Of a stretch of DNA of 58,269 nucleotides, positions 1-58,269 are shown piece by piece. The DNA is from a virus (taxonomy: Duplodnaviria > Caudoviricetes), in IMG/VR virus record IMGVR_UViG_3300027782_000098, positions 1 to 58,269 of that record. One strand, given 5' to 3'. A program made the translations under genes and the position numbers. Numbering within the stretch: position 1 is the first letter of the stretch; every line of letters starts with the position of its first letter. A model generated the notes under the pieces. It saw nothing but the letters and a program-made list of their open reading frames with translations. It was not told the DNA's origin and ran no database searches.

Positions 1-140
1 GCTACGTTTTCTCTCATGTGACCTTTAAGACCTTCTAAAAAGCCTAATTTGTCCCATTTGTTGATTGTATCTTCTTTGATAACTTTAAGGTGTTTTAACC
101 CAATGTTACCAACAAGACCTGATTCTAATAATGCTCCCAT
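1..140 (-). CDS. Major capsid protein, N-terminal fragment (runs off window)
   Basis: Manual translation from ATG at 140: MGALLESGLVGNIGLKHLKVIKEDTINKWDKLGFLEGLKGHMRENVA. Directly follows the scaffold gene, as in the T4 gp21-gp22-gp23 order. Confidence 0.8.
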   Translation of the reverse strand, partial: MGALLESGLVGNIGLKHLKVIKEDTINKWDKLGFLEGLKGHMRENV

Positions 141-179
141 TTTAGTATTTGTTTTTGTTTTAATTTATTTTATTTTTTT

Positions 180-1826
180 TTACCCTAATTTACCCATCAA
201 ATCTTTCATTCTTAAGAACTGAGGATTTTCATAAGTTTTTGATTCAATTAGAGTAGTTGATGAACCTGTAGAAACTGTTTTATTTATTTTTGTTCCCACT
301 GATTCAGTTATTGATTTTGTTTCAACATTTCCTAATTCGTCTTTGATTGACTTATAAAGATTTTTTGATTCTTTTAAAGTTTCAACATCGTCAAATCTTC
401 TAAGGATGTTAATTTTTTCTTTTTTAGTAGTTGAATGTTCTGTAAACAATCTTGTAGCGTAAGCCAAGTTTGAATTGAAGATAGCAACTTCGTTAAGTTT
501 TTCTCTAAAAACATTTAACGCTTTTCTATATTCTTCATTTTTTTCTCTCAACATTCTAACTTCTTCTTGAGTAGATTCAACTTTAACACCACTATTACCG
601 TAATTGTAATTTCTGTTATTAGTGATACCTTTTCTTAATCCTCTACCTTCTTTGGAACCCATTCCGTATGTTCTAGCAGCTTCTTTGGTTTCTCTTTTTT
701 CAAAACCTGCGTCATCTCTACGAGCTTTAGTAGTTTTAAGGTCTTTTGATGCAATCTTACCATGCTTCATTGCTAACCTTTCATCTTCTTTGTCTTTATA
801 TCCTTGACCTTCTTTAGTTTCTGCTTTAACAACTTTGGATTTTCCTTCCATATTTGCACCTTTCTTGTAGTCAAATTTAGCTTTACCAGTACCCATTGTT
901 TTAGGACCTACTTTTTTGTCCTCTTTAAATCCTCCCGCAGCTTTATCTTTGTAAGAGAATTTTGGTCCTGAGCCAAGTCCGACACCTTTAGGTTTTGTTG
1001 TTTTTGAACTATAAGATTCGTTAGTCCATTCTTCGTCCATTTCTTCGTCCTGTTCGTCCATTTCTTCGTCCTGTTCGTCCATTTCTTCTTGTTCGTCCAT
1101 TTCTTCGTCCTGTTCGTCCATCATTTCGTCTTCTTCGTCAAATTCAATTTCATACATAACTTCTTCGTCGTCTTCTATATCAGAAGAATCAACTTTTGAT
1201 GTATCACCATTGTTTGAAAAGATTGCGTCAATAACGTCTTCGACTGATTCGTCCATTTCTTCGTCCATTTCTTCTTGCATTTCGTAGTCTTTATAGTGTC
1301 CGTTAACATCACCGATTTTATGACCATTACGTCTTTTAAATTCGTGTTTTTTGCTACCCCACTCTTCATCCACTTCTTCTTCAGACTCTCCAAGCTTAAC
1401 AAGATATTCTACATCAGCATCATCGTCAGTTAAATGAACATTCTCACCGTCTTTTTTAACAATGATTCCGTCATCTTCACCCATAGCTTTGAATACTTTT
1501 AAAATTTCTTCGTCAGAAGCGTCAGTTAAATCTATTGGACTTTCTTCTGAATCCATATCCATGTCTAAGTCCATATCCATGTCCTCTTCATCAGAGTCCA
1601 TATCAACATCCATGTCCATTTCAACTTCATCGTTATCAGCAGGCAAGTCAATGTCTGCATCTAATTCAACCTCGTCTTCATCTTGTTCAGTAAGAGATTC
1701 TTTTACTAATTGATTGATTTCTTCCTTCATAGTTGAAGCAAGTATTCCTTTTGCATTTTCGGCTATAGCTTCTTCAACTTGTTTCATTTGAATAAGAGCC
1801 TCTTGAACTAATTTGTTTTCTTTCAT
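180..1826 (-). CDS. Prohead core/scaffolding protein (gp22-like)
   Basis: Very acidic 548 aa protein with a C-terminal coiled coil (LNEVAIFNSNLAYATRLF), lying between protease and capsid genes. Confidence 0.75.
   Translation of the reverse strand: MKENKLVQEALIQMKQVEEAIAENAKGILASTMKEEINQLVKESLTEQDEDEVELDADIDLPADNDEVEMDMDVDMDSDEEDMDMDLDMDMDSEESPIDLTDASDEEILKVFKAMGEDDGIIVKKDGENVHLTDDDADVEYLVKLGESEEEVDEEWGSKKHEFKRRNGHKIGDVNGHYKDYEMQEEMDEEMDESVEDVIDAIFSNNGDTSKVDSSDIEDDEEVMYEIEFDEEDEMMDEQDEEMDEQEEMDEQDEEMDEQDEEMDEEWTNESYSSKTTKPKGVGLGSGPKFSYKDKAAGGFKEDKKVGPKTMGTGKAKFDYKKGANMEGKSKVVKAETKEGQGYKDKEDERLAMKHGKIASKDLKTTKARRDDAGFEKRETKEAARTYGMGSKEGRGLRKGITNNRNYNYGNSGVKVESTQEEVRMLREKNEEYRKALNVFREKLNEVAIFNSNLAYATRLFTEHSTTKKEKINILRRFDDVETLKESKNLYKSIKDELGNVETKSITESVGTKINKTVSTGSSTTLIESKTYENPQFLRMKDLMGKLG
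1027..1120 (-). repeat. Coding tandem repeat, about 21 nt (EQDEEMD units)
   Basis: Repeated ttcgtccatttcttcgtcctg units inside the scaffold gene. Confidence 0.8.
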
Positions 1827-1880
1827 GAAAATCTATTATTTTTAACTAATAAATAGTACCAAAATGAGAAAAATATCAAT

Positions 1881-2204
1881 TTAGATTAAGATATAAGTTC
1901 TTTTTTGGTAAGATAATGATGTTAATGACGAATCGGATTGTGATTCAATCCATGTCAGAGTGTTTTGATAGGTATCAAAAATTAAATAAAATTTATTAAT
2001 TTCAGTTACATTGTTAGATAATGAGACATAATAAGAATCTTTAATTTCACTATCATTAAGAATTAATTCAGCGTTGTAGATTGAAATTGTTTGTATCTCT
2101 TTACCAGTACCTTCGCAATATGCAACACATTGGGACCAAGAGTCCCCACTTATTGTGTAAGTATCAATAGTGGTATTACTTTTAAAATTTACGTTAAATA
2201 ACAT
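1881..2204 (-). CDS. Hypothetical protein
   Basis: ORF; ATG at 2204 preferred because it lies just downstream of a TATTTATA motif (2223-2230). Confidence 0.6.
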   Translation of the reverse strand: MLFNVNFKSNTTIDTYTISGDSWSQCVAYCEGTGKEIQTISIYNAELILNDSEIKDSYYVSLSNNVTEINKFYLIFDTYQNTLTWIESQSDSSLTSLSYQKRTYILI

Positions 2205-2240
2205 ATTTAATTTTTTCTTTCTTATAAATATGTTCAAAAC

Positions 2241-2268
2241 AAAAAAAGTGGTCGTTAGACCACTTTTT
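2241..2268. terminator. Intrinsic terminator (bidirectional-looking)
   Basis: aaaaaaagtggtc-gtta-gaccactttttt hairpin with A and T tracts. Confidence 0.75.
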
Positions 2269-2270
2269 AA

Positions 2271-2480
2271 TTATTCAATTACCTCATCAATTTTACTTTC
2301 GGATACCGAAGTGATTCTCCAATCATGAGTAAACCCTTCATACTTTCCTGTAACCTTTGCTTCCACATCTGTAACAGAATATCCTTTTACAAGTTTTTCT
2401 TCTCTGATTTTTTTGATTTTACCTGTATTTTCATCAGGTAAATCGTACTGAACTTTTGCGACAAAAAATTTTTCTTCCAT
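2271..2480 (-). CDS. DUF4494-like small protein
   Basis: Pattern F.AKV.Y...ENTGK.KK..E..LV...S.TD.EA resembles Bacteroidota DUF4494 proteins (from memory). Confidence 0.55.
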   Translation of the reverse strand: MEEKFFVAKVQYDLPDENTGKIKKIREEKLVKGYSVTDVEAKVTGKYEGFTHDWRITSVSESKIDEVIE

Positions 2481-2489
2481 AATTTAATT

Positions 2490-3212
2490 TTATTTTCCCA
2501 AATAATCGGTTAATTTTCTCATTAAGTCAACTCCTTTGGATTGGAATTCCGAATTTTCAGGAGATTTGTGTCTTTTTTCTTCTTCTAAATTTTCCTCATA
2601 CTTACTTCTATCATCAGGATTACTAAACAAATAAGCTCCTGGTGTAGATGGAGAAGATACTAAGTCAAAACAAATTAATTCAAAATCATCTTGTACTTCA
2701 TTTCTTTCACCCACTTTTTTAAGTGAACCAACACCTCTTGAAGAAACTCCCATTGTAACACCTTGTCTCATTAAGTTAGCGGCTTGGTCTCCTTTAGTAG
2801 AAACAATACCTCTTTCATGAAATCCTGGAGATGTTAACAATTTAAGTTTACCCATCAAAATATTTTTATCCCACCATATATCAGTAATGATGTGAGATAC
2901 TCTATCTAAATCAATTAAAGACGATTCAGGGTGGTTTAACTCCGATGTTGATAAACCTTTAGCTATTGCCTTTTTATAGTTATCTGCTTCCCTCTTTAAT
3001 ATTCTTTCAGGATAAAATCTTCCATTTCTGTTAGGTGTGTCATATTTCTGTAATACAGCGTAAAATTCAAAAGGATTTCTGTAATCTAAATTAGCAGCTT
3101 CTTTTAACATGTCAGCATTACGAATATCTTTTGGAGAAACCCAACCAGCATCCATTTCAATCAATATACCATGACCTACTTCACTAGCTTCTAATATTCT
3201 TAAATTTTTCAT
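2490..3212 (-). CDS. Prohead core protease (T4 gp21-like)
   Basis: Motifs NRNGRFYP, ELNHP, VSH, GVSSRGVGS, DLVSSPSTPGA. Confidence 0.92.
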   Translation of the reverse strand: MKNLRILEASEVGHGILIEMDAGWVSPKDIRNADMLKEAANLDYRNPFEFYAVLQKYDTPNRNGRFYPERILKREADNYKKAIAKGLSTSELNHPESSLIDLDRVSHIITDIWWDKNILMGKLKLLTSPGFHERGIVSTKGDQAANLMRQGVTMGVSSRGVGSLKKVGERNEVQDDFELICFDLVSSPSTPGAYLFSNPDDRSKYEENLEEEKRHKSPENSEFQSKGVDLMRKLTDYLGK

Positions 3213-3257
3213 TAATTCTTTTTAAGATAAATATACCGAACAAGTATCTTTTTAACT

Positions 3258-3689
3258 TTATTCATTTTTTGATAGTGAAAATTCAAAGTATTTGTTCTTA
3301 ATTACATTTTCTTTAAATATACTTTTTATTATTTGTTTCACCGAATCTTTAATTTCAGATGATTTAAAATCCATTTCTTGAGTTGTGTATAAATTTACTT
3401 CTAAATTAAAAAATGATTTTTTACCGTGGGATATTCCACTTGTTCGTAAATCTAAATCCACAATACTGTGTTCTTTAAATAAATCTAAATTAATTGAACT
3501 ATAAACTGAATGTTTTATTTCTCTGTTTAAATTACCTACGATTCTGTTCCAATTATCGTATTCTGTTTTTGGAGTTACCCATGATTGTATGTTTATGTAT
3601 AGTGATTTTAAATTTTTAGAATCAACTGTACCGTATACAGATTTTATTGGGCTGTATAGATTTAGCTTTACACTTTTTCCTTTTTTCAT
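3258..3689 (-). CDS. Hypothetical protein in head module
   Basis: 143 aa ORF co-oriented with the structural genes. Confidence 0.65.
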   Translation of the reverse strand: MKKGKSVKLNLYSPIKSVYGTVDSKNLKSLYINIQSWVTPKTEYDNWNRIVGNLNREIKHSVYSSINLDLFKEHSIVDLDLRTSGISHGKKSFFNLEVNLYTTQEMDFKSSEIKDSVKQIIKSIFKENVIKNKYFEFSLSKNE

Positions 3690-3785
3690 TAATCTTCATT
3701 TGTCAATGTTTATTTGTTTGTAAAAAAATAACGCAAATAAGTCCATTTGTCAAAATTTTTTAAATAATAAAGATATTTGTAATAT

Positions 3786-3974
3786 ATGTTAATAGTAGAA
3801 GTAAAAAAAGACGGTATTGAAAAGGCACTAAAAACTTTAAAATCTAAAGTAATTAAAACCAAACAGAATAAGATTCTATTTGATAAAAAAGAGTTTGTAA
3901 AAAAATCAGTGATTAAAAGGAATCAAAAACTAAAAGCCTCCTATATTCAAAAGAAAAATAGCGGATTAGATTGA
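3786..3974 (+). CDS. rpsU: 30S ribosomal protein bS21
   Basis: 62 aa basic protein MLIVEVKKDGIEKALKTLKSKV...KEFVKKSVIKR matches the bS21 pattern. Antisense within the head module, as known for bS21 phages. Confidence 0.88.
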   Translation: MLIVEVKKDGIEKALKTLKSKVIKTKQNKILFDKKEFVKKSVIKRNQKLKASYIQKKNSGLD

Positions 3975-4679
3975 TTCTTCTAAATTTTTTAATTTAAGGA
4001 AATTTAATTGGTCGAACTTTTCAACTTTTAACCTATCAATCGTTTCAGATAATTTTGTTTTTAGTTCAAACTCTTCTTCTTTTTCAAGAATAACTTTAAG
4101 TTTGCTTATAGCACTTTCTCGGATAGTCTCGAATTTATTTTCAAGAGATGTCGAATCTTCACTCATTATTTGAATAAATTCTTTTTTAGAGTTTTCATCA
4201 AGAGTTTCAATGTAATTACTTAAAGTTTGATTTGCAATTCTAACCATAGATTTTAAAGGAATATTAATAGATTCTTTAACAATTCCACTTGTTGACGTTA
4301 GAACCTTAGTAATGTTTTTCTTTGATTTTATTCTTTCTAATAAATCCAATTTGTTTGTATAAACAAGAGCGTCAATGTCAGAATATTTGTTTTCAACAGA
4401 TTCTGATAATGTAGATGGCGTTTTAATATTTGGAATTAATTTTTGAATTAAACTAATACCTTCTTCTAAAAAATCCTTTGCATCCGATTCATTTAATCCT
4501 TGAGGACTACTCAATTGGTCGTACAATGAGTAAAGTTTTGACATAGTTTTATTATTCAAAACATTGTGTTTGAATTCTTTTAAAGACTTTTTGAATTCCT
4601 TTTCATCTCTGTAGGATTCAATAAGATTGTTCTCAATTATGGATTTAATTTTTCCGAATGTCATTTTAGGTATTTTCAA
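3966..4679 (-). CDS. Hypothetical head-module protein
   Basis: 237 aa helical ORF downstream of portal; TATTTATA at 4680-4687. Confidence 0.7.
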   Translation of the reverse strand: MKIPKMTFGKIKSIIENNLIESYRDEKEFKKSLKEFKHNVLNNKTMSKLYSLYDQLSSPQGLNESDAKDFLEEGISLIQKLIPNIKTPSTLSESVENKYSDIDALVYTNKLDLLERIKSKKNITKVLTSTSGIVKESINIPLKSMVRIANQTLSNYIETLDENSKKEFIQIMSEDSTSLENKFETIRESAISKLKVILEKEEEFELKTKLSETIDRLKVEKFDQLNFLKLKNLEESI

Positions 4680-4687
4680 TATAAATA

Positions 4688-6544
4688 TTAGGAATTTAGT
4701 AACTTATCCAATTCTTTTGAAATTTCTCCTAAAGAATCTTGTCCTTGACCCAAATCTAAAAACGTAGACCCTTTGGTAAAGTTATTTTCTAATAAGATAT
4801 TCATATTCGCTCTCCTTGATTCAGGTGTCACTGCCGCCTCTTCTCCCCCTGCTGGTGGAGATGGTTCTCCCCCTGCTGGCGGTTCTCCACCACCTGATGG
4901 TTCAGGTGAACTAAACGCTCCAAGAGCTCCTCCACTTATTTCTTCTTCACCACCTTCTGTAGACGCAGTTGCGTTTGCCGTAACCCCTGATGGATTACCA
5001 TATAATTTGTCAATATTGTCAAATATACCCGTTTTAGTAATAACTGTAGGGGTTGCTTTAAGTTCTTCACCAACCGCTCTTTCAATTCTTTGTTGTTGTA
5101 AATCCAATCTAATTTCTTCATCAGAAAATCCAAAAATGTGTTTTTTAGCCCATGTTGAAGATACAGGTTGAATACCATTTCCTGGGTCTGCAACTAAATC
5201 TTTATATAGTAAAACTTTTTCTTTCCAAACATCAATCTTTAATAAATCCGCTTGTGTTGACGGATTTGTTAATCCTAATGTAAAATTTTGTAATTCATCT
5301 TCAAATCCTAATAAAAATAAGTGAACAATTGCAATTTTGTTCAATTCTGCAATCATACTTTTTTGGATTCTATTGATTGTACGAGCAAAACGTATGTCTT
5401 GTAATGATAAATTTTTACCATCACCCACAACTTCTTCAAAACCTAAAAATGCTTTAGGTACACGAAGAGCAGTTAATAATTTCTTTTGAATATACTCAAT
5501 ATCGGCAATCTCTGATAGGTTAGTTGCTCCAGGTAATGTTGTAATTGGGTCTGGTGCCGCAGGGTCACGAACAGGGATAAAGTAATCTTGGTCAACCGCC
5601 ATTTGGTTGAATCTCATGTCTACGTTACCTGTTTTAGAATCCACAACTTGTTCTCTTTTGAATTTGTTTGCAACACGATTTACATACGCTTCAACATCAT
5701 CGTCATTCATGTTTCCAACAAATACTTTGAACATTCTTCTTTCAGGTGCTCTTGATGTACGATAGATTAACATTGCGTCTTCAGATAACAATAGTTGTTT
5801 CCAAATACGTCTGGCTTTTTCCAACATAGAAGTACCATAAGGAAGTTTTCTATCATCACCTAATAATCTAAAGTGACCAATTTCCCATGACTGAAATTCC
5901 ATATTTCTATTCTTCCAAGTAAAATGAAGAGCCTTTTTATTTTCATCTTTTTCTTGAGTAATATCTACAGTAATTTTAGCGGCAACTCCAACCTCATGTC
6001 TTTCAATTTCAATTGTTGGTAATTGTTGACATCCAATAATACCTTTCTCAGGGTCTAATTTAAGATAAATAAAATTATCACCATACTTACAAGTGTTTCT
6101 TGTCCACATTGGTAAGTTGGTGTTAATATCTAAATTATTATTAAATAAATCTGCTAATACAGATTTAATTCTTTTTGATTCAGAATAGATTTGAAGAATA
6201 AAACCATCTTCATTAGTTGTTGTTGATTCTTCCGCATATATGTCTAACGCAGCTGAAATCTCAGGAGTATATTCCATTGATTCATAGTCGTATTGAGCAG
6301 ATAATCTTGATGGTTCATAGTAAATTGCCTGTGAGTACAAGTTATTTTCAACCTTAGCCCATTGATTTGTTAAATAATAGGTTTGCTGTGCTTGAAGTTT
6401 TTCTCTCTCATAATCATCACGATTTGGAGTACGCAGAAGTTCTTTTTTATCAAACTTAAAAGTTGGATAGTCCTGCTTCAGCAGTGAATTTGGGCCGAAT
6501 GTTTGGGATAGTCTCTGCCAGACCGTTAGATTATTATCACTCAT
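4688..6544 (-). CDS. Portal protein (T4 gp20-like)
   Basis: Motifs EDAMLIYRTSRAPERRMF, DYFIP, ITTLPGATNL, DIEYIQKKLLTALRVP. Confidence 0.95.
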   Translation of the reverse strand: MSDNNLTVWQRLSQTFGPNSLLKQDYPTFKFDKKELLRTPNRDDYEREKLQAQQTYYLTNQWAKVENNLYSQAIYYEPSRLSAQYDYESMEYTPEISAALDIYAEESTTTNEDGFILQIYSESKRIKSVLADLFNNNLDINTNLPMWTRNTCKYGDNFIYLKLDPEKGIIGCQQLPTIEIERHEVGVAAKITVDITQEKDENKKALHFTWKNRNMEFQSWEIGHFRLLGDDRKLPYGTSMLEKARRIWKQLLLSEDAMLIYRTSRAPERRMFKVFVGNMNDDDVEAYVNRVANKFKREQVVDSKTGNVDMRFNQMAVDQDYFIPVRDPAAPDPITTLPGATNLSEIADIEYIQKKLLTALRVPKAFLGFEEVVGDGKNLSLQDIRFARTINRIQKSMIAELNKIAIVHLFLLGFEDELQNFTLGLTNPSTQADLLKIDVWKEKVLLYKDLVADPGNGIQPVSSTWAKKHIFGFSDEEIRLDLQQQRIERAVGEELKATPTVITKTGIFDNIDKLYGNPSGVTANATASTEGGEEEISGGALGAFSSPEPSGGGEPPAGGEPSPPAGGEEAAVTPESRRANMNILLENNFTKGSTFLDLGQGQDSLGEISKELDKLLNS

Positions 6545-6584
6545 AATACAATTTTACTAATTACTTTGATAATATAAATACTTA

Positions 6585-8345
6585 TTACGCACCAAATAAC
6601 CATCCGTATTTTTGATAGTCGGACCTGGTTGCATCACCGTTATTACTTAAATTACCATTTCTACCCATTTGTGGTACCATTGGGTTAAAGAAGTCAGAAG
6701 AATTCTTATTTTCATTTACGTTAGTTGCCCATGAATTAATCATGGCTTTAGTATGATTGGTTACTTTTTCTAAAGATTGGAATGATTTTTCAGCAACATA
6801 TAACGCCATAGAAACCCCCATAATACAGTCATCATGGTGACCTTTTTGGTGGTCTGGTCTTCCGTTAATATAAATAAAAGTATTCATTTCGTTATATAGT
6901 CTGTTTGAATATACTTTAAATCCGTGTCTAACGTTTTCCTCAAATGCAGCAATAATTTGAACTCTTTTTGAGTTAAAATTAATGCCAGGTATTTTGTCAT
7001 TTATTTTTGGGTCCCACTTCCACTTATTACTTGTATCAACATTATCAACATACAAACCACCTTGGTAATTTAATTCTTGTAATTTTCTTGCAGTAGAAAT
7101 ACCCATACCTCCAGTAATATCAATAACGCAGTAAGCGTTATACATTGTTCCCCATTTGTAGGCAATTTCTGCTAACACATCAGGTGGTATTTTGGCAACA
7201 TATTCCAATACTTGTTCTCTTTCGTCAAAATCAATGATTTGGATACACGAGAAGTCCTCAGAATCCCCACGGGATACATCGACACCCATAACATATTTGT
7301 GACCGTTTACGGGTTCTTTAAATATCCATAGTGACCCTCCCATAAGTTTGGCTTGAGCATCTCGTAATGTATTTTTTGAAATGTTTTGCATTAATTCAGA
7401 TTCAAACACATTATCCCCTGAACCTAAGAAGTTACACTCCAACTCTTGGGCAACTTTTCTTCGGTCAAACTTTAATTTTTTAACCATACTTTCAAACCAT
7501 GCAGAACATGGTTTATATCCTTGGGAAATGTATTCGGTTACTACTGAGTGGTCTCTGTCGTATGGATTCTCCATAGACAAATTAATAATGTCTTTATCAG
7601 AATATTCTTCTCGGTTTAAAAAATAGTGTACTAAGTCATTAGTTTTAACCATATACAAATCTTTTGTATATCTTGGGTCACGATACCAAAACATTTCAGA
7701 TATTTTGAAATCGTTCATGTTTCTTAATGACTGGTCATAGATTTCATAATAGATTGGGTCATATCCGTTTGGAGTAGACACAACAATAACTTTACCTCCC
7801 GTAGATAGTGAAGCCATACAAGCAGACCAGAAATCTGAGTCCGCTTCAATAAACGCTGCCTCATCAAATACAAGAATTGTAGGTGTATAACCCCTCAAGG
7901 CATCTTTTGATGTTGCAACCGCCTTTACTTCACAATCGTTACTTAATTTGAAATGTCTTTGTGAATTTTTTTCTTTTGAAAACGTAACACCAACCCACGT
8001 AGGCCATTGTTCAGTAAAACCTCTTACTTTGTTAGCCATCTCCATTGATGTATCTAACTTGTTGGCAATAATAAGGATTTTTTCAGGTTTGTTCTTTTTA
8101 GCAAAAACTAATCGTTTTGATATCCAAGCCGCGGTTACGGTAGATACACCAGCCTGACGATACTTTAATGCAATGTTCTCATTATAAGTGTCGTAATCTT
8201 CTATTAAACTAACTTGGTCGGGGAATAAGTCCAAAGGGACATATTTGGATACAGTATTATCGTATGTTTGTAGATAAGTACGAAGCGCATAAGGAGTATT
8301 TCTCATGCACTTTGTAACTTCTATAATTAATTGTTCTCTATTCAC
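6585..8345 (-). CDS. Terminase large subunit (gp17-like)
   Basis: Walker A KYRQAGVST, Walker B ILVFDEAAF, VSTPNG, nuclease motifs GVDVSRG and HDDCIM. Confidence 0.95.
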   Translation of the reverse strand: MNREQLIIEVTKCMRNTPYALRTYLQTYDNTVSKYVPLDLFPDQVSLIEDYDTYNENIALKYRQAGVSTVTAAWISKRLVFAKKNKPEKILIIANKLDTSMEMANKVRGFTEQWPTWVGVTFSKEKNSQRHFKLSNDCEVKAVATSKDALRGYTPTILVFDEAAFIEADSDFWSACMASLSTGGKVIVVSTPNGYDPIYYEIYDQSLRNMNDFKISEMFWYRDPRYTKDLYMVKTNDLVHYFLNREEYSDKDIINLSMENPYDRDHSVVTEYISQGYKPCSAWFESMVKKLKFDRRKVAQELECNFLGSGDNVFESELMQNISKNTLRDAQAKLMGGSLWIFKEPVNGHKYVMGVDVSRGDSEDFSCIQIIDFDEREQVLEYVAKIPPDVLAEIAYKWGTMYNAYCVIDITGGMGISTARKLQELNYQGGLYVDNVDTSNKWKWDPKINDKIPGINFNSKRVQIIAAFEENVRHGFKVYSNRLYNEMNTFIYINGRPDHQKGHHDDCIMGVSMALYVAEKSFQSLEKVTNHTKAMINSWATNVNENKNSSDFFNPMVPQMGRNGNLSNNGDATRSDYQKYGWLFGA

Positions 8346-8351
8346 AGGTTA

Positions 8352-9638
8352 TTATTTAGGTCTTGAAATACCCAAACTACCTAAAAAGTCATCTAAACCG
8401 TCATCATCATCTTCGTCAGAGTCAATATCCTCTTCTTCTTTGTAATTCTCAAATTCGTCTTTCATTTGTTTTGCTTCTTTCATGATTTCTTCAAATCTTG
8501 AACTTGCCTTTTTATTTTTTGACGAATCCTCTGAAATGGCGTTTCCAATAATTTCTAAAAACTCTTGAGCTGGTATTTGGTATAACAAGATATGGAACCA
8601 ATTTATTAGTCCTTTATAGCTTGGGTCAAATATATCATCAGGTAATGCATATCTAATTTTTTCAACAATTTCAGGCCCAATTCTTAATTGCATTGGCTCA
8701 TTTGACAATACATCTGTTTGACCTAAAACTTTTTGACGAAGACCTGGTTCTTGAGGTAACCCATGTCTACCTTTAGCCTCTTCCAAACCTTTGATGATTT
8801 CATGGCATAGAATTGGAAAAATCATACCTGTTGCAATGATTTTAGTATCTGGTTGTTCTTCACCTTCTTCACCACCTTCATCTTCATCGGCATCACCTAA
8901 TTCAACCTTACCCGCAACACCTTGACCTGTTTGACTCATCATTTCAATCATTTGTTCCATACTAAAATATAGGAAATCATTGATTGCCATAATACCCAAA
9001 TAATCTCTATAAAGAGATGGGTCAATTGCATCTAATCTTGCTTTAACTTCAGGTTTTTGAAAAAGGTAATGACCTTTTTTTGCAGAACCCTGAATGATTG
9101 CATTTATAATATTTCTTTTATGTTTTTCTAATTCAAGAATTTCCTCATCTGTCAAATCTTCAATATCAAAAGATGGGATTTCTAATTTTTGTTCATCATC
9201 CTCTTCCTCTTCTTCATCATCTTCAGGCTCCATTCTAAAATTATCGGTATTTGGCATACCTAAATTGGCTTCTATTTGATACCAATCCGCAGGAACTTCA
9301 GCCTCATCAAGTGACGCTTCTTTTGCTAAATCAATTAACTCATCTTTGTGAGCTGATTCAATTCTCATAATGTTAGGAAGTTTTCTCATCATTTCTTGAT
9401 AAACCATTCCTTGAACTTGTTGTGAACTTAAATCTTGAATACCTGTAACTTCTCTTAATTTATCAGCAACTTTTTGAAATCTTTTACTAACCAATCTTTG
9501 TACATCAGCAACACCTTTTTTCATTGCGGGGTTCTGAGCATATAACCCTTCAGGACTAGCCAATTTTCTTTCCAAATTTGGGTCCATTCTTTCAGGAGTA
9601 TTCCCGTAATCTAATTGTTCTTTTAATTTCTTTGCCAT
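8352..9638 (-). CDS. Hypothetical protein (probable virion/head-associated)
   Basis: 428 aa acidic ORF in the structural cluster. Confidence 0.7.
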   Translation of the reverse strand: MAKKLKEQLDYGNTPERMDPNLERKLASPEGLYAQNPAMKKGVADVQRLVSKRFQKVADKLREVTGIQDLSSQQVQGMVYQEMMRKLPNIMRIESAHKDELIDLAKEASLDEAEVPADWYQIEANLGMPNTDNFRMEPEDDEEEEEDDEQKLEIPSFDIEDLTDEEILELEKHKRNIINAIIQGSAKKGHYLFQKPEVKARLDAIDPSLYRDYLGIMAINDFLYFSMEQMIEMMSQTGQGVAGKVELGDADEDEGGEEGEEQPDTKIIATGMIFPILCHEIIKGLEEAKGRHGLPQEPGLRQKVLGQTDVLSNEPMQLRIGPEIVEKIRYALPDDIFDPSYKGLINWFHILLYQIPAQEFLEIIGNAISEDSSKNKKASSRFEEIMKEAKQMKDEFENYKEEEDIDSDEDDDDGLDDFLGSLGISRPK

Positions 9639-9641
9639 AAA

Positions 9642-10409
9642 TTATTTTTCTAATAGTTGCATTATTACGTCAATGACTTTATCTTTAGCGTCTTCAGGAG
9701 AAACTTTTTTTGCCTTTGGAGCTGGGTTTTCACCAGGATTTGGATTTTTACCAGGGTGAGCTGGTCTTGGTTTTGTTCCAGGTTTTGTTCCAGGTTTTGT
9801 TGGTGCTGGTTTTGTTGTTGGTGCTGTTGCGGGGTTTTGTTCCGACAAGTATTTTACTAAATCACCTTTTGTAATTTTTGGAGGCATATGTTTTTCCACA
9901 ATTTTTTCTATTTGATTTTCTAAGAACAAAGATACGGAATTTTTTCCTTCCCCCAATTGTTTTTTTACTTCTCTAACACACCTTTCCCATTTTCTTGATT
10001 TTCTTGGACCTACTTGAGAATGGCAAATAGCCCACGGATTTGGTTTTCCTTCATACTCTTTTTCTTCTTCAAAAATTCCCATACCGTCATCTCCACCGCC
10101 AAATCCATCATCATTAGATGGACCGTTATCATTTCCAACACTATTACCCGCATAAGGGTCGTAACCACCTTCTTTTTCCGCAGAATCATCTAAATCAGCA
10201 TCCTCATCAATTTCTTTTTCATAAACTTGAAATGGTTTCTTTTCACTTTTTAATTTACTAATCATAGCAGTATCTGTTTTTGAAACATTAACTTGCTCAA
10301 CAAATAATTTTTTATGTAAAACTTCAATCTGAGATTCAGATAATTTACTAACTGTTTTAGAAGATAACCCCTTCTCAATTAGTTCTAATGCCTTTATATT
10401 AATTTTCAT
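9642..10409 (-). CDS. Hypothetical protein with Pro-rich segment
   Basis: 255 aa ORF; NPWAIC...KWERCV motif; TKPG repeats. Confidence 0.7.
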   Translation of the reverse strand: MKINIKALELIEKGLSSKTVSKLSESQIEVLHKKLFVEQVNVSKTDTAMISKLKSEKKPFQVYEKEIDEDADLDDSAEKEGGYDPYAGNSVGNDNGPSNDDGFGGGDDGMGIFEEEKEYEGKPNPWAICHSQVGPRKSRKWERCVREVKKQLGEGKNSVSLFLENQIEKIVEKHMPPKITKGDLVKYLSEQNPATAPTTKPAPTKPGTKPGTKPRPAHPGKNPNPGENPAPKAKKVSPEDAKDKVIDVIMQLLEK

Positions 10410-10794
10410 ATACTAATTTTTTTTCAAATTCTAAAATCAAATCTCTTTCGTAGAGTTTATCTTTTATTTCTTGTTCTGTACTTCCAAATCTAAAGACAAT
10501 TCTTTTTTGTCCTTCAGATTCTTCTGTTTCCCAGGCTAACGCAACAACATCATCTAATGCGTCTATCATACAAAAAAAATCGGAGTTCTGAATCAATTCT
10601 AATTTTAAATCAGTATTTCTCAGAACTCCCACTTTCTTAATGTATTTTAATTCAGGTGGAGTCGGATAACCATTGGAAGGTCTACTTTCCCATGATTCTC
10701 CCCAAACATCCAAACTATCTGAAAAAATGAATTCGTAAAGATTATCTCCCTTATAGTTAGGACCTAAGCCGTTCACATAAGTTAAATAACTCAT
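10399..10794 (-). CDS. Hypothetical protein
   Basis: 131 aa ORF overlapping both neighbours. Confidence 0.7.
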   Translation of the reverse strand: MSYLTYVNGLGPNYKGDNLYEFIFSDSLDVWGESWESRPSNGYPTPPELKYIKKVGVLRNTDLKLELIQNSDFFCMIDALDDVVALAWETEESEGQKRIVFRFGSTEQEIKDKLYERDLILEFEKKLVYEN

Positions 10795-12005
10795 ACCAAT
10801 AATCCATTAGGTGAAATTCTTACTTGTTCACCGTTGTTTTCAAATACTAAATTCTTTTTATTTGTGATACCAACAAATTTAGAACCTACGTTCTCTTCTA
10901 AGAATTTTTTAGCCGCTAATTCTTGTTCAATAGTTTCAGTCATTTTAATAACTGATTCCATAACTTTTTTAACTTCAGATTTTTTCTTTAAAGTTTGTTG
11001 TGTTTGTTTTTCTTTTTGTTCTCTAATTTCTTTTTTAGAAACTTCAAAATATTTTGATATAACTTTGTCTACTTTTGATTCTTTGAAAATACTGTCAAAT
11101 ATTGCTCCGTGACCTGATTCTTCCATTTCATAACCTTCAACTGGTATGTCCATATCAGCTTGGATATCTTCAACTTCAGTATCGTCGGTAAAATCCTCAC
11201 CATCCATATCATCTTCTTGACCAAATTCTTTAGTTTCATCTTCTTCAAATTTATTTAAAATATCTTCTTTATCTTCCTCAGATAAAGTACCTAAATCTAA
11301 TGATGATAAAACCATGTTAATAACATACTTAATATCTTCAGAAGTCATTCCTACTTCACCATCAAGAACTCTAATTTTTTGAGTTAATTTACCTGTAAGT
11401 TTTTGAATTGTTTTAAAAGTAACTTGTTCTTCGTTGTCATTTCCACCTTCTTCTTCAGTGTCAACATCAACATCTACGTCAATATCTTCAACATCGTCAG
11501 TTGGTTCCGCTCCCATGTCTTCTACACCCATGTCACCTACAGGTGATGGTGGTAATTCAGGGCTAGGAACTGCTGGTGGTGATGCAGGTACATCAGCAAT
11601 TGGTGATTCAACAGGTGTCGCAGGTTTTGGTGTTTTTAATGTGAATCTTTTTTGTTCACCATATAAAGAAACTCCTTCATCATTTTCATTGATTCTATTT
11701 AACTCCCCTGCAACAAGATTTAATCTTTTAAACGCCTGAGAATATGAAGAATAGTATTTTCTATTTTTCATAGGTTCAATATATTCAGTTTCTGACTCAG
11801 AAATAGTCTTCTTAATTATGTACCCTTGTCTTTCTCTAACAATTTGATAATTGTTTCCATCAGCAAGAGATACTGAATATTCGGACTTTGCAGTCTCATT
11901 TATAGTTTGAGGAATTGTCTCTTTAAAACGAGCAATTTCCATAATTCTATTTATCTTATCTTGGCCAGTTAATTTTTCACTACCAATTGGTTTTAAATCT
12001 GCCAT
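10791..12005 (-). CDS. Hypothetical acidic protein (probable head component)
   Basis: 404 aa ORF with acidic and Pro-rich linkers. Confidence 0.7.
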   Translation of the reverse strand: MADLKPIGSEKLTGQDKINRIMEIARFKETIPQTINETAKSEYSVSLADGNNYQIVRERQGYIIKKTISESETEYIEPMKNRKYYSSYSQAFKRLNLVAGELNRINENDEGVSLYGEQKRFTLKTPKPATPVESPIADVPASPPAVPSPELPPSPVGDMGVEDMGAEPTDDVEDIDVDVDVDTEEEGGNDNEEQVTFKTIQKLTGKLTQKIRVLDGEVGMTSEDIKYVINMVLSSLDLGTLSEEDKEDILNKFEEDETKEFGQEDDMDGEDFTDDTEVEDIQADMDIPVEGYEMEESGHGAIFDSIFKESKVDKVISKYFEVSKKEIREQKEKQTQQTLKKKSEVKKVMESVIKMTETIEQELAAKKFLEENVGSKFVGITNKKNLVFENNGEQVRISPNGLLV

Positions 12006-12023
12006 ATTTTTAGTTATTTATTT

Positions 12024-13388
12024 TTAGTTATTTAGTCCGTTAAAACCACCTAAGGCGATTCCGTTTAATTGTTGTATTGATACATTACCATTTTCATCTG
12101 TAAACACTGGATGTGGTGCAATTGCCCCATCAGGTGCTGTTCCACCACTAAATCCACCTAATATGTCTATAGTATACGCATATTGTTGGTCCGCAGAAAA
12201 TCCTGAAAAGAATTGTGTTGGACTTGGTGTTGGTGTAACTGCAGGTGTTCCTGTTTGTGTTGGTGTAACTGCAGGTGTTCCTGTTTGTGTTGGTGTTTTA
12301 GTTTGTGTTGGTGTAACTGCAGGTGTTCCTGTTTGTGTTGGTGTATTTGTTGGTGTTTTAGTATTTGTTGGTGTGTTGGTAGGTGTTTTAGTTACCGTAG
12401 CAGTATTTGTTGGTGTTTTAGTTTGCGTTGGTGTTTGCGTTGATGTTTTAGTTGGTGTTTGCGTTGATGTTTGAGTAGGTGTTCCTGTTTGAGTAGGTGT
12501 TCCTGTTTGAGTAGGTGTTCCTGTTTGAGTAGGTGTATTTGTTGGCGTTTTAGTTTGTGTTGTTGTATTTGTCGGTGTGTTGGTAGGAGTCTTAGTTGGT
12601 GTTGTAGTATTTGTTGGAGTAACACTTGAAGTAACTGATGGTGTTGGTGTTGGTAATGGACAAGAACCTATAGAAACATAAGAACCATCCCCTTGAACTA
12701 TAGTAACCTCAATAGAACAAACTACCAAAGTTTGATATGCTTGTATTTGTACTGTATTTAAAAATCCATCACAGTCTTTGTATATAAAAGTAGTGTTACC
12801 ACTACCACCATATAATTGATACGTTTTACACACTCCAGGAGTATTACTTGGTGTTACCGATATTGTTGGAGTATTACTTGGTGTTTGAGTTTGTGTTGCA
12901 GTATTACTTGGTGTTTGAGTTTGTGTTGCAGTATTACTTGGGGTTTGTGTTTTAGTCGGTGTTGTAGTGTTAGTAGGTGTATTTGTTGGTGTTGTAGTGT
13001 TAGTAGGTGTATTTGTTGGTGTTTTTGTTACGGTCGGAGTTGAAGTAACATTTGCAGTACCTGTCTGAGTAGGCGTGTTTGTTGGGGTCTTAGTTGGTGT
13101 TGGGGTCTTAGTTGGTGTTGCAGTATTAGTAGTTGTAACAGTAGGTGTTGGTGTTACAACAGCTTGGCAAGTTACACAATCACCATAATCAACTGACATA
13201 GTTAATACAGTATCAGTACCTGTGTTAGGTTCTGCATTATCAATGATATCGTAACATCCAGGTGTTGTTGCACCAACGAATGTTAAATAATAATTTCCAT
13301 TAACTGCAGGTAATGATGAACTATCAAAATCAATTAATTTTGCTGGTCCGCCACTACAAGCGCCTATAAGATATGTAACTAATGCCAT
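12024..13388 (-). CDS. Thr/Pro-rich mucin-like repeat protein with small Cys-containing domains
   Basis: Long TPT(N/Q/K)T repeat tracts separating three short globular segments; TATTTATA upstream. Confidence 0.8.
   Translation of the reverse strand: MALVTYLIGACSGGPAKLIDFDSSSLPAVNGNYYLTFVGATTPGCYDIIDNAEPNTGTDTVLTMSVDYGDCVTCQAVVTPTPTVTTTNTATPTKTPTPTKTPTNTPTQTGTANVTSTPTVTKTPTNTPTNTTTPTNTPTNTTTPTKTQTPSNTATQTQTPSNTATQTQTPSNTPTISVTPSNTPGVCKTYQLYGGSGNTTFIYKDCDGFLNTVQIQAYQTLVVCSIEVTIVQGDGSYVSIGSCPLPTPTPSVTSSVTPTNTTTPTKTPTNTPTNTTTQTKTPTNTPTQTGTPTQTGTPTQTGTPTQTSTQTPTKTSTQTPTQTKTPTNTATVTKTPTNTPTNTKTPTNTPTQTGTPAVTPTQTKTPTQTGTPAVTPTQTGTPAVTPTPSPTQFFSGFSADQQYAYTIDILGGFSGGTAPDGAIAPHPVFTDENGNVSIQQLNGIALGGFNGLNN
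12217..12600 (-). repeat. Coding tandem repeats (30 nt TPTQTGTPAV and 18 nt TPTQTG units)
   Basis: Repeats such as gttggtgtaactgcaggtgttcctgtttgt and gagtaggtgttcctgttt. Confidence 0.85.
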
Positions 13389-13432
13389 TTATTTTTTTCT
13401 TTATAAATATATGATTAATCCGAATTATTTAA

Positions 13433-14158
13433 TTAATCTTGAATAGTTCTTTCAACCGACAACTGTTTGTCAGTTTCTTTATTTGCAATATCAAATAATT
13501 TTTCAATATGACCTGACCTTCTTAAGAATTTAAAAACAAGATTTTCGTAGGATAATTCACCATCACTTTCCAATCCTGATTTTCGGTAATCTTTAAGTTT
13601 TTCTTTAATTGACTCCAAATCTTTACCTTCTTCTATTGCGGTGTCTATTTTTTCTGTCCAACATTTAATTTTTTTCTCAAGGACTTCTTTGTCAACATTA
13701 TTTTTAAACTCTTCAGGTTTACTAATCCATTCATCATTCATAACTGAGTAAACCCCTGAACTATAATGTGATTCCTCTGTGTCTTGGGCATAAAGTTCAA
13801 CATCATATCCAAATATTCTAATGTCGTGTTTATCGTTAAAAACTTGTTTCTTTAAATTGAACAACTCCTTGTATAATTCGGCTTGATTCTCATATTGTTG
13901 TAAATCAACTAAAACATGTAAATCAAAATCTGAAAATTCAGACCAATTAAAATTTGCTAACGAACCTGTTAGTACCACATCTTCAACAAATACATCTTCA
14001 CCCAAATAATTAATAAACTCATCCGCGATACGCATAAGAGCCTTCCTAACTTTAGGAACCATAGTCGCCTTATCAGGATTTTTAGGATTTTCCCAAATTT
14101 TTGGGTTTAAGGTTTCCTTTACAGAAAAACTATTAAGTATCTTTTGAAAATTATTCAT
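13433..14158 (-). CDS. Pol-beta superfamily nucleotidyltransferase
   Basis: Signature hG[S]x9-10DxDh: LTGSLANFNWSEFSDFDLHV, plus third acidic residue in VELY. Confidence 0.8.
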   Translation of the reverse strand: MNNFQKILNSFSVKETLNPKIWENPKNPDKATMVPKVRKALMRIADEFINYLGEDVFVEDVVLTGSLANFNWSEFSDFDLHVLVDLQQYENQAELYKELFNLKKQVFNDKHDIRIFGYDVELYAQDTEESHYSSGVYSVMNDEWISKPEEFKNNVDKEVLEKKIKCWTEKIDTAIEEGKDLESIKEKLKDYRKSGLESDGELSYENLVFKFLRRSGHIEKLFDIANKETDKQLSVERTIQD

Positions 14159-14179
14159 CTTTAATAAATAGTGATAATA

Positions 14180-14422
14180 TTATAGTTTCTTGTATTTGAA
14201 TTTTTTAGATATTTCAGTTACAAAAAATTTACCTTGTGATTCGGCTTTTCTGAATTGTGTATAGGTTTTATGAGGTACATCTTCATACTCATATTTAAAT
14301 CCATTTTTAAATTCAGCAACTAATTTTTTTGTTTCAGTATCGTATTCTGTTCTTGTGATGTTAGACGATTCAATCTCATTCAAAATCTTCGTCCCAACTA
14401 TCTGTTCTCTCTTTACTGCCAT
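14180..14422 (-). CDS. KTSC domain protein
   Basis: SSNI...YD.....L..EF.NG..YEY.DVP...Y..F..AESQGKFF is the KTSC pattern. Confidence 0.85.
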   Translation of the reverse strand: MAVKREQIVGTKILNEIESSNITRTEYDTETKKLVAEFKNGFKYEYEDVPHKTYTQFRKAESQGKFFVTEISKKFKYKKL

Positions 14423-14714
14423 TTTCTTTAAGTGGTGTTAAGTCGTTTATTTTTTCTAATAATGGTTGTAGGTATGTAACAAACTCATTAAAATCAATAT
14501 CAAAACCATAATCTTTAACTTGATTAAATAAAGCCTTTTGAACACCTTGAAACTTGTGAAACAGGTCCATCATTTTTTTAGTATACGTTGGCGGTTTTAT
14601 TAAATCACTTTCACTAAACCCCAATTCTTGAAAATGTTGTCTCAACTCAAGATAAATCTCAAGTAATTCTTTGGTACCTATTGTATCATTTAAGAATTTT
14701 TCAAATTGCTTCAT
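14376..14714 (-). CDS. Hypothetical protein
   Basis: 112 aa ORF preceded by TATTTATA. Confidence 0.65.
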   Translation of the reverse strand: MKQFEKFLNDTIGTKELLEIYLELRQHFQELGFSESDLIKPPTYTKKMMDLFHKFQGVQKALFNQVKDYGFDIDFNEFVTYLQPLLEKINDLTPLKENGSKERTDSWDEDFE

Positions 14715-14755
14715 GTATATAAATACAAAACCCCCACTAAATGTGAGGGTTTTAT

Positions 14756-15163
14756 TTAAGACTTTAGTTTTTTTAACTGGTCTCGGAGTTCAATTGCCAT
14801 TTCAAAGTTTTGTTCCTTAATCGCTTTCTTCAATTCAAGTTCAACTTTTTCAATCTCTTCTTGATTTGATTCCAAGTTTTTGATTTGGTCTCTCAACTTA
14901 ACTGCTGATTCAAAATCTTCAGTTTCAATAGCTCTTTGAAGTTTAATTTTAAGGTATTCTTCTTTACTCATTTCTTTTGAGTTGGGAGCGTCAAAGTCCG
15001 ATAAATCAAACACCTTAACATAACTTGTAAATTTATACGAACCATCTGGTGATTCATAACTTTTTTCCGTCCAATCCGTTTTACGGAAATCCTCCATCAT
15101 TTTTTCATAACGAGCCATTAACTCGTCAAAGTTTAAATTAAAGTTTCTTCTGTTTCCAAACAT
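14756..15163 (-). CDS. Protein with two UVR (UvrB/UvrC) motifs; candidate ClpC adaptor
   Basis: LQRAIETEDFESAVKLRDQIK and LKKAIKEQNFEMAIELRDQLK; divergent from clpC. Confidence 0.8.
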   Translation of the reverse strand: MFGNRRNFNLNFDELMARYEKMMEDFRKTDWTEKSYESPDGSYKFTSYVKVFDLSDFDAPNSKEMSKEEYLKIKLQRAIETEDFESAVKLRDQIKNLESNQEEIEKVELELKKAIKEQNFEMAIELRDQLKKLKS

Positions 15164-15260
15164 AATTTTTGTTTTTTTAAATTTATTGTTTATCTTTGTG
15201 GTATCAAATTTTGTTCCTTACATAAATATAAGACATTTTTTCGGATAAAACAAGTAGTAT

Positions 15261-15304
15261 ATGACATTATGTCATGTTAATAAATATAATCTGACAATAT
15301 GTCA
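15261..15304. promoter_or_regulatory. Two operator-like palindromes TGACA-N3-TGTCA, 30 bp apart
   Basis: tgacattatgtca (15262-15274) and tgacaatatgtca (15292-15304) in the divergent intergenic region. Confidence 0.6.
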
Positions 15305-15359
15305 AAATATTTGGTAGTGTACGAAATTTGATGGACCTTTGTAAAAACGATAATATAAT

Positions 15360-17375
15360 ATGAACGACTTAATGGACGATGACGACAAAATGATGAGTAA
15401 GAAACAAAAATCATCAACAGATTCAAACACACCTGTGTTAGACAATTTCAGTAGAGACTTAAACAGACTTGCTGAAGAAGGTAAACTTGACCCTGTTATT
15501 GGTCGTGACCGAGAAATCTTAAGGATTGCACAAATCCTTTCTCGTAGAAAGAAAAATAATCCAATTATTATTGGTGAACCTGGTTGTGGTAAAACGGCAC
15601 TTGTTGAAGGTTTAGCAATTAAAATTGTAAATGGGGAATGTCCTCGTAATTTGGTTGATAAACGTATTGTTAATCTTGATTTAACTTCAGTTGTTGCAGG
15701 TACCAAATACCGTGGACAATTTGAGGAAAGAATGAAAGTGATTATTGAAGAACTTCATGCTAACCCAAATATTATCGTATTCATTGATGAAATTCATACT
15801 TTGGTTGGGTCAGGTAATTCTTCAGGTTCTATGGATGGTTCAAACATCTTCAAACCAGCGCTTTCTCGTGGTGAATTACAATGTATTGGAGCTACTACAT
15901 TAGATGAGTTCCGTAAGAATATTGAAAAAGACGGGGCATTGGAACGTAGATTCCAAAAAGTAATTGTTGAACCTTCATCAGTTGAAGAAACAATTCAAAT
16001 CCTTAAGAATGTTCGTGACAAATACGAATCATTCCATAATGTAAACTATAGTGATGAAATAATTGAGACTTGTGTTAAACTTGCAGACCGTTATATCACA
16101 GACCGTGAGTTCCCTGACAAAGCCTTTGATATCTTGGACGAGGTTGGAGCGAGAATGCAAACTGACTTAAAAGTTCCTGAAGTTATTGAAGACCTTAAAA
16201 AGAAGGCTGCAGAAATCAAACAACAAAAGATTGATGTTGTTAAAAAACAAAATTACGAGCAAGCGGCAGAACTTCGTGATAAGGAAAAGAAAATTCTAAC
16301 CAAACTTGACCAAGAGAAACAAAAGTTTGAAGACCAATTATCAAAAGAAAAACAAACTATCTTATTAGAGAATGTTTATGATGTTGTTTCAAACATGACT
16401 AAGATTCCTGTAAGTAAAATGAGTGTTGATGATTCTAAAGCATTGTTAGATTTAGACAAAACTTTGATTGACAAAGTTATTGGTCAAAACGATGCGGTTG
16501 TTAAGATTGCAAAATCAATCAAAAGAAACCGTTTAGGTATTAAAGACCCTAACCGTCCAATTGGTTCATTTGTATTCTTAGGGTCAACTGGTGTTGGTAA
16601 AACATATTTAGCAAAACAATTGGCTAAAGAAATGTTTGGTTCAGAGGATTCACTTATTCGTGTGGATATGTCTGAATACCAAGAAAAACACACTGTATCT
16701 AAATTGGTAGGAGCTCCTCCAGGATATGTAGGTTATGAAGAAGGTGGATTATTGACTGAAAAAGTTAAAAACAAACCATATTCAGTTATTTTATTTGATG
16801 AAGTTGAGAAAGCCCACAAAGATGTTTTCACAATCTTACTTCAAATCTTAGATGATGGACATGTTACTGATAGTTTAGGTCGTAAGATTAACTTCAAGAA
16901 TACCTTGATTATCTTGACATCAAACTTAGGAGTTAAAAAATTACAAGACTTTGGTACAGGTATTGGATTTTCTTCTAACACTTACAGTAATGAAGAGGCT
17001 AAGAAACAAATCTTAATGAAAGAGATGAAAAATTTCTTTTCTCCTGAATTCATTAACCGTATTGATGATACAATTGTATTTAACTCTTTAAGTCCTGAAG
17101 ACATCAAGAAAATTACTGACATTGAGTTGAAAAAGTTGATGTCTCGTCTTTCAGATATGAAATACAAAATTAGTTATGATGAAACATTGGTTGAATACTT
17201 AGCTAAGATTGGATTTGACGAATTGTTTGGAGCTCGTCCATTGAAAAGAGCTATTCAAGATAAGGTTGAGGATTTATTATCTGAAGAAGTTCTAACAGGT
17301 AAGATGATTGAGGGTAAAACCTACCTCATTAAAGTTGTAGATGAGAATGTAGTTGTTCAAAAGAAAGGGCGATAA
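15360..17375 (+). CDS. clpC: ClpC-family AAA+ unfoldase lacking the N-terminal Clp-repeat domain
   Basis: Two NBDs (GEPGCGKT, GSTGVGKT), GTKYRG and GYVG pore loops, UVR middle domain (QNYEQAAELRD), ClpP-docking IGF loop. Confidence 0.93.
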   Translation: MNDLMDDDDKMMSKKQKSSTDSNTPVLDNFSRDLNRLAEEGKLDPVIGRDREILRIAQILSRRKKNNPIIIGEPGCGKTALVEGLAIKIVNGECPRNLVDKRIVNLDLTSVVAGTKYRGQFEERMKVIIEELHANPNIIVFIDEIHTLVGSGNSSGSMDGSNIFKPALSRGELQCIGATTLDEFRKNIEKDGALERRFQKVIVEPSSVEETIQILKNVRDKYESFHNVNYSDEIIETCVKLADRYITDREFPDKAFDILDEVGARMQTDLKVPEVIEDLKKKAAEIKQQKIDVVKKQNYEQAAELRDKEKKILTKLDQEKQKFEDQLSKEKQTILLENVYDVVSNMTKIPVSKMSVDDSKALLDLDKTLIDKVIGQNDAVVKIAKSIKRNRLGIKDPNRPIGSFVFLGSTGVGKTYLAKQLAKEMFGSEDSLIRVDMSEYQEKHTVSKLVGAPPGYVGYEEGGLLTEKVKNKPYSVILFDEVEKAHKDVFTILLQILDDGHVTDSLGRKINFKNTLIILTSNLGVKKLQDFGTGIGFSSNTYSNEEAKKQILMKEMKNFFSPEFINRIDDTIVFNSLSPEDIKKITDIELKKLMSRLSDMKYKISYDETLVEYLAKIGFDELFGARPLKRAIQDKVEDLLSEEVLTGKMIEGKTYLIKVVDENVVVQKKGR

Positions 17376-17377
17376 TT

Positions 17378-17406
17378 AAAAGGGGGATTTATTCCCCCTT
17401 TTTTTT
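17378..17406 (+). terminator. Intrinsic terminator after clpC
   Basis: aaaggggga-ttta-ttcccctt hairpin followed by T tract. Confidence 0.8.
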
Positions 17407-17419
17407 ATATTTATATTTG

Positions 17420-18169
17420 ATGAGAGACTTAATTAAGAAAGTTTTATTAGAGACCGTTAAAGATGGTAAAGTTATCTGCGATAATTGTGGATGGTCTTGG
17501 GATATTGCCGATGGTGGGGATGATTCATATGTATGTCATGAATGTGGTCATGATAACACACCAAAATCATCAAATTTTGACAGGTTAGTTAACCATTTTA
17601 AAAACTATTTTCCTGACGAACAAAAAAATAAAGTTTCTGAAATTAAAGATTTTGTCAAAGATTATATCCAAGAAAATAATTTCACTATTAAATTTTTAAA
17701 TGCATGTCCTGGTTATTCTGGTGTTAGAACAAGAGACCAAATCATTATTTGTGCACCTATGAATATGTTAACTATAGGAGATTTTCTATACACCATATTT
17801 CACGAAATAAGACATGAAGAACAAATGACTAAGTTCAAATTAGAAAACCCTTTATCAGGTGATTTAGAAGATTTTGAAACTTTGTATGAAAAATACTGGA
17901 ACTTAGAATTAGATGCGGATAGATTTGCAAAAGAAATGATTGCAAAATTAGTGATTAAACTTAATATACCTATTGAGTTTGCAAAACAACAATTTACGTT
18001 ATCTCAATATATTGAAAATTATCCGTTAATGTCAAAAATGGTTGAAATGTCTTTAAAGAACATTATTACTCAAATTAAACAAATGAAAAAATCGGGTGAG
18101 GAATATACTGATATTGCCGACCACCCGATGGTTAAAAAATATATAGATAAGTTAGAAAGTTTTATTTAA
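17420..18169 (+). CDS. Zn-ribbon plus HExxH (zincin-like) domain protein
   Basis: CDNC...CHEC ribbon; FHEIRH followed by ELDADRFA. Confidence 0.6.
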   Translation: MRDLIKKVLLETVKDGKVICDNCGWSWDIADGGDDSYVCHECGHDNTPKSSNFDRLVNHFKNYFPDEQKNKVSEIKDFVKDYIQENNFTIKFLNACPGYSGVRTRDQIIICAPMNMLTIGDFLYTIFHEIRHEEQMTKFKLENPLSGDLEDFETLYEKYWNLELDADRFAKEMIAKLVIKLNIPIEFAKQQFTLSQYIENYPLMSKMVEMSLKNIITQIKQMKKSGEEYTDIADHPMVKKYIDKLESFI

Positions 18170-19008
18170 AAAACACTTCTTGTTCTCCAATCGTATGGAG
18201 CGGATTTTTTAAAGTGTAATTTGTGACCAAGGTTTTCAATCATTTTTCTACCCATTTCAATTCCATTAAAAACATCTTCAACAACAACATATTCATTTTT
18301 TGAATGATATTGGTAATACCCAATTGAGAAATTAATACAAGAGAAATCAAATTTACCTCTTAACGCATAGACATCTGTATAAGGGTGAACCATATATCTC
18401 ATATGTTCGTTATTCATACCTTCAGTCAATACTTTATCGCAAGTTTCAAAAAACTCAGTGTCTCTGTCAAATAATACTTGGCCAAAACATCTTTCAGTAA
18501 TCATCCAGTTTTCAGGTGCGTCAAATTGAATTCCGTAACCAACATTTTTAAAGAAGTCGGGTTTTGCTTTCATAGAACCATGACAACCTGTTTCTTCAGA
18601 TACAAAGAAAGCTGCTTTCAAATAAGGTAATTCCTTTAACAAAGTTAAACATGCGAATACCCCACACTTATCATCACCACCAATACCTGTAGGGTTTCCT
18701 TCGTCATTATATGCCTTATAAGATAATTTTAATTCTTTCTGAGCATTTAATAACATCTCTTCACGAATATTAATTGTATCAATATTGTGTACAGTATCTG
18801 TGTGTGAAATTACACAAGGAAAATAAAAATCTTCAGGTATTAAAGGGGATTCTTGTTTTGTTGCATAAACATTATTATGTTCATCAACATAATGTTCAAT
18901 ATTGTTTTCGGTTAACCATTTAACCAAAAATGCTACCATTCTTTCTTCTTGATATGTGACGGTTGGGACACTTAAAACGTCCTTAAGTAATTCTGTATTT
19001 TTTATCAT
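18166..19008 (-). CDS. M20/M28-clan metallopeptidase-like protein
   Basis: SHTDTVH, GGDDKCG, SEETGC, QFD and C-terminal YHS..E metal-ligand motifs. Confidence 0.8.
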   Translation of the reverse strand: MIKNTELLKDVLSVPTVTYQEERMVAFLVKWLTENNIEHYVDEHNNVYATKQESPLIPEDFYFPCVISHTDTVHNIDTINIREEMLLNAQKELKLSYKAYNDEGNPTGIGGDDKCGVFACLTLLKELPYLKAAFFVSEETGCHGSMKAKPDFFKNVGYGIQFDAPENWMITERCFGQVLFDRDTEFFETCDKVLTEGMNNEHMRYMVHPYTDVYALRGKFDFSCINFSIGYYQYHSKNEYVVVEDVFNGIEMGRKMIENLGHKLHFKKSAPYDWRTRSVF

Positions 19009-19032
19009 AAGACAAATATACGAAATTAATTA

Positions 19033-20844
19033 TTATTCACCAAATTTAAACAACTCTGGTTGATATAATAAATTATAAAAATTGTCTTCACTTAGCTTAA
19101 CATTACGGTAACCTTTAAACTGTTCTTCAAGCCTAACAATAACTTTCATATTTTCTCGGTCAAACCCTTCGACTCTAAACGATACTTTTTTATCTTTAGG
19201 TAATTTATACCATTTTTGTAAGTCAAATTTACTTAAAATTCTATTTCTAAAATCTAAGAAATTTTTAATTGCATCTCCACCTAATTCTTCAGATTCTTCA
19301 ATCTTTTCAAGAATAGATTCTAATTGTTTTTCAGTATAATTGTTAAAACTATCACTATCAAAATTATCGGAATCTTGAAATTCATATGAATTTTCGGACC
19401 ATCCGCCCAAAGCACCATTTCCATTATAATCAACAATTTGTCTAAATAATGAAATTGCGTCGACTTTATGTAGATTTAATTTTGCAGACCACATTAATAG
19501 GTTTGCAACTGTTGTTGCGATTTCATCATAATCTCTATATACTTTAAATCCAATTGATTCAAAAAAATCGTTAAAATCTTTTGTAATGGATTCTCTGGCT
19601 GTTTTAGACATTTCATGTTCTTTTTCCGCATGATAGTCGCTAAGAATACTATCAATTTCTCTTTCAAACAAACTTAACAATGTCTTAGACAATTCAATTC
19701 TATATTCGTCATTATTTAAGTCAAATTTTTTCTGAGGTAGAATTAATTCTGCAATTTGTTTTAAAAGTTCAATATTAGTTTCATTAAGTTCACCATAGAT
19801 AGTATAACCTTCTTTAAAATCCTCCTCTACCTGGTATGAATCCATAAATTCATAATTGGTATAATGAGACGTTACCATTGGTAAAAACCATTGGTCATCT
19901 TCATTTAATTCTAATATTTTAAATAAATTTTCATCATTTTTAAAATCAATGATAACAATACTTTGACCTAATGGGTCTTTAACTTTGACATCAAGAATTG
20001 AATCATCCAATTTTTCTAATTCACTTGAATCTATTCTACCTCTTGAAAATTCTCTTAATCCTTTGACAAAATCTCCTGTACCAATCAAATCATCAATTAA
20101 ATCTACTTGATTAGGAAATTCTGTTCTAATCAAATCTATTGTAGCTCTATGGTCTTGAGCATCAAAAACTTCAACTTCTCTAGTATCGTCATTTTTAAAT
20201 AACGCTAGTTTAAGACCTGTTTTTTTATTTAAAAAATAATATAATTTACCTTCTCTAAAATATTTGTCAAAATAACCTGAATGTCCTTTAGTAGTTGTAC
20301 ACCATTTAGTATTGGCACCATAATAACAAGATGCGGAATGGGATTTTGGTCTAATTACCAAAACATCATCATCTTCATATATTTTATCTGCTTGAGATTT
20401 TGCCTCCCTTTCAATATCCCTGTCAGTTTTTTTACCATTAACGACATCCATTAATGCTCTAATAAATTGCGGATTTTCATATTGGGTAATATCTTTTGGG
20501 GAACGAACAATGCCTTCAATATTTGGTACCATTCCATGTTGGTCTCTGAAAATTGTTTCTGATTTCCATATGTCATCCTCAGTTATTCTATTAACATTAG
20601 AATGAAACCATGGTATAATAACACTAAATAAATCTTGTAGAGCTTGTCCTTGTTGTACATTTAGACCTCCGTTTGAACCTGCAAGCTCAGGTATAATTTT
20701 TTCAAGTTTTTTAGCGATGTATTCAACATATTTGTATCCTGTTGGGTCTACATTCAATATCCTATCAATAAAAGGACCATCGTACTCAAACCTTTGTTTG
20801 AGACGCTTTGCAACATCTTCTTTTTTACCTTCAATTATAACCAC
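19033..20844 (-). CDS. Hypothetical protein, paralog of 22207-23715
   Basis: Shared motif RP...ASC.YGA.T.WCTT; GTG start after TATTTAT. Confidence 0.7.
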   Translation of the reverse strand: MVIIEGKKEDVAKRLKQRFEYDGPFIDRILNVDPTGYKYVEYIAKKLEKIIPELAGSNGGLNVQQGQALQDLFSVIIPWFHSNVNRITEDDIWKSETIFRDQHGMVPNIEGIVRSPKDITQYENPQFIRALMDVVNGKKTDRDIEREAKSQADKIYEDDDVLVIRPKSHSASCYYGANTKWCTTTKGHSGYFDKYFREGKLYYFLNKKTGLKLALFKNDDTREVEVFDAQDHRATIDLIRTEFPNQVDLIDDLIGTGDFVKGLREFSRGRIDSSELEKLDDSILDVKVKDPLGQSIVIIDFKNDENLFKILELNEDDQWFLPMVTSHYTNYEFMDSYQVEEDFKEGYTIYGELNETNIELLKQIAELILPQKKFDLNNDEYRIELSKTLLSLFEREIDSILSDYHAEKEHEMSKTARESITKDFNDFFESIGFKVYRDYDEIATTVANLLMWSAKLNLHKVDAISLFRQIVDYNGNGALGGWSENSYEFQDSDNFDSDSFNNYTEKQLESILEKIEESEELGGDAIKNFLDFRNRILSKFDLQKWYKLPKDKKVSFRVEGFDRENMKVIVRLEEQFKGYRNVKLSEDNFYNLLYQPELFKFGE

Positions 20845-20897
20845 AGGATATTTTTACAATAAATACCAGTTTTGTTTGGAATTTCCATATTTATACT

Positions 20898-20905
20898 TAC
20901 CTTTG
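20898..20905 (+). promoter_or_regulatory. Bacteroidota-type -7 promoter element driving ncRNA + tmRNA
   Basis: TACCTTTG, with TTTG about 19-24 nt upstream. Confidence 0.75.
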
Positions 20906-20911
20906 TATAAC

Positions 20912-20992
20912 AAATCACGGGTGGCTCCCTTAATAGTTAAGGCTGACCTTAAGCATCTGACGTTATGTCTATACAGGGGGCGAAAGTGATTT
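20912..20992 (+). ncRNA. Candidate structured ncRNA upstream of tmRNA
   Basis: Nested pairings aaatcac/gtgattt and gctccct/agggggc, plus hairpin ttaagg-ctga-ccttaa; starts just after the promoter. Confidence 0.55.
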
Positions 20993-21011
20993 AAACGTTC
21001 TTTAAAAATAT

Positions 21012-21394
21012 GGGGGTGCATGGTATTGATTGGCGTTGTTGACAATACGTGGCACGTCGGAGCTGAATTAACTCCGTTATCAACTGGTTTAAAACAATTA
21101 ACAGGCAATACTTTTGCTAAGCTTGCTGCTCTTGGTCTAACAAGAGAAGAAGCTGTTGTTACTATCTAAGATAGGGGACAACAACGGGGTCGATGAACAT
21201 TAACCTAGCAACAGAAGTTCTTACAAAGGTGGAAAAATGACTGAACCCAAAATCGAGTCATCCATTGGTTGTTAGTTTACGATGGTGAAGAACAAACTGA
21301 CTATTTCGGAACATTAGAAAATGTTGAACTAAGCGTGTAGTCATTTATTGACAAAATGAACAAGACGAGGGTTCGAATCCCTCCACCTCCACCA
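21012..21394 (+). ncRNA. ssrA: tmRNA
   Basis: 5' GGGGGTG pairs with 3' CACCTCC-ACCA including G3-U70; T arm GAGGG-TTCGAAT-CCCTC; tag frame 21104-21169 (GNTFAKLAALGLTREEAVVTI*). Confidence 0.93.
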
Positions 21395-21399
21395 AAATC

Positions 21400-21425
21400 A
21401 AGGGTTCCAATCGGAACCCTTTTTT
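21400..21425 (+). terminator. Terminator after tmRNA
   Basis: aagggttcc-aatc-ggaaccctt followed by T tract. Confidence 0.85.
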
Positions 21426-21453
21426 ATTTAATATAATTCACTATATTTTCATT

Positions 21454-21837
21454 ATGGGAACAAATTGTAACATATGTAGTAATAATTGTTTTGGTAGAGA
21501 TGGTTACCACGGTAGTTGTTGTTCTATTGAAGATAGGGATTACATTATTGGTCCTCATTACGACACAGATGAGTTTATTAAAAATTTATCATCAAAATTA
21601 GGTAGAGAAATATATGAAGAAGATGTTTTTATTAATTATGAAGAAGGTAGTAAATTATTTCCAAGTAAATCTACTTGGCAAAACCCAAGCTCTTATCCCG
21701 CATTTAGAGTTGATTTTTTTAATCCTAAACTACCCTGTATTTTCTATAACACTAAACTAAAGTTCTGTACCATTTATGATGTCAGACCTCAAACTTGTAG
21801 AGAATATGAATGTGAGTATTTGGCAAAAAACACTTAA
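21454..21837 (+). CDS. YkgJ-like CxxCxxCC cysteine-cluster protein
   Basis: CNIC...CC and C.F.......C.IY..RP..CR.Y.C motifs. Confidence 0.75.
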   Translation: MGTNCNICSNNCFGRDGYHGSCCSIEDRDYIIGPHYDTDEFIKNLSSKLGREIYEEDVFINYEEGSKLFPSKSTWQNPSSYPAFRVDFFNPKLPCIFYNTKLKFCTIYDVRPQTCREYECEYLAKNT

Positions 21838-21840
21838 TTA

Positions 21841-22176
21841 ATGAGAATATTTTACGCATTACTGTTGGCAACAATAGCCCAAATTATTTCTTTTTTTCAA
21901 TTACAAGGTCAACTTGTTTGGAAATTCCCAAAAGAAAATCCATATGTTATGATGTTATTAGGATTGCCAATTTCATTAATATTCATTAAAACCACAAAAA
22001 TATTCAATCAACATTTTGACGCAAATTGGCCTGGAAGATTAATTGGATTTGGTCTTGGGATTATAATCTTTACAATAATGAGCTGGTTAGTGTTTAAAGA
22101 AGTACCAACCGCAAAAACAATAGTTTGTTTAGGATTGGCCTTTACAATTGTGTTATTACAAGTGTTTTGGAAGTAA
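21841..22176 (+). CDS. Small four-TM membrane protein (DMT-like)
   Basis: Four hydrophobic stretches in 111 aa. Confidence 0.65.
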   Translation: MRIFYALLLATIAQIISFFQLQGQLVWKFPKENPYVMMLLGLPISLIFIKTTKIFNQHFDANWPGRLIGFGLGIIIFTIMSWLVFKEVPTAKTIVCLGLAFTIVLLQVFWK

Positions 22177-22206
22177 CCATATTCTCTTTCCCATATATTT
22201 ATTTGT

Positions 22207-23715
22207 ATGAAGTTATTTTCAATCTTATTGAAAGAAAGTCGTAAAGAAGATTTACGAAAAAAATATTCAAATAAATTTAAAGAATATCCAGATACTTTAG
22301 ATTTTATTTTAGGTATTGCCGACTTGGCAGATACCAATTTCAAATATGCCGATTTTGTATTAAAAAATTTACATCCAAATTCTAGTACTGACGAAGTTGA
22401 AGAATCAATTGAACTTGTTAAAGATTTTGACAGATTTAAACAATCCTTGGAAATTAAAGACATTAATCAATACGATTTTAATGGATTAAAAAACGCAATT
22501 GAACAACACAAATCCAGTTCAAAATCATATAATAAAAGTATTGACATATCAGGTGCCAAAAAAATATTTGAAGATAAAAATATTTTAATTGTTAGACCTT
22601 TAACTTATGAAGCTTCTTGTAAATACGGTGCTGGAACTAGATGGTGTACAACAATGTCAAACGAACCATCTTATTTTATAAGTCATACTAGCGATGACCA
22701 AGCATTGTACTATATTATTCTTAAAAATTTTAGTAGAGATAACAAATTTTATAAAATTGCAATTCATAAGACACCAAATAATGAAACTTGGTATGACTCA
22801 ACAGACGAAAGAATGTCGGATAGAGAAAAAGAAGTTTTTAATTTAGGGGCACCAAAAGTTATTGAAACAATTCGAGAAGATTACACTGGATTTATTGAGG
22901 AGTATGGTCAGAAATTTTTCAAAAAACTATTTGATTTTCATAATTACAAATTTGAAAGTATTTCATCATTATTTAAGGGGACAGAAAATAAAATAGGAAT
23001 TGAGTTTCAAAAATCAGACCTTATTCCCGATATGCCAGGTCACGCAACCATAGAAATGAATATCTCTGTTGATGAGGAAAATATAGACCAATACTTAGTT
23101 ATGATAACTTATGGTGTTAATAATGATAGATTGGTTTTTAATATTGGATATTCTGGTGATAATTTTGAAATTGACCCTGAATTTGATTTTGGTATTGAAA
23201 ATGCTTCAACATGGTTCCAAATAAATTCACAATATATTACCAATTCAGATGAAAAAACAATTAAAACCATTTTTGATGAACTTTGTACTACAATAACAAA
23301 ACAAGTTGTTTATAAAATGAAATCAAATCCTGAATTTATGTCATCAATTCATGGAGGAAACGCTGTTTGGACACCAAATAGAAGTAGTTACGGTTATACA
23401 TTTAAAAGAAAAGATTCTGGTTTAATTAAAAAACTTGTTGATTACTTAGATTCGGATAATAAAGGAACAAAGTTAGATTTCTTGGTTGATATAGGTTCAT
23501 TACAGAAAAAAGATATTAACGGAAAACCATACTACTCACACTCAAGTCAAAATAATTGGCAAATCCCATCCGCATTTAGAGGACAGTTAAGTGGATTATT
23601 CAACTCAGCAAAATTGGCAGGAATATTAGATTACGAAAAAGACGGTCAAAAATTTATTTTAAAGAAAGGACCTAATTTTGAAAAATTTAAAGAAGGTGGA
23701 TTACAAGCGTTGTAA
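22207..23715 (+). CDS. Hypothetical protein, paralog of 19033-20844
   Basis: Motif RPLTYEASCKYGAGTRWCTT; N-terminal leader MKLFSILLKE. Confidence 0.7.
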   Translation: MKLFSILLKESRKEDLRKKYSNKFKEYPDTLDFILGIADLADTNFKYADFVLKNLHPNSSTDEVEESIELVKDFDRFKQSLEIKDINQYDFNGLKNAIEQHKSSSKSYNKSIDISGAKKIFEDKNILIVRPLTYEASCKYGAGTRWCTTMSNEPSYFISHTSDDQALYYIILKNFSRDNKFYKIAIHKTPNNETWYDSTDERMSDREKEVFNLGAPKVIETIREDYTGFIEEYGQKFFKKLFDFHNYKFESISSLFKGTENKIGIEFQKSDLIPDMPGHATIEMNISVDEENIDQYLVMITYGVNNDRLVFNIGYSGDNFEIDPEFDFGIENASTWFQINSQYITNSDEKTIKTIFDELCTTITKQVVYKMKSNPEFMSSIHGGNAVWTPNRSSYGYTFKRKDSGLIKKLVDYLDSDNKGTKLDFLVDIGSLQKKDINGKPYYSHSSQNNWQIPSAFRGQLSGLFNSAKLAGILDYEKDGQKFILKKGPNFEKFKEGGLQAL

Positions 23716-23937
23716 TTATTTTTTAGATAATTTTCTTAAGTATAAGTAGAATCCAAAAAAAACTCCCGCAATACAATACAAGACGAAGTTGGCTTTCCAT
23801 AAACTTCCTGTCCACAATATTAGACCATACTGAACGGCATCGAACCCAAAAGGATTGAAGAATAGTGCCAACATTAAAAATACTTGAGATAGATTGTCTT
23901 GAAACGTTCTTCTCCATGTTTTGTTTTTTACTGTCAT
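23716..23937 (-). CDS. Small membrane protein
   Basis: 73 aa with two hydrophobic helices. Confidence 0.55.
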   Translation of the reverse strand: MTVKNKTWRRTFQDNLSQVFLMLALFFNPFGFDAVQYGLILWTGSLWKANFVLYCIAGVFFGFYLYLRKLSKK

Positions 23938-24010
23938 CTTCCATATATAGGTATTAAAATTTTATAAGTCGGCGCTTTGTATTTTACTATAAATATACTA
24001 TCTTTGTTTT

Positions 24011-24586
24011 ATGAAAGTAATATTTTTAGACCACGATGGAGTGATATGTTTATCAACCGAGTGGGGAGGTCGGTTTAAGAAGCAAAAAGAATGGGGTGGT
24101 CGTAAATTATCTATGACTAATTCAGAAATGCCATTAGAATACCGTTTTGATAATTTCAATAAAAAGGCTATTAATGTACTTAATGAAATTATAGAAGAAA
24201 CAGGTGCTGAAATTGTTGTATCTTCAGATTGGAAACGATGGGCAAATGTTGAAGAAATGGGAGAATATTACGAATCACAAGGAATCAATAAAAAACCAAT
24301 CTCATTAACACCTAATTTAGGTCAATGTACTTGGTATAATGGTATGACGTGGATTTGGTCTCCAAGATGGGATTTAGAAATGACTCGTGTTATTGAGATT
24401 AAACAATATCTACATGACCATCCTGAAATTACTCATTGGGTTGCAATTGATGATTTAGATATGGGTAAAAATGGTGAGGATTGGAAAGATTGGGGACTTG
24501 ATAATTTTGTATTAACACCAAGAGGAGCTGAAGGTATTAAACAATCAGGGATAAAAGAAAAAGTATTAAAATTTTTAAATGATTAA
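24011..24586 (+). CDS. HAD-superfamily protein (Swiss Army Knife RNA-repair type)
   Basis: KVIFLDHDGV, IVVSSDW and VAIDD motifs. Confidence 0.8.
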   Translation: MKVIFLDHDGVICLSTEWGGRFKKQKEWGGRKLSMTNSEMPLEYRFDNFNKKAINVLNEIIEETGAEIVVSSDWKRWANVEEMGEYYESQGINKKPISLTPNLGQCTWYNGMTWIWSPRWDLEMTRVIEIKQYLHDHPEITHWVAIDDLDMGKNGEDWKDWGLDNFVLTPRGAEGIKQSGIKEKVLKFLND

Positions 24587-24770
24587 TTTTAAAGAAATTT
24601 TAGAAAAAGAAGGACCAATGTTAAAATTTGAGGGTTTGGCACCTGAAGGTTTTGTATTAGTTCATGAAAAAACTTTAGAGGACTTAAAAGAGTTTGAAAC
24701 TTGGAAAAGTTGGAAACACGACGAAATAACCATTAAAGAATTAAATAATAAGAACTTTGATATAAATTAA
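24579..24770 (+). CDS. Hypothetical protein
   Basis: 63 aa ORF overlapping the HAD stop codon. Confidence 0.55.
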   Translation: MINFKEILEKEGPMLKFEGLAPEGFVLVHEKTLEDLKEFETWKSWKHDEITIKELNNKNFDIN

Positions 24771-24807
24771 TTTTTTAGTATATTTAAAGAAAATACTAAC
24801 CGTTAAA

Positions 24808-24924
24808 ATGAGTCACACGAATATCTTTAAGGTAATTCTTAATTTAAATTATATTGACCCAAATGAACCTATTGAGGAGACTCAATCAGAATGGGACGAT
24901 TTCGGAGACATTATAAACTTTTAA
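24808..24924 (+). CDS. Small acidic-tail protein (38 aa, not in ORF track)
   Basis: MSHTNIFKVILNLNYIDPNEPIEETQSEWDDFGDIINF*. Confidence 0.45.
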   Translation: MSHTNIFKVILNLNYIDPNEPIEETQSEWDDFGDIINF

Positions 24925-24929
24925 CGCAC

Positions 24930-25010
24930 AATGGTCATGTTGGTGTAGCTGTCTGCAGCGGCGAACGAGTGCTAGCCTCTAGGTAAGAATCCCACCAACC
25001 TCTGACCATT
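24930..25010 (+). ncRNA. Candidate structured RNA
   Basis: GC-rich island closed by aatggtca/tgaccatt and gttggtg/caccaac, with inner hairpin gctg-tctg-cagc, then a T tract. Confidence 0.5.
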
Positions 25011-25026
25011 TTTTTATTTATAAATT

Positions 25027-25218
25027 ATGAAAAAACTATATAGAACTAACCCATCTGAATTTGCAGGTGTTTGTGGAGGACTTGGAAAATATTTCCAAAT
25101 TGATGACTCAATCATTAGAATTTTATTTATTGTTCTTGCCTTTACACCATTTCCAATTGTAATGTCCTATTTATTGTTATGGTTGGTCATACCAAAAGAA
25201 CCGAAAATATATGAGTAA
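25027..25218 (+). CDS. PspC domain membrane protein
   Basis: KKLYR....FAGVCGGLGKYF.ID..IIRILF...Y..LWLVIP is the PspC consensus. Confidence 0.9.
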   Translation: MKKLYRTNPSEFAGVCGGLGKYFQIDDSIIRILFIVLAFTPFPIVMSYLLLWLVIPKEPKIYE

Positions 25219-25540
25219 AGTATTAGTTAAACGACACATAGCAAAATCAATTTCCTATAGAATAGTAGGAACATTACAAACAGTAATATTAGGATATCTA
25301 TTTACAGGTAGTTTTAAAATAGCATCAACCATAGGGGCCATTGAATTAGGTATTAAACCATTGTTGTATTTTTTACATGAAAGAGTATGGTATAAATGGA
25401 TTAAGTTTGGTATTGTTGGGGACAAACCTAAAAAAGAGGTTGTAGAGACACCTTTAGTGGAATCAACATTATTAACTGGTTTACCTGAAGAAACCCAAAA
25501 TAAAATTAAAAGATTAAGTTATACTAAAAGAACCGACTAA
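25211..25540 (+). CDS. DUF2061 membrane protein
   Basis: RHIAKSISYR...T...K..LYFLHERVW motif. Confidence 0.8.
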   Translation: MSKVLVKRHIAKSISYRIVGTLQTVILGYLFTGSFKIASTIGAIELGIKPLLYFLHERVWYKWIKFGIVGDKPKKEVVETPLVESTLLTGLPEETQNKIKRLSYTKRTD

Positions 25541-25573
25541 CCGTCGGTTTTTTTTATTTAAAACAAAGTATTT

Positions 25574-26719
25574 ATGTTTATGAGTATAGTACGAAGAATA
25601 AACGAAACATATGATGTTATTTCTAATATAAACGAAGAATTTAAAAAAGACGTTATATTAGAAGCAGATGATGTTTACGATAATGTAGATTTTAAAGACA
25701 GAGTTGTAGGGTCTTCTACACCATCTAAAGATAATATCAATATAAGTTTATTACAAGATATTCAAACCGCAGCAAAAGAGGCTGGCGTTAAAGTAGACAT
25801 TACCACAGCGGTTAGTGGTCACGATAAAGGTACAAGACATGAATCAGGTAATGCCGTTGATATTGCAATTATAAATGGTAAGGCTGTTAGTTCTTCAAAT
25901 AGAACAGACGCCGAAAAACTTGTAAATGCATTAGTGTCTATGGGATACACTAAAAATGTTGAATCAGGTAATGAAAAGGCGGTTTTAACCTTTGGGTTTC
26001 CAGGTCACGATAACCATGTTCATGTATCAAATAAAGGTAATTCAACGTCAACACCTCAACAATCATCAACAAAAAGTACAACTACTAATAATTCTAGTGA
26101 CGAAGGAGAATCAACATCAGATTACGATAATAAAGGAGCGGTTGATTTTGCAAGACAAGTTGGGGGTGAGTTGTTAAAAGCTTACGGTATTAAAGAAGAA
26201 AGAATTTATTCTAGTTTTGGACATAACCCACAATCAAGACATGGTTCAATTGTAATTCCAAAAGAAAATAATTCAAAAATTAAAAGCCCTGTTGATGGTA
26301 TAATAAGCGGTACAATTTATAATTCAAGTTGTGACAATCAAATTGTAATTAAATTTGATAATGAAGGTGAAATTAGTTATTTAGAATATTGCGGAATAAG
26401 CTCACCTTATGTTAGAAACGGTGAACGTGTTAGTAAAGGAACAACTTTAGGTTCAACAGACTCAGATGTTCGAGTAAATCAATATAATTCAACTAGAGAT
26501 AGAGAACACATCAATACCGACAGAGAAAAAAAATTAAAAGAAAAATCTAAAAAAGATAAAGGTGGGGACAAAGACAAAAAACAAGATATGGATTTGTCAG
26601 GTAAAAATGAATATTCTAAACTTCTAATTAAAGGATACCGAGATTTTAAAAATTCATTTAAAAGAAAAGACCCAAAGAAAATAAAAGAAGATATTGATAG
26701 AATCAAAAAGTTATTATAA
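25574..26719 (+). CDS. Putative peptidoglycan hydrolase (M15-like LAS domain plus degenerate M23-like domain)
   Basis: RHESGNAVDI...HDNHVHV Zn motif; IKSPVDG...VRNGERVSKGTTLG. Confidence 0.65.
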   Translation: MFMSIVRRINETYDVISNINEEFKKDVILEADDVYDNVDFKDRVVGSSTPSKDNINISLLQDIQTAAKEAGVKVDITTAVSGHDKGTRHESGNAVDIAIINGKAVSSSNRTDAEKLVNALVSMGYTKNVESGNEKAVLTFGFPGHDNHVHVSNKGNSTSTPQQSSTKSTTTNNSSDEGESTSDYDNKGAVDFARQVGGELLKAYGIKEERIYSSFGHNPQSRHGSIVIPKENNSKIKSPVDGIISGTIYNSSCDNQIVIKFDNEGEISYLEYCGISSPYVRNGERVSKGTTLGSTDSDVRVNQYNSTRDREHINTDREKKLKEKSKKDKGGDKDKKQDMDLSGKNEYSKLLIKGYRDFKNSFKRKDPKKIKEDIDRIKKLL

Positions 26720-26768
26720 CAAAAAAACCCATCATAAGATGGGTTTTTTATTTTACAGGAAGTTATAA

Positions 26769-26945
26769 TTATTTAACTTCTTCAAGTTTAACTGTGTCCG
26801 CTGAGATTTTAGCAGTTGTTGAATCTGCTGATACTGCTGTTGAGTCGATTGATACTGCTGTTGAGTCTGTTTTAACTTCAGTTGAAGTTCCGTTTCCACA
26901 TGATGCTAATGCTACGATTGCAAATAATGCTACGATTTGTTTCAT
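26769..26945 (-). CDS. Small lipoprotein (58 aa, not in ORF track)
   Basis: MKQIVALFAIVALASC lipobox, then GNGTSTEVKTDSTAVSIDSTAVSADSTTAKISADTVKLEEVK*. Confidence 0.8.
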   Translation of the reverse strand: MKQIVALFAIVALASCGNGTSTEVKTDSTAVSIDSTAVSADSTTAKISADTVKLEEVK

Positions 26946-27042
26946 AATTGTTTTGTTTGTTTTTTTTATAAATTTAATTGTTAATTTCGGTGAATTATAA
27001 ATATAAGATACTTTTGTGTTTTGTCAAATTAATTTAAGGGAT

Positions 27043-27453
27043 TTATACCGTATGCTCAATTTGAACTCTGATACAATTTTGAGGTAAGTGATTGATGTGA
27101 CGGTAGTTATTAATGTACCCCATCATATTACCACTACCAATTGCATTTGCTGAGTGTACCACAACATCTACAACAGGTTGACCGTCCATCCATTGTTCTA
27201 CCAACCATTTAGTACAATCCATTCCTGTTTTTTCGGTAATGTTATCATAGTTCAATTCGTAGTTGTGGTAAACATTTTTATGCCATTCTTTCATGGCAGT
27301 ATCTCCCAAATCATGGTCTAAAGAAATCATATTAATGTTCTCTAACCCAATCTCGGTAATTTTTTCCACAAACTCATCGTAAGAACGAACAATAACCCAT
27401 TGGTCCTTTTCTACAGGAGTTCTTACGTCGTCTAAATATATTCTTTTTTTCAT
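27043..27453 (-). CDS. Cyclic-phosphate processing receiver (cREC)-like domain protein
   Basis: IYLDDVRTP, ISLDHDLG, TGMDCTKWL and VHSAN..G motifs. Confidence 0.75.
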   Translation of the reverse strand: MKKRIYLDDVRTPVEKDQWVIVRSYDEFVEKITEIGLENINMISLDHDLGDTAMKEWHKNVYHNYELNYDNITEKTGMDCTKWLVEQWMDGQPVVDVVVHSANAIGSGNMMGYINNYRHINHLPQNCIRVQIEHTV

Positions 27454-27499
27454 ACTATAATTCTTTTTACTAATTCTTTTCAAAACACAATTTTAATAA

Positions 27500-28000
27500 T
27501 TAATTACCAACTTTCCAAGCGAAGTTTAAAATCTTTCTTTTTTTAGTTGCATCTTCAGTGTTACCAATTACAACACCATCTTTAATTGTAAATGCATGTC
27601 TATTAACACACATTACATAAGTCCCTTTTGGGTATTTTTTAATAAAGGTACCTACAGTCATTTTACGATTAACTTTTTCACCTTTTACAGTAACCGTGTA
27701 ATCAAGGGTGTTAAAAGATGAGTATTCAACTGGTCTGCCCATTTGTTTACAACATTTACGACCAATACGAGTACGGTCTTTTGCAAATTTATTCATACCA
27801 GGGATGAATCCAAAAGTACCTTGTTTTGGTTTACGTCCAAATTTATCGGCAACAAATTTATGCGCTTTGTCATAATCAATCTCAAATGCCGATGCAATTG
27901 CACGAACAACACAATCATTAGTTTCACTTTTGGCAATCGCAGATTCACTATAACCTTTAATCGCCTCTGATGTCTTACAATATGGTAGTTGATTTTTCAT
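27500..28000 (-). CDS. Hypothetical protein with DCVVRAIA motif and downstream His (possible Cys-peptidase fold)
   Basis: NDCVVRAIA ... RHAFTIKDG; TATATTTG promoter 4 nt upstream of ATG. Confidence 0.6.
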   Translation of the reverse strand: MKNQLPYCKTSEAIKGYSESAIAKSETNDCVVRAIASAFEIDYDKAHKFVADKFGRKPKQGTFGFIPGMNKFAKDRTRIGRKCCKQMGRPVEYSSFNTLDYTVTVKGEKVNRKMTVGTFIKKYPKGTYVMCVNRHAFTIKDGVVIGNTEDATKKRKILNFAWKVGN

Positions 28001-28045
28001 AGAACAAATATACTGATAATATTTGAGTTGGCAAAATAAAATGTG

Positions 28046-28131
28046 CGGAAAGTGAGGGGCTCGAACCCTCGCGACTTTGACATCCTACCTGTTTAGCAAA
28101 CAGGCCCCTTCACCAACTTGGGTAACTTTCC
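28046..28131 (-). tRNA. tRNA-Ser(GCU)
   Basis: Cloverleaf; anticodon arm CCTGT-TTGCTAA-ACAGG; long variable arm. Confidence 0.9.
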
Positions 28132-28709
28132 TATTTTTTAAAATACCAGGTCGCAAACTTTTCTTCCGTGGTATTAATTTTATATCCTTTATTGTTTGCA
28201 AATTCAATAACTGCTGAATTTACACCATACTTTCCAAGATATAAATTTTCATAATAAACATCAACATTCTTATCATCATCAGGTTTAAAGTTATCTAACC
28301 AATCATGACCTGAGAATAGTCCTCCTTTTTTTAATTTTGACCACCAACATTCAAGGTCTTTTTTAACTTCAAGATATGAATGATTTCCGTCAATATATAT
28401 AAAATCAAAATGTTCGTCAGGAAAGAATTTTGATGCAATATCCGATTTATTTTTAACAACTAAAACTCTATCGTCAAATTCCTTAATATTTTCTTTAAAC
28501 ACTGAAAACACTTCATTGAAATTTTTAAAGTTACATGGTTCATTATAATTATGAATTTCTTGATTATCCCAATAATCAACACACACCAGTTTACCGTCCC
28601 AATTTTTTAAAATATTACAAGCGTTTTCGCCGTATTCTACTCCAATTTCAACACCAATATTATACCCATTAGTTTTTAAAAATAATGGTAATTCATTTCT
28701 GTGTTTCAT
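28131..28709 (-). CDS. Class I SAM methyltransferase (Methyltransf_24-like)
   Basis: VEIGVEYG, DFIYIDGNHSY, LKKGGLFSGHDW. Confidence 0.85.
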   Translation of the reverse strand: MKHRNELPLFLKTNGYNIGVEIGVEYGENACNILKNWDGKLVCVDYWDNQEIHNYNEPCNFKNFNEVFSVFKENIKEFDDRVLVVKNKSDIASKFFPDEHFDFIYIDGNHSYLEVKKDLECWWSKLKKGGLFSGHDWLDNFKPDDDKNVDVYYENLYLGKYGVNSAVIEFANNKGYKINTTEEKFATWYFKK

Positions 28710-29029
28710 TATAACATTTGTGATATCATATAAGATAATTTATATCCTGTAAACGCACCCAATGCAGATGGGATTGGGAATACAATTAACTTACCTAAAT
28801 GTGTAACATATTTTGGTCGGTTAACAATCCTACCCATAAATAAATAATATGTTATATAACCAAGTAATACACCAATATCAATACGAGTTGAAATAAAAAC
28901 TACAAGTATTGCACCCAAAAAACCAAAAATAAAATTATCTCGAACACCCTCCCAAATTTCAGAAGTTGTGGCATCTTTATACTCTTTAACAATTTTTTTA
29001 ATTGTAACCTTTTCATTTTTCATAATCAT
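28709..29029 (-). CDS. Membrane protein
   Basis: Three hydrophobic segments; start moved downstream of tRNA-Ile(UAU). Confidence 0.6.
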   Translation of the reverse strand: MIMKNEKVTIKKIVKEYKDATTSEIWEGVRDNFIFGFLGAILVVFISTRIDIGVLLGYITYYLFMGRIVNRPKYVTHLGKLIVFPIPSALGAFTGYKLSYMISQML

Positions 29030-29037
29030 TTTTTTTG

Positions 29038-29111
29038 TCGGAAAGGAAGGAATTGAACCTTCGACCTTTTGTGTATAAGACAACTGCTCTCACCACCTGA
29101 GCTACATTCCG
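29038..29111 (-). tRNA. tRNA-Ile(UAU)
   Basis: Cloverleaf; anticodon loop CTTATAC. Confidence 0.85.
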
Positions 29112-29120
29112 TTTAAATAT

Positions 29121-29157
29121 AAAAAAAATCCCCCTGATTTTCAACTCAGAGGGATTA
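29121..29157 (-). terminator. Terminator-like hairpin after ferritin-like gene
   Basis: Minus strand AATCCCTCTGA-GTTGAAAA-TCAGGGGGATT followed by T tract. Confidence 0.65.
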
Positions 29158-29179
29158 TTAATAATAATAAATTTTAATA

Positions 29180-29638
29180 TTATTTTAAGAACCTTAATTT
29201 ATATAACGTACTATAAATTAATTCTTGAATTGTGTCAATTTGATTTTGGATAAAAGATTCTTTAACTGCTTTTCTGTTTTTTTCAATATTATCATCTAAC
29301 CCTTTAAAGTAAGATATCAGTTGTTCTGTTGATTTATAATCAACCATTTTGATGGTTTTATAACCAGTCAATAAATCGTGTTTTCCTTGGAAACTTTCAA
29401 CGATTCCGTCTATCAATTCACCTATCTCTTCATAATATCCACCTAACGCCATATGCTCAGCAAATGATGATTGTGATTTTGTTTGCCAATGAAATACATG
29501 AACTTGACTTCTTGAGTGAAGTAAAGTTGAAATCATATCAACAATATCAGCTGTTTCGGTTGACCCTTTTTTCTCAGCTTCATTCAATTGTATTACTTTA
29601 AACAATTGTTCTTTTGTTAGCGTTACTCTTTTTTCCAT
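29180..29638 (-). CDS. Dps/ferritin-like protein (DUF5856-like)
   Basis: H.FHWQT....FAEH.ALG.YYE.I..LID..VE motif; ATG at 29638 after TATTTAT. Confidence 0.75.
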   Translation of the reverse strand: MEKRVTLTKEQLFKVIQLNEAEKKGSTETADIVDMISTLLHSRSQVHVFHWQTKSQSSFAEHMALGGYYEEIGELIDGIVESFQGKHDLLTGYKTIKMVDYKSTEQLISYFKGLDDNIEKNRKAVKESFIQNQIDTIQELIYSTLYKLRFLK

Positions 29639-29667
29639 GTCAATAAATATACAAGTATTTGGAAATG

Positions 29668-29739
29668 TTGTGATGGAAGGAATTGAACCTTCGACTTCTT
29701 GGATATGAATCAAGTGTTCTACCACTGAACTACATCACA
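29668..29739 (-). tRNA. tRNA-Met(CAU), elongator or Ile2 not resolved
   Basis: Cloverleaf; anticodon loop TTCATAT. Confidence 0.8.
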
Positions 29740-29744
29740 ATATG

Positions 29745-29816
29745 TGGTTTTGGAAGGATTCGAACCCTCACTCTGAAATCCGTAGTTTCATGTGCTGTCC
29801 ATTACACCACAAAACC
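29745..29816 (-). tRNA. tRNA-Arg(ACG)
   Basis: Anticodon arm TGAAA-CTACGGA-TTTCA. Confidence 0.9.
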
Positions 29817-29820
29817 ATTG

Positions 29821-29891
29821 TTGCCCCTCAAGGATTCGAACCTCAACCGTCTGGACCAAAACCAGATGTCCTGCCGTTAGACGAAAGGGCA
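29821..29891 (-). tRNA. tRNA-Gln(UUG)
   Basis: Anticodon arm TCTGG-TTTTGGT-CCAGA; U1-A72. Confidence 0.9.
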
Positions 29892-29897
29892 ATTTAG

Positions 29898-29978
29898 TGG
29901 GAGTAGTAGGACTCGAACCTACGAACTCTTAGAGGGCTGATTTACAGTCAGCTGCACTTGCCGCTATGCGATACTCCC
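29898..29978 (-). tRNA. tRNA-Tyr(GUA)
   Basis: Anticodon arm GCTGA-CTGTAAA-TCAGC; long variable arm. Confidence 0.9.
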
Positions 29979-30109
29979 AAATAAGGAAAAGAGAAGATGG
30001 TTCAGTGGACATCTCTTTTTACAATTAGCGTTACTCTGACAGTTAAAACTCCCCCATAACTACGAACTACTGACACGTTAACGTTACGGACTTCCCTAAT
30101 CAACCTTAG

Positions 30110-30182
30110 CACGCCTGAGAGGACTCGAACCTCTGACTCCTAGTTTTGGAGACTAGAGCTCTACCAACTGAGCTACAGACGT
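30110..30182 (-). tRNA. tRNA-Trp(CCA)
   Basis: Anticodon arm CTAGT-CTCCAAA-ACTAG. Confidence 0.9.
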
Positions 30183-30191
30183 GTATTATTG

Positions 30192-30263
30192 AGGTCGGTA
30201 TAGGAATTGAACCTATGTTGATAGTTTTGCAGACTATCGCCTAAACCACTCGGCCAACCGACC
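30192..30263 (-). tRNA. tRNA-Cys(GCA)
   Basis: Anticodon arm ATAGT-CTGCAAA-ACTAT; U73. Confidence 0.9.
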
Positions 30264-30269
30264 TTTTAG

Positions 30270-30344
30270 TGTCCCCGATGGGTCTCGAACCCATGACCCC
30301 TAAATTAAAAGTTTAGTGCTCTAAACCAACTGAGCTACGAAGAC
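30270..30344 (-). tRNA. tRNA-Lys(UUU)
   Basis: Anticodon arm CTAAA-CTTTTAA-TTTAG. Confidence 0.9.
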
Positions 30345-30350
30345 ATTAAG

Positions 30351-30424
30351 TTGTCACAGATGGACTCGAACCATCGACCTTCTCGGTATCAGCGAGATGC
30401 TCTAACCAACTGAGCTATGAGACA
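30351..30424 (-). tRNA. tRNA-Ile(GAU)
   Basis: Anticodon arm TCTCG-CTGATAC-CGAGA. Confidence 0.9.
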
Positions 30425-30495
30425 ATAAAAAGTAAAGTATGACGTATGCTCGTCCTGTAGTTGTTTCCATCCGCGGACTCACGGTTCTCTTTACT

Positions 30496-30586
30496 TGGCG
30501 GTGAGAGTAGGATTCGAACCCACGGTACCCTTTCAGGTACTTCGGTTTTCAAGACCGACGCAATCGACCAACTCTGCCATCTCACC
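30496..30586 (-). tRNA. tRNA-Ser(UGA)
   Basis: Anticodon arm TCGGT-CTTGAAA-ACCGA; long variable arm; encoded CCA. Confidence 0.92.
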
Positions 30587-30720
30587 ATAATATAGTGTTT
30601 TGGTCAACCACTCGCATCCCACCAATTTATTGTATCAAACTTTCTGTAGTGCAAACGATTAACTCTCCTACTACTCATTTTCAACTCACTTGCCTAAGCC
30701 TTGTCCGTTGTAAACACTTT

Positions 30721-30796
30721 TGGGTAACTAACGGGAATCGAACCCGTGACACCTTGAACCACAATCAAGTGCTCTGCCAACTGAGCTATAGCTACC
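30721..30796 (-). tRNA. tRNA-His(GUG)
   Basis: Anticodon arm CTTGA-TTGTGGT-TCAAG; G-1:C73; encoded CCA. Confidence 0.92.
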
Positions 30797-31012
30797 ATGT
30801 TGTCGTCCAATCATTTCTGACTGTCCCCAATACCGAATTTCAGCGGCAACTCACCAATTTCGTGAGGGGTTAGAACTCGTGTGTTAACTTGCTCCTGTTA
30901 CTGGTACACTAACCAACCGACTTAGACTCAAGTAATCGGCTCAGGTCCCCATGGTTGTAAAACCACTTCTCATCGTTCGGGAGCAAACTAGTCGTATACT
31001 ACTCGACTCGTG

Positions 31013-31145
31013 TAGTCAAGGTCGGACTCGAACCGAATACCGTTCAAGACGGATTAGACAACCTTACAACTTCTCGCGTCCAAATGATTATGGACCGTGG
31101 CGTCTTGGGGACTTGGGTACCATCCCGCATTACGTCCACTTGACT
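31013..31145 (-). ncRNA. tRNA-like RNA with acceptor and T arms but an expanded central region
   Basis: AGTCAAG/CTTGACT-A acceptor stem and TCGG-TTCGAGT-CCGA T arm around about 100 nt with no canonical anticodon arm. Confidence 0.6.
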
Positions 31146-31220
31146 ATTTACCCCACTTCACCAGCTTAATGGACTGGCTGCCATATGGGAGTGGGGGTTT
31201 CCTGTTATTTCAGGACTCCG

Positions 31221-31293
31221 TGGAACGGGGCGGAATTGAACCGCCGACACCTTGAGCTTCAATCAAGTGCTCTACCTACTGAGCTACCGTTCC
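31221..31293 (-). tRNA. tRNA-Phe(GAA), copy 2
   Basis: Anticodon arm CTTGA-TTGAAGC-TCAAG. Confidence 0.9.
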
Positions 31294-31713
31294 TTATTCT
31301 TTCCAGTTTCCCTCCTTGTAATGGATTTCTCTATGACAATTCGCACAAACTGGTATACATTTTTCCAATTCTTCTTTTAATAACCTCAAAGAACCTCTTT
31401 TTACTAAAGTTGAAATACGCTCTCTTTTATCTCTAATATGGTGAAAATCTAACACATACCAACGTTCATCACCACAAATAGAACATTTACACTTTTTTTT
31501 ATAATCAAATAAGAACTCTTTAACTTCTTTATTTGTTTTTAGTGCGGTTTTTCTAATCTTTGTTTTTCTGTCGTTTTTATTTTGAGAGTAACTATCTCTA
31601 TCTAACTGTCTTTTACATTCTTTACACATACTGTGTAAAATATTTTTTTCTTTATTCTTAAAGAAAAACTCACTTTCATCTTTTTCAATTAAACATCTTC
31701 CACATTTTTTCAT
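31294..31713 (-). CDS. HNH-like endonuclease
   Basis: CxxC...CxxC N-terminus; CSICG...LDFHH...KC.PVCANCHREIH. Confidence 0.85.
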   Translation of the reverse strand: MKKCGRCLIEKDESEFFFKNKEKNILHSMCKECKRQLDRDSYSQNKNDRKTKIRKTALKTNKEVKEFLFDYKKKCKCSICGDERWYVLDFHHIRDKRERISTLVKRGSLRLLKEELEKCIPVCANCHREIHYKEGNWKE

Positions 31714-31776
31714 AATAATCTTTTATTATAAATATCTCAAAAGGACTGAAAAGTTAAAAAAGTTTTCAGTTTTTTG

Positions 31777-31849
31777 TGGTGAGAGCAAGAATCGAACTTG
31801 CGGCACGTAGGGCTTCAACCTACTGCTCTACCTACTGAGCTATCACACC
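31777..31849 (-). tRNA. tRNA-Phe(GAA), copy 1
   Basis: Anticodon arm GTAGG-TTGAAGC-CCTAC. Confidence 0.9.
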
Positions 31850-31852
31850 AAA

Positions 31853-31962
31853 TTTGAGATTGAGAACCTCTGTGTTGTTAGGTAAGACCCAATTAGTCAT
31901 CATTTCTGATGGGTTATCAATTATCCTACTTATGGTTAATTCCTTTCTCACAGGAACAACAC
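31853..31962 (-). ncRNA. Structured RNA, tandem copy B (conserved scaffold, variable insert)
   Basis: GTGTTGTTCCTGTGAGAAAGGAAT-[60 nt]-ACAACACAGAGGTTCTCAATCTCAAA. Confidence 0.65.
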
Positions 31963-31965
31963 GGC

Positions 31966-32067
31966 TTTGAGGTTGAGAACCTCTGTGTTGTGCAAATGTG
32001 AATATACCCCATTATAAAGTTTATATTCACATCTGACTATTTCATTCCTTTCTCACGGGAACAACAC
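31966..32067 (-). ncRNA. Structured RNA, tandem copy A (conserved scaffold, variable insert)
   Basis: GTGTTGTTCCCGTGAGAAAGGAAT-[52 nt]-ACAACACAGAGGTTCTCAACCTCAAA. Confidence 0.65.
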
Positions 32068-32074
32068 AATATTG

Positions 32075-32212
32075 TTGATAATGATGGAGTACCCGTCTCG
32101 CTCCAATCTTAACAGCTTTCCTGAGTTTTATGAGGCCTCGGCTGAAAGGGTGATGAATTCCGATTCCATTCTGGATTGTCGACATCCGTTGAGTGGGGAA
32201 AACCATTATCAA
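32075..32212 (-). ncRNA. Candidate structured RNA
   Basis: GC-rich spacer closed by a 9-bp stem ttgataatg/cattatcaa. Confidence 0.5.
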
Positions 32213-32269
32213 TTTCTTTATTGACGGGGAGTAAGTCACCAACCACTAATACTTACTCCCCACCTTCTG

Positions 32270-32341
32270 TAGTCCGTACGGGAATCGAACCCGTCTTTTA
32301 TCCGTGAAAGGGATATGTCCTAACCGATAGACGAACGGACC
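32270..32341 (-). tRNA. tRNA-Glu(UUC)
   Basis: Anticodon arm TATCC-CTTTCAC-GGATA. Confidence 0.9.
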
Positions 32342-32346
32342 AAATT

Positions 32347-32403
32347 GGTAGTTTTACTCGGACTATTACACCATCGCGGTCTTTACTCCGACTATTATCT
32401 ACC
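32347..32403 (-). ncRNA. Candidate two-fold symmetric hairpin RNA
   Basis: GGTAG-ATAATAG-TCGGA-GTAAAG-ACC-GCGAT-GGT-GTAATAG-TCCGA-GTAAAA-CTACC. Confidence 0.5.
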
Positions 32404-32406
32404 TTG

Positions 32407-32478
32407 TAGTCCCTGTAGGATTCGAACCTACGACTTCTTGCATGTAAGGCAAGAGCTCTACCACTGAGCTAAAGGACT
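32407..32478 (-). tRNA. tRNA-Val(UAC)
   Basis: Anticodon arm CTTGC-CTTACAT-GCAAG. Confidence 0.9.
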
Positions 32479-32529
32479 GTATTTTTTTACCAACATGTCA
32501 AAGACCTCTTTTTGTTTCTTTCAACAGTA

Positions 32530-32560
32530 CAAAGATACTACTTTTTTTTGAACCGCCAAA
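32530..32560 (-). promoter_or_regulatory. Bacteroidota sigma-A type promoter for tRNA array 1
   Basis: TTTG-N19-TATCTTTG; boxA-like GGTCTTTGACA at about 32496-32506. Confidence 0.8.
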
Positions 32561-32563
32561 CCT

Positions 32564-32605
32564 AAAAACAAAAAACCCCAAACTTTTCTACAAAGTTCGG
32601 GGTTT
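32564..32605 (-). terminator. Attenuator terminator of leader 1
   Basis: AAACCCCGAACTTT-GTAGA-AAAGTTTGGGGTTT followed by TTTGTTTTT. Confidence 0.85.
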
Positions 32606-32632
32606 AAATATTCTGTTACTACTAACTTACTA

Positions 32633-32734
32633 TTAACCTAAATCTAATTCCGAACCACAATTTTGCCCATGACGATACCAGCTACAAATCTCTTGTTGCT
32701 TAAACGACGATATATGGACCATTGTTGTTCTCAT
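32633..32734 (-). CDS. Leader peptide 1 (33 aa), putative attenuator of tRNA array 1
   Basis: MRTTMVHISSFKQQEICSWYRHGQNCGSELDLG*. Codons 5-22 correspond to the tRNAs at 28046-32478. Confidence 0.85.
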   Translation of the reverse strand: MRTTMVHISSFKQQEICSWYRHGQNCGSELDLG

Positions 32735-32807
32735 TGTTTATAATTATACACAATATACTAAAAGTTTTAGTTTTGTCAAATAAATTTTTTAAAGTATTTA
32801 TAAAAAG

Positions 32808-33230
32808 ATGAAAACATTAAGACAAATTATTAAAGAAGAGTTATTAGTTGAGAAAAGAATTGCCCAAATAGGAGCTTCTTTAGAAGTTTTATTTTCATTT
32901 GATGTTAATAGAACATCTCACGCATTTGATAGAGCGGTTAGAGATGATATTATAGGTTATAATACAAGACCAATTGTAAATGCTGAAATCAAAGAGATTA
33001 TTAGTATGGCAAAAAATGAAATCGCACAAAAAATAGTTAGCCAAGAAATTAAAACAGAAGAACCATTTGTAGTTAAATCTTTAAAATGGGAATTGGCAAT
33101 GGCAATTACTCCTGTTCATATATCAGGGACTTATTGGGAATTAATTATTAAAACTGTGTTTAGAGAATCTAAATATGACCCGTTTAGAGTTGGTAAAGAC
33201 CAATTAGTTATTACTTTACAAGACGTATAA
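32808..33230 (+). CDS. Hypothetical protein
   Basis: 140 aa; TATTTATA upstream; leader MKTLRQIIKEELLVE. Confidence 0.7.
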   Translation: MKTLRQIIKEELLVEKRIAQIGASLEVLFSFDVNRTSHAFDRAVRDDIIGYNTRPIVNAEIKEIISMAKNEIAQKIVSQEIKTEEPFVVKSLKWELAMAITPVHISGTYWELIIKTVFRESKYDPFRVGKDQLVITLQDV

Positions 33231-33318
33231 AAAAAAGGGTAACACTAGTATCTGAATCGTTCCCGTGTCACCCATTTTGTAATTGAGCTTGTGTATCTAA
33301 ATCGTGCTCCTCAATCAC
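33229..33318 (-). ncRNA. Small RNA with two hairpins carrying the same loop ACGATTYAGATAC
   Basis: Own promoter TATCTTTG (33330-33323); hairpins GTGATTGAG/CTCAATTAC and GGGTGACAC/GTGTTACCC; ends in a U tract. Confidence 0.7.
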
Positions 33319-33359
33319 AGTACAAAGATAAGCAAAAATTTTAATTCACAAAATTATTT

Positions 33360-33935
33360 TTAATAATTTATTTGATGGTCCTGTTTAATAGTCATACTCT
33401 GGCCAACAATAACATTTCTTTTACCTTTTGTCACTGAGTTAACATAATGAGGATGGGTTAACCCACCTGGAAATATAACAATATCTCCTTCGTTTAGACG
33501 ATATTGTACATTTTGTCTTGGGAATACCAACTCACCACCTTCATAATCATTATCCAATCCTCCAACCATTGTTATATTACTAAAATCCCAATGAACTGAT
33601 TGTGAACCTCCCGCATATGTTTCAGGAGAATAGTATAACATATATAAATCTCTCCATATTGTTTTAACATATTCTTTTAAAGATTTGATGGTTTCATAAT
33701 TAACATTAAACCCAACATTATTTTCAACATCATAGATTTTAAAGTATTCTTCAAGATAATTGTTTTCAATTTTTAAAAACCAAAAATCATTTATTTTGTG
33801 AAATAAACTCATATCTAACTTATCAATATCAATCCTTATTTGAGTGTCATTACCTCTAAGTTTTAATAATTCAGAAATAATGTCTTTAGGTATGATTCTT
33901 TCAAAAACAAAAATATCAGTATCTATTTTAATCAT
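33360..33935 (-). CDS. 2OG-Fe(II) oxygenase
   Basis: HWD, YEGGEL.F, G..VIFP, H.V..VT.G.R. Confidence 0.85.
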   Translation of the reverse strand: MIKIDTDIFVFERIIPKDIISELLKLRGNDTQIRIDIDKLDMSLFHKINDFWFLKIENNYLEEYFKIYDVENNVGFNVNYETIKSLKEYVKTIWRDLYMLYYSPETYAGGSQSVHWDFSNITMVGGLDNDYEGGELVFPRQNVQYRLNEGDIVIFPGGLTHPHYVNSVTKGKRNVIVGQSMTIKQDHQINY

Positions 33936-34648
33936 ATACTGTCTTGAATATTAAAATTAATTACACATCTATGACTTTTACCATAAAATGGTTTAACTGA
34001 ATGTACAATATCGTATGGCCAAATAATCAACATACCTTTTTTTGGTCTAAGAAAATGTGACATACCTCTAACATGGAATGTAAATACACCACTATATGGA
34101 TGGTCAGCAATTGGTTCACCGTCAGACAAATAATATCCTCCAACAAAATTTAAAGGAGTTTCTTCGTCAGGAGACCAACGACAATGATTATGTTGATTAT
34201 GACCTCGACCTTCAGTTGGGTTATAATATTGAATCCAACTTTCTGTTATATTTGGATTATTGTTGTTTTTTAGTCCTAATGAATTAATTAACTCCAAATA
34301 ACCGTCCTCACACCTTTTCTTAATTGTTTTAACACATTGTTCATCTCTATTAAGAAAGTCGTTTGGCGGTGTCCAAAAACGACTACCAATTGGGTTATAC
34401 TCTGTAGGCTCAACCCACATGTCCCTTCTGTCGTAGTTTACAAAATAATTTGATTGTCTTTCCAAATCGTATTGCTCAGGTAATTCCTGACCCATTAATT
34501 TTTGTTGAGTACTTAAAGTATTGAATCCCAAATTAAAAACCTCATCATGTAATTCATGGTCATCAAAAATCTTCATGTATACAGGAATTGGAGCAAGGTG
34601 AAATATATTGCTCTGATTTGTTGAAACTAAAGGTGACTGTACATACAT
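33932..34648 (-). CDS. 2OG-Fe(II) oxygenase-like protein
   Basis: SW..Y, HNH, GYY, P..G.LIIWP....HSV.P......R..I.FN; start corrected to ATG 34648. Confidence 0.75.
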   Translation of the reverse strand: MYVQSPLVSTNQSNIFHLAPIPVYMKIFDDHELHDEVFNLGFNTLSTQQKLMGQELPEQYDLERQSNYFVNYDRRDMWVEPTEYNPIGSRFWTPPNDFLNRDEQCVKTIKKRCEDGYLELINSLGLKNNNNPNITESWIQYYNPTEGRGHNQHNHCRWSPDEETPLNFVGGYYLSDGEPIADHPYSGVFTFHVRGMSHFLRPKKGMLIIWPYDIVHSVKPFYGKSHRCVINFNIQDSI

Positions 34649-34663
34649 ATTTACATTTTTTTG

Positions 34664-34744
34664 TACCCCAAGTCGGACTCGAACCGACACGTCATAAGAC
34701 AAATGCTCCTAAGGCATTCGCGGCTACCATTACGCCATCGGGGT
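34664..34744 (-). tRNA. tRNA-Leu(UAG)
   Basis: Anticodon arm AATGC-CTTAGGA-GCATT; variable arm. Confidence 0.9.
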
Positions 34745-34746
34745 AT

Positions 34747-34844
34747 ATATCATTATCGCTTCAGCCACATCGAGGAACACGCCTCCCCCGCGTTGTTTAA
34801 GTGTATAACTTGCGCCGTATCTCACTGAGGTACGATAATGATAT
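34747..34844 (-). ncRNA. Candidate structured RNA between tRNA-Arg and tRNA-Leu
   Basis: Perfect 12-bp closing stem atatcattatcg/cgataatgatat around a GC-rich core. Confidence 0.55.
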
Positions 34845-34846
34845 TG

Positions 34847-34920
34847 TATCCCCGACAGGATTCGAACCTGTGACCTACTGCTTAGAAGGCAGTTGCTCTA
34901 TCCAGCTGAGCTACGGAGAC
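34847..34920 (-). tRNA. tRNA-Arg(UCU)
   Basis: Anticodon arm ACTGC-CTTCTAA-GCAGT. Confidence 0.92.
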
Positions 34921-34931
34921 ATTTTATTTTG

Positions 34932-35017
34932 TACCTGGGGCGGGAATCGAACCCGCACGGACATTACTGTCCACAAGATTTTAAGTCTTGCGTGGCTACC
35001 GATTACACCACCCAGGC
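34932..35017 (-). tRNA. tRNA-Leu(UAA)
   Basis: Anticodon arm CAAGA-CTTAAAA-TCTTG; variable arm. Confidence 0.92.
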
Positions 35018-35072
35018 GAATACATTTAAGAACTATGGTACAAATATAATAGATAAAATTGATTGCTACAAG

Positions 35073-35795
35073 CTATAGTGCAAAACTTTCTTCATATAAT
35101 GTATCCATCGCATCTTCTTCAACATTTATTGTGTGGTATAATGTGACAGTTCCATCATTGAAATTAAAAATGAATTTACCGTCAGAGCCCTCATTGATTT
35201 CCCATCCGCCAAAATTACTTTCAAGTACTCTATAACACCAATCCTCAATATGAGCAGGTACTGCGTCTCCTGTTGGTTCAAAAGAACTTTCAATATAACC
35301 TGAGTCACCACCACCATTATATGGTAATTCTAAAATACCGTCGTTTGGTACCTCAACATCAGAAAATAACCCCTCATCATCCCATTCTTTAAATCTTTCT
35401 TTATCATCTGTAGAGTCAAATTCAATTACGTTTTCACCTCCTCTATCATAATAACCCCAATAATGTGAAATTGAAATTTCTTTATCGTCAACATCAATAT
35501 TGATTTCAAGTTTTTGATAATTCATCATATCAATATCAGGGACAGTAAAAAGATTATCCTCATCAACGTGATTGATTAATTTTTTCAAAATAGGTATTAA
35601 TCCGTCAGGGATGTCTGCAGAATAATTGTTCGCAAAATGTGTGATGTATTTCCATTGAACCTCCTGAGCACTAAAATCATATGCTTCACTCTCAAGTTCA
35701 AATTCAATTAAACCATCTTTCATACCCAAAGAACCCAAGTAATTACAAACTCGGTTTAAGTATTTTTTTTCGTCTGTTGTTAAAATATTTTTCAT
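35073..35795 (-). CDS. DUF6878-like acidic protein
   Basis: YNGGGDSGYIE and GGWEINEGSDG motifs (family recalled from memory). Confidence 0.6.
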   Translation of the reverse strand: MKNILTTDEKKYLNRVCNYLGSLGMKDGLIEFELESEAYDFSAQEVQWKYITHFANNYSADIPDGLIPILKKLINHVDEDNLFTVPDIDMMNYQKLEINIDVDDKEISISHYWGYYDRGGENVIEFDSTDDKERFKEWDDEGLFSDVEVPNDGILELPYNGGGDSGYIESSFEPTGDAVPAHIEDWCYRVLESNFGGWEINEGSDGKFIFNFNDGTVTLYHTINVEEDAMDTLYEESFAL

Positions 35796-35806
35796 ATCAA
35801 TAAATA

Positions 35807-36154
35807 TCAATCTTCAATTTTAAGGGTCCTCAACATCCATTGAGGTCGTTTATTTTCTGAAATATTAGTCACCCATTCTTTTGCAGATGGGATATAATTA
35901 TTACAATCTTCTTTAACATGTTGTTCTCCAACATATCTTGTGTATACTATCTTACCATCACTATTTAAAAATTCAGGACCAAACCTTTTTTCCATTTCAA
36001 AAATACCTTCACTATGATGTCTAAACATTCTATGTAAAGAATCTCCAAACCATCCTTTAGTTTCATCCATCCATTCGTGTAAATGAATATAATCTTCTGG
36101 TTTTCCACCAAACTTTTTGGCGGATGATTTTGCGTGTAAATTAGGGTGTGCCAT
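35807..36154 (-). CDS. DUF6915-like His-rich protein
   Basis: MAHP..HA.SSAKKFGGKPEDY..LH.W.D, HR..RHHSEGIF, GEQHV.ED. Confidence 0.7.
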   Translation of the reverse strand: MAHPNLHAKSSAKKFGGKPEDYIHLHEWMDETKGWFGDSLHRMFRHHSEGIFEMEKRFGPEFLNSDGKIVYTRYVGEQHVKEDCNNYIPSAKEWVTNISENKRPQWMLRTLKIED

Positions 36155-36740
36155 CTTTCCAATAATCTTTATTATAATTATATTTTTTAAATTGACTTTC
36201 AGTCCTTGAATAAACAAAATCAGCTAACTCTTGACTGTAAAATGATTGCCAAGGAATTTCAATACCATGTTCAAATTTAAATGAATTTTTTCTTATTTTG
36301 TTTTCAAAACAATCTTCAAGTAATTCCATATTATTTTTAATGAACCACATATTTTTTAAATCTGATTCTAAAAATTCTGTCCTAAGATAAGCGTCAGGTT
36401 CTTTTGGTATTTCACTTAACGAATGGTCTAAATAAACTGTATAGTAATTTAAATGTTCATTTTGTTTATCTAACGCGCTTTTAATCCATGATGGAAAAAC
36501 TTCAATATCAAAACTGATTTGTTTATGAATACAAAATAATTTAAATAAAGAAACTAATCTAGGATATGGGTGTCTAATATTTACCACTAAAAAGTAATTC
36601 TCTTTATCCTTTCTAACAATTAACCCATGGTTATCATTTAAATTTGAAAATTTTAATAATTTTTGGATTTCACCACATGACCTAGATGCAGTTCTCATTG
36701 GATTTAACCAAACAACTTTTAATTCGTCATTATATCTCAT
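36141..36740 (-). CDS. Sulfotransferase-family protein
   Basis: 5'-PSB-like PMRTASRS and 3'-PB-like IRHPYPRLVS; start corrected to ATG 36740. Confidence 0.65.
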   Translation of the reverse strand: MRYNDELKVVWLNPMRTASRSCGEIQKLLKFSNLNDNHGLIVRKDKENYFLVVNIRHPYPRLVSLFKLFCIHKQISFDIEVFPSWIKSALDKQNEHLNYYTVYLDHSLSEIPKEPDAYLRTEFLESDLKNMWFIKNNMELLEDCFENKIRKNSFKFEHGIEIPWQSFYSQELADFVYSRTESQFKKYNYNKDYWKDGTP

Positions 36741-36742
36741 AG

Positions 36743-36817
36743 TGGAGCTAGTGAGAATCGAACTCACCTCAGAAACATTGCAAGTGTTTCTCGCCAAGCC
36801 TTGGTACATGTAACCCC
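36743..36817 (-). tRNA. tRNA-Ala(UGC), atypical D arm
   Basis: G3-U70 acceptor; anticodon arm AAACA-CTTGCAA-TGTTT. Confidence 0.8.
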
Positions 36818-36823
36818 TTGTTG

Positions 36824-36896
36824 AGCCTCCTGTCGGAATCGAACCAACGACCTACTGATTACAAATCAGTTGCTCTACCAGCTGAGCTAAGGAGGC
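36824..36896 (-). tRNA. tRNA-Thr(UGU)
   Basis: Anticodon arm ACTGA-TTTGTAA-TCAGT. Confidence 0.92.
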
Positions 36897-36952
36897 ATTG
36901 TAGTGGACGCAAGCTCATCACTTGCTCATGGGCTTCCACCGAGCCCCTTTTG

Positions 36953-37024
36953 CGGTCCCACGGAGAATCGAACTCCGAACTCAGCCGTGACAGGGCTGCA
37001 TTATAGCCGTTTAACTATGAGACC
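36953..37024 (-). tRNA. tRNA-Asp(GUC)
   Basis: Anticodon arm CAGCC-CTGTCAC-GGCTG. Confidence 0.9.
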
Positions 37025-37295
37025 AATTGTCCCCACCTGAGATTATAGTGAGTAGATTTTAACGGTTTTTTCGTCTTGAAAAAACATATCCCCTATTATC
37101 GTGTACAACCCCAAATAGGTTAACCGTAAGATAGGTCTTTTTCATTAGTGTCTTACCACATAAAAAAAGTCAAACATACTCGGTGGGTTTGTTAAGTCCA
37201 TTCTCCGAGAACCCCCTCTATAAAGTCGTGGAAGGCTACAACTATACCATTCTTAAGTAACGGTACCAAAACTATTGGGTATCTCTTACCCTTTG

Positions 37296-37367
37296 AGCGA
37301 ATGAGAGGAATCGAACCTCCGTCTCCTACTTGGAAGGAAGGAGTAATGACCATTATACGACATTCGC
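37296..37367 (-). tRNA. tRNA-Gly(UCC)
   Basis: Anticodon loop CTTCCAA; G1-C72, C2-G71, U73. Confidence 0.9.
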
Positions 37368-37372
37368 AATTG

Positions 37373-37444
37373 CGTCCCCTCAAGGATTCGAACCTTGGAC
37401 CTATTCGTTAACAGCGAATTGCTCTACCGCTGAGCTAAAAAGAC
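37373..37444 (-). tRNA. tRNA-Asn(GUU)
   Basis: Anticodon arm ATTCG-CTGTTAA-CGAAT; G73. Confidence 0.88.
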
Positions 37445-37449
37445 GATTG

Positions 37450-37523
37450 TCGGGGTGGCAGGATTTGAACCTACGACCTCTTGGTCCCAAACCAAGCGCG
37501 ATACCGAGCTACGCTACACCCCG
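37450..37523 (-). tRNA. tRNA-Pro(UGG)
   Basis: Anticodon arm CTTGG-TTTGGGA-CCAAG; C1-G72. Confidence 0.92.
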
Positions 37524-37558
37524 TCTATTTTTATTTTCCCATAAACCAAAGAACACTA

Positions 37559-37589
37559 CAAAGGTAATCAAAAAACCTTATAAAACAAA
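37559..37589 (-). promoter_or_regulatory. Bacteroidota sigma-A type promoter for tRNA array 2
   Basis: TTTG-N19-TACCTTTG, followed by boxA-like GTTCTTTG. Confidence 0.8.
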
Positions 37590-37620
37590 AAACCCTGAAC
37601 TTTATGTGTTCAGGGTTTTT
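37582..37620 (-). terminator. Attenuator terminator of leader 2
   Basis: AAAAACCCTGAAC-ACATAAA-GTTCAGGGTTTTT followed by TGTTTT. Confidence 0.85.
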
Positions 37621-37642
37621 AAATTTGGCTTCATTACTACCA

Positions 37643-37732
37643 TTATTTAACATCTGAACACGAGCATAGATTCCCTGTACCGTCGTTTGTCGGTGCTAAA
37701 GCTAATCTATTAAGCGTGTTTAATGTTGTCAT
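37643..37732 (-). CDS. Leader peptide 2 (29 aa), putative attenuator of tRNA array 2
   Basis: MTTLNTLNRLALAPTNDGTGNLCSCSDVK*. Codons 2-22 use only amino acids of the tRNAs at 34664-37523. Confidence 0.85.
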   Translation of the reverse strand: MTTLNTLNRLALAPTNDGTGNLCSCSDVK

Positions 37733-37737
37733 AATGT

Positions 37738-37745
37738 TATAAATA
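37738..37745 (-). promoter_or_regulatory. Putative phage late promoter TATTTATA upstream of leader 2
   Basis: Same motif precedes most structural genes in the window. Confidence 0.65.
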
Positions 37746-37770
37746 GTAATAAAAATTAAAAAATCAAACC

Positions 37771-38031
37771 CTAAAGGTATTTTTTAAACAAATCTTGTAA
37801 AATTTTATCATCTTCTTGAGATATACGATAATAAGATTCACTTAATTTATTCATTTTTTCAAGGAATTCTTCCTCTAAATTTCCTCGACGAACTTCAGTC
37901 GTATTACGAACTGTTTGAGGTAGATGTCCCGCATCAATTAACTCATCAATAAGTTCTTTAATTTCGTTTTTGCTGCATTCTGAGACAAACTCATAAGGTT
38001 CAACCTCAACATAACTGGTAAAATCTGGCAT
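37771..38031 (-). CDS. Hypothetical protein
   Basis: 86 aa ORF. Confidence 0.6.
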   Translation of the reverse strand: MPDFTSYVEVEPYEFVSECSKNEIKELIDELIDAGHLPQTVRNTTEVRRGNLEEEFLEKMNKLSESYYRISQEDDKILQDLFKKYL

Positions 38032-38069
38032 AGTTTATTTATTTAAAATGTTAAAAATTTTTCTTTGAG

Positions 38070-38285
38070 TTATTCGTTGTCGTAATCTTCCTCATAACTT
38101 TCAATTTTGTCCTCAACGTATTTACGAATTTTTCTCATGTTATCCAATAATTCCAATCTTAGTTTATGGAACTCTTCATCTTTGATTTCCTCAAATGAGC
38201 TGTAATGTTCAAAACAATAATCCATACCTTCATCTCTCATTCGGTAATCTACCGCTCGCCAATTTTCTAATTCTTCTTCTGTCAT
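38070..38285 (-). CDS. Hypothetical protein
   Basis: 71 aa ORF overlapping the mgsA stop codon. Confidence 0.6.
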   Translation of the reverse strand: MTEEELENWRAVDYRMRDEGMDYCFEHYSSFEEIKDEEFHKLRLELLDNMRKIRKYVEDKIESYEEDYDNE

Positions 38286-38677
38286 AAATTTTCTTTTTCT
38301 AATTTTCTTTCTAAACCTGAAATAATATAAGACGCTGTCATGTAATTTGTTGCAAGTGGTGTATTATACACATTACAAATTCTTAATAACATATTAACAT
38401 CCACTTGGTGGGGATGAACCTCCAACGGGTCGATAAAAAACACAACACCTGAAATTTCACCATCAGCAATCATTGACGCAATTTGAGCATCACCACCAAG
38501 TGGACCCGATTTCATACATTGAACATCTAATCCAGCATGTTCAATATGTCTTCCTGTTGTTCCTGTCGCAATAACGTCAACTTTTTTAAAGAAGTCCAAT
38601 CTTTTCATAATGAAAGCAACCATATCGGCTTTCTTACCATCATGAGCAATAACAGCAATTTTCATTTTTTTATTCAT
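38282..38677 (-). CDS. mgsA: Methylglyoxal synthase
   Basis: IAVIAHDGKK, ATGTTG, SGPLGGDAQI, FFIDPL..HPH..DV..L.R.C.V...PLATN. Confidence 0.93.
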   Translation of the reverse strand: MNKKMKIAVIAHDGKKADMVAFIMKRLDFFKKVDVIATGTTGRHIEHAGLDVQCMKSGPLGGDAQIASMIADGEISGVVFFIDPLEVHPHQVDVNMLLRICNVYNTPLATNYMTASYIISGLERKLEKENL

Positions 38678-38680
38678 TTG

Positions 38681-38754
38681 TGGACCAGCCTGGGCTCGAA
38701 CCAGGGACCTACGCATTATGAGTGCGGTGCTCTAACCAACTGAGCTACAAGTCC
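38681..38754 (-). tRNA. tRNA with CAU anticodon (Ile2-like or Met)
   Basis: Cloverleaf; anticodon loop CTCATAA. Confidence 0.85.
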
Positions 38755-38763
38755 GATTTTATT

Positions 38764-38922
38764 TTAAAACAATATTAAGTCTCCCAAATTATTGTCATAT
38801 TCATCATCCCAATTACAAGATAATTCATTATCTAATCCATCCATTAAAGTTACATCAAACTCTTTTATATCTTCCAACTCTTCAGTTGTGTACGTAAATT
38901 TTTCTTTAGGGTCATTTTTCAT
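38764..38922 (-). CDS. Small acidic protein (52 aa)
   Basis: MKNDPKEKF...WDDEYDNNLGDLILF; TATATTTG 4 nt upstream of ATG 38922. Confidence 0.55.
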   Translation of the reverse strand: MKNDPKEKFTYTTEELEDIKEFDVTLMDGLDNELSCNWDDEYDNNLGDLILF

Positions 38923-39164
38923 AGCACAAATATAGTAAGAATTTTTAGTTTTCAAAAGTTTTTTAAGATATTTATAAGAGACGATAATAGACAAAATAAA
39001 ATTGTGTCTTTTGGAAATTGAGAACAACGGTGTGATGAGAAGTGGAAAATCTCGAACCATAAACAACAACTAAATCAAGGTATATTTAAAAAGGGGTGAA
39101 ATAATTTCGTCCCTTTTTTTTGTTTTATACTCAAAATAACCTATTCTTGTGAAAAGAGGTAAAT

Positions 39165-39653
39165 ATGAATAATGTATTAGTATTAAATTACGATTATACC
39201 CCGTTAAATGTAACGAGCACAAGAAGAGGGTTTATATTGGTTGATAAGGGAAAGGCTGAAATTGTAAAATCAGATGAAAATCCAATATATGCAGGTTATA
39301 CCACCTATATAAGACCACTTATTATTAGATTGTTAAGTTACATCAAATTCAATAGAAAATCAACAAGGGTTAACAGAGCAAGGATTTATAAAAGGGATAA
39401 CTACGAGTGTGTTTATTGTGAATCAAAAAAACAATTAACATTAGACCATGTAATTCCAAAATCCAGAGGTGGAGGTAATGAGTGGACTAATCTTGTAACC
39501 TCATGTTTTAAATGTAACCTTAGAAAAGGTAATAGAACTCCTGAAGAAGCAAATATGGTAATGAAGAAAAAACCATACGTACCATCAATGATGAATGAAA
39601 ATGTTGCGTTAAATAAAGCGTGGGATGATTATCAAAAATCATTTGTTTCTTAA
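39165..39653 (+). CDS. HNH endonuclease (McrA-like)
   Basis: VLVLN..Y.PL, RD...[16 protein letters not shown]...W.NLV.SC..CN..KG. Confidence 0.9.
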
Positions 39654-39676
39654 AAAAAATTATTAGATTTTATTAA

Positions 39677-39958
39677 ATGAATTTTATGAAAAGAGAAACA
39701 AAATTAGAAATTGGATTGATATTAACAATCTTATTATGTATTTCTTTAGGTGTTCAATATGGTAATGAGGGGAACAAAAGAATTAAACTTGAAAATTCCG
39801 TGATTGAAAACCGAATTATTATTGATAGTTTGAACGATGAGTTATTTAACACAAGTGTTGAATTATCAAGACATGAATTGACTTTGGATACAATTCTAAA
39901 AAAATATCCAAAAATAAACAAAGAATACGAAGAGTATTATAATCACGAAACAGAATAA
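39677..39958 (+). CDS. Membrane-anchored hypothetical protein
   Basis: N-terminal hydrophobic helix followed by coiled coil. Confidence 0.55.
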   Translation: MNFMKRETKLEIGLILTILLCISLGVQYGNEGNKRIKLENSVIENRIIIDSLNDELFNTSVELSRHELTLDTILKKYPKINKEYEEYYNHETE

Positions 39959-39959
39959 A

Positions 39960-40259
39960 ATGGAAGAAAATCATTTAAACCCAAACGAAGAAGGTTATCA
40001 AGATAACCCACAAGACTTACTTAACTCATCAATGTTATTTGCAAGAGCTTTAGGATTAATTTTTAAAGAAAATGAAGGTATCGTTGTTGACGTTAAAGGT
40101 GATGTTATGTTAGCGGATGATGTTAAAAAAGTAATCATCTTTAAACAAAACAATCAAATCCACATTTTTAAATGTGAAGAAGATGTTGAAGAAGGAATGG
40201 CGGTTAATTTAGGTCCAAACACCGAAGAAACTCAAGAACCTGAAATAACACAAGAATAA
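39960..40259 (+). CDS. Hypothetical protein
   Basis: 99 aa ORF. Confidence 0.55.
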   Translation: MEENHLNPNEEGYQDNPQDLLNSSMLFARALGLIFKENEGIVVDVKGDVMLADDVKKVIIFKQNNQIHIFKCEEDVEEGMAVNLGPNTEETQEPEITQE

Positions 40260-40280
40260 ATTTTAAATTAATATTATTGA

Positions 40281-41948
40281 ATGAGGACATTAGGATTTTC
40301 TGTTGGACACGATAAAGGTGCCGTTATTATTGAAAACGGTAAAGTCGTTGTTGGTATAACACAAGAACGATTATCAAGGATAAAACATGACGGTGCATAT
40401 CAAGGAGGAAAACTTCCTTATGAATCAATCATTTATTGTTTAAATTATTTGGGTATTACTATAAAAGATATTGATTCTTTTGTTTATAGTACTACAGAGC
40501 TTAAAGATGATGTTGAGGAACAGTTTAAAATTTATTTTGGTGATAGACCTTTTAATCTTAAATTTATTCCTCACCATTTAGCTCACGCCTATTCAAGCTT
40601 TTTTAGTTCAGGATTTGAAGATGCTGCGGTTATAGTTGCAGACGCATCAGGTAGTATTTTAAATCATTTAAATAAATTACCTAATTGGTATCCTGATTTT
40701 GAGACTAAAAATTTGGACCTAAATGAAGATTGGACAGAGGGGATATCAATTTATCATCTAACCAAAAAAACATTTAAAGAAGTTTATAAAAAATGGATAA
40801 AATATCCAGTTCCATTAGAAACTGATGATGATGTTTCTGTCGGTACATTATATTCCGAAGGTTCATTACAATTAATATACGAACCAAATGAACATACTTG
40901 GCCTGCAGGTAAACTAATGGGATTAGCGTCTTACGCTAATCAAGATATTGTAAATGAGGCACCTCACTATATTGTTGAAAAAGATGGTGATATTTTTATT
41001 CCAAATAGAAGAATTTACCCTAAAGTAACATATAATTCCGATTTTTATTCAAAAGCTTGTGTTGCTGGGATTTACCAACGAGAACAAGAAAGAGTTTCTT
41101 TAATGTTAGGAAAAAAAGCGAAAGAGTTGACTAAATCAAAAAATGTTTGTGTTGCTGGAGGTTCATTTTTAAATTGTAATTCAAATGAACAAATATTAAA
41201 TTCAGGTCTTTTTGATAATTCATATTTTGTACCTCCTGCCGATGATAGTGGAATTCCTTTAGGGTGTGCTTGGTTTGCATACCAAGAATTAATGGATATC
41301 AAAGAAACTGAAATGTTTAGTCCGTATATCGGTAAACCATATTCAAGAATTGAAGTTATTGAAGCCCTAAACAAACACAATATTTTAAACTATAAAGAAT
41401 ATAATGACATACATGAATTAATTGATGGTATTACTGATGAATTATCTCAAAATAGAGTTATTGGGTGGTTTCAAGGAGGTTCAGAAATAGGTCCAAGAGC
41501 GTTAGGTAATCGTTCAATATTAGCATCACCAATCAATTCTTGGATGACAGGACATATAAATGCTGATATTAAGAAAAGAGAGTGGTATAGACCATTCGCG
41601 CCTGCAGTGTTATTTGACCATCAAAAAGATATTTTTGTATCGGATGTATATTCACCTTATATGATGGTAACAACAACTGTAAAGGAAGATTGGAGAACTA
41701 AAATACCAGCGGTAACTCACATTGATTATTCTGCAAGACATCAATCTGTAACTGAAGCAAGTAATTATAATTTCTATAAATTAATTGAAAGTTTTTATAT
41801 TAAAACTGGTGTTCCTGTTTTACTTAACACAAGTTTTAACGGTCCAAAAGAACCTATTGTTGAAAGTCCTTATGATGCAATAAACACATTTCTAAATTGC
41901 GGTTTAGATTTTTTAGTAATAAATAATTTTGTAATAAGTAAAAATTAA
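40281..41948 (+). CDS. Carbamoyltransferase (NodU/CmcH/TobZ family) 1
   Basis: GHD, ERLSRIKH, HHLAHA, GKLMGLA, GPRALGNRSIL, RPFAP, LLNTSFN. Confidence 0.92.
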   Translation: MRTLGFSVGHDKGAVIIENGKVVVGITQERLSRIKHDGAYQGGKLPYESIIYCLNYLGITIKDIDSFVYSTTELKDDVEEQFKIYFGDRPFNLKFIPHHLAHAYSSFFSSGFEDAAVIVADASGSILNHLNKLPNWYPDFETKNLDLNEDWTEGISIYHLTKKTFKEVYKKWIKYPVPLETDDDVSVGTLYSEGSLQLIYEPNEHTWPAGKLMGLASYANQDIVNEAPHYIVEKDGDIFIPNRRIYPKVTYNSDFYSKACVAGIYQREQERVSLMLGKKAKELTKSKNVCVAGGSFLNCNSNEQILNSGLFDNSYFVPPADDSGIPLGCAWFAYQELMDIKETEMFSPYIGKPYSRIEVIEALNKHNILNYKEYNDIHELIDGITDELSQNRVIGWFQGGSEIGPRALGNRSILASPINSWMTGHINADIKKREWYRPFAPAVLFDHQKDIFVSDVYSPYMMVTTTVKEDWRTKIPAVTHIDYSARHQSVTEASNYNFYKLIESFYIKTGVPVLLNTSFNGPKEPIVESPYDAINTFLNCGLDFLVINNFVISKN

Positions 41949-41950
41949 CT

Positions 41951-43540
41951 ATGAGTTCCATTTATGGTTTTTTTGCAGGCTCACATAGTCCAGTTGTCTC
42001 ATTAGTAAAAGACGGGGAAATAGTGTCTTGTATAGAAGAAGAAAGAATGACACGAATAAAGTCAGGAGATAATTATGACGCTTACCCCGAATTATCCTCA
42101 GATATAATCCAAAAATTTACGAAATTAAATATTGAAGATTCTGACTTTAAAGTTTTTGCCCAACCGACACCAGATAAATTTGCAAGTAGAATAACAGGTG
42201 GTGATTATGAAAAAGTAAGTCACCATGATTCTCATTGTTACGGAGTTTATTACACAAGTGGTATGGAAGGAAAAGTTATGACCATATCATATGATGGTGG
42301 TGGTGACTTTTCTGTTATGAAAATTTATTTGTGTGAGGACGGTAAAATGACTTTATTAAAGGATGATAGAATATCGGAATTTGGTAGTCTATCTCATTTA
42401 TGGGGATTTAGTACTTCAGGTATTATGGGTTATGACAAATACGATGAAGGTGTTTGGAAAATGTGTAAGGACGAAGGTAAACTAATGGGTATGGCTCCAA
42501 ATGGTCGTTTTGACAAAGACATTTATAATATGTTAAATTCTTGTATTGATTATGAAAATTTAAGATTTTTTCCATCTGGTACCGCAACAAAAACTAAATT
42601 TTTAATTGATTCAATGTACCGAAAAGGGTACTTCAACACTCAAGAAAAAAGAGAGATTTTTTCATATAACTTACAAAAGTTAACTGAGGATTTATTTTTA
42701 AAATTCTTAAATGATTTACACCAAATCTACCCTGACTATAAACAATTATGTTTTGCAGGGGGATTATTTGCAAATGTTAAATTAAACCAAAAAATAAACG
42801 AACTTGATTGGGTAGATGAAATGTTTGTATTTCCTGCAATGGGAGATGAAGGATTATCATTAGGTGCATGTATCTATAAATCAGTACAGTTAGGTGAATG
42901 GACAAAACCTAAACGACTTGAAAACTCTTATTTAGGGTTAAAATATACTAACTTGGATGTTGAGAGGGTTTCTGAACATTATTCATTTAATAAAAAACTT
43001 TACGTACCAAGTGAAATTGCTCACGATTTGAATGATGGTAAAATAATTGGATGGTTTAAAGATGGTTTTGAATATGGTCCTAGAGCTTTAGGAGCTAGAA
43101 GTATATTAGTAAGACCAACTGATGTTGGAGCTCATTCGGTTTTAAATAAAAGATTAAAACGAAACGATGTGATGCCATTTGCACCTATTATAATGGATGA
43201 ACATTTTGAAAATGTTTTTGAATATTCTAAATCAAAATATTCTGCAGAATTTATGACAATTTGTTACCCAACTAAAGAATCTTGGATTAATAAAATACCT
43301 GCTGTAATTCAAAAATCAGATAAAACCGCAAGACCTCAAGTTGTTAGAAAAGATAAATTACCTAAGTTTTGGGAAATACTTAATGAGTATTATAAAATAT
43401 CAGGAATTCCTTTGTTATTAAACACATCGTTTAATTCTCACAATGAACCGATTATTGATAACCCAATTCATGCGTTTGAAAAATTAAAAGAAGGTATAAT
43501 TGATAAATTAGTAATTGAAGATTATGTATATTACAATTAA
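41951..43540 (+). CDS. Carbamoyltransferase (NodU/CmcH/TobZ family) 2
   Basis: EEERMTRIK, HHDSH, EGKLMGMA, GPRALGARSIL, LLNTSFN. Confidence 0.92.
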   Translation: MSSIYGFFAGSHSPVVSLVKDGEIVSCIEEERMTRIKSGDNYDAYPELSSDIIQKFTKLNIEDSDFKVFAQPTPDKFASRITGGDYEKVSHHDSHCYGVYYTSGMEGKVMTISYDGGGDFSVMKIYLCEDGKMTLLKDDRISEFGSLSHLWGFSTSGIMGYDKYDEGVWKMCKDEGKLMGMAPNGRFDKDIYNMLNSCIDYENLRFFPSGTATKTKFLIDSMYRKGYFNTQEKREIFSYNLQKLTEDLFLKFLNDLHQIYPDYKQLCFAGGLFANVKLNQKINELDWVDEMFVFPAMGDEGLSLGACIYKSVQLGEWTKPKRLENSYLGLKYTNLDVERVSEHYSFNKKLYVPSEIAHDLNDGKIIGWFKDGFEYGPRALGARSILVRPTDVGAHSVLNKRLKRNDVMPFAPIIMDEHFENVFEYSKSKYSAEFMTICYPTKESWINKIPAVIQKSDKTARPQVVRKDKLPKFWEILNEYYKISGIPLLLNTSFNSHNEPIIDNPIHAFEKLKEGIIDKLVIEDYVYYN

Positions 43541-44168
43541 CGAAGAAAAAATATCAATAGATTTTAATCCAAGTATTCATGTTACGGTTTCAGGACCTGA
43601 TGACTATTATTACATTGAATTAAGAGAGTTTAAAAAAAACGAAGATAAATCTTTATATGTTGAAGGTTTTAGTATTACCGATAAAGAACATATAAGTGGT
43701 AGAAAATTTTTTAATTGTCCTATTGATTTTTACTATGATTTTGAGGTAACAATTTATAAATATGTTGATAAAATAGGGTTAGTTAAAATCTATTCTCATC
43801 GTTTTAATGATAACGGTAAATTAGTGTTATTCAACCTTGATACTTTAGATTATGATGAGTGTTTATTATGGATAGACCGTATTAAAGAGTATCAATTTAA
43901 ACATGGTTGTAAAATCGCGATAAACTCTCACTTTAACCATATAAATAAAAGGTTTGACACTTTTTATTATACAAACAATATAGATTACTACAAAACATAC
44001 AATATTGGTAGGTTTCCAAAGGCTAGTCGTGATTGGAGAACTATTGACCCAAGAAAAGAAGGTCTTATTTGGTTTGGTAATTGGAAAACTTTTTGGTCTT
44101 ACCAACATCCAAAACCTTTTAAAGAATTATCAAGTCAGGAAATTATTGACGATATTTTGGGACTTTAA
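43524..44168 (+). CDS. Hypothetical protein
   Basis: ORF overlapping the end of carbamoyltransferase 2. Confidence 0.6.
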   Translation: MYITINEEKISIDFNPSIHVTVSGPDDYYYIELREFKKNEDKSLYVEGFSITDKEHISGRKFFNCPIDFYYDFEVTIYKYVDKIGLVKIYSHRFNDNGKLVLFNLDTLDYDECLLWIDRIKEYQFKHGCKIAINSHFNHINKRFDTFYYTNNIDYYKTYNIGRFPKASRDWRTIDPRKEGLIWFGNWKTFWSYQHPKPFKELSSQEIIDDILGL

Positions 44169-44205
44169 AATATTTTACCTACATTTGTATCAAATAAAAA
44201 TCAAT

Positions 44206-44886
44206 ATGAATATAGGACAAGAATTCCAAGACTATTATGTTAAACATTTAGGTAAAAGCTCGTTAGATTTACACTACGCAGCAAACCAAATTGAATCGTC
44301 AATGACCCCATACATTTTGGAGGAAAGAGAAATGAGGGTAACTCAAATGGACATCTTTTCAAGATTAATGAGAGACCGTTTGTTATGGGTTGCAGGTCCT
44401 GTTAATGACCACATGTCAACAATCGTACAGGCTCAATTAATGTTCTTAGATTCAACAGATAAAGCCGATATTACAATGCACATTGATTCACCTGGTGGAA
44501 GTGTTAAATCAGGGTTATCTATGGTTGATGTTATGGAATATATTTCTTGTGACATTAGGACAGTAAACACAGGTATGGCGGCTTCAATGGGTTCAGTTTT
44601 GTTAGGTGCGGGAACAAAAGGTAAACGTTCATCATTACGTTTCTCTAAGACAATGTTACACCAATCATCAGGAGGAGCTTATGGTAATATCCAAGACGCT
44701 CGTATTAATATGATTGAGTGGGAAAAAACTAATAAAATTCTTTTTGATTTGTTGGGGTCTTATTGTGGTAAAACTGCGGAACAAGTTACTTTAGATGCGA
44801 CTCGTGATTTATGGTTAAGCGCTGATGAAGCTCTTGAGTATGGTATTATTGACGAGATTGTTAAAACAAAAAAGAAGGGTAATTAA
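44206..44886 (+). CDS. clpP: ATP-dependent Clp protease proteolytic subunit
   Basis: MDIFSRL, IDSPGG, GMAASMG (catalytic Ser), MLHQ, RDLW; ATG 44206 after promoter TACATTTG. Confidence 0.95.
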   Translation: MNIGQEFQDYYVKHLGKSSLDLHYAANQIESSMTPYILEEREMRVTQMDIFSRLMRDRLLWVAGPVNDHMSTIVQAQLMFLDSTDKADITMHIDSPGGSVKSGLSMVDVMEYISCDIRTVNTGMAASMGSVLLGAGTKGKRSSLRFSKTMLHQSSGGAYGNIQDARINMIEWEKTNKILFDLLGSYCGKTAEQVTLDATRDLWLSADEALEYGIIDEIVKTKKKGN

Positions 44887-44974
44887 CCCTTCTTTTTTTG
44901 AGATTTTGGAACACCCCCTTTTGTTTTAGTTCTCATTTATATTCAGGAACCTTCACTCCATGAATTCCTTTAAC

Positions 44975-45622
44975 CTATGCGGTTTTTAGTTTCTCCTTAA
45001 CCTTTTCGGCGTTATCGGTAAATTTACCAAATAGTCCGCAAACAGTACTTTCCAATCCTTCTTCTATTTTTTGAATGAAGCTACTACTTTTTAAGGCTCC
45101 ACCTAATGTATTTCTAATTAAACTATATCCTGCCCCTGTATAACCCTTTTCGGTTTGCATTGACATAACCATTGCTTCAACTACAGATTCCGCAACTAAT
45201 TTTGTCATTAATTTACAATCACTGAAAGCTTTTATTACATCTGATGGTCTTGATGTTAAATACGAAACTATAAAATTTGAAATAAATCCTTCACCAAAAA
45301 GAGGTTTTACAATTTTGTGAATCATTGGTTCAAACATTGTTTGAGTTGCATTCCCAAAAAATCCACCAAATATTGATTTTAAAACTCCACTTAAATCTTG
45401 TTCTGAAATCAAACCACTTTCTTGTAAGTAAGAAAGTTCTTGTAATAAATTAAAACTTAATTTAAGTTTCTTATCCTCAGATAAGTTATTAAAATCTTCT
45501 TCAGTCTTAATGTTTTCAACTATCATAGAAAGTCTACTCTTGATTATTTTTTGTTCAATCAATTGTTTTTCTTTTTTTTCTTTAGTTTCAATTAAAGACT
45601 TTTTAATTTGTTTTTCTAACAT
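44975..45622 (-). CDS. Hypothetical protein (putative virion/internal)
   Basis: 215 aa; several L/I-x-E sites in the N-terminal part. Confidence 0.6.
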   Translation of the reverse strand: MLEKQIKKSLIETKEKKEKQLIEQKIIKSRLSMIVENIKTEEDFNNLSEDKKLKLSFNLLQELSYLQESGLISEQDLSGVLKSIFGGFFGNATQTMFEPMIHKIVKPLFGEGFISNFIVSYLTSRPSDVIKAFSDCKLMTKLVAESVVEAMVMSMQTEKGYTGAGYSLIRNTLGGALKSSSFIQKIEEGLESTVCGLFGKFTDNAEKVKEKLKTA

Positions 45623-45631
45623 AAATGTAAA

Positions 45632-46669
45632 TTATTTTAATCTCCATTGAGCGTCATCACCATAAGACGATGGACCACCTGGTTTAACTCCTCTAAGAAT
45701 ATTTACATAATCATCAACTTTACTAAAAACTCCTCCCCATTGACCTTCAAATTGATTTGAACATGCTTGAACTTTTTCTTTCATAGCATTTAATGTGTTT
45801 GGTTCAATTTTCTTTTTAGTTTTAAATGCCATGTAATAAGCTTCAACCGCTGTTTTACAATCTGCCTTACTTTGTGGTGTTTGGTCAGTAACTGCGTCTT
45901 TAAATGCCGCTGTAATGTCAGCGTTATTAACTGTGTTTGGTGGGAAATACATATAAAAATCTTCAGAGAATAAACCTTCAGATTTTGGACTAACTAATTT
46001 TCTTGTCCAAGTTTTTGCTTGTTCTGCATCAACTTCACCTTCTAATTTAGCACCTTGAGCTTTCCATTTTTCAACAACTTTTTGTTGTCTCTCATCTAAC
46101 GCTCCCGCAATACCTGCTCCTGAAATTCTTCTGTAAAGTGTAACGCCATTCACAACTTGTTTTTGATACATTTGCGGATTGTTAACATTTGCATCAGTAT
46201 CGGTAATATCTTCTCTTTTTTTCCATCCACCCTCTTTTTGAGTTAAGTCAATGTTAGTTTGTGCGGTTTGTTGAGCTTGTGCTTGATTTGCTTGAGCCTG
46301 TGCCGCTTGTGATTGATTTGCTGCAATATTTGTCTGATTACATTCCCATTTGTTAGTTGCAGTTTGGAATGTTCCATCAGCACCAACAGTACCGTATGTA
46401 AAATCAACAAAGAAATATCTAAATTTTCCAGGATTTTTTGTGCTCTCCTGTTTAATTGCAAATTGTTTGTTTGGATTTTTTGAATTCATACGAACAACCA
46501 CACCATTTTTAACACAACCACCATCAACAAACTCTTGTAATTTTTCTTGAGTTGTTTTAGGTTTTGGTGGTGCTGGTGTTCCCGCAGCGGGAGGATTAAC
46601 CTGCTCTTTCAACGCTTGGTGCATTGAAAGTATTCTATTTGCTTCGTTTTCTTCTATTATAAATTTCAT
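45632..46669 (-). CDS. Hypothetical protein (putative virion/internal)
   Basis: Leader MKFIIEENEANRILSMHQALKE; Q/A-rich linker. Confidence 0.65.
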   Translation of the reverse strand: MKFIIEENEANRILSMHQALKEQVNPPAAGTPAPPKPKTTQEKLQEFVDGGCVKNGVVVRMNSKNPNKQFAIKQESTKNPGKFRYFFVDFTYGTVGADGTFQTATNKWECNQTNIAANQSQAAQAQANQAQAQQTAQTNIDLTQKEGGWKKREDITDTDANVNNPQMYQKQVVNGVTLYRRISGAGIAGALDERQQKVVEKWKAQGAKLEGEVDAEQAKTWTRKLVSPKSEGLFSEDFYMYFPPNTVNNADITAAFKDAVTDQTPQSKADCKTAVEAYYMAFKTKKKIEPNTLNAMKEKVQACSNQFEGQWGGVFSKVDDYVNILRGVKPGGPSSYGDDAQWRLK

Positions 46670-46679
46670 ATTTTAAATT

Positions 46680-47768
46680 TTAAAAGTCTGTACTTGATGG
46701 GTCTGTAACTACAACTTCTCCACTAATTTCAGGTTTAGCCTTTTCACATATCGCATCAACATCAGCATCTTTGAATGTGGTATAACCTAATTCTTTAAGT
46801 TTTGTGTTGGTTGCTTTACCCCAAGCTCCGTCATCAGTAAGTCCAAGACACGCTTGTACTTTTTTAATCATTGGTGATTTACAGTATAACTTATATGTTC
46901 CACTACAATCGGTATAAGTCACTTTAGGTTTAGGTTTCGGGTTTGGCGTTGGTGTATTACCACCACCTCCTCCGCCAGTATTACCTCCAGTTAGCGAACT
47001 ATCATCAAATTGTTCAGTTAACTTTTTTTTTTGAATTGACTCAGCAACTAAAGTTACTTTAGACCCATTACAAGATACTTTTTGACCTGTTGAAGTTCCG
47101 TCTGCCTTTTTAACTCTACCATCAGAATATACTTGATATTGACTACCTGAAGTACCTTTAATTAAAATGTACACATAATTATTTGCATTTTTATTAACTA
47201 CTTGATTAACATTAGAGTCAGAATCAAAAATACATGGAAATGATTTTTTAAACCAATTGATATTATATTGTTCTGTACTAGCAACCGCCAATTTAGTTTG
47301 TTTTTTAGTTCTATATTGCATTGCCGCAAACGTTTCCATTAATTCTGCTAATTCTTCGTCATCTAAATCGTCAACTAACGCTTGTGCAAAATCACCATAA
47401 CCTAAATCTTCAAACTCTTTTTTGATATTACATAAGTCATCAAAATTACCCGCATTCATTGTTGCTGCTTGTTTTCTCCATAATGAATCGTCAGTTCCAC
47501 CCATGAATCCCAATGTTTGATAATTAAATGCTCTGTTAAACGCCGATGCAATTGCTGCGGCATCTAAAGTACCTTCCGCTTCTGGTCGACCACTACAAGC
47601 TTTTAATATTTTACTGATTGATTGTTCAGTTGCAGTATCAATAGAATCTTCTTTAATTAAAGATTTTAATCTTTCTTGATTTTCCGTTAATGTTGTTGAA
47701 GGGTCATATCCCATCATTAGTTTTGCTCTTTTTAAAGCTTCCTTTGGGCTATAATTAGGTTGTATCAT
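46680..47768 (-). CDS. Putative virion protein with C-terminal peptidoglycan-binding-like domain
   Basis: IKKVQACLGLTDDGAWGKAT resembles PG_binding_1. Confidence 0.55.
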   Translation of the reverse strand: MIQPNYSPKEALKRAKLMMGYDPSTTLTENQERLKSLIKEDSIDTATEQSISKILKACSGRPEAEGTLDAAAIASAFNRAFNYQTLGFMGGTDDSLWRKQAATMNAGNFDDLCNIKKEFEDLGYGDFAQALVDDLDDEELAELMETFAAMQYRTKKQTKLAVASTEQYNINWFKKSFPCIFDSDSNVNQVVNKNANNYVYILIKGTSGSQYQVYSDGRVKKADGTSTGQKVSCNGSKVTLVAESIQKKKLTEQFDDSSLTGGNTGGGGGGNTPTPNPKPKPKVTYTDCSGTYKLYCKSPMIKKVQACLGLTDDGAWGKATNTKLKELGYTTFKDADVDAICEKAKPEISGEVVVTDPSSTDF

Positions 47769-47818
47769 AATCTTTTTTTTATTATAAATATATTGTTCTT
47801 AACAATAAATATCATTTA

Positions 47819-48076
47819 TTACCAAATTTGATTTGCGGCTCCTCTGGTAAGTCCTGTTTCCCATTTCTCACCTGATTTGGTTAATGGATTTGCTTTACCT
47901 CTTTTTAATGGATAAGAGTCCGCCCATTTTGGAACACTTCCTCCACCTCCACCTGATGATGGTGCGGGTGATGAAGCGGCTGGTGCGGCATCTTGTTCTC
48001 CCATTTCTTCTTTTGAATCATCCATAGATGAGTACTTATTAAAGAAGTCTATTAAAAAATCTACATCTAAATTCAT
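47819..48076 (-). CDS. Hypothetical protein
   Basis: 85 aa with repeated W....L.RG.AN motif. Confidence 0.6.
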   Translation of the reverse strand: MNLDVDFLIDFFNKYSSMDDSKEEMGEQDAAPAASSPAPSSGGGGGSVPKWADSYPLKRGKANPLTKSGEKWETGLTRGAANQIW

Positions 48077-48123
48077 ATGAATAAATATTTTGTAATTAGA
48101 AAAAACATAATTATATTTGTCCC

Positions 48124-48660
48124 ATGAGAAGATTATATTTTATTTTAGTGTTATTGTTCGCATTATCATCATGTGAAAAGTATGTTACAGAAATTAGTGA
48201 CATTACTTTAAGTGGAAAATACGTTGTTTCAAAATTAGAAATCACAAGTGTCGACCAAAACACTAGTCACGATTCATTATATACTATCGGTAGCGTATAT
48301 GTTAATAATGCATTACCTGACCCTTTTGATTCAATACCAATAAACCATTTTTATTTACACATGGACTATTCAACTATTAGATTAAATCAAATAGGTGTAA
48401 CTCCTACAGGTAATGATATTTGGCAGTATGGTGTTTCTCCAAATGAAATATTTTATAGAGTGTTAGGTAATCATTCATATAATAATGGATTTATTCAGTT
48501 TGATTATGTGACCAATGACGGTTCATCAAGAACAATTACATTTTTAATTGAGGATGATGGATTTGAGTCATTACAACTTAAAAGTGAGGGTGCGTGGTTT
48601 CACGGCAAATATGGTGAAAAACAAGTAATGACTTTAGGTCTTACAAGAGTTGGACCTTAA
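48124..48660 (+). CDS. Lipoprotein
   Basis: Signal peptide with lipobox LSSC. Confidence 0.75.
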   Translation: MRRLYFILVLLFALSSCEKYVTEISDITLSGKYVVSKLEITSVDQNTSHDSLYTIGSVYVNNALPDPFDSIPINHFYLHMDYSTIRLNQIGVTPTGNDIWQYGVSPNEIFYRVLGNHSYNNGFIQFDYVTNDGSSRTITFLIEDDGFESLQLKSEGAWFHGKYGEKQVMTLGLTRVGP

Positions 48661-48962
48661 TAAAATTCAGGTTTTGGGAGTGATTTTGGATTTATTTCAT
48701 AATACTCATTTAAAAACGAAATAAGTTCATCTTCGTCCAGTTCAATTTTAGGTTCTTCATAAATGTCAACTTCATCTTCAAATTCTTCATCAAAGAATCC
48801 AAATTCATCCGCCTCAAGAATAAAACCATAATCTTGTGATACTGAATAATCAATATTGTCAATTCTGAGAACATCATCACTATCATCAATAGTTCTGAAA
48901 GAAACTTCTAATATGTTTGACTCTACATTTAAGAAGTATGATATAATTTCTTTAATTTCCAT
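48657..48962 (-). CDS. Hypothetical acidic protein
   Basis: 101 aa ORF. Confidence 0.6.
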   Translation of the reverse strand: MEIKEIISYFLNVESNILEVSFRTIDDSDDVLRIDNIDYSVSQDYGFILEADEFGFFDEEFEDEVDIYEEPKIELDEDELISFLNEYYEINPKSLPKPEFY

Positions 48963-49082
48963 AGTTAATTCAATTTATAATGAAATATTAGAAAGTAGAG
49001 CAAAAGACATAATTTATTTTAAATAATAACCATTTTTTTTCAAAGATTAATTTCTATATTTTAAGTATTAATACAACATTAC

Positions 49083-49664
49083 ATGAGATTTAATTCTTTA
49101 ACCATTGACAATTTTTACTCTAACCCATTAGAAGTTAGAGAGTTTGCTCTTAAACAAGAGTTTAAAGTTAGAGGTAACTACCCAGGTCAACGAACTGTAT
49201 CATTTTTAAATGACTCGATTAAAAATAAAATGAGAGACATTCTTTATCCATTTGCAGGAGAGATTACTTGGTGGGGAGGTGAATATACAGGCTCATTTCA
49301 ATATACTACCGCCTCGGATAGGTCTTGGATTCACTCCGATTCAACTACTGATTGGGCTGCAGTATGTTATTTAACTCCAGACGCTCCTGTAACAGCAGGA
49401 ACAGGTATTTTTAGACATAAAAAAACAGGTTGGATGAATTATGACTATAAACGAGAAAATGAACCAGGGTATGTTGAGCAAGCGCCGCCAGGACATGATA
49501 TGCAAGATTATACCAAGTGGGAGATGGTTGATAGGGTTGGGAATGTATTTAATAGATTGATTATGTACAGAGCTGATAACTATCATGTGTCTTTAGATTA
49601 TTTTGGTAAGGACATGCATGATGGAAGACTATTTCAAGTATTCTTTTTTAATACTGAACGATAA
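49083..49664 (+). CDS. DUF6445-like 2OG-Fe(II) oxygenase-fold protein
   Basis: IDNFY.NP..VR.FAL, YPG.R, IHSD, A.V.YL, GT, FNRL..Y....H, RL.Q.FF. Confidence 0.7.
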   Translation: MRFNSLTIDNFYSNPLEVREFALKQEFKVRGNYPGQRTVSFLNDSIKNKMRDILYPFAGEITWWGGEYTGSFQYTTASDRSWIHSDSTTDWAAVCYLTPDAPVTAGTGIFRHKKTGWMNYDYKRENEPGYVEQAPPGHDMQDYTKWEMVDRVGNVFNRLIMYRADNYHVSLDYFGKDMHDGRLFQVFFFNTER

Positions 49665-49694
49665 AACAAAACCCCGAATATTCGGGGTTTTTTG

Positions 49695-50111
49695 TTAATC
49701 TAATTTGGCGTTTAATACAATTTCAGGATTTAATTTAAATAATAAATCTGTAATACCTTCAGGACACATACAATATCCGTCAAGTGTTGAAGTAACTAAT
49801 CTTTTTCTTTTAAATGCTAAAATGAAAGGTTTAAATTCTTTAACTTCTTTCATCCATAGTGATTGTAGTGGGATTCCAATCATATCTAAAAAATCTATAC
49901 TATCTTTAATTTCTGATTCATAGTAAGGTACGTCATAAATGTCTAATATAGACCTCATCATATGACCTTCTCTACCATATTCATCATCTCTAAATATTGA
50001 AAAGATTGCCGCAATACCTGTTGTATCTGACATAGTAAAATGCCAAATATAGTATTCGTTTTCTTTACTAATTCGTTCGTAATCTTTTGTAGTAATCTTT
50101 TCCCTAATCAT
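49695..50111 (-). CDS. Hypothetical protein
   Basis: 138 aa ORF. Confidence 0.55.
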   Translation of the reverse strand: MIREKITTKDYERISKENEYYIWHFTMSDTTGIAAIFSIFRDDEYGREGHMMRSILDIYDVPYYESEIKDSIDFLDMIGIPLQSLWMKEVKEFKPFILAFKRKRLVTSTLDGYCMCPEGITDLLFKLNPEIVLNAKLD

Positions 50112-50112
50112 G

Positions 50113-50706
50113 TTACCTTAAATTTGCCCCGCAAAGCCAAGTAACTAAAGATGTTCTAACACCTGAAGTTAATGGTGTTACTCTATGTAATAAAAATGAT
50201 GGGAAAAAACAAACTAACCCAAGTTGTTTGGGTACACTAACAATGTTAGACCCAAGGTTCATTTGTAATTCTCCTCCTTCATATTCTTCAGGGTCAGAAA
50301 GTTGTAGAACAACTGATAATTTTCTATTTGAAAGTCCTGGTCCTAAATCAGCATGCCAATCATAGTGACCACCATCTCCATAATAAGTGGTATATTGTAG
50401 TAAATCTTGATACCCCCAGATATCAAAGCCCCACATTTCTTTATTTGCGATTCTTGCGTAATTTGAAAGTTTTTCATATATCCATGAGGTTTCTTCATTT
50501 TCTTCAAGCCAAGCAATATCACTAATTCTATATTCACTGACAGTACTGTCGTCATCCGAACCTGTTGCGGCAGCTTGTTTTGGGTATTTATCCCCAATTT
50601 CTCTAATTTTTATAATTTCACTTGGAGTGAATGCTGATGCGAAATAATAGTAATTAAAATGATTTACATTATTTCTTTGTTCTGAGATGAAATGATTTGA
50701 TGACAT
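50113..50706 (-). CDS. 2OG-Fe(II) oxygenase (prolyl-hydroxylase-like)
   Basis: YDWHAD, RKLS..LQLS.P..YEGGEL, FPSF..HRVTP.T.G.R.SLV.W. Confidence 0.9.
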   Translation of the reverse strand: MSSNHFISEQRNNVNHFNYYYFASAFTPSEIIKIREIGDKYPKQAAATGSDDDSTVSEYRISDIAWLEENEETSWIYEKLSNYARIANKEMWGFDIWGYQDLLQYTTYYGDGGHYDWHADLGPGLSNRKLSVVLQLSDPEEYEGGELQMNLGSNIVSVPKQLGLVCFFPSFLLHRVTPLTSGVRTSLVTWLCGANLR

Positions 50707-50773
50707 TTTTTTAAATTTTATTATTATAATTATAGTGTATGATTCCTGTCAATTCAATATTAAAAATATTTTT

Positions 50774-51784
50774 ATGAAAAAAAACTCAAGAACTTTTGAC
50801 GCATTCATCTTTAGAGGTGAATTAGATTTATTAAAATTTAGATTAACAGAGTTAGACCCGTTTGTTGATTTTTTTATTATAGCAGAACTTGATTCAGATA
50901 AGAAAAACTCAATTTATTTAAATAATATTGATATGTTTAAAAAATGGAAGAAGAAAATATCACATATTTTTATTAACGATGTTAATATCACTTATTCAAA
51001 TAAAATAGTTGTTGAGTTTGTTAATTTTAGTCCTGAGTTTGAGGACATTTTGGTAATATCTGAAATAAATGAAATTCCTGATTATACAAAAAAAGATGAA
51101 ATTTACGAATTGTTAAAATATCATCCAGTAATTTTAGAACATCAAAACTTTGTGTGTAATATTGACCATACTGATAATAAATGGGTTAACGGTTCTGTTG
51201 TTTTTACATTCAGCTCAATTTTAGTTAAAAAAGAGATTATAAATGAAACTTATATTAAAAAATTAAATTTATTTGGGTTTCATACCGAAAAATTAAAATG
51301 TGGGTGGAAATTTACAAATTTTGATGGATTATCAAATTCAGAGTTTAACCTTGAAAATAAAACATCTTTAATTGATTTTAACCCTGTGACAACATATCCA
51401 TTATTTGAACGTAATAGTAACGTTATATTACCCAAAAACATTGATTTGTTACCTTATAATAAAATTGGTAGAGAAACAACAAAGAAACATTTATTTATAT
51501 GTGAATCCAAAATTGAGTCTATTGAAAAATTAGAAAATGTTTATGATACAGTATCAATCATAGAATTTAGTGAAAATTTAAATGAAGTTATTTGTGAAAA
51601 AATAACAGATAAGGTTACAAAAAGTGTATTGTACTTACCAAACAAAGTTTTATACGGTAGTTACGATTTATCAAAATTCTACACACAATATAAGTTAAAT
51701 GAGATAAACAGAATGATGTGTACCGTATTCCCACAAAAACAAGACTTGATAAAAATAATCTTTAATGATTCAATCCTTTTATAA
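50774..51784 (+). CDS. Degenerate GT17 (N-acetylglucosaminyltransferase)-like protein
   Basis: N-terminus FDAF.F..ELDLL..RL.EL...VD.F.I.E matches GT17, but the DxDE motif reads EINE. Confidence 0.5.
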   Translation: MKKNSRTFDAFIFRGELDLLKFRLTELDPFVDFFIIAELDSDKKNSIYLNNIDMFKKWKKKISHIFINDVNITYSNKIVVEFVNFSPEFEDILVISEINEIPDYTKKDEIYELLKYHPVILEHQNFVCNIDHTDNKWVNGSVVFTFSSILVKKEIINETYIKKLNLFGFHTEKLKCGWKFTNFDGLSNSEFNLENKTSLIDFNPVTTYPLFERNSNVILPKNIDLLPYNKIGRETTKKHLFICESKIESIEKLENVYDTVSIIEFSENLNEVICEKITDKVTKSVLYLPNKVLYGSYDLSKFYTQYKLNEINRMMCTVFPQKQDLIKIIFNDSILL

Positions 51785-51815
51785 AAAAACCCCTCTTTTT
51801 GGAGGGGTTCTTATT

Positions 51816-53036
51816 TTAATTAAATCTATTCATTCTATTAAACATTTCTGTTATTTTGTTTTTCTGAGTTAAGAAAGATTCTTTTAAATCCTCATCAACT
51901 TCTTCAAACTCTTCTTCTCTTTTTGGAGAATGTTTTGAACCCCCGCCCCAACTTGAATGTTGGTATGGTCCTGCAATTCCAGGTCCATTACTGTCAAAAT
52001 CATATGGTCTTTCCATATCACCATAAACACCCTGAACACCAGACACGTCTTGTTCTTCCATCTCTCTTTGTTTTTTAATGTTTGAATATACTCCAATTAC
52101 TTTAGAGTCTCTACCATCAAAGTCGTCCCTATCGTCATCAGCCCATGCAGATTCCATTGCTTCATATTCATACATTTTTTCAGGGTCATATCCGTACATA
52201 TCATCTTCCTCTAACTCATTAACAGGATACCCATCAATTGGTCCATTTGATTCAAAATCATAAGCTGATTCAACATCTGATACATCCATATCACCAACAT
52301 TTCCACCTTGTTCTTCAATTTCATCTGTAACTTCAGACGCATTAATATCTTCGTACCCATCGTCTTCGTTATCAGGGTCATCAACGCCATCTTGAGTGTA
52401 AGATGATTCATAATCTTGAAAATCGTCATCGTCTTCGTATAATTTTTTATGCATTCCCTCAAAAGTATCAACATCATTTGATGGACCTTCAATATAATCA
52501 AACCCTGCTGTTGGGTCTAAATCTTCTTCATCGTAGATATCATCCAAATGACCTGTCTCTTCTTCCATGTATCCTGAACCACATTCATTACAAACACCTT
52601 CATACATTTCTCCACCACATTCACACATTTCAGTATCATCTTCATTTTCTTGTTCTAACGCCATTAATATTTCTGGATTTGACAATACAAAATCTTTTGC
52701 TTTGTCAATAAAACTTGAACCTTCAGAATCATCTTCTTCCATATGGCCATAATTACATTCACAAACGCCATCCATAATCATGGAACCGCACTCATCGCAA
52801 ACTTCTTTAGTTTCAACTTGTTCGTTGATTCCCATATTTGTGTATTTTTTAACTTCACCCTTATTATTAACAACTAATCCTTCTTTGTCTCCCGCAAAAT
52901 CATATACGGTTAAAGGCTGAGTATTGGATACTTGCGGTTGCATTGTTTGGTATCCATTGTATAAACTTTTATGTTGGTTTAAAATATCTGACTTTTCAGC
53001 CGCAGATAATTGACCTAATCCAAAATATCCTCTCAT
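51816..53036 (-). CDS. Highly acidic protein with two small Zn-ribbon repeats (putative internal head protein)
   Basis: CDECG..MDGVCEC and CECGG.MYEGVCNECG; repeated YDF.SNGP; TATTTATA upstream. Confidence 0.7.
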   Translation of the reverse strand: MRGYFGLGQLSAAEKSDILNQHKSLYNGYQTMQPQVSNTQPLTVYDFAGDKEGLVVNNKGEVKKYTNMGINEQVETKEVCDECGSMIMDGVCECNYGHMEEDDSEGSSFIDKAKDFVLSNPEILMALEQENEDDTEMCECGGEMYEGVCNECGSGYMEEETGHLDDIYDEEDLDPTAGFDYIEGPSNDVDTFEGMHKKLYEDDDDFQDYESSYTQDGVDDPDNEDDGYEDINASEVTDEIEEQGGNVGDMDVSDVESAYDFESNGPIDGYPVNELEEDDMYGYDPEKMYEYEAMESAWADDDRDDFDGRDSKVIGVYSNIKKQREMEEQDVSGVQGVYGDMERPYDFDSNGPGIAGPYQHSSWGGGSKHSPKREEEFEEVDEDLKESFLTQKNKITEMFNRMNRFN

Positions 53037-53112
53037 AATTTTTTTATTTATAAATAGTTGTAAAACTTTGTTTTTATTTGACATAGAGAAAAATAGTATT
53101 TATGTTTATACC

Positions 53113-53364
53113 ATGAATAAAAATTTTAATATTGACGAGCAAGCCGAAGGGGCAATTATTCTTGACGGATTTGACGACGCTATTGTTGGAATTGTTGAGG
53201 AATTTGGTAATAGTCCAAGAATCTTATATTCAAAAAACAAGATTATATACACTTTACAAGATAGAGATGGTATGAGTTGGTCAGAAGCTGAAGAGTTTTA
53301 TGACTTTAATATTTTAGGTCTTTATGCTGGAGAACAAAATCCAGTTTTTTTAATTACAGAATAA
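53113..53364 (+). CDS. Conserved-looking phage hypothetical protein
   Basis: DGFDDAIVG...EA.EFY.FNI.G.Y.GE.NP.F motif. Confidence 0.65.
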   Translation: MNKNFNIDEQAEGAIILDGFDDAIVGIVEEFGNSPRILYSKNKIIYTLQDRDGMSWSEAEEFYDFNILGLYAGEQNPVFLITE

Positions 53365-53380
53365 TTCGTACATTTGTCGT

Positions 53381-53878
53381 ATGAATATATTTTTCCTAGA
53401 TTATGATGTAAAAAAGTGTGCTCAATATCATGTTGACAAACATGTTGTTAAAATGATATTGGAAACCGCACAACTTTTATGTGGTGTTCATCATGTAACC
53501 GCACATGATACCGCACATGTACCGTACAAGTTATCACACAAAAATCACCCATGTTCTATTTGGTGTCGTGAGTCATTGTCAAATTATTTGTATTTGTGTG
53601 AGTTAGGATTGGAATTGTGTAATGAATACACTTACCGATACGGTAAACGACACAAATCACAAGATGTGATTGAATGGTGTTTAATTAATAAACCAAACAT
53701 TGCTGACATTGGATTTACTGAACCTGCAAAGGCAATGCCTGACGAGTTTAAAGTAAAATCAGTGGTTCAATCATATAGAAACTACTATATGGGGGCAAAA
53801 TCAGGGTTTGCAGTATGGAAAAATAGAGAGAAACCTTTTTGGTTTGAAAAAAAAGTATTAGATTTGTGTTATGATTAA
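53381..53878 (+). CDS. Pyrimidine-dimer DNA glycosylase / DenV-like protein
   Basis: MNIF.LD......AQYH.DKHVVKM.LE.AQLL, NHPC..W, AMPD, V.SYR.YY. Confidence 0.75.
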   Translation: MNIFFLDYDVKKCAQYHVDKHVVKMILETAQLLCGVHHVTAHDTAHVPYKLSHKNHPCSIWCRESLSNYLYLCELGLELCNEYTYRYGKRHKSQDVIEWCLINKPNIADIGFTEPAKAMPDEFKVKSVVQSYRNYYMGAKSGFAVWKNREKPFWFEKKVLDLCYD

Positions 53879-54533
53879 GATTGATAAAGATTTCAAAGGT
53901 GATGTGTGGATTTTTTCTGACCCACACTACAACCACAAAAATATATGTCGTGGTACGACAAACTGGCGATTGCCAGATGGTTCCGTTCCGATTTCGCAAA
54001 CTCGTGATTTCCAAACATTGGAAAAAATGAATGCAACAATCGTCAATAATATAAATGAGAATGTAATGCAAGACGACATTTTAATTTGTCTTGGAGATTG
54101 GAGTTTTGGTGGGTTTGAATCTATCAAAGAATTTTGGGACCGAATTGTTTGTAAAAACATTTACCTTGTTCTTGGTAATCACGACCACCATATTGAGAAC
54201 AACAGACAGGGATGTCAAGGTTATTTCAAAAGTGTTACACATTACAACACTTTAAAGATTGACGAACACACATTCCGTTTGATGCACTACCCAATCAGTT
54301 CTTGGGATGGACTTAACAAAGGGGTTATGCACCTTCACGGTCACTGCCACCTTCCAACCAATTTAAGGTTTGGTAAAGGTCAAAGAATGGATGTTGGAAT
54401 GGATGGTCACCCTGAATTCCGACCATACAATATTAGACGTGAAGTTGTACCTTTGTTAAGAAACAGACCAAAAGTATCTGAAATGGATAATGACCACCAC
54501 ACTGACGAAATTATAAATAAAGACCAAGGATGA
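53871..54533 (+). CDS. Calcineurin-like metallophosphoesterase
   Basis: SDPH, LGD, GNHD, HYP, HGHCH, DVG.D motifs. Confidence 0.88.
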   Translation: MIKIDKDFKGDVWIFSDPHYNHKNICRGTTNWRLPDGSVPISQTRDFQTLEKMNATIVNNINENVMQDDILICLGDWSFGGFESIKEFWDRIVCKNIYLVLGNHDHHIENNRQGCQGYFKSVTHYNTLKIDEHTFRLMHYPISSWDGLNKGVMHLHGHCHLPTNLRFGKGQRMDVGMDGHPEFRPYNIRREVVPLLRNRPKVSEMDNDHHTDEIINKDQG

Positions 54534-54877
54534 TTGACATTGAATATTATTACAAACAACCAAAACAAGAATATTTTGACGAGTTAAAATCGGCTTGTAT
54601 CAAATTTTGGAGGGTATTTGATGACCAATTTGGATACGCAACTGAAAAGATTAATCGTATCAAGGATTTAGAGAATAATCCAACCAATTATATGATGATT
54701 GTTAAAATGTTTCATCAATTAAATTGGGAAGTTCTCGCAGAATTACTATCTTTGGAAGTAAGAAACGATATCAGCATTCGGTTGAATGCTGGTGTTGAAT
54801 CGGTAGAGACAGATTTTTTTAATATTTGGGGAACTAATAAAGCAAAAGAACAATATGGAAGCGATTTTAAAATTTAA
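54530..54877 (+). CDS. Hypothetical protein
   Basis: Coupled ORF in operon. Confidence 0.6.
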   Translation: MIDIEYYYKQPKQEYFDELKSACIKFWRVFDDQFGYATEKINRIKDLENNPTNYMMIVKMFHQLNWEVLAELLSLEVRNDISIRLNAGVESVETDFFNIWGTNKAKEQYGSDFKI

Positions 54878-55082
54878 TTTACCAGAAGAAAACCCTGAAT
54901 TTAGATTAGCGGTTAACGCGTCTAAATGGTACTCAGTTGTTTGGGACATAGACCAACACTTGAGAAGTGAAACAAAATACGCACCTGATAGTATGCCTGA
55001 GGAAGTATACGAAGCGCTAATTAAAACACGAGAAAAATTACGTGAAATTATGAGTGACAATTCTGTAGATTTTAATGACTAA
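54855..55082 (+). CDS. Hypothetical protein
   Basis: MEAILKFNLPE ORF in operon. Confidence 0.6.
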   Translation: MEAILKFNLPEENPEFRLAVNASKWYSVVWDIDQHLRSETKYAPDSMPEEVYEALIKTREKLREIMSDNSVDFND

Positions 55083-55302
55083 TAAAACTTGTAAAGAATG
55101 CCCTTGGGTAATAAGGAATAAACATAATGATATGATTGTGGGGTTCTCCAAAAGAACGGATAAACCCCACAACTGTCATATGAAAAATGGAGGGAAAGAC
55201 CTCTGGAATATAAAAGAAGAAACTAAGTGTAATGGGAGAAAAGAATACGAGAAGAACCGTGGTTCACGAGGAACTAAACAAGAAACAACAACAAATGTAT
55301 GA
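55075..55302 (+). CDS. Small Cys/His-containing protein
   Basis: CKECPW...CH...C.G motif. Confidence 0.55.
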   Translation: MTNKTCKECPWVIRNKHNDMIVGFSKRTDKPHNCHMKNGGKDLWNIKEETKCNGRKEYEKNRGSRGTKQETTTNV

Positions 55303-55450
55303 TGAGTGGTTGTCACACATTAAAGCAATTTATGGTGAGTACGGATTATTCACTTGGAAAATAACACCAAATGGAATTGGTAGTGGGATTGTGGTTTATA
55401 GTCACAAAACAAAAACAGAATTAGATTTAACAGATATTGATAGTTGGTAA
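55232..55450 (+). CDS. Hypothetical protein
   Basis: TPNGIG...DLTDIDSW ORF in operon. Confidence 0.55.
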   Translation: MGEKNTRRTVVHEELNKKQQQMYDEWLSHIKAIYGEYGLFTWKITPNGIGSGIVVYSHKTKTELDLTDIDSW

Positions 55451-55451
55451 T

Positions 55452-55865
55452 ATGGAAAAAAATTTATACATAGTTAGAGGTTTACCTGGGTCAGGTAAAT
55501 CAACATTCGCAAAATCAATTGCAAAGTCATATCAAATATTTGAAGCCGACCAATACTTCATGAAAGGTGGAAAATATAAATTTGACCCGACAAAATTGAA
55601 GGATGCCCATAACTCTTGTAAACAAAGGGTTGCAAATAGAATGAAAGAAAGTTTGATTAATTCAATCTTTTTTCGTAATATTGTAGTGTCAAACACATTT
55701 ACTCAAGATTGGGAAATGAAATTTTACCGTAGTGTTGGAAAAAAATACGGTTATAAAGTTCATACCATTATTGTTGAAAATAGACACAACAGTACTAATG
55801 TTCATGGAGTACCTGAAGATAAAGTAGAAATCATGAAAGACAGATTTGAAATAAAATTAAAATAA
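55452..55865 (+). CDS. P-loop kinase (AAA_33 / polynucleotide-kinase-like)
   Basis: RGLPGSGKST, EADQYF, VSNTF, HGVP......M..RF. Confidence 0.85.
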   Translation: MEKNLYIVRGLPGSGKSTFAKSIAKSYQIFEADQYFMKGGKYKFDPTKLKDAHNSCKQRVANRMKESLINSIFFRNIVVSNTFTQDWEMKFYRSVGKKYGYKVHTIIVENRHNSTNVHGVPEDKVEIMKDRFEIKLK

Positions 55866-55870
55866 AACAT

Positions 55871-56092
55871 ATGCAAACACTTACATTCAACACAACAACA
55901 AAACAAGTTAAATTGTTAAACGGGTCAAGAGGAGAGTCAACATTAGTTGAACAATTTGATAACGTATCAACCGTAAAATGTTCCGAATTAGGATTTTACG
56001 AGGTGATGCAAAAAACAGATGAAAATTCTAATTCATCAATTCCAGTTATGAGACTTCCAATCTCTAATACGAATATGATAATCACAAAATAA
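55871..56092 (+). CDS. Hypothetical protein
   Basis: 73 aa ORF. Confidence 0.6.
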   Translation: MQTLTFNTTTKQVKLLNGSRGESTLVEQFDNVSTVKCSELGFYEVMQKTDENSNSSIPVMRLPISNTNMIITK

Positions 56093-56170
56093 TCAAAATA
56101 AACCTATGAAAAATCCTCATCTTTTTAAGGTGGGGATTTTTTTTATGAAAAAAATTACTATCTTTGTTTC

Positions 56171-57226
56171 ATGAATAAATTCCTTTACACCTTAGAACAA
56201 TATAGTAGGACTGGTCAACTGTTTAAACAGGACCACCGTACACTACCATTGTCTATATGGAACTACACTCCTGAAGTTCAATATGGTCAATTATGGGATG
56301 AGGTTACTTTACTGTGTAGAGGATTGGTCACCGATAAAGAAGGTAATGTAGTTTCGTATCCATTCAAGAAATTTTTCAACATAGAAGAAAACAAACATAC
56401 ACCAACTGAAAACTTTGAGGTTTACGAAAAGATGGACGGTTCTTTGGGTATCTTGTTTTTTTATGAAGGACAATGGGTTGTTGCAACCAGAGGTTCATTT
56501 ACTTCAACTCAAGCAATTAAAGCGAGGGAAATGTTGGATACCAAATATAATTTGGAGTCAATACCAAAAGGTTATACTACTTTATTTGAAATCATATACC
56601 CTGAAAACCGTATTGTAGTTGATTACGGTGATGAAGAAAAATTGGTTGTGTTAGGAATGACTAATCGTTTCAACGGTAAAGAATTGGATTACGAATCTGT
56701 TGTTAACATGCACAGCGAATCAGGTATACCTGTTGTAAAAAGATATGATGGAGTTCGGAACTATTCTGAATTAAAATCTAAAGTTCAACAAAACGCTGAA
56801 GGGTTTGTGGTTAAATTCTCTAACGGTGACCGAATGAAAATCAAAGGTGAAGAATACCTACGACTTCACAAGATAATGACTAACATATCAACTACTGGTA
56901 TATGGGAAATGTTATCTTCAGGTGGCGATGTAAACGAACTTTTAAAAGATGTTCCTGACGAATTTTATAAAAAAGTTAAGGAATATGCCGATACATTAAA
57001 ATATGGTTATTACCAAGTTTTAGAACATTGTGGAAAAGCATATGATTACTTCCGTTATGGAAAATATGGAGACCGTGAGGTAGAACCAACTAAAAAAGAA
57101 TATGCAGAACATGTGATGAAAAATTCACACCCACCGTATCGTTCTGTTATGTTTGCAATATGGGATGGAAAACCATACGATAAACTAATATGGAATATAT
57201 TAAAACCTGAATTTAAAAAACTTTAA
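56171..57226 (+). CDS. RNA ligase (T4 Rnl1-like)
   Basis: CRGLV, KFFN, EKMDGSLG (motif I), FEII, EGFV, KIK..EY...H. Confidence 0.9.
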   Translation: MNKFLYTLEQYSRTGQLFKQDHRTLPLSIWNYTPEVQYGQLWDEVTLLCRGLVTDKEGNVVSYPFKKFFNIEENKHTPTENFEVYEKMDGSLGILFFYEGQWVVATRGSFTSTQAIKAREMLDTKYNLESIPKGYTTLFEIIYPENRIVVDYGDEEKLVVLGMTNRFNGKELDYESVVNMHSESGIPVVKRYDGVRNYSELKSKVQQNAEGFVVKFSNGDRMKIKGEEYLRLHKIMTNISTTGIWEMLSSGGDVNELLKDVPDEFYKKVKEYADTLKYGYYQVLEHCGKAYDYFRYGKYGDREVEPTKKEYAEHVMKNSHPPYRSVMFAIWDGKPYDKLIWNILKPEFKKL

Positions 57227-57228
57227 CT

Positions 57229-57474
57229 ATGGAACAGAGATTAAAAGAAATCTATGAAAACACTATACCTCATAACATGATTCTTGAAAAAGAATCTGTT
57301 ATGAGTTGTATGGAACAATCTTATAATATTGGGAAAAACGATACTCAAGAAAAATACCAACAACTTAAAGATGCGTTTGAGGAGTTGTTAAATCTTTGGG
57401 GTGATTTTGGAAAATATAACGCATCCCGAAACCATATGGAAGAAGATTGGAGAAAGGAGGCAGGTTTACTATGA
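57229..57474 (+). CDS. Hypothetical protein
   Basis: 81 aa ORF. Confidence 0.55.
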   Translation: MEQRLKEIYENTIPHNMILEKESVMSCMEQSYNIGKNDTQEKYQQLKDAFEELLNLWGDFGKYNASRNHMEEDWRKEAGLL

Positions 57475-57677
57475 CAAATGAAGAAAGAGTAGAGGAGCGT
57501 TTATTGGATGCTCATAAACGAGGTTATTACGATAAAGTTATGTCTCGTATAAAGGAAATGGAAATAAAACACCCAAAGATTAACAGATATGAATTATACG
57601 ATATTGTTTGCGATGAGGTTAAATCAGAATGGTTAAAAAAAACAAATGATGGAATTACTGAATACACACCCAATTAA
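57471..57677 (+). CDS. Hypothetical protein
   Basis: ATGA overlap with the previous gene. Confidence 0.55.
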   Translation: MTNEERVEERLLDAHKRGYYDKVMSRIKEMEIKHPKINRYELYDIVCDEVKSEWLKKTNDGITEYTPN

Positions 57678-58065
57678 AAAATCAGACTTAGGTTTCCACG
57701 GAAACTTATTTGGAGGAAAATTACTCGCATGGATTGATGCTGCGGCTGCAGGGTACTCAATGCAATTATGTGATAGTCCAAGAATGGTAACCGTGTCTAT
57801 TGATAAATGTTATTTTGAAAAACCAGCAAAAGAAGGACAGTTATTAAAAATTTACGGCTCACCAAGTAAACTTGGACACACTTCAATTACCTTATATATG
57901 GAGGCAAGAGCACATAATGTTTACACAGGTAATCAAGTTGTTGTATTGAAAACTAACATAAGATTTGTTAGAATTGACGAGGAAGGAAACCCAATTCCAA
58001 TTGGAGAAAAAGGTAGAACCAGAATTACAAAATTAATTGAAAGTACAAATTTAAATAATGAATAG
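57646..58065 (+). CDS. Acyl-CoA thioesterase (HotDog fold)
   Basis: DL..HGNLFGG.LL.WID, VTVS.D...F..P, FV.IDE.G.P. Confidence 0.88.
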
Positions 58066-58269
58066 CATAGACAAACAATACCAAAAGTTACTTCAAGATA
58101 TCTTGGATAACGGTATAGAGAAAAAAGACAGAACAGGCACAGGAACCATTTCGGTATTCGGTAGACAAATCCGTCATAAAATGAGTGAAGGGTTTCCATT
58201 ACTTACAACCAAGAAGATGGCTTGGAAAACAATGGTAACAGAATTACTATGGTTTTTACAAGGTAGTAC
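58058..58269 (+). CDS. thyA: Thymidylate synthase, N-terminal fragment
   Basis: Manual translation [33 protein letters not shown]....[10 protein letters not shown]......TELLWFL.G. Confidence 0.92.

What the first reader, a model, noticed from the sequence alone, without database searches (positions are those of the whole stretch)
37582..37745. Second, independent leader/attenuator matching tRNA array 2
Seen: ORF 37732-37643 reads ATG [ACA ACA TTA AAC ACG CTT AAT AGA TTA GCT TTA GCA CCG ACA AAC GAC GGT ACA GGG AAT CTA] TGC TCG TGT TCA GAT GTT AAA TAA. All 21 bracketed codons encode T, L, N, R, A, P, D or G. These are exactly the downstream tRNAs: Pro-UGG, Asn-GUU, Gly-UCC, Asp-GUC, Thr-UGU, Ala-UGC, Leu-UAA, Arg-UCU, Leu-UAG. 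The match is isoacceptor-specific: Arg here is AGA (tRNA-UCU is in this array), whereas the leader 1 sensor block uses CGT (tRNA-ACG is in array 1), and both TTA and CTN Leu codons appear. The composition breaks just before GTGTTCAG, an 8-nt perfect complement of CTGAACAC in the terminator 5' arm and loop. The two leaders share little sequence but have the same logic and split the genetic code between them, which makes coincidence very unlikely (not formally computed).
Basis: partly seen in the sequence, partly recalled or inferred. Interest (0 to 1): 0.96.

Follow-up and report, generated by a model that had tools for sequence, protein, structure and literature searches.

The report
Leader-peptide attenuators of phage tRNA arrays
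A tiny gene in front of a huge phage's block of tRNA genes is written in just the codons those tRNAs read and ends in a switchable transcription stop, so the phage probably senses which tRNAs run short and then makes more of them.

Summary
ORF 37732-37643 (minus strand, 29 aa) has 21 consecutive codons drawn only from the 8 amino acids served by the 9 tRNAs behind it. It is followed by a strong intrinsic terminator (37620-37588), and it contains an 8-nt stretch complementary to the terminator's 5' arm.

A second leader (32734-32633) does the same for the other 16 tRNAs. Between them, the two blocks cover all 20 amino acids.

Comparative evidence is the main support. In 82 related sequences I found 128 leader/array pairs. 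Across the 61 unique complete pairs, 469 of the 492 amino-acid types present in arrays also occur in their own leader. When tRNAs move between arrays, the leaders change with them. The antiterminator pairing covaries.

Best reading (about 0.75): these are classical ribosome-dependent transcription attenuators, here applied to tRNA arrays. Stalling at any hungry codon would give read-through.

Caveats:
- There are no usable expression data.
- A promoter-like box lies between terminator and first tRNA in the window and in 62 of 79 relatives, so the terminator may modulate rather than gate.
- The anti-antiterminator helix is weak in the window itself.

Six literature searches found no earlier description. 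I rate it a new variant of a known kind, of high interest.

The parts
37737..37767 (-). Promoter-like region of leader 2: a TTG-type box at 37767-37762 and a conserved TA-rich box ending 7 nt before the ATG. There is no Shine-Dalgarno sequence.
   Evidence: Read. The same TA-rich box lies 8-20 nt before the ATG of leaders in relatives. The phage's genes in general lack SD: 1 of 52 ORFs has one. Promoter function is inferred.
37643..37732 (-). Leader ORF 2 (29 codons plus stop).
   Evidence: Homologous ORFs are found in relatives by hmmsearch.
37667..37729 (-). Sensor block: 21 codons drawn only from the 8 amino acids of the array behind it.
37715..37727 (-). Segment 1 (anti-antiterminator strand, codons 2-6).
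   Evidence: It pairs with segment 2 in the MFE of the full leader RNA. Family-level support comes; in the window alone it is not significant (p 0.14).
37649..37662 (-). Segment 2. It contains GTGTTCAG (37661-37654), which pairs either with segment 1 or with segment 3.
37606..37613 (-). Segment 3: CTGAACAC, the 5' arm of the terminator plus two loop bases.
37582..37620 (-). Intrinsic terminator (13-bp stem, 7-nt loop, T tract); segments 3 and 4.
37559..37566 (-). TAnnTTTG box (the Bacteroidota -7 promoter type, name recalled), lying between the terminator and tRNA-Pro.
   Evidence: present in 62 of 79 unique relatives at this place. Whether it acts as a promoter is not tested.
36740..37523 (-). 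tRNAs Pro-UGG, Asn-GUU, Gly-UCC, Asp-GUC, Thr-UGU and the Ala-UGC-like gene (36817-36740).
34663..35017 (-). tRNAs Leu-UAA, Arg-UCU and Leu-UAG, lying behind three protein genes (35073-36740).
32573..32779 (-). Paralogous leader 1. Promoter 32779-32752, ORF 32734-32633, sensor block 32722-32669, terminator 32605-32573. It precedes the 16-tRNA array 32478-28045.

Best explanation
This is a ribosome-dependent (leader-peptide) transcription attenuator placed in front of a phage tRNA array.

Proposed mechanism. RNA polymerase starts just upstream of the ATG, and a ribosome translates the 29-codon leader while the RNA is being made. The first 21 codons after the ATG sample every tRNA species encoded downstream. 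If all of these tRNAs are available, the ribosome runs on to the stop codon and covers segment 2. Segments 3 and 4 then fold into the terminator and transcription ends before tRNA-Pro. If any sampled tRNA is scarce, the ribosome stalls inside the block. Segment 2 stays free, pairs with segment 3 (GTGTTCAG with CTGAACAC), the terminator cannot form, and the polymerase reads on into the tRNA genes. Without any translation, segment 1 pairs with segment 2 and the terminator forms.

The result is an OR-gate over 9 tRNA species with negative feedback from the phage's own tRNAs. Leader 1 does the same for the other 15 anticodons.

Shown by computation: the ORF, the codon match, the terminator, the alternative pairings, their conservation and covariation, and the co-variation of leader content with array content.
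Inferred: translation of the leader, stalling, read-through, and the physiological signal.
For: Window. The 21-codon block holds 8 of 8 amino-acid types and covers 9 of 9 anticodons; it is unique among 116,426 six-frame positions. Leader 1's 18-codon block holds all 13 amino-acid types of its array (the next best 18-mer in the window holds 10) and covers 14 of 15 anticodons. The terminator has a 13-bp stem. The full-RNA MFE shows 1:2 plus 3:4 at -40.9 kcal/mol, z -4.4. With the terminator's 3' arm removed, the MFE switches to 2:3. Leader 1 behaves the same way.

Relatives. 71 of the 82 sequences scanned carry leaders. There are 128 leader/array pairs and 61 unique complete ones, in which 469 of 492 array amino-acid types are present in the leader. 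Within-class permutation reached the observed value in 0 of 5000 trials, and within-class differences are concordant 1059 times against 118 discordant.

Re-assortments.
- Where Leu-Arg-Leu has its own leader, that leader is 12-13 Leu/Arg codons out of 21 (P 2e-8 to 3e-7). In those phages the Pro-type sensor drops to a mean of 1.3 Leu+Arg codons, against 4.4 elsewhere.
- In L013, tRNA-Pro sits in a third array whose leader has three Pro codons, while the first leader has none.
- In L062, the leader block and the array share the same 11 amino-acid types.

Independent lineages found by an RNA pattern alone. L093, L145 and L152 cover 13 of 13, 13 of 13 and 14 of 14 array types (read off its table). 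L159 has 13 consecutive Leu/Ser/His/Tyr codons in front of His, Ser, Ser, Tyr and Leu x4, and 8 of 8 anticodons are matched.

RNA level. The GTTCRG element occurs in all three reading frames and even after the stop codon, so it is an RNA constraint and not a peptide constraint. The antiterminator is 97.0% paired against 89.7% in shuffles, 3 of 7 pairs show double changes, and the covariation score is 0.213 against 0.087 (0 of 500 shuffles reach it); slid registers pair at 47% or less. An A-C clash in the core occurs in 0 of 36 unique combinations. ViennaRNA on 73 unique leaders predicts the terminator in 71, 1:2 in 55, and 2:3 after truncation in 60.

In 17 of 79 unique regions no TAnnTTTG box lies between terminator and first tRNA; in 12 of these the gap is only 6-13 nt, which leaves no room for a promoter.
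Against: - No expression data of value. Only metatranscriptome contigs were available. One 210-nt contig (X15) spans 32506-32716, that is leader 1 and 67 nt past its terminator, at depth 2.7, and DNA carry-over cannot be excluded.
- A TAnnTTTG box lies between terminator and first tRNA in the window (37566-37559) and in 62 of 79 unique relatives. The arrays may therefore have their own promoter, and the attenuator may only add to it.
- Precision is 0.62: in 282 cells a leader holds an amino acid that has no tRNA in its array.
- 3 of the 21 codons are not strictly cognate.
- Nearest-neighbour contrasts are few: 14 concordant against 2 discordant changes, and 8 against 2 pairs (sign test p 0.055). 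Losses of tRNAs are often not mirrored in the leader.
- L023 and L042 have Leu-Arg-Leu behind a Pro-type leader with one Leu codon and no Arg codon.
- The 1:2 helix is not significant in the window itself (p 0.14 and 0.28), and RNAalifold found no consensus on the whole-leader alignment.
- Three protein genes (about 1.7 kb) lie between tRNA-Ala and tRNA-Leu. Co-transcription that far is not shown.
- 11 of the 82 sequences had no detectable leader.
Confidence: 0.75

Rival explanations
1. The small ORF encodes a functional micro-protein with its own promoter and an ordinary terminator. The tRNA arrays are driven only by the TAnnTTTG promoter behind it, and the terminator merely insulates the two units.
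For: A TAnnTTTG box lies after the terminator in 62 of 79 unique regions. The leaders are conserved as ORFs. Terminators directly in front of tRNAs also occur after real protein genes, for example 29156-29127 after the gene ending at 29180.
Against: This reading does not explain why peptide composition follows the tRNA content of the array through several re-assortments. It does not explain why GTTCRG is kept in all three frames and even outside the ORF, or why it covaries with the terminator arm. In 12 unique regions the terminator ends only 6-13 nt before tRNA-Pro.
Confidence: 0.08
2. The leader is a translation sensor, but its output is not read-through into the tRNAs. The terminated leader RNA, or the peptide, would act in trans, as described for the rnTrpL/peTrpL products of a rhizobial trp attenuator (seen only as abstracts in the listing).
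For: The terminated RNA would be a stable, structured product of about 150 nt. A possible downstream promoter makes read-through dispensable.
Against: No target is known. The alternative pairing that disrupts the terminator is conserved and covaries, which only makes sense if termination itself is the regulated step.
Confidence: 0.07
3. The attenuator is translation-independent: the RNA would bind a tRNA or a protein directly (T-box-like or protein-mediated), and the ORF is incidental.
For: The terminator and antiterminator would work with any ligand that holds segment 2.
Against: No T-box or other riboswitch family was listed by Rfam at E <= 1 over 27000-40000. The reading frame is kept open in 82 unique relatives, while the other two frames carry about 3 stops each. 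The signal lies in codons, including the choice between isoacceptor boxes.
Confidence: 0.04
4. Chance: an ordinary terminator of the upstream 86-aa gene, plus a spurious small ORF that happens to match.
For: AT-rich DNA holds many small ORFs. Runs of 19-36 residues from the same 8-letter set occur elsewhere in the window, in repeats.
Against: The per-position probability is about 2e-8 for this leader and 3.5e-8 for leader 1, and each sits directly in front of its own array. The pattern recurs in relatives and in independent lineages with other amino-acid sets.
Confidence: 0.01

Closest known systems
Multivalent leader-peptide attenuators of enterobacterial amino-acid operons (thr operon leader, Rfam RF00506; ilvGMEDA and ilvBN leaders). 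The biology is recalled from established knowledge.
   Same: A short leader ORF rich in the codons of several amino acids, with mutually exclusive 1:2 / 2:3 / 3:4 pairings and an intrinsic terminator in front of the regulated genes. The Thr_leader model even aligns end to end to 37584-37752.
   Different: The score is 28.4 bits against a gathering score of 55, so this is not a member. Here the regulated genes are tRNAs, not biosynthetic enzymes. The leader samples 8-14 amino acids, mostly once to a few times each, where thr has runs of two. The element is in a phage whose genes lack Shine-Dalgarno sequences.
trp operon attenuator (trpL), the textbook four-segment model (recalled).
   Same: The logic of a ribosome at the stop codon masking segment 2, a stalled ribosome freeing it, and termination in the absence of translation.
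   Different: In trp the regulatory codons lie inside segment 1. Here the block lies between segments 1 and 2. It has a single-amino-acid input, against a many-tRNA OR-gate here.
pheST (pheM) leader-peptide attenuation of phenylalanyl-tRNA synthetase (recalled).
   Same: Leader-peptide attenuation applied to a component of the translation apparatus rather than to biosynthesis.
   Different: It regulates a synthetase and senses one amino acid. I know of no tRNA genes under such control, and six searches found none.
T-box riboswitches (recalled).
   Same: They read the state of specific tRNAs and switch a terminator/antiterminator pair.
   Different: They bind uncharged tRNA directly with no ribosome and no ORF. 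No T-box match was listed here.
tRNA clusters of large phages (T4, T5, huge phages; recalled).
   Same: Arrays of many tRNA genes interspersed with small ORFs and homing-endonuclease-like genes.
   Different: No leader-peptide control has been described for them, as far as my searches show. No cultured close relative of this phage is in the phage collection.

Membership tests
Ribosome-dependent (leader-peptide) transcription attenuators | A short ORF with start and stop lying between promoter and terminator, kept open in relatives. | tested here: met
   ORF 37732-37643. In 82 unique homologous leaders the other two frames carry about 3 stops each.
Ribosome-dependent (leader-peptide) transcription attenuators | The leader is enriched in codons that report on the regulated product. 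| tested here: met
   21 of 21 codons fall in the 8-amino-acid set and 9 of 9 anticodons are covered. Family-wide, 469 of 492 amino-acid types and 519 of 574 anticodons are matched.
Ribosome-dependent (leader-peptide) transcription attenuators | An intrinsic terminator upstream of the regulated genes. | tested here: met
   37620-37588, 13 pairs plus a T tract. Predicted in 71 of 73 unique relatives.
Ribosome-dependent (leader-peptide) transcription attenuators | An antiterminator (2:3) mutually exclusive with the terminator. | tested here: met
   8-bp complement. The truncated RNA folds into it, as do 60 of 73 relatives. Covariation 0.213 against 0.087, with 0 of 500 shuffles reaching it.
Ribosome-dependent (leader-peptide) transcription attenuators | An anti-antiterminator (1:2), or ribosome masking of segment 2 at the stop codon. 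| tested here: inconclusive
   1:2 appears in the window's MFE and in 55 of 73 relatives. Family mean duplex energy is -8.1/-9.1 against -4.4/-5.4 kcal/mol for shuffles, but the window itself gives p 0.14 and 0.28. RNAalifold found no consensus. The stop codon lies 8 nt after segment 2, within ribosome reach (sequence).
Ribosome-dependent (leader-peptide) transcription attenuators | No independent promoter between the terminator and the regulated genes. | tested here: inconclusive
   A TAnnTTTG box lies at 37566-37559 and in 62 of 79 unique relatives. It is absent in 17, of which 12 have a gap of only 6-13 nt.
Ribosome-dependent (leader-peptide) transcription attenuators | Read-through responds to translation of the leader and to supply of the sensed tRNA. 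| not testable with these tools
   Only metatranscriptome contigs were available.
Rfam RF00506 Thr_leader | Score at or above the family's gathering threshold (55 bits). | tested here: not met
   28.4 bits, E 0.067 on 13 kb and 0.0015 on 301 nt.
T-box riboswitch | A match to the T-box covariance model (specifier loop, T-box sequence). | tested here: not met
   No such match is listed at E <= 1 in 27000-40000 or at E <= 10 in 37500-37800.

The most novel reading that the evidence does not exclude
Huge phages of Bacteroidota-like hosts run their tRNA arrays under 'barcode' leaders. Each array would be preceded by a mini-gene that spells out, codon by codon, the tRNAs encoded behind it, forming an any-of-N sensor of tRNA supply. 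Such a sensor would switch the array on when the host pool fails, whether through codon-usage mismatch, host shut-off, or tRNA-cleaving defence nucleases. It would switch the array off again once the phage's own tRNAs have filled the gap. Leader and array would co-evolve, so the leader could be used to read which tRNAs form one transcription unit.
Probability: 0.35. Interest if true: 0.95.

Novelty: new variant of a known kind. Interest (0 to 1): 0.9.

Why it matters
Why phages carry tRNA genes, and how they time their expression, is an open question. The usual answers are codon-usage compensation, and replacement of host tRNAs that are degraded or cleaved by defence systems.

A leader that samples every tRNA of the array would be direct sequence-level evidence that the phage measures tRNA supply and responds to it. 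It would make the question testable: change one codon in the leader, or deplete one tRNA, and measure read-through.

It would also extend leader-peptide attenuation in three ways. It would take it from amino-acid operons to tRNA genes. It would take it from one to three sensed amino acids to as many as 14. And it would take it to an organism group in which genes lack Shine-Dalgarno sequences.

Finally, it would give annotators a simple rule for finding tRNA transcription units in huge phage genomes.

Tried and rejected
- Close relatives among cultured phages: none. Only tRNA-level DNA matches were found, and the DUF6915 protein reaches under 60% identity in 127 records.
- My first terminator script timed out. 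I rewrote it to scan only upstream of tRNAs. It misses stems with bulges, for example leader 1 of L012, so I located leaders by hmmsearch instead.
- RNAalifold on 25 whole Pro-type leaders gave no consensus pairs. In that alignment segment 2 is shifted in several rows. I therefore used anchored registers, ViennaRNA per sequence, and a shorter alignment for the pair counts.
- The third promoter/terminator pair in front of tRNA-Ile-UAU (29238-29127) is not a leader. The terminator follows the conserved C-terminus of a real protein.
- Read laying on four metatranscriptome runs returned contigs only. Most pieces are tRNA look-alikes from other organisms, and there are no ends, strands or levels. 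The absence of cover over leader 2's terminator carries no information.
- Of the 11 genome contigs pattern hits, at least six are a tRNA followed by a similar terminator, with GTTCAG lying inside the tRNA. Only L159 is a leader.
- I did not use structure, complex or protein-atlas tools, because the finding is about RNA and codons.
- I did not examine paper supplements. Papers were seen only as search listings and abstracts, plus one term search in PMC2965389 that found 0 occurrences of tRNA gene, tRNA operon or phage.
I corrected that and sent it again.
Full report
What the window is. The window is a 58,269-base IMG/VR virus record estimated at 19% complete, so it is a piece of a phage of about 300 kb. 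GC content is 32%. It carries 25 ARAGORN-called tRNA genes, all on the minus strand. Freshwater metagenomes hold the stretch. Its genes lack Shine-Dalgarno sequences: 1 of 52 ORFs has one, against a 5% background, and positions -14 to -9 are A-rich. TAnnTTTG boxes are enriched 20-40 nt upstream of ORFs, in 14 of 52 against about 11% expected. From recalled knowledge this is typical of Bacteroidota hosts, so the missing SD in front of the small ORF is no argument against its translation.

The observation. On the minus strand an ATG at 37732 opens a 29-codon ORF that ends at 37643. The 21 codons after the ATG encode only T, L, N, R, A, P, D and G.
- Downstream tRNAs are Pro-UGG, Asn-GUU, Gly-UCC, Asp-GUC and Thr-UGU, then three protein genes (DUF6915, DUF6878 and a weak sulfotransferase-like match), then Leu-UAA, Arg-UCU and Leu-UAG.
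The locus 36740-36817 is almost identical to genes that ARAGORN does call tRNA-Ala(UGC) in L004, L011 and L018, and it has G3:U70 and the anticodon loop.
- By strict wobble 18 of 21 codons are cognate and 9 of 9 anticodons are covered.
- A 13-bp terminator with a T tract lies at 37620-37588.
- GTGTTCAG at 37661-37654 is the perfect complement of CTGAACAC at 37613-37606.

Chance. The eight amino acids make up 0.447 of the window's coding usage. That gives 4.6e-8 for 21 in a row, and 2.1e-8 once all eight must appear. In all six frames (116,426 positions) this is the only 21-mer in the set that holds 8 of 8 types; the next best listed hold five and belong to a low-complexity repeat. Leader 1 (32734-32633) has an 18-codon block that holds all 13 amino-acid types of the 16-tRNA array behind it. 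The next best 18-mer in the window holds 10, the per-position probability is 3.5e-8, and 14 of 15 anticodons are strictly covered.

Relatives.
- A search with the DUF6878 protein found one distant relative (L002, 38% identity) with the same layout and recognisably homologous leaders.
- The DUF6915 protein found 529 relatives, of which 80 loci were fetched.
- hmmsearch with leader profiles over all plus-strand stop-to-stop segments gave 128 leaders at E < 1e-4 in 71 of 82 sequences; 11 had none.
- The leaders fall into three classes. The Pro type is the one under study. The Val/Glu type is leader 1. The third is a Leu/Arg type that the window lacks.
- The leader frame is open in all 82 unique versions, while the other two frames carry 3.0 and 2.9 stops on average. 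The set was selected as ORFs, so this is supportive rather than a proof.

Leader content follows array content.
- In 61 unique complete leader/array pairs, 469 of 492 amino-acid types present as tRNAs also occur in the leader's sensor region (sensitivity 0.957). Precision is lower at 0.62, with 282 cells where the leader holds an amino acid that has no tRNA in its array.
- The mean Jaccard index is 0.598. It is 0.354 after permuting arrays over all leaders and 0.541 (sd 0.0075) after permuting within a class; 0 of 5000 permutations reach the observed value in either test.
- Within-class differences are concordant 1059 times and discordant 118 times. These counts are not independent.
- In 28 disjoint nearest-neighbour pairs there were 14 concordant and 2 discordant changes; 8 pairs were mostly concordant and 2 mostly discordant (sign test p 0.055). 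Close relatives often differ in tRNAs without a matching change in the leader, so the leader lags behind the array.
- At codon level, 519 of 574 anticodons have a strictly cognate codon in the sensor. Arg is AGR 26:2 in Pro-type leaders and 16:2 in Leu/Arg-type leaders, but 17:23 in Val/Glu-type leaders, whose arrays hold Arg-ACG.

Re-assortments, which are the most telling cases.
(a) In several loci (for example L006, L010, L031, L039, L049, L063) the Leu-UAA, Arg-UCU, Leu-UAG cluster has its own leader and terminator. That leader has 12-13 Leu/Arg codons out of 21 (P 2e-8 to 3e-7). The Pro-type sensor of the same phages has a mean of 1.3 Leu+Arg codons (3 unique), against 4.4 where no separate leader exists (22 unique, including the window with 6). 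L023 and L042 are exceptions.
(b) In L013, tRNA-Pro sits in a third array whose leader has three Pro codons, while the first leader has lost Pro.
(c) In L022 and L030, tRNA-Tyr has joined the Pro-type array, and the leader has three Tyr codons.
(d) In L062, the leader block and the array share the same 11 amino-acid types, including Asn and Gly, which are foreign to that class.
(e) A scan of viral contigs with a pattern made only of the RNA scaffold (76 stretches) brought in lineages not found through the protein. Their leaders cover 13 of 13, 13 of 13 and 14 of 14 array amino-acid types (L093, L145 and L152; read off; a simulation for them was not run, see Tried and rejected).
(f) The same pattern in bacterial and archaeal genomes gave 11 hits, 8 of them in Bacteroidota. 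At least six are merely a tRNA followed by a similar terminator. L159, on a 375-kb contig with phage-like genes, has a 24-codon leader with 13 consecutive Leu/Ser/His/Tyr codons (0.205^13 = 1.1e-9). It sits in front of His, Ser-GCU, Ser-UGA, Tyr and four Leu tRNAs, and 8 of 8 anticodons are matched.

RNA switch.
- Folding the window's leader RNA gives a 5' helix between codons 2-6 and the region around GTGTTCAG (1:2), plus the terminator (3:4), at -40.9 kcal/mol, z -4.4.
- Without the terminator's 3' arm, the minimum-energy fold pairs GTGTTCAG with CTGAACAC (2:3). Leader 1 behaves the same way.
- Over 73 unique leaders, the terminator is predicted in 71, segment 2 pairs with the start of the ORF in 55, and 2:3 forms after truncation in 60.
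- The GTTCRG core of segment 2 is present in 74 of 82 unique leaders. It stands in all three reading frames relative to the ORF, and in some cases just after the stop codon. It is therefore conserved as RNA and not as peptide.
- In 36 unique segment 2/3 combinations, the core and first flank pair in 36. The second flank pairs in 26 (permutation mean 18.3, p 0.0024) and the third in 20 (p 0.09). The A-C clash never occurs.
- On the MAFFT alignment of 33 Pro-type elements (29 distinct), the 7-pair antiterminator is 97.0% paired against 89.7% in shuffles. Three pairs show changes on both sides (17 cells; one pair reads UA 10, AU 8, GC 5, other 6). The covariation score is 0.213 against 0.087, with 0 of 500 shuffles reaching it, and slid registers pair at 47% or less. 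This exceeds the covariation of the terminator itself (0.131).
- The 1:2 helix is less secure. Family mean duplex energies are -8.1 and -9.1 kcal/mol against -4.4 and -5.4 for shuffles, and 32 of 74 reach p <= 0.05. The window's two leaders give p 0.14 and 0.28, and RNAalifold found nothing on a poorly aligned whole-leader set.

Mechanism proposed. This is classical attenuation. A ribosome that reaches the stop codon, 8 nt after segment 2, masks segment 2, and the terminator forms. A ribosome stalled in the block leaves segment 2 free to hold segment 3, and the polymerase reads into the tRNAs. Because the block holds one to five codons for every tRNA of the array, shortage of any one of them would induce the whole array, and the phage's own tRNAs would shut it off again. 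The steps from translation onward are inferred.

What weakens it. A TAnnTTTG box, with a TTTG 19 nt upstream formed by the terminator's T tract, lies between the terminator and tRNA-Pro in the window, and a TAnnTTTG box at this place in 62 of 79 unique relatives. If it is a promoter, the attenuator adds to rather than gates tRNA synthesis. In 12 unique regions (among them L002, L006, L023, L039, L042 and L063) the terminator ends only 6-13 nt before tRNA-Pro, so there read-through is the only visible route. Expression data are nearly absent: one low-depth RNA-library contig bridges leader 1 and its terminator (32506-32716), and another runs from the upstream gene into leader 2 (37689-37890), and DNA carry-over cannot be excluded.

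Comparison with the known. Rfam's Thr_leader model aligns end to end to 37584-37752 but scores 28.4 bits against a threshold of 55. The element works like such a leader but is not a member. No T-box or other leader family was listed. Six full-text searches for leader peptides or attenuators in front of tRNA genes, tRNA operons, tRNA arrays or phage tRNAs returned nothing relevant, and a term search in a survey of bacterial attenuators found no mention of tRNA genes or phages. I therefore rate it a new variant of a known kind: the known mechanism, applied to a new class of target, with an unusually wide input.

Verdict. My confidence in the attenuator reading is about 0.75. Interest is high (0.9).

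Noticed in passing
window 29127-29238 (minus strand): A strong promoter-like site (TTGACA, 17-nt spacer, TATAGT) and an 11-bp terminator lie directly before tRNA-Ile-UAU. The terminator follows the conserved C-terminus of a real 181-aa protein (29180-29725). This is a gene-end terminator 15 nt before a tRNA, with no leader ORF.
   Followed up: partly
window 36740-36817 (minus strand): A tRNA-Ala(UGC)-like gene with an unusual D arm. ARAGORN misses it in the window, and Rfam lists it only as a 22.7-bit tmRNA-like hit. Near-identical copies in L004, L011 and L018 are called tRNA-Ala.
   Followed up: yes
window 37535-37551, and after most terminators in relatives: A second conserved box of the type GTTCTTTGA..AT.TGG lies near the TAnnTTTG box, between terminator and first tRNA. 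Its function is unknown; it could be part of a promoter or a processing signal.
   Followed up: no
L015 about 8810-8860; L073 about 11080-11130: Here the long leader is replaced by a mini-ORF of 4-5 codons whose TGA stop lies inside the 5' arm of the terminator. A terminating ribosome would sit on the terminator stem. This may be a constitutive, translation-coupled variant.
   Followed up: partly
L159 6322-7617: A 431-aa ORF with class I aminoacyl-tRNA-synthetase motifs (HIGH and KMSKS, recognised from memory) lies between the Leu tRNAs of a leader-controlled array, on a 375-kb contig filed under a Bacteroidota MAG. The contig looks like a huge phage or prophage.
   Followed up: no
window 33363-34702 and 38285-38716 (minus strand): Two 2OG-Fe(II) oxygenase-like proteins lie between the two arrays, and an MGS-like domain protein lies just upstream of leader 2, behind a separate tRNA-Met (38680-38754).
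   Followed up: partly
window 31220-31849 (minus strand): Two tRNA-Phe(GAA) genes are separated by a 139-aa ORF (31294-31713).
   Followed up: no
Genome-contig loci L157, L160, L163, L166: Chitinophagaceae genomes (Niabella and MAGs) end tRNA-His and tRNA-Gln genes with terminators of the same CCCTGAAY...TTCAGGG type as the phage. This is a hint, no more, at the host group.
   Followed up: no
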